DNA from: Candidatus Nitrospira inopinata | GTDB taxonomy: Bacteria > Nitrospirota > Nitrospiria > Nitrospirales > Nitrospiraceae | NCBI RefSeq assembly: GCF_001458695.1 | Contig: NZ_LN885086.1 | Span: 780,001-812,000 of the forward strand | DNA length: 32,000 nucleotides | Direction of reading: 5' to 3' | Part shown: one piece after another, positions 1 through 32,000 of the stretch | Layout: each line of letters starts with the position of its first letter | Numbering within the stretch: the first letter of the stretch is position 1 | Notes under the pieces: model-generated | The model's input: the letters and a program-made list of their open reading frames with translations, nothing else | The model's database searches: none | Told to the model about the DNA's origin: nothing | Translations under genes and position numbers: made by a program

Positions 1-399
1 CCATTTCGAACGTCGCGCTTCAAAACCGACATCACACCAATAGCACCAATAGGCGCTCTCCAACTCGGAGATGACACGACCGCTTGGCGCCTTACAACGT
101 TGCCGATTGAAGCAGAAACAGATCGGGTGGAGGCATCTGATCCGCGTGAGGGTGGAATATCCGTCAGAGGCGACCAATCAGACAGGGGCACTTTGTTGAA
201 GGCATCTCAATCTTCTGGCATCCAGCCCACAACTGGCCCCATTCCATGATGACGGGCTCGCACGCCGAGCGCGATGCGCGAGTGCTCCGCACAGTCGATC
301 TTTGTATTCGTTTAGCATCGAATTGGCGTGAGGCACGGGCTTCAAGATCACCGCCAGGTACGGCGATCTTGCTCCTGATGGGGGCATAGGCATTGCTGA

Positions 400-702
400 T
401 CACCGCCGGTTCTGTTCCCACGCCCGGAAGGCCACGAGGTCTTGAGCCAGGCTTTGGAGCACCAGCGCCAGCATAGCTAGATCGTCGATCACACCGACGC
501 CGGGTATGAAATCCGGCACGAGATCCACCGGACTCAGCAGATAGAGCAGGGCGCCCGCCACGATCATGAGGGTGCGGACGGACAGGCCCGGATACCGACC
601 CTGTTTCCAAGCCCGGAACAGGCGCACCAGCAAGGGAAGGTCATACCAAAAACGGCCGATCATCCGCAGCATCGCAACGAATCTGGTGGAGATCCCCATC
701 AT
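400..702 (-). CDS. DUF1232 (YkvA-like) small membrane protein
   Basis: 100-aa ORF. The segment LLYLLSPVDLVPDFIPGVGVIDDLAMLALV matches the DUF1232 signature (P-x-DLIPDFIP-x-G-x-DD) as I remember it. Two hydrophobic stretches. Confidence 0.75.
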   Translation of the reverse strand: MMGISTRFVAMLRMIGRFWYDLPLLVRLFRAWKQGRYPGLSVRTLMIVAGALLYLLSPVDLVPDFIPGVGVIDDLAMLALVLQSLAQDLVAFRAWEQNRR

Positions 703-866
703 CTACCTCCGGACATCCGCCTCTGGGATGGCGAGTTGAAAGATCCTTGTGGAGGCGTTGTGTCGACGCGTTGACTAGCCTACCAAAGGCGATGGCATTT
801 GAAAAGTGGCCGCATAGGTGCCGATGAGCGGATCTTCGCCCTCTATTTCTGTTACGCTCCTCTCCC

Positions 867-1820
867 ATGTTTTCACCCGCATCCTCGCCCCTCTCGCTGT
901 TTCTCCTTCTCTTCGTCACCGGCGCGGGACTGCGCCTGTTCGGCCTGTTGGGAAAACGCCACGCGGAGCGGTTGGGAACGTTCGTCTTTTCCATCACCCT
1001 GCCGGCCACGATTCTCGTCTCACTGGACCAGGTGACGTTCTCTCCCACGGCTTGGAAACTCCCGCTTGCCGCCTGGCTCGTGACGGTGCCGCTCGCGTCC
1101 ATCGCCTGGCTCCTGGCCCGTTTCCTGGCTCTTGAACGACCGACACAGGGAGGCTTTGCCTTGGCGGTCGGTTCGATCAATTCGATCTACTTTGCGTTTC
1201 CCGTCATGCTGGCCACATTCGGTGAAGAGGGCCTGGCGCGGGCGATCCTGTTTGATCTCGGCCAGACGACGCTCACGCTCACGGTGCTCTATCCGATGGC
1301 GCTCCGGCACGGGCCGATGACGCTCCGGCACGGGACCGGCGGCGCATCCTCCATCCAGACGTTGAGACGCCTTGTCGCCTCCCCGCCGTTGTGGGCGTTG
1401 ACCGCGATCGTGTCCATGAAAGTCAGCGGGCTCCATCTGCCGGACGGACTGCGGTCGATCCTGACGCCCGTTCACTGGCTGACGATTCCGCTGGCAAGCC
1501 TGGTGCTCGGCCTCTCGATCAGCATCCATGCCCTGAGAAAGACCTGGCCGCTCACAAGCCTGGGCGTGGCCTTGCGCATGGGCGGAGGGCTGTTGATCGG
1601 CTGGGCGGTCGCGGCACTGTTGGGACTGACGGGATTGGAACGGGCGTCGGTGCTGCTGATCGCCGGGATGCCTTCGGCGGTGATGGCGGTGATCTTCGCC
1701 ACGGAAGCCGGACTCGACGAAGATCTGGTCGCCTCGATCGTGGCCTTGTCGATCTGTCTCGGCGTGGCCCTGCTACCCTGGTTGCCGACTCTCGCCCGGA
1801 TGCTCGTGGGTTCGGCTTAA
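867..1820 (+). CDS. AEC (auxin efflux carrier / Mem_trans) family permease
   Basis: 317-aa polytopic membrane ORF with two hydrophobic halves around a polar central loop. The ends resemble AEC transporters (N-terminal LGTFVFSITLPATI, C-terminal LLIAGMPSAVMAVIFA). Confidence 0.7.
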   Translation: MFSPASSPLSLFLLLFVTGAGLRLFGLLGKRHAERLGTFVFSITLPATILVSLDQVTFSPTAWKLPLAAWLVTVPLASIAWLLARFLALERPTQGGFALAVGSINSIYFAFPVMLATFGEEGLARAILFDLGQTTLTLTVLYPMALRHGPMTLRHGTGGASSIQTLRRLVASPPLWALTAIVSMKVSGLHLPDGLRSILTPVHWLTIPLASLVLGLSISIHALRKTWPLTSLGVALRMGGGLLIGWAVAALLGLTGLERASVLLIAGMPSAVMAVIFATEAGLDEDLVASIVALSICLGVALLPWLPTLARMLVGSA

Positions 1821-1895
1821 CGACCGGCTCCAGCCGCAGTTGGGACAGCCTGTTCCCCCGTGGTATTTGCATCCCCGCTCACGTACCATGCGCCC

Positions 1896-2252
1896 ATGCT
1901 GCTCCCTGAACGGCTGCCTCCCGAGCGCACCGTGCGCCGGCGCATCATCGAACTGCTGGCCGATACCCGCCTGTCGTCCTATCAACTTGCCCAGCGGCTC
2001 GGCATCCCGGAACGCCAAGTCGAAGAGCACCTGCCCCATATCGTCAAAAGCCTGGCGCGGGACCGGACGCGACGATTCGTCCTGGAGCCCGCAAGCTGTT
2101 TCGAGTGCGGATTTGTGTTTCGCGAGCGCAGACGACTGACCAGGCCCGGCCGCTGCCCAGCTTGCCGCAGCGAGGGCGTCTCGGCTCCACGTTATGGAAT
2201 CGACTCGATCAAAGGGCGGACGGGAACGTCTGGACAGTCGCGCAGCAAGTGA
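1896..2252 (+). CDS. HTH + C-terminal zinc-ribbon transcriptional regulator (ArsR-like, COG3357-type)
   Basis: The N-terminal wHTH-like stretch is RRRIIELLADTRLSSYQLAQRLGIPERQVEEHL. It is followed by CxxC...CxxC (CFECGF...RCPACRS). The start was chosen at the internal ATG 1896 (MLLPERL); the track ORF starts at 1860. Confidence 0.65.
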   Translation: MLLPERLPPERTVRRRIIELLADTRLSSYQLAQRLGIPERQVEEHLPHIVKSLARDRTRRFVLEPASCFECGFVFRERRRLTRPGRCPACRSEGVSAPRYGIDSIKGRTGTSGQSRSK

Positions 2253-2279
2253 GTAGGATACGCCCCGGAAGGAGCGGCC

Positions 2280-2516
2280 ATGGCTATGAGAACGACATCC
2301 TTGATCGTCTGCGCATTCGGTCTTCTGCTGCTCGCGGGCTGTCCCGGCAACGACGCCAGGGTCCTGTTCGAAAACGCGGCATACGAGGAAAGCCACATGA
2401 ACTACGATAACGCCAAGAAGATCTACGAGGAGATCATCTCCCGTTATCCCGAGAGCAAAGAAGCCGACATTGCACGGGCTCGCTTGGCGGAACTGAATTC
2501 CCAGAAGACCCAGTGA
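2280..2516 (+). CDS. small lipoprotein with TPR-like helical hairpin
   Basis: 78-aa ORF with a classical lipobox (LLLLAG|C) after a basic/hydrophobic signal. The mature part is helical (YDNAKKIYEEIISRYPESKEADIARARLAEL). Confidence 0.6.
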   Translation: MAMRTTSLIVCAFGLLLLAGCPGNDARVLFENAAYEESHMNYDNAKKIYEEIISRYPESKEADIARARLAELNSQKTQ

Positions 2517-2517
2517 A

Positions 2518-3330
2518 TTAGAGCTTTTTGGGCGCGCCGGGAATAAACGCGTTGGTGGTGAGGCGATAGATCCGATAGTCCTCCCCGAATCGTTCGAGCG
2601 CGTCGGTCTCGTTGGGAGGGATCCCCGTCACCTTCAATAACAACCATCCCATCACGATCGGACCGACCCAGGTAAAGATCCACCCGGACGCCCCTAACGT
2701 CATGACGACGTAGGACCACCAATGCAGCCAATCAAAAAAATAGTTGGGATGGCGCGAGTAGCGCCAGAGTCCATCCCGGCAGACGCGACCTTCATTGCTC
2801 GGGTCGGCTCGAAAGTGGGCCAATTGCCGATCGGCCCGTGCCTCGCCCGCCACCGCGATCCCCCAGATCAATAGGCCGATCAGCTCGACCATCGACGTCG
2901 GCGGGCGGGGATTCCATAGAACCACGAGAAACGGAAGAGAAAACACCGCCACGGCCACCGCTTGCATCTGGAAGTACAGAAACATATTGAACGCTTCCGA
3001 CGAGCCCCATGATTTTCGGAGGCGGCGATACCGGCTGTCTTCTTCTTTGCCGATCACTCGATTGACCAGAATGTGGTGCCCCAATCGGCCCGCATAGAGC
3101 ACCACCAACATCAGCACCAACAGCGTCCGCTCGATCCCGCTGATGGTTTGAACGGTATAGCCCGCCACGACGGAAACCAGCCCCAGGCAGAACCCGACTT
3201 CCGCAACCGCGGCGTTTTTGATGCGCCGTTGCACGAACCAGAGGATCACCATGACGACCATCATGGCGAAGTAGCCCTCCAGAACGAGGGGAAGCGGGTT
3301 CGATTCGATCATCCCGTTATCGGCATCCAT
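2518..3330 (-). CDS. DUF1295 / steroid-5-alpha-reductase-ICMT-like membrane protein
   Basis: 270-aa polytopic ORF. The C-terminal motif GLWRYSRHPNYFFDWLHWW is typical of the DUF1295/ICMT methyltransferase-reductase superfamily. Confidence 0.8.
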   Translation of the reverse strand: MDADNGMIESNPLPLVLEGYFAMMVVMVILWFVQRRIKNAAVAEVGFCLGLVSVVAGYTVQTISGIERTLLVLMLVVLYAGRLGHHILVNRVIGKEEDSRYRRLRKSWGSSEAFNMFLYFQMQAVAVAVFSLPFLVVLWNPRPPTSMVELIGLLIWGIAVAGEARADRQLAHFRADPSNEGRVCRDGLWRYSRHPNYFFDWLHWWSYVVMTLGASGWIFTWVGPIVMGWLLLKVTGIPPNETDALERFGEDYRIYRLTTNAFIPGAPKKL

Positions 3331-3599
3331 TGTTCCCTCGTTCCGCCGTCATTCCCCATGCAGTCCCCCCTCGAATCAACGGCCGCTCGCAAAGGCGCCT
3401 CGGCCCGCAGGCGACGCCTCGCGTCAGAGATTCCGCTCCCCCCTTGGCAACCGGCATCCAGCCGGCCGGCCGACGGAGCGCAACCAAGAGTCAAACGGAT
3501 GGGGATTCTACGATGTCGGGCTGTCCGGGGGAAAGATCTTTGTGGCCCGGTGATGCGGCTCGGGCCGGAGAAGCGGGTTTCGTCGTCGGGCCGATGAAG

Positions 3600-3636
3600 C
3601 TGTCCGTTCCGTGTAAGCCGGTGGGGAACGGGACAG
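3600..3636 (-). terminator. hairpin just downstream of the hybrid kinase stop codon
   Basis: ctgtccgttcc (3600-3610) pairs with ggaacgggacag (3625-3636): 11 bp with a 1-nt bulge. It lies 13 nt past the minus-strand stop at 3649. No clear U-tract follows, so it is only terminator-like. Confidence 0.35.
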
Positions 3637-3648
3637 AGTCTTCGACAT

Positions 3649-6600
3649 CTAGGCTGCCATCCGCATCGCTGTCTCGTTTGGCAACCAGCGATCCAGGATG
3701 GCCGTCAACACCTGAGCTGTAACGGGTTTGCTCACGAAATCATCCATGCCGGCTTTCAAACACTGCTCGCGATCCTCAGCCATGGCATTGGCGGTCATGG
3801 CGATAATCGGGGTATGCCGGTCGGCTCCCTCCCGAGCACGGATCACTCTGGTCGCTTCAAAACCGTCCATCTCCGGCATCTGGCAATCCATGAATACCAG
3901 AGTGTACCGAATTCGCTCCATGGCCTCGACCGCTTCCTTGCCGTTGCCCGCCACATCCACGCGACAGCCTAACTTCTCGAGCATCTTGACCGCCACCTTT
4001 TGATTGACAGGGTTGTCCTCCACCAACAGGATATGGCCCCTCATCGCAGCGCGAACTTCCGAGATAACATGGGTGGTAATGATACCGGCCGGCTCCCCTT
4101 CCAAACCGGCCTTGCCCGACCCAGCGCTAGCCAGGACTAGATTTAAACAATCGAGGAGCTGAGCATGGCGGATCGGTTTGGTGAGATAGGCGGAGAACCC
4201 CGCCTCCTGGGCTCGCTTGGCGTCTCCGCGTCGCCCCAGGGAGGTAAGCAAGACCAGGCGGACGGCGTTGATCCGCTCATCGGCCTTGATCGATCGCGCC
4301 AGTTGCATGCCGTCCATACCCGGCATTTGCATGTCGAGAATGGCGAGGTCGAACGGCTGGCCCCGCTCGGCCGCTTGTCGCAGACAAGCGATCGCCTTGC
4401 ATGGATCGTCCACACTCTCACACTGAGAACCAGAGGCGCCCAGTAGCTCCTCCAGAATTCTTCGATTCACCGCATGGTCGTCCACGATCAACACCCGCTG
4501 GTCGCGTAATGGACAAGCGCTCGACGTCAACAACGGGAGGACGCCTTGAGTCAGGACCTCAAACCGCGCGGTAAACCAAAAGGTGCTGCCCATGCTCATC
4601 GTGCTGACGACACCAATCCGCCCTCCCATCAGTTCCGCGAGTTTCTTGCAAATCGCCAGCCCCAGCCCCGTTCCGCCATACTGGCGTGTGGTCGAGCCGT
4701 CGGCCTGCGTAAAGGGTTGAAAGAGTTTTTTCTGCTGTTCAGGGGTGAGCCCGATGCCGGTATCCGTGACCTCGAACCGCGCCACCACGCTGCCATCTTC
4801 CGCGGCCGGTTCCTCCTGTTCCGATTTGATCGTGACGAGGACTTCTCCCTGCTCCGTGAACTTGATCGCGTTCCCAAGCAGATTGAGCAAGATCTGACGA
4901 AGGCGGCCGGGATCACCGCGCAACCTCGTCGGTACGGACGCTTGAATCAAACACCCCACCTCCAGCCCCTTGGCATAGGCCCGTTCGGCCACCAACGCCA
5001 CGGTCTCCTCGACGGTCGTGCGGAGATCGAAGTCAAGCTGTTCCAACTCCATTTTCCCCGCGTCCGCCTTGGAAAAATCGAGGACATCATTGATGATCTC
5101 CAAGAGGTGTTCTCCGCAGCGGCGGATGGTGTCGGTGTATTCCCGTTGCTCGGCTGACAGTGGCGTATCCAGCAGCAGACTGGTCATGCCGATCACGCCG
5201 TTCATCGGCGTGCGGATCTCATGGCTCATGGTCGCCAAAAATTCGGCCTTCGCCCTCGCCGCATCCAGCGCCCGGTCCCGCGCCTCAGCCAGTTCCTTGT
5301 TTTTTTGCTCGAGTTCCTGTGCCGCTCGAGCCAACTCGGTTTCGGCCCGTTTGCGTTCGGTAATATCGGTCAGCGTGCCCATCATCCGGAGGGGCCGGCC
5401 CTGCTCATCTCGCTGCACCACCTTGCCGCGCATCGCGAACCATTTCCACTCCCCCGATCGGTGCCGGACCCGATGCTCGACGATGTACTGGGTTGCTTTG
5501 CCCTCCAAGTGATCATCGAGCGCCCGTTCGACCCAGGGACGGTCATCCGGATGCACGCGATTTTTCCAGTCATAGACATTGTTGAGGGGGATGTCATGGC
5601 CCTCCAACCCCAACAGCTTGATCCAACTGGGACTATAGTGGGCTTGGAGCGTCCGAAGGTTCCAGTCGTACAGGCCGTCCGTCGAGACCTCCAGCGTGAG
5701 TCGGAGACGGGATTCATTGTCTCGCAACAGAGTCTCGGCGGCTTTCCGAGCCGAGATGTCCCGAATGATGCCCGTAAACTTGCGCGTCCCGTTGATCGTC
5801 ATCTCACCGACGGATAGATCAATGGGGAAAACGGCGCCGTCCTTGCGCCGCCCCACGACCTCTCGACCAATACCAATGATCTTTTTGACGCCGGTGGTGA
5901 GATATGCTTTGAGATACCCATCGTGCTCCCGATCATAGGGGGCGGGCATCAGGATGTTCACGTTTTGGCCGATCAATTCGTCCGGCCGGTAGCCGAACAG
6001 GGCCTCGATCGCCGGATTGACCATCTCGATCACGCCCTGCTCATTAATCACCACAATGCCTTCGACGGCCGTTTCGATGATGGACCGCAAGCGGATCTCC
6101 TGCTCTTCCAATTCGGCGGTCCGCATTTGCACCTGATGCTCCAATCCCGCCATCATGAGGTGCAATGTTTGCGTCCGCTCCCGCACATCGCGAACGATGT
6201 CGCCGACGACGACCTCCAGCCGATCCAAATCATAGATGTGATGGTCAGGAATCGCCGCCAGTTGTTCCCCCTCCTTTTGCCCCTTCTCTGTAGTCCCAAT
6301 TCGCAACCCTTCGATCGACAGCGCGATCGCTCGCCAACGGGCCACAATCCCCCCCAAGAGCACCCTCCCCAGCGCCATGGCCAAAGCCACTACCGCCAGC
6401 AGGATCGGCAGCAGCCGCCACATCATGGCGACCTGCGCATCGCTCACTGTCTGAAGAGAATAGACGACCCTCACGGCCAGGAGGGGGCGGCCTTTCTGAT
6501 AGACCGGCTTGACAAGAATCAGCAGCGGCTCGCCAGAATCCGCCCGATGTTCAAAGACAGTGTCGGCCCCGATCGGTCCCCCCATCTCACTACGGGAAAG

Positions 6601-6966
6601 AACGGTTCCCACCCGTGCCGGTGATGACGAGGCGACAATCAGGCCCTCTCGATCGACAATCGCGACCTCGCGCAGGTTCGGATCGTTAGAAGGCAGGACG
6701 AGGTGTTCCCTGACAAGATCAATATCATCGACGGCGACGACGATCGCCACAATGGCCTGGGCCGCCGCCTCCGCGCGGGCCATGGCCGTTTCTCGACCGA
6801 GCTCCTCCTGCTGCTGCAGCCAGAGTAAGGCAAACCCTACGGTTGTCAAACCGATGATGAGCAAGAGCCCAACGATCAATCGCACGTGGAGATTCGTACG
6901 ACACTGGCTGATCCATGCACCGAACGAGAGTGGCAGGTCGTTTTGACAATTCATATCCACGGCCAA
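3649..6966 (-). CDS. hybrid sensor histidine kinase (2 TM sensor domain, coiled coil, 2 x PAS, HisKA, HATPase_c, 2 x REC)
   Basis: 1105 aa. The H-box is [16 protein letters not shown] and the HATPase motifs are [15 protein letters not shown] and GGTGLGL. REC1 reads LIVDDHAVN...[13 protein letters not shown]...LTKP. REC2 reads LLVEDNPVN...[12 protein letters not shown]...VSKP. Confidence 0.95.
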
Positions 6967-7208
6967 GCGGCGGAATGGCGCTTACCTCAACGCCGCATCT
7001 CCCCATGGCCACAGGCCACCCCCACGGGGACGCAGCCGGTTCCGTCGTGCCCCTTGACGCCGGAACCAACGATTTTGAGGGGGCACACCAGTTCGCTAGA
7101 CTCCGTTCTCTATCGGTCCGTCAGCGCCAACCTTGAGAATGGCGCGACCGTGAACGCCTGGAGTAAGGCGGGCTTTCAATTCCCTGACTAGGCAAGACGG
7201 GATTTTCT

Positions 7209-8825
7209 TTACGCAAGACAGGCCGGCGGGGTGGTGACTGCGAGTGGCACCTTCAGGATCACTTGTGTGCCTCGACCGGGGCGAGTGCGAACCGTGAGTC
7301 GGCCGCCAATCTGTTGGGCGCGGGCGGCCATGGAAGACAGCCCTATTCCCTCTCTCTTGCTCGAATACAGATTAAAACCGACTCCATTGTCACTGATATT
7401 GAGGCAGACGCTAGATCGCAGGCGACGGACGGCCACCCACCGGCGAGTAGCGTTGCCGTGGCGGAGGCTATTGCTGATCGCCTCCTTCACGATAGACAAC
7501 ACATGGGACACCTGCTCTGGAGGCAGGATGATCGTGCTGGCTTGCGCGAAACGCCGTTCGATCCCATGAATCCGGAACGGATCCAGGGTACCAATCAGTT
7601 GGTCGAGAGCCTGCACCAGATCGGGAACGGCCTTCGGCGGCTCCACTCCCCTTGTCACTTGCTCGATAAACCCCCGCACTTCCTTGATGACGCCGTTGAG
7701 TTGGTCTACCGCCCGCGCCAACGACGGTGACAACGAGGGGGCGACGGCTTCGGCGTCGCGCTTCGTCACTTGGAGCAGCAAACCCACGGCATAGAGCGAT
7801 TGGAGGATGCCATCGTGCAAATCCAAGCAGAGCTGCTCACGCTGGCGATAGGCCCGGCGGAGAGACTCCTCTGCTTCGATGCGCAAGAGGGCGGCCACGA
7901 TGTGGTCGGCAATGATCTGGACAAGCTGAATATCCTCTTCCGACCAAGTCAACGGCGCAGGCGCATAGAGCATGAGCTTGCCCAGGATTCCTTTTCCGCC
8001 AGGCCGAACCAACGGGATGAACGCGAGCGCGCCAATCCCCTCCTGTTGAAACAACTCTCGATAGGCCGCCAACGTTGGCTCATCCTGGGCATTGGACACG
8101 AGCAGGGGAACGGCATCCACATCCCCCGGAGTCCAGGGGCCATGCCCTTCCACCCCCTGCCGATAGGAGGCTGAAAGTCCCCGCCAGGCCTTAAACCGCA
8201 TGACGCCGTCGGAATCGAACAGAAGCAGTGCACAACGATCCACGCCGATGATCCTGACCACCGCCTCCATCGTGACGTCATAGACTTCCTGGCATTCCGT
8301 GCTGATGTGAAGGCGAAGCATGAACTCGTGCAACCCGGCGCCCTGCTCCAGCCGACGCTGCAAGGCGGCGGTCCGTTTGGCAACCAACGTCTCCAGCCCA
8401 TGGGCGTACCGCGCAAGGACCATCTCCCGGGCGCGATGAACATGCCGGATCACCTCTTCTTCTACTCCCGTCCCATCGGGCTGCTCAACATAGGCAAAGA
8501 TCCCCTCGCTGATCTCCCCCTTGGCCTTCTCGAACGACGCGCGCCCACCATGGACAATGAGGCAACGATCGCCCTGACCGGTCCGTATTTTATGAAGAAA
8601 CGCCGTGGCCTCTTGATCTTGATCAGGCAGGTGAAGGGTCGTCACGACAATGCCCGGCCTTTCCCGCTCCACGATGGCCAGGGCTTCGGCTGCGCTCAGC
8701 GCGCCCACTGCCTCAATGCCTTCGGCCGCCAACCGGTCCAACAACCGCCGTAAGGTCTCCCGCTCACTTTCCACCACCAACACGCGACCGACTTGCTCCT
8801 CTTCGCACCACTTCGGCCTCGACAT
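7209..8825 (-). CDS. pseudo-receiver / GAF / HisKA_3-HATPase_c sensor kinase (NarX/LiaS-type core)
   Basis: 538 aa. The N-terminal CheY-like fold has substituted catalytic residues. A central GAF-like region follows. The HisKA_3 H-box is LDLHDGILQSLYAVG, with N-box EAISNSLRHGNA, G1 DNGVGF and G2 GIGLSSM. Confidence 0.9.
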   Translation of the reverse strand: MSRPKWCEEEQVGRVLVVESERETLRRLLDRLAAEGIEAVGALSAAEALAIVERERPGIVVTTLHLPDQDQEATAFLHKIRTGQGDRCLIVHGGRASFEKAKGEISEGIFAYVEQPDGTGVEEEVIRHVHRAREMVLARYAHGLETLVAKRTAALQRRLEQGAGLHEFMLRLHISTECQEVYDVTMEAVVRIIGVDRCALLLFDSDGVMRFKAWRGLSASYRQGVEGHGPWTPGDVDAVPLLVSNAQDEPTLAAYRELFQQEGIGALAFIPLVRPGGKGILGKLMLYAPAPLTWSEEDIQLVQIIADHIVAALLRIEAEESLRRAYRQREQLCLDLHDGILQSLYAVGLLLQVTKRDAEAVAPSLSPSLARAVDQLNGVIKEVRGFIEQVTRGVEPPKAVPDLVQALDQLIGTLDPFRIHGIERRFAQASTIILPPEQVSHVLSIVKEAISNSLRHGNATRRWVAVRRLRSSVCLNISDNGVGFNLYSSKREGIGLSSMAARAQQIGGRLTVRTRPGRGTQVILKVPLAVTTPPACLA

Positions 8826-9255
8826 CGCGCCCCTCCTTCGACTCTTTTCTATGTCTATGCGACCCGGCTTTCTCGCTGACTCAATGGATATGACGATATT
8901 CGGCCCCCGGCTCGCCTGTCACCTCCTTCCTGACTCCGCGTTCGGTTTCCCAACGGGAGAGGAGCGGGGTCGGCACGGACGGCGTCGTTCCGCCCCCTGC
9001 CGACCTTCGGCGCTCTTCTCGAAACGCATGACACACGACGACCTCACGGTGACGTCACGGCCGTTCCCCTCCCGCATGCACATCCGGATGTTTCGAGGTG
9101 TTCTTAAACTAGATGTTCTTAAGGGAATATCGGCGCGTGCTATGGCTTAAGTATCGGAATTGCAGGCCCACGTCAAGATGGCCGGACGCCCCTGATGAGC
9201 CAGTTGTTCTAGGAAGAAGACAGGAGAGACTCCATGTCCGTCACGGGGGACAAGA

Positions 9256-10938
9256 TCAGTCTCTCGTCAGCTTGCGGTACCGAATCCGGTGCGGCCGGTC
9301 GGCTTCCTTGCCGAGCCGTTTTTTGCGGTCCGCTTCGTAGTCGCTGTAGTTTCCCTCAAACCAGACGACCTTGCTGTCGCCCTCGAAGGCCAGAATGTGC
9401 GTGGCGATCCGGTCCAGAAACCAACGGTCGTGACTGCTGATCACGGCGCAGCCGGCGAAGTTCTCCAATCCTTCTTCAAGGGCGCGCAACGTATTCACGT
9501 CCAAATCGTTCGTCGGCTCGTCAAGAAGGATCACGTTGGCGCCTTCTTTCAGCATGCGCGCGAGGTGCACGCGGTTCCGTTCGCCGCCGGACAGTTCTTT
9601 GACCTTCTTTTGTTGATCGGTGCCGGAAAAATTAAACCGCGCGCAATAGGCCCGCGCGTTGACCTCCACCTTGCCTAGTTTGATTGTCTCCTTTCCGTCA
9701 GAAATGGCTTCATACACGGTCTGGTTGCCATCCAGCGTCCGATCCTGATCCACATATCCCAGCTTGACTGTCTCCCCAATCGTGATCGTGCCGGCATCGG
9801 GCTTTTCTTTCCCCACGATCATCTTGAACAGGGTGGTCTTGCCAGCCCCATTTGGTCCGATCACCCCGACGATGCCGCCCTTCGGCAAACTGAAATTCAC
9901 GTTCTCATAGAGCACCTTGTCGCCGAATGCCTTGCTGACCCCCTTGGCTTCGACGACCACGTCGCCCAAGCGTGGACCGGGCGGAATGTAAATCTCTAGA
10001 TCCTCCGCTACCTGTTCCTGCTTTTGATTGACCAGTTCTTCATATCGATTCAAGCGAGCCTTGCCCTTTGATTGCCGGGCCTTGGGCGACATGCGGATCC
10101 ACTCCAACTCACGCTCCAGCGTTTTGCGCCGTTTCGATTCGGCCTTTTCCTCTTTCTCCAGCCGATCTTTTTTCTGCTCCAGCCACGCACTGTAGTTGCC
10201 TTGAAACGGAATCCCATGGCCGCGATCCAGCTCCAGAATCCAGCCCGCGACATTGTCCAAGAAATACCGATCGTGCGTCACCGCGATGACCGTGCCCTTG
10301 TACTGCCGGAGATGTTGCTCCAGCCACTGGACCGACTCAGCGTCGAGATGGTTCGTCGGCTCATCGAGCAGCAGAATATCCGGTTCTTGAATCAACAGCC
10401 GGCAAAGCGCGACACGCCGTTTTTCGCCGCCGGATAGGGTGCCGACCTTCTGATCGGCAGACGGACAGCGCAAGGCATCCATGGCAATGTCGAGTTGGTT
10501 TTCGAGTTCCCACCCATTGGCCGCTTCGATCTTTTCCTGGAGCTGAGCCTGTTTGTCGAGCAGCTTTTCCATCGTGTCGGGATCGGCCGAGCCGATTTGG
10601 TTGCTCACGTCTTCATACTCCTTGAGCAACGCAACCAGCTCCGCCTTTCCTTCTTCCACCACTTCCCTGACGGTTTTGTTCGGATCGAGCTGGGGCTCTT
10701 GCTCCAGCAGCCCGATACTGTACCCCTTGGATCTCGTGATCTCCCCCGTGTAGTTTTGATCGACCCCCGCAATGATTCTCAACAGCGAGCTTTTCCCGGC
10801 TCCGTTCAGCCCCAGCACCCCGATTTTGGCCCCGTAGTAAAAACCCAGATAGATCTCCCGCAACACCTGCTTCTTCGGCGGATAGACCTTGCCGACGTTG
10901 ACCAAGGAGAAAATGACCTGCTTGTCGTTGGTAGCCAT
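9256..10938 (-). CDS. ettA: energy-dependent translational throttle protein EttA (ABC-F ATPase)
   Basis: Two ABC cassettes: Walker [10 protein letters not shown] and GPNGAGKTT, signatures LSGGEKRR and LSGGERNR, Walker [13 protein letters not shown] and [12 protein letters not shown]. The N-terminus [23 protein letters not shown] is EttA-like. The start was chosen at ATG 10938, which has GAAGGA 6 nt upstream. Confidence 0.95.
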
Positions 10939-11077
10939 TGGCGTCCTTCGTCTCCCTTCTCGATGGAACAACAGACGTGATTCACAAACCGGCGGAAGAA
11001 CCTTTCTTCTCCGGCCGAACCGGGGCGGGAGTCTACCACAACCTCATGCGCCGCGACAGGGCAGACCGTCTGGTTCA

Positions 11078-11104
11078 CTGGTTCAGCAGAACCAGCTCTT
11101 TTTT
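11078..11104 (+). terminator. orphan Rho-independent terminator in the ettA/flp divergent intergenic region
   Basis: ctggttc (11078-11084), loop agca, gaaccag (11089-11095), then ctc + TTTTTT (11099-11104). A second ctggttc copy at 11070-11076 could pair instead. No plus-strand gene ends here. Confidence 0.55.
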
Positions 11105-11250
11105 GATGTTCCAGAGAAATCTCCTAGAGGTCGAGTTTCCCTACAGAAATTCCATGATCATCATTCATCACCAGGGACTCACCCCTAAAGTCGCGCCGGG
11201 GGGGTGCCGATAAGAAACCGTGCCGTGCATGGCACAGAAAGGAGATCACT

Positions 11251-11409
11251 ATGAAAACACCCTGGCAGAGACTGAAGGAAGAGTGGGGCGCGACCGCCGT
11301 GGAATACGGCCTGCTGGTGGCGGGGATCGCCATTGTCATCGCCTCGGCGGTCTTTCTGTTCGGAGGCAGGCTTCGCGGAGTCTTTCAGCGGTTGGCGGGG
11401 CTGTTCTGA
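11251..11409 (+). CDS. flp: Flp/Fap family type IVb pilin (prepilin)
   Basis: The 52-aa ORF is absent from the supplied track. SD AAAGGAGA lies about 6 nt upstream. The sequence is MKTPWQRLKEEWG|ATAVEYGLLVAGIAIVIASAVFLFGG... It carries the Flp processing motif G/xxxxEY followed by a hydrophobic helix, and it sits first in the tad operon. Confidence 0.85.
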   Translation: MKTPWQRLKEEWGATAVEYGLLVAGIAIVIASAVFLFGGRLRGVFQRLAGLF

Positions 11410-11471
11410 GCCACCGCACACAACGGGATCAAGCACCCGACGCTCACCCGTAGGAAGATAAAGGAGACAAT

Positions 11472-12398
11472 ATGGATCGCTTCCGCCTTGGATGGCTTCT
11501 TTTGGCTGGCGGTCTTATGCTCGGGCTGGGATCGAGCTGGGCAGCCTATGTGTGGCTGGAAACACAGGGTCTGGCCCAGGGGGAACAGGACCAGTCTGTT
11601 CACCCGGTCCTCGTCGCCGCCCGAAACCTTCCACGGGGGATCAAATTACAGCCGGACGACGTGCGGCTGGTGCCCTTCCCGGAAGCCAGCCGTCCGGAAG
11701 GGGCGTTAGCATCGGTGGAATCCAGCGTCGGCCGGCCAGTGCTGGAGCCAATTCGCAACGGAGAGCCAGTGCTGGACACCAAGCTGGGCCCGACCGATGT
11801 CACCGCCTCACCAGTCGCGTTGCGAACGGCCCAGCACAAACGGGCCTACGCGGTTCGGCTGCAAGGCCCGGCCGGGAACGTAATCGTCCCCGGCGACTCC
11901 ATCGATCTGCTCGTCACGGTGAGACCGACCGACACCTCGGGCAGGCCGCTCACGGAACCAACGAGCCGTATCGTGGTGGAACAGGTGCCGGTGCTCGACG
12001 TCCTCCGAGCCGCTGCTTCGGGGAACACGGAGGGCCTGGGTGGTTCACAGGCTGTGCCAGCAAGCGACTGGCAAGACATCGTCCTTGAAGTGACCCCTGA
12101 AGAGGCAGAGCGGGTGGCGTTGGCGGAACATGAAGGCACCTTGCGCGCCGTGTTGCGACATCCCACCGACACAGAGAGGGCTAACACTCCGGGAGTCAGT
12201 CAATCCCACCTCCTGGGTCTGGAACCGCCGATGAGACAGGCCGGGGACACTCAATCTCGCCAGTCCCCTTTGTTGGTAAAGAAACAGGCTCCACGGACGG
12301 AGCCGGTCCGTCAGGCTACAGCGACACAAGCAGCCCCGGCACCTTCGGCTCGCATCGAGATAATTCGGGGAGGACAGCGAAGCGAGGTGACCTTTTAA
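11472..12398 (+). CDS. cpaB: Flp pilus assembly protein CpaB/RcpC
   Basis: 308 aa. An N-terminal TM anchor is followed by a SAF-like segment (VLVAARNLPRGIKLQPDDVRLVPFP...GRPVLEPIRNGEPVL) and an RcpC-like region. SD AAAGGAGA upstream. It sits between flp and the secretin. Confidence 0.85.
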   Translation: MDRFRLGWLLLAGGLMLGLGSSWAAYVWLETQGLAQGEQDQSVHPVLVAARNLPRGIKLQPDDVRLVPFPEASRPEGALASVESSVGRPVLEPIRNGEPVLDTKLGPTDVTASPVALRTAQHKRAYAVRLQGPAGNVIVPGDSIDLLVTVRPTDTSGRPLTEPTSRIVVEQVPVLDVLRAAASGNTEGLGGSQAVPASDWQDIVLEVTPEEAERVALAEHEGTLRAVLRHPTDTERANTPGVSQSHLLGLEPPMRQAGDTQSRQSPLLVKKQAPRTEPVRQATATQAAPAPSARIEIIRGGQRSEVTF

Positions 12399-12455
12399 AC
12401 GCCGACCGGCTCGGCAACATGGCCAAGGCCAAGACCAACAAGGCAACACCAACTG

Positions 12456-13970
12456 ATGACCGGGATCAGAATCATGTCAGAGCAACAGCCAGGGAAGAGG
12501 ATCCGGAAGAGGATCCGATTGTGTCGTGCTCTGTTACTAGGGCTTGTGACGCTGTTCGGCTCGGACATCGTATCTGCCCCTCTCTCCTGGGCCGCCGATC
12601 CATCACCCGGCGCACCCGGCGGGACAAGACCCACGATCCGCCTCACTGTCGGCGGCTCCCAGGTGCTCGATCTGAACAGGCCGACCAACAGGGCTTCGAT
12701 CGCCAATCCGGACGTGGCCGACACCATTGTGCTCTCGCCACGCCAACTGTACATCTTGGGCAAGGTCCCCGGCGTGACAACCCTCATGGTGTGGAGCAAG
12801 AACGAAGAGTCGCCCGTCGCCTACGACATTACTGTCGAACCCAACGTGACGGAGCTCACTCGCCTCCTCAAGGCTCTTTATCCGAACGATGGTCCCCTTC
12901 AGGTCACGACAGCCGGCGATCAGATGGTCGTGAGCGGAACCGTCGCCAGCGCCGCCCGCCTGTCTCAAATTCTCGCTATCGCCGAAGCCTATGCGCCGAA
13001 GCGCGTCATCAACCTGCTCTCGCTCAAAGGTCCGCAGCAAGTCATGTTGGAGGTGCGCGTCGCGGAAATCGACCGCTCGCTCCTCCGACGACTCGGCGTC
13101 AACGGCAGTGTCGCCGCCAACAACGGCCGCGAGTTCGGGGTCTCGGTGCTCAAAAACTTGACGAGCATCCTGCCGGCCGGCGACAGCGCAGCAGCGATCG
13201 CGCCCATCGCCGGCGCGGCCGCGCCATTCGGCATCGGTCTGGGACCGACCATCTCCGCGTTGTTTCGAGGGGGGATCGGCAATACCACCTGGACAGCCTT
13301 CCTGGATGCACTCAAGGAAGAAAATCTGGTCAAGGTGCTCGCTGAACCGACCTTGGTCACGATCAACGGCCAAGAGGCTTCGGTGTTGGCGGGCGGCGAG
13401 TTCCCCATTCCCATCCCCCAGGCCTTCGGTGTCACGACCGTGCAATACAAAAGCTTTGGCGTCCAGCTCAAATTCCGGCCGATGGTGTTGGACCACCGAC
13501 GGATCAGCATCACGGTCACGCCGGAAGTGTCCGAACTGGACTTCGCCAAGAGCTTGACCCTGCAGGGCTTCGCGGTACCGTCCGTCACGACCCGGCGCGC
13601 TTCGACGACAGTCGAGCTGGAAGAGGGGCAAAGTTTCGTCGTGGCCGGCCTGTTACGAGACAATGTTCGGGAAATCGTCTCGAAATTTCCCTATCTCGGC
13701 GATGTCCCGGTCTTGGGCGCGCTGTTTCGCAGTACGAAATTCGAGAAGAACGAGTCGGAATTGATCATTCTAGTCACACCCCGTTTCGCGGCGCCGGTCC
13801 AGGCCAATACCCTGTCCCTGCCGACCGATCGCTATCAAGAGTCCTCGGAGGCAGACCAGTTCCTCTACGGGCGAACAGGGCGGCATCGCTCAGTGGGCTC
13901 GGCACCTGCCGCTGACGCTCCGAATGCTACAGGCAACCCCACATCCTCTCGTCAGGGAGTCGCACCATGA
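12456..13970 (+). CDS. cpaC: Tad secretin CpaC/RcpA
   Basis: 504 aa with a signal peptide. The pilus-formation N-domain reads IRLTVGGSQVLDLNRP..IANPDVADTIVLSPRQLYILGKVPGVTTLMVW. The C-terminal secretin core reads VLAEPTLVTINGQEASVLAGGEFP...PYLGDVPVLGALFRS...ELIILVTP. Confidence 0.9.
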   Translation: MTGIRIMSEQQPGKRIRKRIRLCRALLLGLVTLFGSDIVSAPLSWAADPSPGAPGGTRPTIRLTVGGSQVLDLNRPTNRASIANPDVADTIVLSPRQLYILGKVPGVTTLMVWSKNEESPVAYDITVEPNVTELTRLLKALYPNDGPLQVTTAGDQMVVSGTVASAARLSQILAIAEAYAPKRVINLLSLKGPQQVMLEVRVAEIDRSLLRRLGVNGSVAANNGREFGVSVLKNLTSILPAGDSAAAIAPIAGAAAPFGIGLGPTISALFRGGIGNTTWTAFLDALKEENLVKVLAEPTLVTINGQEASVLAGGEFPIPIPQAFGVTTVQYKSFGVQLKFRPMVLDHRRISITVTPEVSELDFAKSLTLQGFAVPSVTTRRASTTVELEEGQSFVVAGLLRDNVREIVSKFPYLGDVPVLGALFRSTKFEKNESELIILVTPRFAAPVQANTLSLPTDRYQESSEADQFLYGRTGRHRSVGSAPAADAPNATGNPTSSRQGVAP

Positions 13971-14347
13971 ACAACGGGACTTACCCTCTCTCAATCATGG
14001 GACGCTGGTGTCTGGTCCTTGCTATCGTAACGTTGCTCTCCTGCGAAACGCCGACGCACCTCCGTGAGGATTTCGGTGCGTCATACAACGAGGCGATCCG
14101 AGCCCAGACCGATCCGGACCATGTCCGTCGGTCGCTCGCCGGCTCCTCGCTCGATGGCCGCGCCGCCGCATTCCTGTATGAAGCCTACATCGAGCGGCAC
14201 AGGCAGTCGGCAGACTCATCTCAACAGCCCCCTCAACAGCCTGCTCAACAGCCCGGCACCGCCCTTCCCTCGACGGCGGCAGGATTCTTTTCAGGCGGGA
14301 GCTCAAGCGGAGCCAGCTCCATGCCGGCAGGGGGGCCGAATCCATGA
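13967..14347 (+). CDS. small low-complexity lipoprotein (positional RcpB/CpaD equivalent)
   Basis: 126 aa. Its ATG overlaps the cpaC stop (ATGA). It has a lipobox-like TLLS|C. The C-terminal half is QQPPQQPAQQP plus a Ser/Gly-rich tail. No family was recognised. Confidence 0.5.
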   Translation: MNNGTYPLSIMGRWCLVLAIVTLLSCETPTHLREDFGASYNEAIRAQTDPDHVRRSLAGSSLDGRAAAFLYEAYIERHRQSADSSQQPPQQPAQQPGTALPSTAAGFFSGGSSSGASSMPAGGPNP

Positions 14348-14775
14348 ACCGATCCACTCATATTGGGTCGCGACGGTGGTGGTCATCTTCCGACGGCGCC
14401 GCAGCCGTGGAATTCGCCTTGGTTCTGCCGCTGCTGCTCTTGCTCACAGTCGGCATGATCGACGCTGGTCTCCTGCTCCATCGCGCCTCGCTATTGAGCG
14501 GAGCGAGCCGTGAAGGGGCCCGCGTCGGCGTCGTCAACGCGACAAGTCGATCAAACGCTCAGTCTATTGAGACAACCGTTCGCTCATTTTTGGCTAGAAC
14601 CGGCGTCTCGTTTCCAGGCTTGCAGGTCACGGTCAGAGGAGCCGGAGGACAACCGGGCACCGAGCTGTCCGTGCTCGTCCGGGCGCCTCATCGATTCCTG
14701 CTGCTCGGCCGATTGGTTCCCGGCGTACCCTCAGAGATCACACTGCGAGCCTCGACCGTCATGGCCATTGAATAA
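14344..14775 (+). CDS. tadE: TadE-like pseudopilin
   Basis: 143 aa with an ATGA start/stop overlap with the upstream gene. The N-terminal motif SDG|AAAVEFALVLPLLLLLTVGMIDAG is the TadE-family prepilin-like leader plus helix. Confidence 0.8.
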   Translation: MNRSTHIGSRRWWSSSDGAAAVEFALVLPLLLLLTVGMIDAGLLLHRASLLSGASREGARVGVVNATSRSNAQSIETTVRSFLARTGVSFPGLQVTVRGAGGQPGTELSVLVRAPHRFLLLGRLVPGVPSEITLRASTVMAIE

Positions 14776-14796
14776 AATAAGAGGAATGGAGAGGCG

Positions 14797-15816
14797 ATGG
14801 CAAGAGACCTTCGAATGGCTCATGAGCGCGGCGCCGTTGCCGTGATTGTCGCGGTGCTCCTTCCCGCCTTGCTCGGTGTCGCCGGGCTCGTGATCGATGG
14901 AGGCGAGTTTATGCTCGCGCGTCTTCGCTTGCAGACGGCGGCCGACTCGGCGGCGCTGGCGGCCGCATCGTTCATGGGCCGGAGTCGCTCAGACGGTCAC
15001 CCTTCGCAGGCCCTGCTTAGGGCCGGATCGCTCGACTCCGTCGCGTGGCCCGTCGCCCAGCGCAATTGGGGCGACGACGCCTCCCTGTCCCTCAGGGTCG
15101 AAAGTGGTCATTGGGATTCGGCTGCGCGCCGGCTTGCGCCTCGTCCCGATCAACCGGACGCCGTGGCCGTCCATGCGAGCGCCACATTGCCAACCCACCT
15201 TGCTGGTGCGTTGGGGGTTAGGCGATGGACCATCTCCGCCCGGTCTATTGCGGCCCTTCCTCCCTTGGGCTCCGTTCCAGCAGGCACCATCACGCTTCCG
15301 CTCGGACTGGTCACTCTTTCGACGGGGCGCAGCCTGCTCAACGGACGCGAGACGGGCCACGCTCAGGGCTTTGGTCCCTGTACCGTCCGCCTGTCGTTCG
15401 AATCCGAAGGCCGGCCAAGCATGCCAGCCCGTGACGGATTTCCTGAGCTGCGGGCAGGCCACAGCCGCATCCGAGTAATCGACGACGGGAGGTCGCTGAC
15501 CAGGGAGGAGCTCGCACGAAGTTATCGGCAGCCTGGCGCCTCTCTCCGTGATGAACTGATCGCGGTTGTCCCGGTGATCGAGGCCGACCGATGTCCTGTG
15601 CCTTCCGGCTGGCATCGCGTGGCCGGCTTCGCAACCGTGCGGGTGAGCGCCGCTCGCGCACATCCTCTTCCTGTTCTCCCCATTACAGCCACGGCGCACC
15701 TCGGCGACCCAGGAGCTCCGTTGTCCATCCAAATTGTTACCAGCCACGTGGTCCAGGGGCGAGGAAGGGGGCCGAATTTCGGTACGCAAGCCGCTTCGCC
15801 GGTGCTGGTGCAATAG
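14797..15816 (+). CDS. tadG: TadG-like (Tad_N domain) pilus assembly protein
   Basis: 339 aa. The N-terminus ERGAVAVIVAVLLPALLGVAGLVIDGGEFMLARLRLQTAADSAALAAA matches the TadE/G-like N-terminal domain. I did not recognise a family for the remainder, and no vWA motifs are evident. Confidence 0.7.
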   Translation: MARDLRMAHERGAVAVIVAVLLPALLGVAGLVIDGGEFMLARLRLQTAADSAALAAASFMGRSRSDGHPSQALLRAGSLDSVAWPVAQRNWGDDASLSLRVESGHWDSAARRLAPRPDQPDAVAVHASATLPTHLAGALGVRRWTISARSIAALPPLGSVPAGTITLPLGLVTLSTGRSLLNGRETGHAQGFGPCTVRLSFESEGRPSMPARDGFPELRAGHSRIRVIDDGRSLTREELARSYRQPGASLRDELIAVVPVIEADRCPVPSGWHRVAGFATVRVSAARAHPLPVLPITATAHLGDPGAPLSIQIVTSHVVQGRGRGPNFGTQAASPVLVQ

Positions 15817-15831
15817 GAGGAATCTTCCACG

Positions 15832-16683
15832 ATGAAGGTGCCCAACCAACCGACTTCCCCCAGTCCACTCCCTTCCTCCACTCAGCTCATCTGTGTGATG
15901 GGCGCCAAGGGCGGCGTCGGCACGACGACCGTGGCCGTCAATCTGGCCGTGAGCCTCCGCCACCGCTTTTCCACCACGGTGCTGCTATTGGACTGGGACT
16001 TTGCAGGCGGCACAGCCGCACCGTTGCTCGGTGTCACGGCTCGCTATTCGCTTCGCGACCTACTCAATCGCCCAAGCGAATGTGATTCGTACTCCTTCTT
16101 GCGGTCCCTCTCCGAATCTTCTTACGGCGTGTGCGTGCTTCCCAATGGTCATGAGGGATGGCAGCCACCGGCCGGATCTTCGACCCAGCTCGACCACCTG
16201 GCCCAATTGGCGGTCCAAACAAATTCCCTGATCGTGGCCGATATCGGGCGAGCTTCTGGTGAGCATGCCGCGCCCATCCTCAACCGTGCCACGACTGTTG
16301 TCTTGGTTTCCACACCGAATGTGGAAGCGATGCTTCGCGCGGGCCGGATGGGGTGGATGGTCGATTCGTCGCCCCTTCAAGCAACACGCCGCCTGTTTGT
16401 CGTCAATTGTGCACGGGATGCTGACCGACCCGTGCTTACGGAGGCTCAGCGGCAGTTGCGCCGGCGGATCGACCTGGTGATTCCGCGCGATGATAATCGT
16501 GTCACCCTGGCCGCTGAACGGGGCCAACCAGTCATGATTATGGCGGCGACCTGCCCCTTCTCACAGGCGATCCGTAAGCTGGAAGGCCTCACCCTGGGAA
16601 CGGACGGCGATCAGGCTGCGGGCGCGGAATCGTCGTGGTCCCATCGGCTGTCTTCCTGGTTTCCTCGGAGGAAAGCGGCATGA
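15832..16683 (+). CDS. cpaE: CpaE/TadZ-like ParA/MinD-type ATPase, short form
   Basis: 283 aa with SD AGGAGG upstream. The deviant Walker A VMGAKGGVGTTTVAVNLA begins at about residue 22. It sits directly upstream of cpaF with an ATGA overlap. Confidence 0.8.
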   Translation: MKVPNQPTSPSPLPSSTQLICVMGAKGGVGTTTVAVNLAVSLRHRFSTTVLLLDWDFAGGTAAPLLGVTARYSLRDLLNRPSECDSYSFLRSLSESSYGVCVLPNGHEGWQPPAGSSTQLDHLAQLAVQTNSLIVADIGRASGEHAAPILNRATTVVLVSTPNVEAMLRAGRMGWMVDSSPLQATRRLFVVNCARDADRPVLTEAQRQLRRRIDLVIPRDDNRVTLAAERGQPVMIMAATCPFSQAIRKLEGLTLGTDGDQAAGAESSWSHRLSSWFPRRKAA

Positions 16684-18008
16684 TGTCGTCGGCGCCTTCC
16701 CCCTCGGTCGGAGCAAGCAGCCATCCTGGCAATGATCTCTCGGCCCTCCAAGAGCAGGTGTACCGAGCGTTGCTCACCCGCCTCGATGTGGCGCACCTCG
16801 CCCAACTGGACCGTGAAAGCCTGGAGATGGAACTCGCCATTTCCACGATGGCGATCCTGGAGTCACAAGGCACCGCGCTGCGCACGGATGAAATCCGACG
16901 GATCGTCGAGGCCATCCGCAGCGAGGTGCTGGGGTACGGTCCCTTGGACGTTTTGCTCAATGATCCTTCTGTCTCCGACATCCTGGTCAACGGCGCCACG
17001 CGCGTCTATGTCGAACGGGGTGGCCGTCTCCAAGAAACCGAGGTGAGATTTCGTGATGACACGCACCTGCGCGACGTGATCGACAAGATCGTGGCCCAGG
17101 TCGGTCGTCGGATCGATGAATCGTCTCCCATGGTCGATGCCCGCTTGCCGGATGGCTCACGGGTCAACGCGGTGCTGCCGCCGCTCGCGCTTGACGGACC
17201 GGTGCTCTCGATTCGCAAATTCGTCAAGGACCGGCTCTCGTTGGCCGACTTGATCGCCAAAGGCAGCTTGGTGCCTCCGATGGGAGACTTTCTCGCCGCC
17301 GTCGTCCGCGCCCGGCGCAATGTCGTCATCTCCGGCGGGACCGGCTCCGGCAAGACGACTCTGCTCAACATGTTGTCCGAAAATATTCCGCCGACCGAGC
17401 GGATCATCACGATCGAGGACGCGGCGGAATTGCAACTGCGCCAGCCCCATGTCGTCCGTCTGGAGACCAGGCCGCCTAATCTCGAGGGACAAGGTGAAGT
17501 CACGCAGCGGGACTTGGTGCGCAATTGTCTGCGCATGAGGCCGGACCGAATCATTCTGGGCGAAATCCGCGGCGCCGAGGCGCTGGACATGTTGCAGGCG
17601 ATGAACACCGGTCATGACGGATCGCTGGTAACCGTGCATGCCAATTCACCGACCGACGCGATGAGCCGGATCGAAATGATGGTGGCCATGGCGAATGTCT
17701 CCTTGCCCCCAGCGGTCGTCAAACAGACCATGGCCTCCGCTCTTCACATTGTTGTCCAGGTCTCGCGGCTCTCTGATGGGACGCGCAAGGTCGTGGGCAT
17801 TCACGAAGTCGTCGGCATGAAGGACAACTTCATTGCGCTTCAAGAATTATTCCGATTCGAACAGCGCGCTGTCGATGAGACGGGCCGGGTGCAGGGGGGC
17901 TTTGTCTCGACCGGCAATCGCCCTCAGTGCTTGCCATTGTTGAGGGCCCAGGGGCTTCGTGTCTTAGACGAGTGGTTTCGGCCGCAAGAATACCCTCTTC
18001 CGACCTGA
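16680..18008 (+). CDS. cpaF: Tad secretion ATPase CpaF/TadA (T2SSE family)
   Basis: Walker A ISGGTGSGKTTLLN, Asp box ITIEDAAEL, Walker B RPDRIILGEIRG, His box GHDGSLVTVHANS. The start was chosen at ATG 16680, which overlaps the cpaE stop. The track ORF starts at 16635. Confidence 0.95.
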   Translation: MMSSAPSPSVGASSHPGNDLSALQEQVYRALLTRLDVAHLAQLDRESLEMELAISTMAILESQGTALRTDEIRRIVEAIRSEVLGYGPLDVLLNDPSVSDILVNGATRVYVERGGRLQETEVRFRDDTHLRDVIDKIVAQVGRRIDESSPMVDARLPDGSRVNAVLPPLALDGPVLSIRKFVKDRLSLADLIAKGSLVPPMGDFLAAVVRARRNVVISGGTGSGKTTLLNMLSENIPPTERIITIEDAAELQLRQPHVVRLETRPPNLEGQGEVTQRDLVRNCLRMRPDRIILGEIRGAEALDMLQAMNTGHDGSLVTVHANSPTDAMSRIEMMVAMANVSLPPAVVKQTMASALHIVVQVSRLSDGTRKVVGIHEVVGMKDNFIALQELFRFEQRAVDETGRVQGGFVSTGNRPQCLPLLRAQGLRVLDEWFRPQEYPLPT

Positions 18009-18047
18009 TGCCATGATGCCGTCGGCCGAGACGTTGACTGTAAGATC

Positions 18048-18896
18048 ATGACACCGATCCTCATCGCTATCGGAGTCGGGTGTTCCACCACGTTGCTGTG
18101 GCTCGCCGGCACCTTGCTTCTTGGCGGCTCGCGACGAGTTCCTCCTCTCAAGCTCGCCGAGAGCCCGGAGGCTCATGAGAGAGCTGGCGTGATGAGCGTG
18201 ATGAGATGGTTCGGATCGATGCTGCGGTTCGGTCGGTCGAGCAATCCAGGTTCCGGTACCCAACAGGAGGCAGACCAACCAGGATGGTCACGGCGGATTG
18301 ATACGCTCGTCACTCTCTGCGCCCACCCCTCCGCCGTTTGGAAGAGCCGACGGCGGCTACGGCGCATCCGCGAGCAACTCCCCGACGCCCTGGAGGTGAT
18401 GGCCCGCGCGCTCCGCGCCGGCCATGCCGTGCCCACCAGCTTGGCCATGGTGGTCGAAGAGAGTGCCGATCCGCTCCGCCGTGAGTTCGCCCTCGTCGTC
18501 GAGGCTATGCGATTTGGAAAGAGCTTGCCCGAGGCCCTTAAAGAACTGGCCTCGCGAGTGGACGTGGAGGAAGTGCGGTTCTGGGTTACCTGCCTTTTGA
18601 TTCAACGAGAAACAGGGGGAAGTCTCCCCCACATGCTGGACGAGGTAAGTCGGTTGATCCGCGCGCGCATGGAATTCGCCGCCAAAGTGAAAGCCGTCTC
18701 GGCCGAAGCGCGATTTTCCGCGGTGGTGCTGTCCGGCCTGCCATTGGTGGTGGGTGGATTGATCAGTGTGATCAATCCTGAGTACCTCTCGCCCCTCTGG
18801 ACCACCTCTGTAGGGCAGGCGATGGCAGCAACAGCACTAGGCCTGATGGGGTGCGGCATCATCGTCATGCGCCGCATGACACGCATCAACTTGTAG
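18048..18896 (+). CDS. tadB: Tad inner-membrane platform protein TadB (T2SSF domain)
   Basis: 282 aa. It has an N-terminal TM, a T2SSF-like cytoplasmic domain (LPDALEVMARALRAGHAVPTSLAMV...FGKSLPEALKELASR) and C-terminal TM helices. Confidence 0.85.
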   Translation: MTPILIAIGVGCSTTLLWLAGTLLLGGSRRVPPLKLAESPEAHERAGVMSVMRWFGSMLRFGRSSNPGSGTQQEADQPGWSRRIDTLVTLCAHPSAVWKSRRRLRRIREQLPDALEVMARALRAGHAVPTSLAMVVEESADPLRREFALVVEAMRFGKSLPEALKELASRVDVEEVRFWVTCLLIQRETGGSLPHMLDEVSRLIRARMEFAAKVKAVSAEARFSAVVLSGLPLVVGGLISVINPEYLSPLWTTSVGQAMAATALGLMGCGIIVMRRMTRINL

Positions 18897-18956
18897 GGAC
18901 ATCTTACGCCGTCGAGAGGAGAACGCACCGTCTGGTCCCATGATTCACAACGCTGG

Positions 18957-19934
18957 ATGGTATCAGCGATGATGTCCTCAAACCCACCCGCTGAATGGCT
19001 AATTGTAGGCCTGGCGCTGGCGACGGTCGCCTGTTGGACCGGTCTTATGTTAATCGGCCAGGAAGCGGTCCGCCTGCGCCGCTGGCGGCGCCTCTTGCAG
19101 ACCATCCGCACTCCCTGGAACTCGATCGTCCATCCCCCCTCTTGGCAGGTGCAATTGATTCAGCTCATCCAGCGGGTTGGCACCGCAGGCCTTCGCTGGA
19201 TGTCCCCTATCCCTGCCAAGTGGGCTGACCTCATCACCCGCAGTGGTTATCGACGACCTGACGCCACGGCAATTTTGCTCGGCTTTAAACTCCTTGGCGT
19301 AGCCATAGGACTTCTCATCAGCTTGATTGGTCTTTTGTTGGCAAGCCTGAGCGCGGACTGGAACGATGAGATGCTCAGCCTGTTTGCGCTCGGTGGTGTT
19401 CTAACCCCTATCGGCTGGTTCATCCCCGACTGGTGGCTCCGCTATCGGGCGAACCGGCGACAGCAGCGGCTTCAGCGCAGCATACCGGATTTTCTCGATC
19501 TGCTCCTCGTCACAATCGAAGCAGGGCTTCCACTCTCCGCCGCGCTCGATCGTATTGCGCGTGTCTTGGGACTCACTCACCCAGAATTGGGTCAGGAGCT
19601 GCGGCAATTGGTCTTTGATCTCAGGACAAGCCGCTCGCGCGCCGCGGCCCTTCGTGCCTTTGCAGCCCGTACCCAGGTGGACGCCATCGTGTCGCTTGCC
19701 AGCGTTCTTATCCAAACCGAGCGATTTGGCGTGAGCCTGGCTCGCACCCTGCGGCTTCACGCCGAAACCCTACGCCGCAAACAACAGCTCCATGCCGAAG
19801 AGTTGGCTGGGGCTCTACCAGTGAAGCTGTTGTTTCCCCTGATCTTCTTCATCTTTCCCGCCATTTTCGTCGTGCTCCTGGGGCCGGCGGTGGTCCAGGG
19901 CATCGAGACCCTTCGGTCCATGCTGACGCCATAA
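18957..19934 (+). CDS. tadC: Tad inner-membrane platform protein TadC (T2SSF domain)
   Basis: 325 aa. The T2SSF-like domain reads IPDFLDLLLVTIEAGLPLSAALDRIA...ERFGVSLARTLRLHAETLR, flanked by TM helices. It is paralogous in layout to TadB. Confidence 0.85.
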   Translation: MVSAMMSSNPPAEWLIVGLALATVACWTGLMLIGQEAVRLRRWRRLLQTIRTPWNSIVHPPSWQVQLIQLIQRVGTAGLRWMSPIPAKWADLITRSGYRRPDATAILLGFKLLGVAIGLLISLIGLLLASLSADWNDEMLSLFALGGVLTPIGWFIPDWWLRYRANRRQQRLQRSIPDFLDLLLVTIEAGLPLSAALDRIARVLGLTHPELGQELRQLVFDLRTSRSRAAALRAFAARTQVDAIVSLASVLIQTERFGVSLARTLRLHAETLRRKQQLHAEELAGALPVKLLFPLIFFIFPAIFVVLLGPAVVQGIETLRSMLTP

Positions 19935-20105
19935 GCCCTCTCGGCCCATCCAGGAACCTCACCCCCTCTCATCACACTGCTTCCATGGCCTCTGAGCCCA
20001 TACGGAAAATAGACTCGGGCTCCCTTCGCGAGAATTAGACTGACGTCGGATCGCCGCTTCTGTAAGATAGGGCCTACTCTTGTCATAACAACCAGGGCGT
20101 GCCCC

Positions 20106-21758
20106 ATGGCTCGAACCGTCTCATTCCGCTTGTTCTCCAGGTTGATGGCCGCGGCCCTGCTTGCCGATCGGCAACGTTGCTCGGCCGGAGAGGCGATCGG
20201 TCTGCTTAATAATGAAGTGACCAAAGCCTCGGGCTCCGCTGACACCACCCGCCGGGAGTTCTTGAAGGGCGCGATGGCGACCGGCGCGACGTTGGCTCTC
20301 GGCTCCCTCACGGGGTTTCCCCTCCGCGCCGAGGCCAAGCCGCTTGCCTCCTCCCTCTCGGTCGGCATCGTCGGAGCGGGGCTCGCCGGCTTGGCCTGCG
20401 CCGACCGGCTCAAGACCGCGGGAATCAGCGCGTCCATCTATGAAGCGGCGGGGAGGGCCGGCGGCCGCTGCTGGTCTCTGCGTGGATTCTTCCCCGGTCA
20501 GGTGGCGGAGCGAGGCGGTGAGTTGATCGACACGCTTCACACCACGATGTTGGGGTACGCGAGGCGGTTCGGCCTTGTCTTGGAGGACCTCAAGAACGAG
20601 CGGGGAGAAACGTGTTATTTCTTTCTCGGTCAACGACGCTCGGAGGCCGAGATCGTGTCTGAATTTCGAGACTTCGTCCCGGTCATGCGACGGGACCTCA
20701 ACCGCCTGTCCAAGGAGGTCACCGCCCTCTCTCATACCGAAGCCGATGTCATCCTCGACCGAACATCCCTGCTTGCCTATTTGGAGGGGCAAAACAGCTC
20801 CTCCGTCCCAGCCGGCTCCCTGGCCAAGACCGCGATTGTCGCGGCCTATGAGGCTGAATATGGGCTGGCTGCGGCCGAACAGAGTTGTCTCAACTTTTTG
20901 CTCTTTATGCACCCGGACCGCCGATCCGAGTTCACCCCCTTCGGCGTCTTTAGCGACGAACGGTATCATCTGGTGGACGGAAACGATCGGATTGTCGAAG
21001 CGTTGACCAGAGAGCTTGATGGGCAGTTCACCTATGGCACGAGGCTCGTCCGCGTCCGCCGCGCCGGCGACGGTCGGATCGAACTCACGTTGCTCTCCGG
21101 AAGCCGCGCGATCGTGCGAACACACGACGTGGTTGTGCTCGCCATCCCCTTCACGGTCCTCCGCGAGGTCGAGCTGGATGAGAATCTTGCCATCCCTCCT
21201 CGGCGACTGACGGCGATTCGAACACTGGGCTACGGGACCAACGCCAAGATGATGGTCGGTTTTTCCGCTAGACCTTGGCGGACGTTGGGATCCAGTGGAA
21301 CATCATATGCCGATCTCGCCCATGTCCAGACGACATGGGAAACCAATCCCTCTCGGGGCACGGACACCAGGGGCATCTTGACTGATTATTCGAGCGGCCC
21401 ACGGGGCGCCAATCTGATTCCCAGTGATGTGCACACCGAGGCTCGGCGATTCTTGAACGATTTGGAGCTCGTCTTTCCCGGCGTCCTGAGCGCCGCGACG
21501 CTCTCGCAAGGCCGGTATCTCGCGCACCTGGAACATTGGCCATCCCATCCTCTGGTCCAAGGGAGCTACACCTGTTACAAACCGGGTCAGTTCACGACCA
21601 TTGCCGGACTGGAGGGAATCTCCGTGAACAATCTCTTTTTCGCCGGCGAACACACGAACTCGTTCTATGAATGGCAGGGCTTCATGGAAGGAGCGGCCCG
21701 GTCCGGCCTTGCCGTGGCCCAAGCGATTGCCGCTCTCGCTAAGAAACGCCGGATCTAA
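20106..21758 (+). CDS. Tat-signal flavin-dependent amine oxidase family protein
   Basis: The twin-arginine motif TRREFLKGAMATGATLALG is followed by the FAD fold VGIVGAGLAGLACADRL...YEAAGRAGGRC and the C-terminal motif LFFAGEHT. The start is uncertain: in-frame GTG 20217 would give a canonical-length Tat signal. Confidence 0.85.
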   Translation: MARTVSFRLFSRLMAAALLADRQRCSAGEAIGLLNNEVTKASGSADTTRREFLKGAMATGATLALGSLTGFPLRAEAKPLASSLSVGIVGAGLAGLACADRLKTAGISASIYEAAGRAGGRCWSLRGFFPGQVAERGGELIDTLHTTMLGYARRFGLVLEDLKNERGETCYFFLGQRRSEAEIVSEFRDFVPVMRRDLNRLSKEVTALSHTEADVILDRTSLLAYLEGQNSSSVPAGSLAKTAIVAAYEAEYGLAAAEQSCLNFLLFMHPDRRSEFTPFGVFSDERYHLVDGNDRIVEALTRELDGQFTYGTRLVRVRRAGDGRIELTLLSGSRAIVRTHDVVVLAIPFTVLREVELDENLAIPPRRLTAIRTLGYGTNAKMMVGFSARPWRTLGSSGTSYADLAHVQTTWETNPSRGTDTRGILTDYSSGPRGANLIPSDVHTEARRFLNDLELVFPGVLSAATLSQGRYLAHLEHWPSHPLVQGSYTCYKPGQFTTIAGLEGISVNNLFFAGEHTNSFYEWQGFMEGAARSGLAVAQAIAALAKKRRI

Positions 21759-21887
21759 ACAGCGGGGCCGTTTCGCTTCCTATCGATTCCGTTGTCATGC
21801 GGTCTCCTTGCATCTGGTAAAGCGAACGGCCAAGATATAATCGTTCGCTCCTCAGACACGATCATCGTCCGGGAAGGAGACATCACG

Positions 21888-22643
21888 ATGCGCTGGCTCT
21901 TGTCTTTTTTATTTGCCCAGTCTCTACTGTTCACCTCTCTTCCAGTTTCTCCCGTCGCGCCGGCCGCTTCAGAAGACGGCGAGCTGGCCGGTTTGGTGGA
22001 CCGGGCCAAGACGACCTTGGACAATTTTGCGGCCGATTCAAACATGACCTGGTTCCGCGACCACATCAAGGATGCAAAGGGAGTGTTCATTGTCCCGCGG
22101 ATGTGGAAAGGCGCCTTTTTCTTTGGCGGCGAGGGAGGCACCGGCGTGTTTCTCGCCAAGGACGAGACCACCGGTGAATGGAGCAACCCGGCGTTCTACA
22201 CAATGGGCACGGCCAGCATCGGTTTCCAATTCGGCGTGCAGGCCTCGGAGATTGTGCTGCTGGCCATGACCCGGCGAGGGGTCGAATCTATGTTGACCAA
22301 TACATTCAAGCTTGGGGCCGACGTGTCGGTCGCGGCAGGCCCGGTCGGTGCCGGCGTCGAAGGCGCCACGGCGGTGTTGAGCGCGGACATGGTCACGTTT
22401 TCCAGAACCAAGGGCCTCTTCGGCGGCATCTCGCTCGAAGGCGCCGTCATCGCCGTGCGGGACGAATCGAATCGGCGCTATTACGGGAAAGACGTCAGGC
22501 CGACCGAGATTCTCATGATGCGGACCGTCTCCAATCCCCAGTCGGCAGGCCTGCGGGCCACCTTGGCTCGCTTGGCAGGAAGCAAGCCCTCCTCCTCCTC
22601 TGACGATTCAAGTTCAAAAGAATCTGGACCGCCTTCGGAGTAA
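21888..22643 (+). CDS. SYLF / Ysc84 (DUF500) lipid-binding domain protein, secreted
   Basis: The start was chosen at ATG 21888, which has GGAAGGAGA 7 nt upstream. It has a signal peptide. Ysc84-type core motifs are GVFIVPRMWKGAFFFGGEGGTGV, ASIGFQFG, LGADVSVAAGPVG and GLFGGISLEGAVI. The tail is Ser-rich. Confidence 0.85.
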   Translation: MRWLLSFLFAQSLLFTSLPVSPVAPAASEDGELAGLVDRAKTTLDNFAADSNMTWFRDHIKDAKGVFIVPRMWKGAFFFGGEGGTGVFLAKDETTGEWSNPAFYTMGTASIGFQFGVQASEIVLLAMTRRGVESMLTNTFKLGADVSVAAGPVGAGVEGATAVLSADMVTFSRTKGLFGGISLEGAVIAVRDESNRRYYGKDVRPTEILMMRTVSNPQSAGLRATLARLAGSKPSSSSDDSSSKESGPPSE

Positions 22644-22659
22644 GGGCCGACCGAGAGAA

Positions 22660-22680
22660 GGGGACGGAGCACCCGTCTCC
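22660..22680. terminator. hairpin between convergent SYLF and esterase genes
   Basis: ggggacgg (22660-22667), loop agcac, ccgtctcc (22673-22680): 8 bp including one G-U. There is no strong U-tract on either strand. Confidence 0.25.
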
Positions 22681-22898
22681 TGCCACGCGGTGCCGCTAGT
22701 CAGATGACTTTTTTGAGTTAAGAGACCCAACTGAAACCAAAGATCGGTCACGCCGCAAACGAGCAGATGTGCTTCCCAAGGAAATTCTTCACTTGTCAGA
22801 GGTCTGGAGGGAACGGAATCTCTCTTGGGCGGCTTCCCATCCGACAGGGTCGCCCATCAGACCGGCAGGCTGGCAAGGTGGCGGCGGCAGAGTGCTCC

Positions 22899-23612
22899 TT
22901 ACCCCAGCCCATTCCTCAAAAACCTGCCCAGTTTCCTGATCACCACTTCAGGAATTTCATGTCCGCCTCGAAAACTGTGCCATTCCACGAGAAGACCGGC
23001 TTCTGTCAACAGATCCCGCAACCGCTCCGCACCGATGTGAGGGAGGATGTCATCGTGTGTGCCGTGGCTTTGAAAGACCCGAAGCCCTCGGCGTCGAGGT
23101 GCCAGTGGTCGCCACACCGGCTCCGCCAGCAGGTTGCCGGAGAGTTGCACCATCCCCGCAAAGGGATAGTCCGTATGCAGCGCCACGTCACAGGTGAGCA
23201 TCGCCCCCTGCGAGAAGCCGCCGATGACCGTGCGTGAAAAGTCCACCGGCAGCTTCCCCGGCAGCTCCTTGAGAAAGCCTTGCAGCCGTTCTCTCGCCAA
23301 GGCAAGCCCTTGGGGAATCTCTCCCGAGAGGTCGCGAACCCGGCCGGCGGCTCGATCTTCCTGAAGTCTGGCGAAATCGATGATCCACCACGCACGAGCA
23401 TCGCCGATCCCCCAATCAAGCGACAGGGGACCTTCCGGGAAGAGCCACCTGGTGCCGGCTGGGGTGTCAATCACGTCCGCCAACGGGACTAAATCGTCGC
23501 CCGGCGCGCCGAATCCATGGAGCAGAATGACCAGTGGACCGGTCCCGCCGCCGTGACCATCGGTGCCGCCGGTGAGCCGAACGTTCAATCCCCCGATCAG
23601 AGCCCGCCGCAT
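22899..23612 (-). CDS. alpha/beta hydrolase, phospholipase/carboxylesterase family
   Basis: 237 aa. It has LVILLHGFGAPGDDL, the nucleophile elbow GGFSQGA, the acid HGTHDDILP and the His in GGHEIP. Its start lies 4 nt after the selO stop. Confidence 0.85.
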   Translation of the reverse strand: MRRALIGGLNVRLTGGTDGHGGGTGPLVILLHGFGAPGDDLVPLADVIDTPAGTRWLFPEGPLSLDWGIGDARAWWIIDFARLQEDRAAGRVRDLSGEIPQGLALARERLQGFLKELPGKLPVDFSRTVIGGFSQGAMLTCDVALHTDYPFAGMVQLSGNLLAEPVWRPLAPRRRGLRVFQSHGTHDDILPHIGAERLRDLLTEAGLLVEWHSFRGGHEIPEVVIRKLGRFLRNGLG

Positions 23613-23616
23613 GGTG

Positions 23617-25086
23617 TTAGGAAGAACAACTCACGACCAGGTGTTTGCCCCAACTGGGGGGAGCCGCCGCGTAGGCGTCCATGCCAGGCTGGTCATCGTA
23701 GGGCCGCCGGATGAGAGTCGCCAGACGATCGATTTCGGAGAAATCCTTCTGCTGGGCCTTTTCGATAGCGAGTTGAGCCAAGTAATTCCGCAAGACGTAT
23801 CTCGGGTTGACTCGGTTCATCCGAAGACGCCGCTCATCGTCGCGACTATGCTCGCTTCTCAATCGCTTCCGGTACCGAGCGGCCCAGTCATCGAACCGTT
23901 CACGATTGACAAAGAGATCCCGAAGGGCATGGTTCTCACAACCCTCAACGGAAGAAAATGATCCAAGCGTTCGAAAGGCGAGGGTGTAATCGACATGACT
24001 TTCGTGGAGCAGGTTCAGAAACTCGTCTATCAAAGAGTGGTCGCCAGCCTGTTCTTCAACGAGCCCCAATTTCGCGCGCATGAGTCCGAGGTATTTGTCC
24101 TGAAACAGGCGATGATAGTGATCCAGTGAAGCCTTCAAGGCTTCCTTGGCGACCAACGGTGTCATCGCCTGAGCCAAACAGCCCAAGTTCCATAACCCAA
24201 TCGCCGGCTGTTGGTGGAAGGCATAGCGGCCGTTCACGTCGGAGTGGTTACAGATGAACGCCGGATCATAGTCGTCCATGAAGCCGAAGGGCCCATAGTC
24301 GAGCGTGAGACCAAGAATCGACATATTGTCTGTATTCAAGACACCGTGGGCCCACCCGACGGCCTGCCATTGGGCGATCAGGGCTGCGGTGCGCTCGACC
24401 ACTTCACTGAACAACCGCTCGTACCGGTCGACCGCACCGGCCAAATGGGGAAAATGACGACCGATGACGTAATCGGCCAACACTTTCAGATGCTCATGCT
24501 GCCGGCGATAATAAAACACCTCGAAGGTCCCAAACCGCACGTGGGAGGGAGCCAGGCGCAGCAGCATGGCGCCGGTTTCCACTTGCTCCCGATAGACCGG
24601 GTCATCACTGCCGACCACGCAGAGCGCTTGGGTGGTGGGAATGCCTAACCCCTCCATGGCGATGCAACAAAGATATTCACGGATGGCCGATCGCAGCACC
24701 GACCGACCATCGCCATCTCGCGAAAAGGGTGTCCGCCCCGCCCCTTTGAGGTGCAAGTCCCACCGTTCCCCTCGTTCGTTCAACACTTCACCTAAGAGCA
24801 TCGCGCGACCGTCGCCAAGTTGCGGCACATAGATCCCGAATTGATGGCCCGCATACAACATGGCCAGCGGCTCCATGCCGGAGAGTAACAGGCCGCCACC
24901 GAAGAGTTGCGCAAACTCAGGTCGTGCCGCTTCTTGGGGATCAAGGTCGATCAACGATGCCGCCTCGGCATTGGATGCGACCACCAGGGGCGGGGAGGCA
25001 AAAGGCATGGGGGCCAGTTTTGCGTAGAAGGCCTCCGGCAGGCGCGCATAGGTGTTCTCGAAGACCAGTTGCTCAAGGGATCGCAT
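23617..25086 (-). CDS. selO: protein adenylyltransferase SelO (YdiU/UPF0061)
   Basis: 489 aa. Family-typical blocks are LAMLYAGHQFG...QLGDGRA, DLHLKGAGRTPFSR.GDGR, REYL...AM..LGIPTT, HVRFGTFE and GVLNTDNMSILGLTLDYGPFGFMD. Confidence 0.95.
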   Translation of the reverse strand: MRSLEQLVFENTYARLPEAFYAKLAPMPFASPPLVVASNAEAASLIDLDPQEAARPEFAQLFGGGLLLSGMEPLAMLYAGHQFGIYVPQLGDGRAMLLGEVLNERGERWDLHLKGAGRTPFSRDGDGRSVLRSAIREYLCCIAMEGLGIPTTQALCVVGSDDPVYREQVETGAMLLRLAPSHVRFGTFEVFYYRRQHEHLKVLADYVIGRHFPHLAGAVDRYERLFSEVVERTAALIAQWQAVGWAHGVLNTDNMSILGLTLDYGPFGFMDDYDPAFICNHSDVNGRYAFHQQPAIGLWNLGCLAQAMTPLVAKEALKASLDHYHRLFQDKYLGLMRAKLGLVEEQAGDHSLIDEFLNLLHESHVDYTLAFRTLGSFSSVEGCENHALRDLFVNRERFDDWAARYRKRLRSEHSRDDERRLRMNRVNPRYVLRNYLAQLAIEKAQQKDFSEIDRLATLIRRPYDDQPGMDAYAAAPPSWGKHLVVSCSS

Positions 25087-25171
25087 TGGTCCACTGGATC
25101 ATGTGGATCATGGGAGAGCATGACAGGAGAAAGCTATCACCCGTGAGCCTTGGACAACGTCACACCTCACG

Positions 25172-25516
25172 TCATCGAACCACGGGTGGAACTTCCCGGT
25201 CCATGACAAACACAAAGATCCGCTCGCTGATCGGCACGTTGATATCGGTAAACACCGAGAGAATCCGCGCCCCCGTAATGTCGCTCAACTGTTCGCACAG
25301 CTTGTCCCGCCCCTGTGCAAACAAATTCTCCCGCAGCCGCTTGACCATCTCGACTCCTTCAGGCGTTTTGGCCAACTGGCGTTCGGCCGGCGTCAAGACC
25401 CCCTTCAAGCGGACGACGACAAGATCACGCACAATAAAGGCACGGACCTCGTCCGGCCCCCGCCCCATGAACTCCTGTTCAAACTTGATGACGGCGTTTC
25501 GGATCGCGTTTTCCAC
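25172..25516 (-). CDS. DUF2294 protein (MpsC-like, Na-translocating system protein family)
   Basis: 114 aa. IRNAVIKFEQEFMGRGPDEVRAFIVRDLVVVRLKGVLTPAERQLA...ITGARILSVFTDINVPISERIFVFVM matches the DUF2294 pattern as I remember it. Confidence 0.8.
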   Translation of the reverse strand: MENAIRNAVIKFEQEFMGRGPDEVRAFIVRDLVVVRLKGVLTPAERQLAKTPEGVEMVKRLRENLFAQGRDKLCEQLSDITGARILSVFTDINVPISERIFVFVMDREVPPVVR

Positions 25517-25661
25517 GAGTCACCGGCGCAGGATTATAAGTCGAACGTTGGAGAGAAAAAAGGTTCTTTCGATGCCGGACACCTCCATCTTTCATGCAGC
25601 GCCTTTTAGTGCCTTCGAACTACCAGCGCACGATCTTGAGGCCTAATCCGCTGATTCGCGC

Positions 25662-25688
25662 TTGACGCCGCGTCATTTGGCCTATTAT
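25662..25688 (+). promoter_or_regulatory. candidate sigma70-type promoter for the SbtA-like gene
   Basis: TTGACG (25662-25667) and TATTAT (25683-25688) lie in an AT-rich divergent intergenic region. The spacer is only 15 nt, which is suboptimal. It would give a leader of about 200 nt. Confidence 0.25.
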
Positions 25689-25891
25689 GCATCGCACAGG
25701 CTCGAGATACGGTCATCCCACCTCTCAGAAAAAACGGTCTTGGAGAAAACGTTGGATAGAAGGCATGATCGCGTATAAACACCAAGTTAAAATACCATAG
25801 GTTCAGTTACCCAAAGAACCTGGCAAACGATATGTCACGGACGCGTTGAAAGAGGTACCGCCGTCGTAGCCTTACCAAGAAGGACACATTC

Positions 25892-27100
25892 ATGCTCGAA
25901 CAATTCCTCGATAACTTCCTTCACAATCTTTTCAAGCCCTTGCTGCTTTTCTTCTATCTTGGTTTCTTGGTTCCATTGCTCAAGGTTCCTTTTGAGTTCC
26001 CCTATGCAATTTACAAGGGGCTCATTATCTACCTGCTGATCTCGATCGGATGGCACGGGGGCGAAGAATTGGCGTCTCTGTCCGCGGCGGACTTCGGGCG
26101 TGCCAGCGGGTTCATGATCGTGGGGTTTATAACCAATCTCGTAATCGGGATTGTTGCGTACGCTGCGCTTCGCCAGACAAACATTCGTCAAATCGACGCG
26201 GCGGCAGTTGCGGGCTATTACGGCTCCGACTCAGCCGGAACATTCGTCACTTGTCTGGGCGTCTTGACGGCCTCCAACATCGCTTACGCGGCGTACATGC
26301 CGGTCTTGCTCGCCGTCATGGAAATCCCCGGCTGTCTGGTCGCTCTTGCGCTTGTTGCCCGAATGCGGGAAACCGGTCTGATGGACGCGTTGGGAAACAT
26401 GCCGGGGGAGCCCGGCTATGATCCTTCCGCAAAACGCATGGATTGGAACGGCCAGATCGACGAACTTGACGAACTCGATGAAACCAAAGGTTCCCGAGTG
26501 ACAACATCCAGCCCCTCTCGTTCGGTGGAGATTTCAAAACCGAACGATACCGTCAAAGCCTCTGGGATCTTCAGCAAGGGAGTGCTCCACGAAGTTTTTC
26601 TGAATTCCGGTCTGTACTTGTTGTTCGGCGGTATCGTGATCGGCTTCGTGTCCGGCCTGCAAGGCACGAAGGTGACGGGCACCCATGATCAATTATTCGT
26701 ACAGTTGTTCCCTGCGATCCTAAGCCTTTTCCTTATCGAGATGGGCATGACGGCCTGCAAGCGACTCCAAGACGTGCGGACGGCGGGCTGGAAATTCGTG
26801 ATGTTCGGCCTGATCGCCCCTAATGTCTTCGCTGTCTTCGGCATTCTGATCGCGCACGGATACAGCGCGTTCCTGGGGCATCCATTTGAAATCGGCACGT
26901 ACGCTCTTTTCGCCGTTCTCTGCGGATCGGCATCGTATATCGCCGTTCCCGCGATTCAGCGACTCGCCATTCCCGAGGCAAGCCCGACCCTGGGATTGGC
27001 AGCTTCTCTCGGTCTGACATTTTCCTACAATGTCACGATCGGCATTCCGCTCTACATCATGATCGCCACGGTCATTTCCACGGCAATACCGGTTCAGTAA
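25892..27100 (+). CDS. SbtA-family (Sbt_1/DUF897) sodium-dependent bicarbonate transporter-like permease
   Basis: 402 aa with GAAGGA 8 nt upstream. It has two 5-TM halves around an acidic cytoplasmic loop (IDELDELDETKG). Blocks align with cyanobacterial SbtA as I remember it: AVAGYYGSDSAGTF, LAVMEIPGCLVALALVA, LSLFLIEMGMTACKRL and GSASYIAVPAIQRLAIPEASP. Confidence 0.85.
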   Translation: MLEQFLDNFLHNLFKPLLLFFYLGFLVPLLKVPFEFPYAIYKGLIIYLLISIGWHGGEELASLSAADFGRASGFMIVGFITNLVIGIVAYAALRQTNIRQIDAAAVAGYYGSDSAGTFVTCLGVLTASNIAYAAYMPVLLAVMEIPGCLVALALVARMRETGLMDALGNMPGEPGYDPSAKRMDWNGQIDELDELDETKGSRVTTSSPSRSVEISKPNDTVKASGIFSKGVLHEVFLNSGLYLLFGGIVIGFVSGLQGTKVTGTHDQLFVQLFPAILSLFLIEMGMTACKRLQDVRTAGWKFVMFGLIAPNVFAVFGILIAHGYSAFLGHPFEIGTYALFAVLCGSASYIAVPAIQRLAIPEASPTLGLAASLGLTFSYNVTIGIPLYIMIATVISTAIPVQ

Positions 27101-27132
27101 GTTTGAAAGAAGAATGAAATGGAAAACCTTCA

Positions 27133-27159
27133 GGCATCGGAACATGCCGCAATCTTTTT
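27133..27159 (+). terminator. weak hairpin + T-run after the SbtA-like gene
   Basis: ggcat (27133-27137), loop cggaac, atgcc (27144-27148), then gcaatc + TTTTT (27155-27159). The stem is only 5 bp. Confidence 0.2.
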
Positions 27160-27327
27160 GGCACTCGACGGCCACAAGGGGTTCGCCGAGTTATGGTTCG
27201 GCAATTCGTCGTTCTTCTGCGAATCCTCTTTCAGAGGCTCTGTGCTTTCAAAGAGGGCGACCACACAATTTGCATGAGTTTTGCCTTCATGCTGTGGGAT
27301 AACCCAAAAGGGAGGCCGGACATCGCT

Positions 27328-28476
27328 GTGAATTTGTCATGGTTGAGGCAAAGAAGCCCAAATGTCGCTCGATACCGGCGTTGCGGACACCTGGCCGACT
27401 CACCAAGCCCTTTACGACAAACTTGCCCCATAGTAAACGCTCCTGCGACAATCCTGTCACAATTCATCAAGTTGCATGGTCTGGCAACAAGTCTGCTCTT
27501 TCTCCTCTTGGGTACTGCATCTCCCGCAATGGCCGTGCCTCCCAATATCGGCTGGTCCGTCACAAGCGGGGGGTCGTTGTTCTATACCGATGATGTCGCT
27601 CTCTTTTCGGCCACCCGACGATCAAGCCTGGATGGTGATCCCTCACAGCCTGTCTTGGACGTCTCTCGGACCGGCATCGGCAAAGACATGGTCTTCGAGC
27701 CGTACGTCCGCGTATCCAAGTTGCTTCCATCTTCCTTCGGAGAAACAGAGCTTTCAGCGCGGGTGCGCGGATTTGTCTATGCGAAAAACCCCGAGTTCAG
27801 CCAAGGCTCGGTGTATCTCGAAGCCATCCACGGCTTCACACCCCAGACGATCCTCAGACTCAGATACTTCACAGCTCCTGATCAACTGCTCGGACAGACC
27901 GAACTGCATGGATCCGAAGCGAACCTCCAAGACATGCGTGTTACTTCCCATCTGGGTACCATCCGGCTGGATCATCGCCTCTCCGAACATTGGGAAATCC
28001 AACTGCTCGGACGGGCCGGGATTCGCCGTTTCAATGACCCTTTTGCCCATCGCGATACCTTGTTGTGGCGGGTTGGCCCGCATCTTTTGTATCACGTCAA
28101 CCACCACGCAAGGGTGATTCTGGGCTATCACTATGAGCAAGGTCTGGCCGAAGGACGCCACGAGATTGAGCTTCATGATGACGTTTCCTATAGACATCAC
28201 TTCGCGTCCATCGGCCTCGAGATGGACCTGTTGGAACATTTGGAGCTCGAATTGGACTTTCATTACGAGCGCAACAACTTTACGACCGGCAATCCGGAGG
28301 ACGAGCGGTTTGACGGGCATGAAAACATCTTCATCGGAAGTGGCAGACTTTCCCTGCAGGTGACCGACCATGCTGCCCTGACCCTCACGGTTCAACGATC
28401 CAATCGCAACCAGAATTTTCACCAGACGCATGACCATAACACCAATGTCTCGCTGGGAGTGATCTATCGGTTTTGA
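27328..28476 (+). CDS. histidine-rich outer-membrane beta-barrel protein
   Basis: The signal-like segment is GLATSLLFLLLGTASPAMA|VPP. Amphipathic beta-strands alternate throughout, and the C-terminus VSLGVIYRF-stop is an OMP-type terminal aromatic. The start is ambiguous: ATG 27193, GTG 27328 (GGGAGG 12 nt upstream) or TTG 27472 just before the signal peptide. Confidence 0.6.
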   Translation: MNLSWLRQRSPNVARYRRCGHLADSPSPLRQTCPIVNAPATILSQFIKLHGLATSLLFLLLGTASPAMAVPPNIGWSVTSGGSLFYTDDVALFSATRRSSLDGDPSQPVLDVSRTGIGKDMVFEPYVRVSKLLPSSFGETELSARVRGFVYAKNPEFSQGSVYLEAIHGFTPQTILRLRYFTAPDQLLGQTELHGSEANLQDMRVTSHLGTIRLDHRLSEHWEIQLLGRAGIRRFNDPFAHRDTLLWRVGPHLLYHVNHHARVILGYHYEQGLAEGRHEIELHDDVSYRHHFASIGLEMDLLEHLELELDFHYERNNFTTGNPEDERFDGHENIFIGSGRLSLQVTDHAALTLTVQRSNRNQNFHQTHDHNTNVSLGVIYRF

Positions 28477-28500
28477 CCACTGCGCGCTGGAGGGTGAGCC

Positions 28501-28608
28501 ATGAGCACTTATGAAGAGGGATGGCGACGTTATGAAACCCATGGTTGGTCTGAGAATCAGATCCCGGAACATGGACTTCTGACACCTTCAACAGATGCTT
28601 GGTCGTGA
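28501..28608 (+). CDS. candidate 35-aa Trp-rich micro-protein
   Basis: It is not in the ORF track. The sequence is MSTYEEGWRRYETHGWSENQIPEHGLLTPSTDAWS. SD GGAGGG lies at 28489-28494, 6 nt before the ATG. Its stop is 3 nt before the next gene's ATG. No homology was recognised. Confidence 0.3.
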   Translation: MSTYEEGWRRYETHGWSENQIPEHGLLTPSTDAWS

Positions 28609-28611
28609 CTA

Positions 28612-29196
28612 ATGATGCTCCGCAGCAACGATCCTCACCTTCAAGACCTCCGGAGGAGGAGCCTCTTGTTTAGAACACTGACGTTCGCAGCCCTCTGCTG
28701 CTCGCTCGTGGCTTGTCATCGTACGTTCGGCATTCCCAGAGATCTGGTGAGGGATCTGCCTGCATTGGCCTCCGTTCGATCCGTGTACATCGAGGACTTG
28801 ACCCATGGGGAAGACCCCCATCTTGTGGAGGGATCGGACCTCGTCAAAGAAAAGATCAACCAAAAGCTGACCCAATCTGGCCGCTTTGCGATCGTGGATC
28901 GTCCGGATCTGGCCGATGCCCTGTTGACGGGCGTGGCCGGTTTTCAACGGTGGTACTTTGGGATGGAGAGTTTTTTTGGATTGGAGGGCAGCCTCAACAC
29001 CCAATATGCGGGGATTGGCATGGTTCGCCTCCTTGATGCGAAAACCAAACGACCCATCTGGACTCACGAGTATGAGACAGGTTTGTTCCATCCGACCCAA
29101 CCGGTGGTGGACCGGGTCGCCAACCAGATAGCCGAGAAATTGCTGGCTGATGCGGCTCTTGCGGCAGAGCGAGGGGCCTCTCCGCCCCGGCAATGA
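28612..29196 (+). CDS. hypothetical lipoprotein
   Basis: 194 aa with the lipobox SLVA|C after RRRSLLFRTLTFAALC. The mature domain (...QSGRFAIVDRPDLADALLTGV...) resembles small periplasmic lipoprotein folds, but I cannot name a family. Confidence 0.6.
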   Translation: MMLRSNDPHLQDLRRRSLLFRTLTFAALCCSLVACHRTFGIPRDLVRDLPALASVRSVYIEDLTHGEDPHLVEGSDLVKEKINQKLTQSGRFAIVDRPDLADALLTGVAGFQRWYFGMESFFGLEGSLNTQYAGIGMVRLLDAKTKRPIWTHEYETGLFHPTQPVVDRVANQIAEKLLADAALAAERGASPPRQ

Positions 29197-29327
29197 ATCG
29201 GCGCTCTCTTGAGCCCGCTTCTTGAACCGTCCCCACAACTTTTTTCATGCGAACCAGCAGTTGTGAGAGGCTTTCTCTGGCTTCTCTATGACCCGCCGGC
29301 TGAGGCTCTTACGGGGGAGTTGAGAAA

Positions 29328-30338
29328 ATGGGGGGGCGTAATTATAATCCTTCCGCTATGTTGTTAGCTTCAAAAGGGATGACAACAACCGTTTTTGAGC
29401 ATGGTGACAACATGATCCATTTCAATCCTGGACACCGATCAACTTTGCTCGGACTGGCGACTGTATTGTTGGGAATGCTGATCGCTACTCCTTCCCAAAG
29501 TCTTGCCGAGATGCCGAAACATACCGAGACATGCGTGGCAGTCAGTGAACAGGACATTGCCGCTCTCTTTGATCGTTGGAATGAGTCCCTCAAGACCGGT
29601 GATCCCCATAAGGTCGTCGCAAATTATGCCCCAAAGTCTGTCCTCCTCCCGACCCTGTCGGGCAAGGCCCGTTTCACGCCGCAAGAAAAGGAGGACTATT
29701 TTCATCACTTCCTTCAGAATCAGCCAGAAGGACGCATTGATTCCCGAACCATCGAACTTGACTGCAACATGGCCATCGACGAGGGGCTTTATACTTTTGC
29801 CTTTAAGAAGACCGGCGCCGTCGCAAAGGCTCGATATACGTTTGCCTACAAGTGGGACGGCAAACAATGGTTGATCACGAGCCATCATTCGTCGGCATTG
29901 CCCTCTGAACAAACCCCTCTGGACGAGCCTGTCCGTGCTGTTGCACAGCATGCAGAAGTGTGCGTAGCAGTCAGCGAAAAGGAAATCGACGCTCTGCTTG
30001 AGCGGTGGAAGGACTCTCTCCAGAGCGGGAATCCTCATAAGGTGATCGCTCACTACGCCTCTAAATCCGTCCTTCTTCCATTCTCTTCAATGAAACCTCT
30101 CTTGACGCTCGACGAGAAGGAAGAGTACTTCCGTCATTTTCTCAAGGAAAAGCCGCTGGTCCGCATCAACTCCCATACCATCGAACTGGATTGCAATACG
30201 GCCATCAATGAAGGGTTCTATACCTACACCTTTCAAAAAAGCGGGCGGATCGTGAACGCGCGATACAGCGTCGTGTTCAAGTGGGACGGCCTCCAATGGT
30301 TGATCACGAGCGATCATTCATCAGTCTTGCCCCGTTAA
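29328..30338 (+). CDS. secreted protein with two tandem iota-carbonic-anhydrase-like (CaMKII-AD / SnoaL-NTF2-like, COG4875-type) domains
   Basis: 336 aa with SD GGGGAG 8 nt before ATG 29328. An alternative start is ATG 29412 (MIHF...). The signal peptide is STLLGLATVLLGMLIATPSQSLA|E. Each of the two gapless homologous domains ends in WLITS(H/D)HSS.LP, which is like the HHSS motif of iota-CA family members as I remember it. Confidence 0.8.
   Translation: MGGRNYNPSAMLLASKGMTTTVFEHGDNMIHFNPGHRSTLLGLATVLLGMLIATPSQSLAEMPKHTETCVAVSEQDIAALFDRWNESLKTGDPHKVVANYAPKSVLLPTLSGKARFTPQEKEDYFHHFLQNQPEGRIDSRTIELDCNMAIDEGLYTFAFKKTGAVAKARYTFAYKWDGKQWLITSHHSSALPSEQTPLDEPVRAVAQHAEVCVAVSEKEIDALLERWKDSLQSGNPHKVIAHYASKSVLLPFSSMKPLLTLDEKEEYFRHFLKEKPLVRINSHTIELDCNTAINEGFYTYTFQKSGRIVNARYSVVFKWDGLQWLITSDHSSVLPR
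29532..30332 (+). repeat. intragenic tandem domain duplication (2 x 372 nt, offset 429 nt)
   Basis: Residues 69-192 (nt 29532-29903) and 212-335 (nt 29961-30332) align without gaps. I count 76/124 identical residues by hand (about 61%). Confidence 0.9.
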
Positions 30339-30712
30339 TCGACTGTACAGGGCCGAACCTGCCGAGAGCGAACTGATTTCATGAGCGACTGCTCGCGGCC
30401 TCTATCGAGACAGCGGGTACGACAACACTGTCTCAGGCCACACTAAGCCAGCCACGGGATCTTTCCCGCAAGGTTCCTCATAGAAAAACTGACACAGAAC
30501 GATTGAAAGGCACGGCTCTACGGCATGCCGTCTTTGGTGCGTTTGATGCGCCTCTTCTTCCTAAATACAAAGAAAGGGGCGGCATTTGTCTGGTGACGAG
30601 ATCGCTGATTCGCAGATGTAGATTTTTTTTTGACAAGCGAATGTAAACTACAGCCCTTCCAATCGTAGCTGCACCGCTTCGACCGCTGGTTTATACGGAA
30701 GGGGGAGAGATC

Positions 30713-31564
30713 ATGCTCATCATGCTGTGGGAATTCATAGTTGTTATGGCATTGTTACTGCCGGCAGCAGGTTTGTATGCAGGGGAGGGGGAAGCACTCA
30801 CATGGAGTTACGATGGCGAACGGGGGCCGCTGCATTGGGGGAAGCTTAGCCCGGAGTTTGCTCTCTGCGAGAAAGGTATGGCGCAATCGCCGATCGATTT
30901 ATTGCGTAGCCACAGGATTGCGCTGGATGAAATCCAGTTTTCCTATAAAGATGCGCCGTTCCACATCGTCAACAATGGGCATACACTGTCGGAAATCGAA
31001 CCCCTTTCAGAAACGGCCAAATCTCGATACCCCAGACATGGGCAGACCGTCTTGCACTTCGATAAGGACAGCACCATCGTGTTCGACGGAGACCTCTACC
31101 TCCTGGAGCAATTCCATTTTCATGCTCCCAGCGAGCACACCATCGATCAGAGACACTATCCCTTGGAGTTGCATCTGGTTCACCATAACGAGCGTCATGA
31201 AGCGGCCGTCGTCGCCGTGTTCATCCAGGAGGGACAGCACAATCCGTTTTTTGAGAAATTCCTGGACCATGCTCCTCACAAGGTCGGAGAATTCATTGAG
31301 GACAAGGAACATCTGATCAATCCGGAGACGCTCTTGCCCAAAAGCCGGACCTACTACCGTTATTACGGATCCTATACCACCCCGCCGTGCCATGAAGGCG
31401 TCGTATGGGCCGTGATGCATGAACCCATTGAAGTTTCAACCGAACAGGTTCGACGTTTTCGGGCCCTCATGGGACATGACAACGCACGACCGACACAACC
31501 GTTGCATAAGCGTTTTGTTTTGGACTCCAGCCTGGCACTCCCAAACGCTCATACCAAACGTTAA
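30713..31564 (+). CDS. alpha-class carbonic anhydrase, periplasmic
   Basis: 283 aa with SD GGGGGAG upstream and a signal peptide (LLLPAAGLYAG). Motifs are WSYDGERGPLHW, SPIDL, NNGHT, the Zn ligands in QFHFHAPSEH and ELHLVH, and YYRYYGSYTTPPC. The Cys pair (LCEKG / PPCHEG) is typical of bacterial alpha-CAs. Confidence 0.95.
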   Translation: MLIMLWEFIVVMALLLPAAGLYAGEGEALTWSYDGERGPLHWGKLSPEFALCEKGMAQSPIDLLRSHRIALDEIQFSYKDAPFHIVNNGHTLSEIEPLSETAKSRYPRHGQTVLHFDKDSTIVFDGDLYLLEQFHFHAPSEHTIDQRHYPLELHLVHHNERHEAAVVAVFIQEGQHNPFFEKFLDHAPHKVGEFIEDKEHLINPETLLPKSRTYYRYYGSYTTPPCHEGVVWAVMHEPIEVSTEQVRRFRALMGHDNARPTQPLHKRFVLDSSLALPNAHTKR

Positions 31565-31595
31565 CGCTCGCGGCTCTCTTTAGAAAGGCTCTCGA

Positions 31596-31619
31596 TCCGC
31601 CGCCCCACAGGACGGCGGA
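31596..31619 (+). terminator. hairpin downstream of the alpha-CA gene
   Basis: tccgccg (31596-31602), 10-nt loop, cggcgga (31613-31619). No U-tract follows. Confidence 0.2.
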
Positions 31620-31739
31620 CGGCCGCTCGTACCCTCCTCGATGTCAGGCAATCTGCCGAGGCCCCCCTACGTTTGGGGCATTGCGGAACCATCCGTGGAT
31701 CGGTCATAACTGGCGCGTCCCTGGAGTACAGGCCCATCG

Positions 31740-31964
31740 ATGGCTCAAATCATCAATCTCAGCGAACACGCCAGCGACGAGGACGTTCACTATCTGACGT
31801 CTCTTCTGATTTACCATCTGGTCGAACGTTGCGGGGGGCAGTTGCAATTTACCCTTCAAGAGGTTCGACAGATCCGCGACAGCCTCGCGACCAAGATGGT
31901 GCAAATCCAGCTCGGCAACGACGTGCGCCTCCGCATCATCGACCGCCTACCGGAGCTGCGGTAG
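31740..31964 (+). CDS. hypothetical 74-aa protein
   Basis: The ORF has plausible composition (MAQIINLSEHASDEDVHYLTSLLIYHLVERCGG...). It has no convincing SD (GGAG lies 13 nt upstream) and I recognised no family. Confidence 0.3.
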   Translation: MAQIINLSEHASDEDVHYLTSLLIYHLVERCGGQLQFTLQEVRQIRDSLATKMVQIQLGNDVRLRIIDRLPELR

Positions 31965-32000
31965 CCGACGACTCTTTTGGAGCTTCCTCCCCTCCAGAGG

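Follow-up and report, generated by a model that had tools for sequence, protein, structure and literature searches.

A modular DIC acquisition island, with an outer-membrane barrel and lipoprotein at its core, as the probable setting of an Sbt-family permease in Candidatus Nitrospira inopinata

Nitrospira fix carbon by the rTCA cycle. The described systems closest to the locus studied here are the cyanobacterial SbtA-SbtB (PDB 7CYE/7EGK), the DAB/DAC pumps (DabAB, equivalent to MpsAB) and the 'DIC toolkit' of chemolithoautotrophs, which combines an inner-membrane transporter with extracellular or periplasmic carbonic anhydrases (CAs) (Scott et al. 2024, PMC10880623; survey of 2026, PMC13147460). 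These surveys give gene counts per genome; the 2026 survey includes N. inopinata and reports many DIC transporter and CA genes for Nitrospirota. The 2024 review makes no mention of the outer membrane, and a description of the island, of its barrel-lipoprotein core or of a link to MpsC was not found in the searched parts of either text. In Staphylococcus aureus, mpsC lies beside mpsAB. It is dispensable for MpsAB, its deletion has no phenotype, and outside staphylococci it was reported not to be co-located with mpsAB (PMC6689103). In Synechocystis, the gene of a probable porin, slr0042, belongs to the cmpABCD transcription unit (PMC4195498). In PelB-PelC and LptD-LptE, a barrel gene is followed by the gene of a small lipoprotein. 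Iota-CAs (Thalassiosira pseudonana LCIP63, B. territorii BteCAiota, X. campestris 3H51) have a CaMKII_AD/NTF2-like domain, an HHSS motif and a signal peptide. The bacterial enzymes are described as single-domain proteins, and their catalytic residues have been defined (PMC8132391).

The locus of Ca. N. inopinata, a complete nitrifier, occupies 25.2–31.6 kb of the window, which is the whole stretch of 32,000 nt that was analysed. A divergent MpsC gene is followed by genes for an Sbt_1 permease, a barrel, a lipoprotein, a tandem iota-CA and an alpha-CA:

25172..25516, minus strand: DUF2294/MpsC-family small soluble protein, 114 aa (PF10057, E 1e-33)
25517..25891, no strand: divergent spacer, holding a promoter-like element
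25661-25688, plus strand: promoter-like element CTTGACGC-N14-TATTAT
25892..27100, plus strand: Sbt_1-family (SbtA-like) inner-membrane permease, 402 aa (PF05982 over the whole profile, E 3e-93)
27472 (TTG) or 27328 (GTG)..28476, plus strand: predicted outer-membrane 14-strand beta-barrel (N-termini of homologues, AF2 model)
28666..29196, plus strand: outer-membrane-type lipoprotein, 176-aa precursor, lipobox L-V-A-C (no Pfam match)
29320..29348, plus strand: sigma70-like promoter candidate TTGAGA-17-TATAAT (11/12), just 5' of the iota-CA gene
29412..30338, plus strand: secreted tandem iota-CA of the COG4875/CaMKII_AD type (PF08332 twice, E 9e-25)
30713..31564, plus strand: secreted alpha-CA with signal peptide (PF00194, E 9e-44)
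31740..31964, plus strand: conserved ORF of 74 aa, no assigned function (no Pfam match)

The gene module is real, with corrections. Pfam and homology searches bore out all family assignments of the first-pass annotation, and the spacer to the divergent DUF2294/MpsC gene is exactly 375 nt long, as it had stated. Its report that sbtB is absent also held: P-II, DabA, SulP and beta-CA homologues were searched for in the whole window, and none was found. Three start codons lie 3' of the longest-ORF starts. For the barrel, a start at 27193 was ruled out, since homologues begin at a signal peptide; GTG 27328 or TTG 27472 is the likely start. The lipoprotein starts at TTG 28666 and not at 28612, preceded by a strong Shine-Dalgarno sequence (GGAGGAGGAG), and the iota-CA most likely at ATG 29412 and not at 29328, according to orthologue comparison. 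A 35-aa micro-ORF at 28501-28608 had been counted as part of the module. Of the relatives, only one with 99% identity keeps it unbroken; a 93% relative has a broken copy, and it is absent elsewhere. Not being conserved, it is probably no gene and was discarded as spurious. Export of barrel, lipoprotein, iota-CA and alpha-CA fits the signal peptides, lipobox and conserved Cys pairs seen on sequence inspection. Three carbon-related families and MpsC are packed into 6.4 kb, and other genomes show this combination again at the orthologous locus. The arrangement is not due to chance. A literature search did not find expression, transport or enzyme data for these genes.

Other Nitrospira have DAB pumps and P-II, SulP and/or Sbt at the same locus, together with the barrel-lipoprotein pair (OMP-Lipo). 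The locus is bordered by Amino_oxidase-Ysc84-Abhydrolase_2 at one end and by orf74-DUF2490-RF-1-SDR-NUDIX-GCV_T at the other. All island variants were verified by phmmer:

L092: MpsC<->OMP-Lipo-SulP-iotaCA-DabA
L093, L095: PA-DabA-PII-OMP-Lipo-iotaCA, with two or three iota domains
L087: PA-DabA-PII-OMP-Lipo-SulP-HK-RR-iotaCA
L109: PA-DabA-PII-OMP-Lipo-alphaCA-alphaCA
L111: MpsC<->PA-DabA-PII-iotaCA-OMP-Lipo-iotaCA-SulP
L096, L099-L101: further variants from metagenomes

OMP-Lipo is the constant element, with the lipoprotein gene after the barrel gene in every variant; around it, transporters of three unrelated families and CAs of two classes are exchanged. CA sets comprise tandem or triple iota-CAs and/or one or two alpha-CAs, and a divergent MpsC is sometimes present. 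At the corresponding place in the island, L096, L100, L101 and L109 have alpha-CAs orthologous to that of N. inopinata. The conserved synteny expected earlier failed with Sbt as anchor, as Nitrospira with an Sbt of 80–89% identity share none of these neighbours; it held only for the barrel, the lipoprotein and the periplasmic CA, which form the core. The complete part list is limited to N. inopinata-like genomes with at least 93% identity in Sbt. The idea of an envelope-spanning DIC module was strengthened by this comparison, as about 11 different architectures place the barrel and lipoprotein between secreted CAs and inner-membrane DIC transporters. Overall, the initial interpretation as an envelope-spanning carbon module is partly supported.

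The segment is probably the N. inopinata version of a modular DIC acquisition island at one conserved Nitrospira locus. The island is best read as a new variation on the known "transporter plus extracellular CA" toolkit, here with secreted alpha- and iota-CAs. Barrel and PelC/LptE-like lipoprotein would constitute an outer-membrane element, known as gene content only, which may give or organise access of HCO3-/CO2 to the periplasm. There, the two secreted CAs would hold CO2 and HCO3- in equilibrium. This would matter because that compartment receives the protons set free when ammonia and nitrite are oxidised. HCO3- could then be imported by the Sbt-family permease, probably with Na+. In DAB-bearing variants, the periplasmic CAs may instead supply CO2 to the cytoplasmic DAB trap. 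The divergent MpsC would be a shared cytoplasmic accessory or regulatory factor, in place of the P-II/SbtB-type control of other versions.

The signal peptide of the barrel is probably cleaved between AMA and VPP, near 27534/27535, and the C-terminus of the barrel is ...VIYRF. About 280 homologues of this Nitrospira-restricted family were found; all source names shown are Nitrospira or Nitrospiraceae. Pfam matches are weak (OMP_b-brl; PF13505/PF10082). The AF2 model has 14 strands (pLDDT 84.3), and its closest fold is OmpG (E 3e-9, TM 0.64). For the lipoprotein, 49 homologue clusters were obtained, few with an organism name, all of these Nitrospira, and Cys17 of the lipobox is invariant. Its AF2 model (pLDDT 79.8) has a PelC/LptE/TolB-N-like alpha/beta fold, for which Foldseek retrieved PelC/PelBC (E 2e-5, TM ~0.5) and also LptE, CsgG and TolB. 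The order of barrel and small lipoprotein resembles PelB-PelC and LptD-LptE. However, identity is 11–13% at this TM score, the barrels of those systems have 16–26 strands, and their substrates are polymers, not small ions. The Synechocystis cmpABCD unit shares an outer-membrane porin gene inside a bicarbonate transporter unit, but its porin comes from an unrelated family, its transporter is of the ABC type, and a lipoprotein partner or periplasmic CA is missing.

Repeated co-location suggests a role of barrel and lipoprotein in DIC uptake. Alternatively, only Sbt and the two CAs are a DIC toolkit, and the pair is an ordinary Nitrospira porin with its partner, which has long occupied a recombination-prone locus that takes up DIC genes again and again, so that the linkage would be one of position and not of function. 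This is rather unlikely, yet it draws on several observations. Closely related, paralogous OMP-Lipo pairs occur without DIC genes nearby, behind GlnB-GlnA in L088, where the OMP is 69% identical, and behind ClpB in L110. Nitrospira NS4 (L089) has a lone OMP paralogue. In the island, long gaps flank the pair, and it has no conserved upstream motif. A 1-nt insertion frameshifts the barrel gene in two N. inopinata-type assemblies (L003, L006), so the barrel is dispensable at least sometimes. A crude estimate of the charges of lumen residues (+12/-18, net acidic) does not indicate anion selectivity, and the previously proposed entry of HCO3-/CO2 through the barrel is not directly supported. The G+C content of the island, 0.50–0.57 versus 0.61 around it, is consistent with gene turnover. 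Against this reading, the pair has an interior position, between transporter/P-II and CAs and not at the module's edge, in all variants while both sides change. Unrelated Alginate_exp barrels independently adjoin Sbt in Nitrosomonas and marine Nitrospirales, and the cyanobacterial cmp operon contains a porin.

In the alpha-CA, the catalytic set is intact, with equivalents of His94/96/119, Thr199-Thr200 and Glu106, plus a Cys pair. Alignment of HFHAPSEH...HLVH and LTTPPC to the best solved homologue, 6IM0 (E 3e-64), confirmed the Zn triad claimed before. The double iota-CA does have two CaMKII_AD domains, but only domain 1 is canonical (LLPT...Y...HHSS; E 1e-31 against 3H51), with the Thr/Tyr/His/Ser cavity of known iota-CAs. 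In the domain alignment, domain 2 has Phe for the catalytic Thr (LLPF) and DHSS for HHSS. Each domain has a Cys pair. The protein is probably an intramolecular pseudo-dimer of one catalytically competent and one Thr-less domain. It differs from known iota-CAs by its tandem form, extended to three domains in a relative, and by loss of the essential Thr in domain 2 of tandem forms.

Two distinct secreted CAs could also point to a module that mainly serves periplasmic pH/CO2 homeostasis, in which CAs and HCO3- flux through barrel and Sbt buffer the protons from periplasmic oxidation of ammonia, hydroxylamine and nitrite. In Nitrospira, nitrite oxidation takes place on the periplasmic side, as does ammonia oxidation in comammox strains, and in Helicobacter acid acclimation a periplasmic alpha-CA has a buffering role. 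The 2026 survey calls the large DIC arsenal of the slow-growing Nitrospirota 'mysterious' on grounds of carbon demand (PMC13147460). We regard this reading as improbable, as sister genomes carry DAB pumps and P-II at the same locus. As energy-coupled traps for CO2 in the cytoplasm, DAB pumps fit carbon accumulation, not buffering. Moreover, the rTCA carboxylations of an obligate autotroph need both CO2 and HCO3-.

The MpsC-family protein has no predicted TM segment and no homologue among solved structures. Three versions of the island have an orthologue upstream in divergent orientation: the Sbt version (L007, L008), the SulP version (L092) and the DAB version (L111). The attached MpsC is shared with DAB/DAC systems, and sister Nitrospira have Proton_antipo-DabA-P-II at the locus. 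In L111, MpsC is divergent beside DAB, like mpsC beside mpsAB in S. aureus, whereas the N. inopinata island lacks DabA/DabB and has Sbt in that position. Nitrospira thus contradicts the non-co-location of mpsC outside staphylococci (PMC6689103). From the repeated co-location we infer a role of MpsC in DIC uptake. The dispensability for MpsAB in S. aureus (PMC6689103) counts against the link drawn in the first-pass annotation.

The permease shares with SbtA the full-length PF05982 domain, hydrophobic segments on either side of a large central hydrophilic loop (residues ~160–234) and a setting among CCM-type genes. Its sequence is distant, matching SbtA 7CYE in two partial stretches (E 5e-23). 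Of the four residues at which HCO3- docks in cyanobacterial SbtA, S114 and S324 are kept, and Y140 and S327 are replaced by Leu and Ala (PMC8352866). The window lacks sbtB/P-II, though P-II occurs in 9 of 80 Sbt-anchored loci of the subfamily, and N. inopinata uses the rTCA cycle without a carboxysome. Other neighbours in these 80 loci are beta-CA (10), some with a TAT-like signal, SulP (7) and the Alginate_exp outer-membrane barrels (10); these neighbourhoods support the island reading independently. From its sequence, the permease is a candidate Na+/HCO3- importer. Transport of another small anion, or in the other direction, with CAs serving another purpose, is very improbable: the distant, partial SbtA match, both substitutions, invariant motifs peculiar to this subfamily (GYYGSDSAGT, CG.ASYIAVPA) and its frequency in heterotrophic Planctomycetes would allow it, but CAs of three classes, SbtB-like P-II and SulP recur as neighbours, S114 and S324 are retained, and heterotrophs need HCO3- too, as MpsAB in S. 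aureus illustrates.

The gaps between the genes are 227–371, 189, 215 and 374 nt, and the site at 29320-29348 is the sole match of a consensus scan in 25000-32000. A single operon is not established because of these long gaps and the internal promoter-like site; the presumed co-transcription of the gene string is doubtful. The window has a single copy of the element CTTGACGC-N14-TATTAT, against an expectation of 0 from shuffled sequences. Among 111 loci, it matched only the N. inopinata-type L001-L007 plus L008, L091 and L111. The copies of L008 and L111 are located in the MpsC-divergent spacer and oriented toward the transporter genes, and that of L091 is part of an insertion. The leader 3' of the element showed no significant fold and no Rfam match.

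Module membership of the 74-aa ORF is uncertain. Homologues (E 1e-28 to 1e-46) are located at the 3' edge of the island in 10 of the 16 listed island loci. In most variants, this ORF ends the island, immediately 5' of the DUF2490/RF-1 flank.

Candidatus Nitrospira inopinata is a complete ammonia oxidiser. The window's Sbt-like protein has 100% identity to the NCBI protein under this species name, and the flanks agree with contig CZJZ01000007.1 of GCA_001458755.1. The segment at ~25.2–31.6 kb of the window is very probably a toolkit for the acquisition of dissolved inorganic carbon (DIC). ORF listing and Pfam/NCBIfam scans recovered every gene family named in the first-pass annotation, and the profiles Sbt_1, DUF2294, CaMKII_AD and alpha-carbonic anhydrase (PF00194) all matched.

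Genes of the island (window coordinates; CA, carbonic anhydrase; OMP, outer-membrane barrel)
25172–25516, reverse strand, MpsC/DUF2294 (Pfam/NCBIfam scan, E 1e-33)
25892–27100, forward strand, Sbt_1 permease (Pfam E 3e-93, whole profile)
end at 28476, forward strand, barrel (OMP) ORF (weak beta-barrel matches in the Pfam/NCBIfam scan)
28612/28666–29196, forward strand, lipoprotein (no Pfam match)
29328/29412–30338, forward strand, tandem iota-CA (two CaMKII_AD domains, E 9e-25)
30713–31564, forward strand, alpha-CA (Pfam E 9e-44)

The spacer shared with the divergent MpsC gene measures exactly 375 nt, as first described. The reported lack of sbtB also holds: a homologue search of the whole window found no P-II, DabA, Proton_antipo (PA), SulP or beta-CA. 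Since DabA (PF10070) and the Proton_antipo subunit are both missing from the window, the island is not filed as a DAB system, that is, a DabA plus PA CO2 pump. A carboxysome-type CCM was rejected as a class because its defining genes are not in the window. SelO and an Abhydrolase_2 gene lie upstream, and the remainder of the window holds a Tad-pilus locus and sensor kinases. The Tad/Flp locus (11472–19934), whose genes also flank the island in other Nitrospira, looks complete with RcpC/CpaB, a secretin, TadE/G-like proteins, a ParA-like ATPase, a CpaF-type T2SSE and two T2SSF genes. A 74-aa ORF without Pfam match (31740–31964) closes the 3' edge of most island variants; its homologues reach E 1e-28 to 1e-46, and a DUF2490 gene and an RF-1-like gene follow. 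The G+C content across the island (25000–31600) is 0.50–0.57, with 0.50–0.52 in the spacers and 0.52 in both CA genes, compared with 0.607 for window positions 1–22000. This fits a mobile or recombining segment.

Start sites were refined by comparison with homologues. All barrel homologues open with a signal peptide ending in A-x-A in the N-terminal alignment. The N. inopinata leader reads ...LATSLLFLLLGTASPAMA/VPPNIGWS. Because the homologues begin at the signal peptide, the barrel starts at GTG 27328 or TTG 27472 and not at ATG 27193. The lipoprotein starts at TTG 28666, with GGAGGAGGAG ahead of the start codon and MFRTLTFAALCCSLVAC as precursor N-terminus. For the iota-CA, orthologues make ATG 29412 the most likely start (MIHFNPGHRSTLLGLATVLLGMLIATPSQSLA/EMP). 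The first-pass annotation had included a 35-aa micro-ORF (28501–28608). It has a good Shine-Dalgarno sequence and is whole only in a 99% relative; it is broken in the 93% relative L008 and has no counterpart in the other island variants. It was rejected and is probably not a gene.

The barrel and lipoprotein (OMP–Lipo) proved to be the informative anchor for the island in other genomes. OMP–Lipo-anchored islands occupy the same chromosomal locus in other Nitrospira, flanked by Amino_oxidase–Ysc84–Abhydrolase_2 on one side and orf74–DUF2490–RF-1–TPR–SDR–NUDIX–GCV_T on the other.

Island variants at the orthologous locus, re-verified by phmmer (<->, divergent)
L092: MpsC<->OMP-Lipo-SulP-iotaCA-DabA (1452 aa)
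L093: Proton_antipo x3-DabA-PII-OMP-Lipo-iotaCA (three domains)
L095: Proton_antipo x3-DabA-PII-OMP-Lipo-iotaCA (tandem)
L087: PA x2-DabA-PII-OMP-Lipo-SulP-HK-sigma54 RR-iotaCA
L109: PA x3-DabA-PII-OMP-Lipo-alphaCA-alphaCA
L111: MpsC<->PA x2-DabA-PII-iotaCA-OMP-Lipo-iotaCA-SulP (reverse strand)
L096, L099, L100/101: metagenome variants with one alpha-CA, no CA, or alpha-CA + SulP

The three metagenome variants came from a scan with the lipoprotein profile, which gave 13 mostly short loci and is not usable for statistics. The OMP–Lipo pair stays central while the inner-membrane DIC systems, of three unrelated kinds, and the CAs, of two classes, turn over. The conserved unit is the outer-membrane pair with a periplasmic CA, and not a list centred on Sbt. 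The envelope-spanning DIC module proposed in the first pass is partly supported, by the repeated co-location of OMP–Lipo, CA and transporter; its Sbt-centred composition is not. With Sbt as anchor, the expected synteny was not found. The subfamily set comprised 80 genome loci (55–99% identity) from Nitrospira, other Nitrospirales, Nitrosomonas and Planctomycetes and was scanned with the window's proteins. The whole set of island genes occurs only in N. inopinata-type DNA (L001–L007). L008 has it in part, with SulP inserted ahead of the iota-CA and a long DabA after it, and Nitrospira with an 80–89% identical Sbt have none of the island neighbours. On the strength of genomic association, we consider a modular DIC-acquisition island around a constant OMP–Lipo pair the likely reading for Nitrospira. 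Gene content, export signals, catalytic residues and repeated co-location are direct observations. The chances that the outer-membrane pair functions within the toolkit are slightly better than even.

Two further features of the locus concern its ends. The long DabA homologue of L008 (16749–21137) and L092 (14328–18686), about 1450 aa with one predicted TM segment, stands at the island end without a Proton_antipo gene as partner. It may correspond to the 'orphan' cytoplasmic subunit of DAC that a recent survey described for N. moscoviensis and N. tepida (PMC13147460). In the MAG locus L091 (4941–8294), a truncated second MpsC, a DUF3368/UPF0175 toxin–antitoxin pair, a Usp gene and a STAS fragment lie beside MpsC. 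The sister MAG L092 lacks this insert, which indicates a recent rearrangement at the edge of the island.

The barrel family has about 280 members, and each source name shown is Nitrospira or Nitrospiraceae. The structural model of the barrel has 14 strands (pLDDT 84.3), with OmpG as closest fold. The leader ending AMA/VPP, the even strand number and the C-terminal ...YRF are marks of an outer-membrane porin. For the lipoprotein, 49 clusters were found, and the few with an organism name are from Nitrospira; the lipobox cysteine is invariant in 45 homologues. Its model (pLDDT 79.8) is nearest to PelC, followed by LptE, CsgG and the TolB N-domain, with fold matches up to E 2e-5, yet TM scores of only 0.45–0.55. 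All of these are lipoproteins or domains working under or inside outer-membrane barrels. From the strict gene adjacency, the lipoprotein may associate with the barrel.

Several observations weaken the modular reading and bear on the alternative of a bystander porin (OMP–Lipo) at a locus prone to recombination. Paralogous pairs exist outside DIC contexts: L088 (OMP 69% identical) follows GlnB–GlnA, and L110 follows ClpB. Nitrospira NS4 has a more distant OMP on its own. A crude, parity-based estimate of the barrel lumen counted 12 K/R, 18 D/E and 5 His; being net acidic, it gives no support to anion selectivity. In L003 and L006 (runs SRR35204270 and SRR35204271), a single-T insertion, CACCACGC[T]AAGGG at window position 28110 (L002 ~12219), frameshifts the barrel gene in an otherwise identical island. 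Either a loss-of-function allele, natural or of laboratory origin, or a sequencing error common to both assemblies could account for it. With the pair constant through so many exchanges of transporter and CA, a bystander role is rather unlikely, though the strongest of the alternatives.

The modular reading also draws on the two carbonic anhydrases. The alpha-CA matches PF00194 with 150 bits; among solved structures, 6IM0 is the closest relative (E 3e-64), with QFHFHAPSEH, ELHLVH, LTTPPC and NNGHT conserved in the alignment. All three zinc-binding histidines are present, as the first-pass annotation had claimed, together with the Thr199/Glu106 gatekeepers and the proton-shuttle histidine. By inspection, signs of export are a hydrophobic N-terminus aligned to the 6IM0 leader and cysteines in ALCEKG and TPPC. 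Such a cysteine pair is typical of periplasmic bacterial alpha-CAs. The iota-CA matches PF08332 twice, with HHSS in domain 1 and DHSS in domain 2; domain 1 is related to Xanthomonas 3H51 (E 1e-31). Activity requires Thr106, Tyr124, His197 and Ser199 of all2909, and replacing either Thr or Tyr by Ala abolishes it (Hirakawa et al., PMC8132391). The domain alignment shows all four residues in domain 1. Domain 2 keeps Tyr, His and Ser and has Phe in the Thr column, where tandem relatives have Leu. The protein counts as an iota-CA through domain 1 only, because domain 2 is without the catalytic Thr. The 'double iota-CA' of the first pass has one canonical and one Thr-less domain. One active and one degenerate domain are suggested by these residues, and the two probably pack within one chain as the usual dimer does. 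Prokaryotic iota-CAs were described as single-domain (Hirakawa et al., PMC8132391). A search of a representative library, which carries no taxonomy, returned 1876 relatives, and about a third of the best 150 of these 1876 are multi-domain. Unlike the tandem forms with a degenerate second domain, the three-domain iota-CA of L093 (11097–12458, 453 aa) is canonical throughout, with the catalytic Thr and HHSS in all three domains. The module could also serve periplasmic pH buffering; the DAB pumps at this locus in sister genomes make this improbable.

The Sbt permease matches PF05982 with 313 bits (cutoff 27) over profile positions 1–307 of 308. It is a full-length family member with only distant relation to Synechocystis SbtA. 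In SbtA, HCO3- was docked to Ser114, Tyr140, Ser324 and Ser327, a site that is itself a docking model (PMC8352866). The alignment gives S114->S114, Y140->L140, S324->S348 and S327->A351, so that two of the four residues of this modelled site are kept. We infer a candidate Na+-dependent HCO3- importer. With half of the docked residues changed, the permease might carry a different substrate; with carbonic anhydrases, P-II and SulP as recurrent neighbours of the subfamily, this is very improbable.

MpsC, a small soluble protein, matches PF10057 with 116 bits (cutoff 23) and has no TM segment; a search for solved relatives found none. According to Fan et al. (PMC6689103), co-location of mpsC with mpsAB is confined to staphylococci, and S. 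aureus has no mpsC phenotype. The latter weakens the modular reading. Linkage of MpsC to DabA/Proton_antipo was not seen in the window. Counter to the statement of Fan et al., MpsC stands beside DAB in the orthologous island L111 (MpsC<->PA-DabA); it adjoins the SulP version in L092, which has an orphan DabA, and the Sbt version in the window.

In the proposed working, external HCO3-/CO2 would reach the periplasm, possibly via the barrel–lipoprotein unit. The secreted alpha-CA and iota-CA domain 1 would equilibrate CO2 and HCO3- in a compartment acidified by nitrification, and HCO3- would be imported by Sbt. The cytoplasmic MpsC may take the place of a P-II protein, as regulator or accessory. 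In the DAB-type variants, the same periplasmic CAs would feed CO2 to a cytoplasmic trap instead. A more specific version is tentative and has perhaps one chance in a few: the 14-strand barrel and PelC-like lipoprotein as a dedicated outer-membrane DIC gate, interchangeable with Sbt, SulP or DAB and with alpha- or iota-CAs, and MpsC as a DIC-responsive regulator or accessory for all three transporter types. If true, bacterial DIC uptake would gain its first outer-membrane component in this gate, and MpsC a function left hidden by the genetic work in staphylococci.

In soils, waters and treatment plants, Nitrospira dominate among nitrite oxidisers and complete nitrifiers, and DIC is the source of all their carbon. 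The island, many DIC genes in one variable locus around a constant outer-membrane pair, offers a concrete, testable model for DIC crossing all three envelope layers in these globally important nitrifiers. It provides function leads for three uncharacterised families, the barrel, the lipoprotein and DUF2294/MpsC. The swaps of Sbt, SulP and DAB and of alpha- and iota-CA can be used to relate gene content to habitat pH and DIC. Both the thermophile-like alpha-CA and the tandem iota-CA, whose second domain is degenerate, are relevant to CA enzymology and to biocatalysis for CO2 capture. The island is not a new category of system. A DIC transporter working with an extracellular CA is an established idea (PMC10880623). 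An earlier case of an outer-membrane gene within a bicarbonate-uptake unit is the porin of the Synechocystis cmp operon (PMC4195498). A 2026 rTCA survey that includes N. inopinata calls the Nitrospirota arsenal 'impressive' and 'mysterious', and DIC transporters and carbonic anhydrases are described as unexplainedly abundant in Nitrospirota (PMC13147460). The covered portions of PMC10880623 and PMC13147460 hold no description of the island. The former, a 2024 DIC review, nowhere mentions the outer membrane, and neither carbonic anhydrase nor bicarbonate is mentioned in a comparative study of Nitrospirales from 2025. Since, in addition, Fan et al. report no MpsC–DAB link outside staphylococci, the composite of constant barrel–lipoprotein pair, swappable transporters and CAs, tandem iota-CA with degenerate domain and MpsC is undescribed within the literature searched.

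The first-pass annotation had placed the island in one co-directional gene string. The gene order stood; a single operon is not established, because the spacings between the genes are long (in order 227–371, 189, 215 and 374 nt) and a sigma70-like site with 11/12 match to consensus lies inside the island (29320–29348). Both points weaken the modular reading. A promoter-like element, CTTGACGC-N14-TATTAT at 25661–25688, is oriented toward Sbt and unique in the window, with 0 expected. Beyond the N. inopinata-type loci, it is the sole recurring motif of the MpsC-divergent spacers, present in L008 and L111 and absent from L092, and occurs once within the L091 insertion. The search for sigma54 sites (TGGCAC-N5-TTGCW, <=2 mismatches) gave 9 matches versus 14 expected, none convincing. 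Rfam at permissive thresholds had no match in 24900–32000. RNA fold z-scores of +0.74 for the putative Sbt leader and -0.21 for the 374-nt iota/alpha spacer indicate no structure beyond chance. Upstream of the barrel, the sole recurring k-mer, GGAATACTTCGGGAA, was dropped as a common motif because it belongs to the P-II coding sequence, at its 3' end.

The neighbours of the 80 Sbt loci were clustered and Pfam-scanned. A beta-CA is a neighbour in 10 loci, P-II lies directly downstream, as sbtB does, in 9, and SulP is near Sbt in 7; two-component systems also recur. In L009–L012 and L016, Sbt is located just downstream of the beta-CA, with cytochrome bd oxidase subunits I and II between them in L010 and L011. 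The Nitrospira beta-CAs have an RRxFL TAT-like leader (RRQFLAASALLGAAG in L010, which has a longer DUF2294-like ORF further upstream), so that a third CA class is predicted to be periplasmic beside Sbt. An Alginate_exp (PF13372) outer-membrane barrel is found near Sbt in 10 of the 80 loci, from Nitrosomonas and marine Nitrospirales; here an outer-membrane channel has been paired with Sbt independently. It adjoins or lies near Sbt in L020, L022, L025, L036, L037, L040, L042, L051 and L052; the Nitrosomonas loci often include YfdX and a two-component system. One subfamily member (L066) is encoded on the 201-kb plasmid pPOT-2 of Singulisphaera sp. PoT.

Follow-up and report, generated by a model that had tools for sequence, protein, structure and literature searches.

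A tandem-domain iota-carbonic anhydrase-like protein with a degenerate second domain in Candidatus Nitrospira inopinata

The locus and its gene neighbourhood

The window, a stretch of 32,000 nucleotides from Candidatus Nitrospira inopinata (contig NZ_LN885086.1, positions 780,001 to 812,000), carries a gene for a protein resembling iota-carbonic anhydrases (iota-CAs), which lies on the same strand as several genes related to inorganic carbon:

25892..27100, + strand: SbtA-family (Pfam Sbt_1) bicarbonate transporter homologue (Pfam 3e-93)
27193..28476, + strand: outer-membrane beta-barrel protein (OMP), syntenic with the iota-CA gene in Nitrospira
28612..29196, + strand: 194-aa ORF with the lipobox LVAC and no Pfam match, always beside the OMP gene
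29328..30338, + strand: tandem-domain iota-CA-like ORF, 336 aa, stop included
30713..31564, + strand: alpha-class CA with an N-terminal signal peptide and FHFH...ELHLVH zinc-ligand motifs (8.7e-44 and inspection)

Nearly every Nitrospira locus with sufficient flanking sequence has DabB-DabB-DabA-PII, SulP, Sbt_1, an alpha-CA or a second intact iota-CA beside the gene, and in approximately 30 genomes it is found amid DIC transporters and other CAs. The initial annotation had taken the adjacent alpha-CA as a sign of non-redundant roles. This is partly supported: the alpha-CA gene is located on the same strand 375 bp downstream, and in related genomes this slot is occupied by a multi-domain iota-CA that is fully intact, or by a DabA fusion. 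A scan of the whole window yielded no Rfam family at its gathering score. When the iota-CA/alpha-CA intergenic region (240-450 bp) was aligned for six genomes, conservation stopped at the closest relative, and thus no shared regulatory element was found.

Start codon and export signal

The ORF was recovered at the position and length initially annotated, and the signal peptide claimed for it was also confirmed, as Sec-type n-, h- and c-regions precede both domains according to inspection and the N-termini of homologues. The features at its 5' end are as follows:

29320..29348, + strand: sigma-70-like promoter match TTGAGA-17-TATAAT (11/12; a consensus match only)
29412..29507, + strand: likely translation start (ATG 29412) with the Sec signal peptide MIHFNPGHRSTLLGLATVLLGMLIATPSQSLA, cleavage before EMPKH (inspection, homologue starts)

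By inspection, the signal reads MIHFNPGHR-STLLGLATVLLGMLIA-TPSQSLA followed by EMPKH, with the cut at SLA/E, and homologues have similar N-termini, such as MKKAVAFLSIFVAIPSLSLA followed by EMPQH. Most homologues are approximately 295 aa long and begin at the signal peptide, and the N-terminus of the AlphaFold2 (AF2) model has a low pLDDT. Moreover, the promoter match overlaps ATG 29328 and would initiate transcription 3' of it, which implies a start codon further downstream. The ORF as listed therefore probably begins with 28 codons that are not translated, and translation would start at ATG 29412 to give a precursor of 308 aa. Homologues carry Sec or lipoprotein signals, in agreement with the predicted periplasmic location of bacterial iota-CAs, and the mature protein would likewise be periplasmic, judging from its sequence.

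Two domains, their fold and their family

The precursor contains two NTF2-like domains (numbering from ATG 29328):

29526..29903, + strand: domain 1, canonical iota-CA domain, aa 67-192
29904..29954, + strand: inter-domain linker SEQTPLDEPVRAVAQHA, aa 193-209, 17 aa
29955..30332, + strand: domain 2, degenerate domain, aa 210-335

A gapless repeat of approximately 61% identity had been counted by hand (76/124) in the initial annotation; the alignment of domain 1 with domain 2 is indeed gapless, with 77/126 identical positions (61%; BLASTP E = 7e-61), and the reported repeat ends SHHSS and SDHSS correspond to ...TSHHSSALP in domain 1 and ...TSDHSSVLP in domain 2. Each domain has a conserved Cys pair (C69/C146 and C212/C289). 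The AF2 model (pLDDT 88.6, pTM 0.82) predicts two cone-shaped alpha+beta domains, and pLDDT falls below 50 at model residues 168-171 in the linker region.

The ORF matches the Pfam family CaMKII_AD (PF08332; 8.9e-25) in two stretches, and the best PDB sequence matches of the full protein are 3H51 (1e-31) and the iota-CA of Bigelowiella natans, 7C5X (5e-12). With the AF2 model, Foldseek returned 7C5Y, 3H51 and 7C5X as the best matches, together with polyether epoxide hydrolases and ketosteroid isomerases, whereas the two-domain proteins Bn86287 and Lsd19 were matched at a TM of approximately 0.35, no better than a single domain. Two other assignments were rejected. A CaMKII association (hub) domain proper was ruled out, as this is a secreted bacterial protein that has no kinase domain and consists of two NTF2-like domains only. 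Membership of the metal-free COG4337 branch was also dropped, with 7C5X matched over the C-terminal half only; in a PDB sequence search where the COG4875-like 3H51 scored 4e-32, all2909 (7C5V) was undetected at E<=10.

The sole NCBIfam match is TIGR02246 (SgcJ/EcaC; 61.9 bits against a curated cut-off of 33.95). The initial annotation would have read a best match of this kind as evidence for a non-CA protein, yet that reasoning is flawed because the characterised iota-CA of Burkholderia territorii bears the same annotation (PMC8425729, PMC6776030). The label denotes a broad NTF2-like subfamily, which also covers this enzyme, BteCA-iota (PMC8425729), and has no bearing on oxidoreductase chemistry. 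An exhaustive HMMER search with domain 1 against 1.84 billion representatives gave 1936 matches irrespective of taxonomy, many with 2-6 stretches. A cluster look-up of ten representatives returned generic names only (TIGR02246, DUF4440, SgcJ/EcaC), with no link to LCIP63 or BteCA-iota. Overall, sequence, predicted fold and gene context all support the assignment of the protein to the COG4875/LCIP63-type iota-CAs. The earlier designation as a bacterial two-repeat iota-CA is thus backed by PF08332, the 3H51 and 7C5X sequence matches, Foldseek and the residue spacing in domain 1 described below.

Catalytic residues in the two domains

The cavity tetrad of domain 1 comprises T109 (29652-29654), Y124 (29697-29699), H186 (29883-29885) and S188 (29889-29891), and the spacing of these residues (+0/+15/+77/+79) is identical to that of T62/Y77/H139/S141 in tp-iota-CA (PMC8395977). 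In domain 2, Y267 and S331 are kept, and F252 (30081-30083) and D329 (30312-30314) stand in place of the Thr and the cavity His. The larger of these changes, Thr to F252, had been missed by the initial annotation; Thr occupies the equivalent position in domain 1 and in all canonical homologues.

D329 replaces the first His of HHSS, which corresponds to the cavity His (His197 in all2909 and His256/584 in Bn86287, 7C5X chain numbering; PMC8132391). Chain and residue numbers of 7C5X differ by an offset of 99, with which Thr159, Tyr224 and Tyr552 fall on matching residues and His256/584 on the first HHSS His. The second HHSS His had also been considered as the catalytic residue and was dropped after this check (Tyr224/Tyr552) and comparison with the tp-iota-CA numbering (PMC8395977).

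The importance of these positions is known from mutants: activity is lost with T106A and T486A, as it is with H197A in all2909, and H584A cuts that of Bn86287 4-fold (PMC8132391). Essentiality of Thr and His has been demonstrated for COG4337-type enzymes only, and for the COG4875 type neither the active and metal sites nor the mechanism had been defined according to PMC8132391 (section 11); dependence on Mn2+ (LCIP63) or Zn2+ (BteCA-iota) is reported for COG4875-type iota-CAs. The iota-CA motif and tetrad are found in domain 1, and two of the four residues are lost from domain 2; by these features the protein would qualify as an iota-CA through domain 1 only. The earlier suggestion that repeat 2 is diverged or a pseudo-enzyme is strengthened, as the change of the cavity His to Asp is accompanied by that of the essential Thr to F252.

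Conservation across homologues

Among 217 non-redundant domains, 136 have both Thr and His and 80 are without Thr. The His is lost in 56 of the 80 Thr-less domains vs 1 of the 137 Thr-bearing ones (Fisher p = 2e-31, with phylogeny ignored). The T/Y/HHSS pattern is present in 35/35 single-domain domains of non-Nitrospira loci. An intact domain 1 followed by a Thr-less domain 2 was observed in loci L001-L014, L016-L020 and L069-71, and the Thr-less second domain is kept under purifying selection in approximately 20 Nitrospira species. The dN/dS analysis was attempted against 13 orthologues, for which dS was saturated or undefined except in L001 (L002-L005 were roughly usable for domain 2 as well); relative to L001, domain 1 has a dN/dS of 0.013 and domain 2 one of 0.067.

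The His/Asp position switches among close relatives, with L+HHSS in L002-L005 and F+DHSS in the window and L001, so that the Asp as such is not fixed. Next to the lost Thr, domain 2 has acquired conserved Ser/Thr (P-L-S-S-T), and its loop TLDDKE is more conserved than in canonical domains; these elements could mean a different function instead of none. The same pattern appears independently in actinobacterial two-domain lipoproteins (P0108-P0110), whose domain 2 has F, L or P together with QHSS/QHAS. Moreover, several paralogues (P0070, P0075 and P0083) are without any intact domain, and P0070 still follows the OMP/lipoprotein pair.

A proposed function and its alternatives

These findings are best explained by a periplasmic iota-CA that has a single active site next to a conserved pseudo-catalytic domain and works with the DIC-uptake genes, a reading we consider likely. 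After Sec export and removal of the signal peptide, two NTF2-like cone domains would be joined by the 17-aa linker. Domain 1, with Thr109/Tyr124/His186/Ser188, would interconvert CO2 and HCO3-. Two catalytic residues are gone from domain 2, which is still conserved and is therefore probably a non-catalytic partner, with Phe252 and Asp329 making it most likely inactive. It may stand in for the second subunit of a single-domain iota-CA homodimer, so that the protein would form an intramolecular pseudo-dimer with a single active site, as suggested by the pTM value and by analogy, and may also offer an interaction surface. The periplasmic partners here would be the SbtA-like transporter, the OMP/lipoprotein pair and the alpha-CA, and in relatives SulP and DabBA-PII; the island as a whole would supply HCO3-/CO2 to an autotroph with the reductive TCA cycle.

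Alternatively, domain 2 might be a neofunctionalised non-catalytic module, binding bicarbonate/CO2 or serving in docking, that couples the CA to the OMP/lipoprotein pair or the DIC transporters instead of passively substituting for a dimer partner. The loop P-L-S-S-T-K-P-R-L-T-L-D-D-K-E, more conserved in domain 2 than in canonical domains, is consistent with this, as are the constancy of the two-domain iota-CA gene (type A) in a variable DIC island where the neighbouring CA is exchangeable, and the position of P0070 behind the OMP/lipoprotein pair despite its having no intact domain. However, such an interaction is conjectural, the loop in domain 2 of the window protein differs from the conserved form (R49 to L), and retention of the cavity Tyr, Phe and Ser would also be expected from fold constraints, which makes this explanation unlikely.

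Both domains could also be active CAs, with a modified site in domain 2 that uses Mn2+/Zn2+ on Asp329/His330, or the Ser253/Ser254 hydroxyls in place of Thr, and has a differing metal or pH dependence. This corresponds to the "metal-wise diverged" option of the initial annotation, and Asp329 could in principle be a metal ligand. Metal dependence has been reported for COG4875-type iota-CAs, with the HHSS histidines as proposed ligands (PMC8395977, PMC8425729), and Asp commonly ligates Mn2+; purifying selection on domain 2, the conserved Ser44/Thr46 gained next to the lost Thr, and the persistence of proteins with no intact domain point in the same direction. We nevertheless regard a second active site as quite improbable, given that Thr is invariant in 136/136 canonical domains and in the 35/35 single-domain homologues, and that its change to Ala inactivates both enzymes tested (PMC8132391). 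Furthermore, it is replaced by bulky hydrophobics (L/F/I/V/M) rather than by hydroxyl or ligand residues, the H/D/N/Q found at the His position of Thr-less domains suggest that constraint has relaxed, not that a new ligand arose, and the catalytic Ser is also gone in some of these domains (HHAS/DHAS).

That the protein is no CA at all, and is instead an NTF2-like, SgcJ/EcaC-type protein with another periplasmic role (small-molecule binding or an isomerase/hydrolase-type reaction), would fit its only NCBIfam label, the functional promiscuity of a fold shared with the epoxide hydrolases and ketosteroid isomerases, and 3H51, the closest solved structure, being without confirmed CA activity (PMC8132391), but is highly improbable in view of the same label on a B. 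territorii enzyme whose CA activity has been measured (PMC8425729), an HHSS motif and T/Y/H/S tetrad specific to iota-CAs (PMC6776030), and a gene set among DIC transporters and CAs in approximately 30 genomes.

Beyond the preferred reading of one active site and one pseudo-catalytic domain, a broader scenario is that tandem bacterial iota-CAs repeatedly turned the C-terminal copy into a conserved pseudo-enzyme with its own function, independently in Nitrospirota and Actinomycetota, with Thr lost first and then the cavity His. Although this generalisation is speculative and somewhat unlikely, such a separate function, whether in bicarbonate sensing or in docking to DIC transporters or the OMP/lipoprotein pair, would account for the domain persisting in paralogues without an intact catalytic domain.

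Implications

Two-domain bacterial iota-CAs have been known since 2019, and the variant described here has a conserved degenerate second domain. The iota-CAs are a young class (2019-2021) whose bacterial members have been described as (mostly) single-domain, and the mechanism of the COG4875 branch may be metal-dependent or metal-free. A full-tetrad domain and a Thr/His-less domain in one polypeptide, with close relatives that vary only at His/Asp, provide a natural experiment, and the Nitrospira proteins bear on whether the metal-free mechanism of Hirakawa extends to the COG4875 branch. In addition, current genome surveys with "Pfam08332 + HHSS" as the counting criterion for iota-CAs would overlook the probably inactive half of each such protein. 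The iota-CA gene also emerges as the constant core of a Nitrospira inorganic-carbon island that comprises DabBA-PII, SulP, an SbtA-like transporter, alpha-CA and the OMP/lipoprotein pair, in key nitrite oxidisers of wastewater treatment and soils whose DIC acquisition is little characterised.

Comparison with known systems

By description, BteCA-iota of B. territorii (Del Prete et al. 2020, PMC7191908; PMC8425729) is similar in being COG4875/CaMKII-AD-like with a signal peptide, an (H)HHSS motif and an SgcJ/EcaC annotation, but it is single-domain, whereas the second domain of the window protein is without Thr and cavity His. Single-domain proteobacterial homologues from Burkholderiales and Pseudomonas are 64-76% identical to domain 1. 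LCIP63/tp-iota-CA of Thalassiosira pseudonana (PMC6776030, PMC8395977) shares tandem CaMKII-AD-like repeats and the identical tetrad spacing, and has a role in a CO2-concentrating mechanism; its four repeats all have the tetrad (PMC8395977), and the protein is plastid-targeted and reportedly Mn2+-dependent, in contrast to two repeats, one of them degenerate, and predicted periplasmic targeting here.

The best solved match, PDB 3H51 (a "CaMKII association domain" protein of Xanthomonas campestris), aligns at 51% identity with domain 1 and at 40% with domain 2, has a TM of 0.82, and is a homodimer with a cavity ligand modelled as bicarbonate (PMC8425729). It differs in having a single domain and no Cys pair, and confirmation of CA activity was never obtained for it (PMC8132391). 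The metal-free COG4337-type all2909 (7C5V/W) and Bn86287 (7C5X/Y) share the fold, HHSS and the cavity Thr/Tyr/His/Ser, and Bn86287 is multi-domain (PMC8132391), but their similarity to the window protein is weak and limited to the C-terminal half. Bn86287 has the tetrad in 3/3 domains, and its third domain, assayed by itself, has about the activity of the whole protein (PMC8132391).

Two-repeat bacterial LCIP63 homologues were described by Jensen et al. in 2019 (Corynebacterium mustelae and Contendobacter odensis; PMC6776030), with no catalytic-residue loss reported in them (PMC6776030). Among Corynebacterium-like homologues, P0098, P0102 and P0104 are fully intact and P0108-P0110 have a degenerate domain 2. 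A parallel outside the iota class is CsoSCA, the carboxysomal beta-CA, reportedly described by Sawaya et al. in 2006 with the phrase "one active site for the price of two" (cited in PMC13147460). There, too, the CA domain is reportedly duplicated internally, with one copy devoid of catalytic residues and kept as a structural partner of the active copy, although CsoSCA has an unrelated beta-CA fold, is zinc-dependent and is cytoplasmic/carboxysomal.

Sequence features and translation start

The tandem iota-CA gene lies in a forward-strand series of an SbtA-family transporter, an outer-membrane protein (OMP) beta-barrel, a 194-aa lipobox protein, the iota-CA, an alpha-CA and a 74-aa ORF.

Features of the iota-CA region in the window
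25892-27100, + strand, SbtA-family transporter (Sbt_1, 3e-93)
27193-28476, + strand, outer-membrane beta-barrel protein, preceding the lipobox gene
28612-29196, + strand, 194-aa lipobox (LVAC) protein, no Pfam match
29320-29348, sigma-70-like promoter match TTGAGA-17-TATAAT, 11/12 consensus match, overlapping ATG 29328
29328-30338, + strand, tandem iota-CA ORF, 336 aa
375 bp downstream of the iota-CA gene, + strand, alpha-CA with signal peptide (8.7e-44)
31740-31964, + strand, 74-aa ORF, no Pfam match, 70-97% identity

The initial annotation described a signal peptide followed by two repeats. The ORF is real, and a classical Sec signal peptide (MIHFNPGHR / STLLGLATVLLGMLIA / TPSQSLA-E) precedes both copies. 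By BLASTP, aa 67-192 (domain 1) and aa 210-335 (domain 2) align gap-free with 61% identity (77/126, E = 7e-61), in agreement with the earlier hand count. The copies end in TSHHSSALP and TSDHSSVLP, respectively, which contain the SHHSS and SDHSS ends first read by eye, and each has one conserved cysteine pair (C69/C146 and C212/C289). Because most homologues (~295 aa) begin with the signal peptide itself, a 95% identical homologue (P0002) mismatches the window at 6 of the 28 residues of the N-terminal extension, and the single strong sigma-70-like match between 25.5 and 32 kb overlaps ATG 29328, translation probably starts at ATG 29412, and the 28 codons upstream of the signal-peptide Met (29328-29411) are probably untranslated.

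Catalytic residues

In metal-free enzymes of the COG4337 type, Thr106/486 and Tyr124/503 proved essential, and His197/584 and Ser199/586 important (Hirakawa et al., PMC8132391). The enzyme all2909 is inactive after alanine substitution of His197 or Ser199, and in domain 3 of Bn86287 the changes of His584 and Ser586 to Ala cut activity 4-fold and 8-fold, respectively (PMC8132391). Residues were mapped via alignments to the Bn86287 structure 7C5X with a chain-to-residue offset of 99 (checked on Thr159, Tyr224 and Tyr552), by which HHSS starts with His256/584 and has Ser258/586 as its first Ser. The motif's other His, which is His257 in Bn86287 and His140 in the diatom tp-iota-CA, points to the dimer interface (PMC8395977). 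The homologous residues of this COG4875-type diatom enzyme are T62/Y77/H139/S141 (PMC8395977), whose spacing (+15/+77/+79) is identical to that of T109/Y124/H186/S188 in window domain 1. Domain 2 reads F252/Y267/D329/S331 at the mapped positions, so D329 replaces the cavity His, and the H-to-D change indeed marks the diverged repeat, as had been proposed. The essential Thr is also absent from this domain (F252), a change overlooked in the initial annotation. Thus, the tetrad is complete in domain 1 only.

Residue patterns across homologues

Searching 5.8 billion proteins with a word index yielded 433 homologues. Among the best 120, approximately 100 have two-domain length (~270-336 aa), nearly all of Nitrospira type and most ~295 aa long; a few three-domain proteins (448-459 aa) and two-domain homologues from Corynebacterium and Pseudanabaena were also among the matches listed. 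In addition, two iota-CA-like metagenome proteins, P0121 (954 aa) and P0123 (585 aa), contain six and four repeats; their contigs are ~2.5-3 kb long and may be of eukaryotic origin.

A residue census covered 217 non-redundant domains, including 31 from single-domain (mostly proteobacterial) loci. Thr and His are both present in 136 of them. Thr is absent from 80 (replaced by L, F, I, V, M, A or P), 56 of which have also lost His (to D, N or Q), and only one domain keeps Thr without His (Fisher p = 2e-31, with the shared ancestry of domains ignored). In some Thr-less domains the catalytic Ser is gone too (HHAS/DHAS), and Tyr is invariant throughout. Single-domain loci (L032-L066, mostly Proteobacteria) have T/Y/HHSS in 35/35 domains. 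In a neighbour-joining tree the Thr-less domains form one cluster; the Thr-retaining second domains of P0061 and P0080 fall inside it among HHSS members, and most DHSS forms are placed further inside. This placement suggests an order of duplication, Thr loss and then His loss. The His/Asp state switches between close relatives, with L+HHSS in L002-L005 and F+DHSS in the window and L001. A second case comes from the Corynebacterium-like/actinobacterial lipoproteins P0108-P0110, in which domain 1 is intact and the overall much more strongly diverged domain 2 has F/L/P at the Thr site and QHSS/QHAS; in their sisters P0098, P0102 and P0104 both domains are intact. This looks like an independent repeat of the same degeneration path.

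Domain 2 is not decaying, and purifying selection acts on both domains: compared with L001, domain 2 has a dN/dS of 0.067 (domain 1, 0.013), and compared with L002-L005 it has one of 0.03-0.06. That domain 2 has a function of its own appears rather unlikely, despite two observations in its favour. The loop P-L-S-S-T-K-P-R-L-T-L-D-D-K-E, which follows the lost Thr, shows stronger conservation in domain 2 than it does in canonical domains, and three two-domain paralogues have no Thr in either domain: P0070 (A/DHSS + I/HHSS), P0075 (L/HHSS twice) and P0083 (M/HHAS + I/DHAS). Since such paralogues exist, and P0070 (L072 4123-5073) is still downstream of an OMP and a 173-aa gene, Thr loss does not simply denote a dead passenger domain. 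Quite improbable, too, is an altered, possibly metal-dependent site in domain 2. It is conceivable because the Thr/His requirement was demonstrated in COG4337 enzymes only, and because PMC8132391 states that the active and metal sites of the COG4875 branch are not known, while a dependence on Mn2+ or Zn2+ has been reported there.

Family and fold

The assignment as a two-repeat iota-CA was borne out by Pfam, with CaMKII_AD (PF08332) matched in two stretches (8.9e-25) and other NTF2-like families more weakly, and by a sequence search of the PDB, which returned two solved structures only: 3H51 from X. campestris (1e-31), the template behind bacterial iota-CA models, and 7C5X/7C5Y (5e-12), the Bigelowiella natans iota-CA. 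3H51 is 51% identical to domain 1 and 40% to domain 2. An AF2 model based on 55 homologues (mean pLDDT 88.6, pTM 0.82) has two alpha+beta cone domains with a disordered linker and N-terminus. The suggested structure comparison placed it closest to 7C5Y, 3H51 and 7C5X (Foldseek against the PDB, 7e-14 to 2e-13), followed by other NTF2-like enzymes. The sole NCBIfam match is TIGR02246 'SgcJ/EcaC family oxidoreductase' (61.9 bits), a label that the initial annotation would have held against a CA. The match exists, yet it is no argument against a CA, because the same label is borne by the B. territorii enzyme, whose CA activity has been measured, and generally by LCIP63 homologues from bacteria (PMC8425729, PMC6776030). 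That the protein as a whole has an NTF2-like function other than CA is very improbable.

Gene neighbourhood

Gene context was compared between representatives of 31 Nitrospira or Nitrospira-like species, together with three metagenome contigs. Genes with an intact domain 1 and a Thr-less domain 2 were designated type A, and those with two or three domains, all intact, type B. Type A genes neighbour DabB-DabB-DabA-PII, SulP/STAS, the OMP/lipoprotein pair or Sbt_1. Directly 3' of them lies an alpha-CA (L001, L006, L007, L017, L019), a type B iota-CA (L008, L011-14, L016, L020) or a 1452-aa DabA fusion (L002-5, L009, L010, L015, L031); in L069-71 the type B gene is ~2 kb further downstream, past an OMP/lipoprotein pair. 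In the fusion (L004 11123-15481; also L002, L003, L005, L010, L015, L031), which occupies the alpha-CA slot of the window, the DabA domain covers residues 618-1418 only, and the N-terminal ~600 aa have no assigned domain. As type A persists while its downstream CA/DabA neighbour varies, the inorganic-carbon island is variable around a constant core, the tandem gene. The OMP and lipobox genes accompany it in 15-17 related loci and may be a porin/lipoprotein pair for inorganic carbon, and the 74-aa ORF lies downstream of the cluster in most related Nitrospira loci. Guilt by association strongly supports a role in DIC acquisition, which is consistent with surveys reporting multiple CAs and DIC transporters in Nitrospirota (PMC10880623, PMC13147460).

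The window belongs to a Nitrospira, and the closest locus, L001 (MAG SZTDM-2_Bin289), is fully collinear with it (92% protein identity). The reported position upstream of an alpha-CA was correct. The 375-bp gap contains a weak terminator-like hairpin (30536-30552) and a perfect TTGACA hexamer (30631-30636) that L001 also has; the alpha-CA may be transcribed separately. The SbtA-family gene has no neighbouring P-II (SbtB-like) gene in the window; in related Nitrospira, the last gene of the Dab operons, immediately 5' of the iota-CA, encodes a P-II protein. The window also has a complete Tad/Flp pilus assembly cluster (11472-19934: RcpC/CpaB, secretin, TadE/G-like, ParA-like ATPase, T2SSE ATPase and a pair of T2SSF genes), unrelated to the iota-CA.

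Proposed function and comparison with known systems

Domain 1 would carry out CO2 hydration or CO2/HCO3- equilibration in the periplasm, which would feed bicarbonate transporters and stop CO2 leakage. Domain 2 would be catalytically silent and stand in for the second subunit of the single-domain homodimer, the form found for 3H51 and all2909 (PMC8132391, PMC8425729). The pTM of 0.82 for the 308-residue chain, despite ~45 disordered residues, suggests a fixed arrangement of the two domains.

Bacterial LCIP63 homologues with two domains have been on record since 2019 from Corynebacterium mustelae and Contendobacter odensis (PMC6776030), and later papers state that prokaryotic forms have one domain, or that most of them do (PMC8132391, PMC8395977). 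Full-text literature searches found neither a Nitrospira iota-CA described nor any iota-CA reported to have a degenerate repeat. What is new, though not categorically so, is a tandem iota-CA that is widespread, conserved within its lineage and has a putatively pseudo-catalytic second domain. Such a protein lets nature itself test the iota-CA mechanism and helps in understanding DIC uptake by nitrite oxidisers. By analogy, its nearest conceptual precedent would be CsoSCA, which has reportedly been described as 'one active site for the price of two'.
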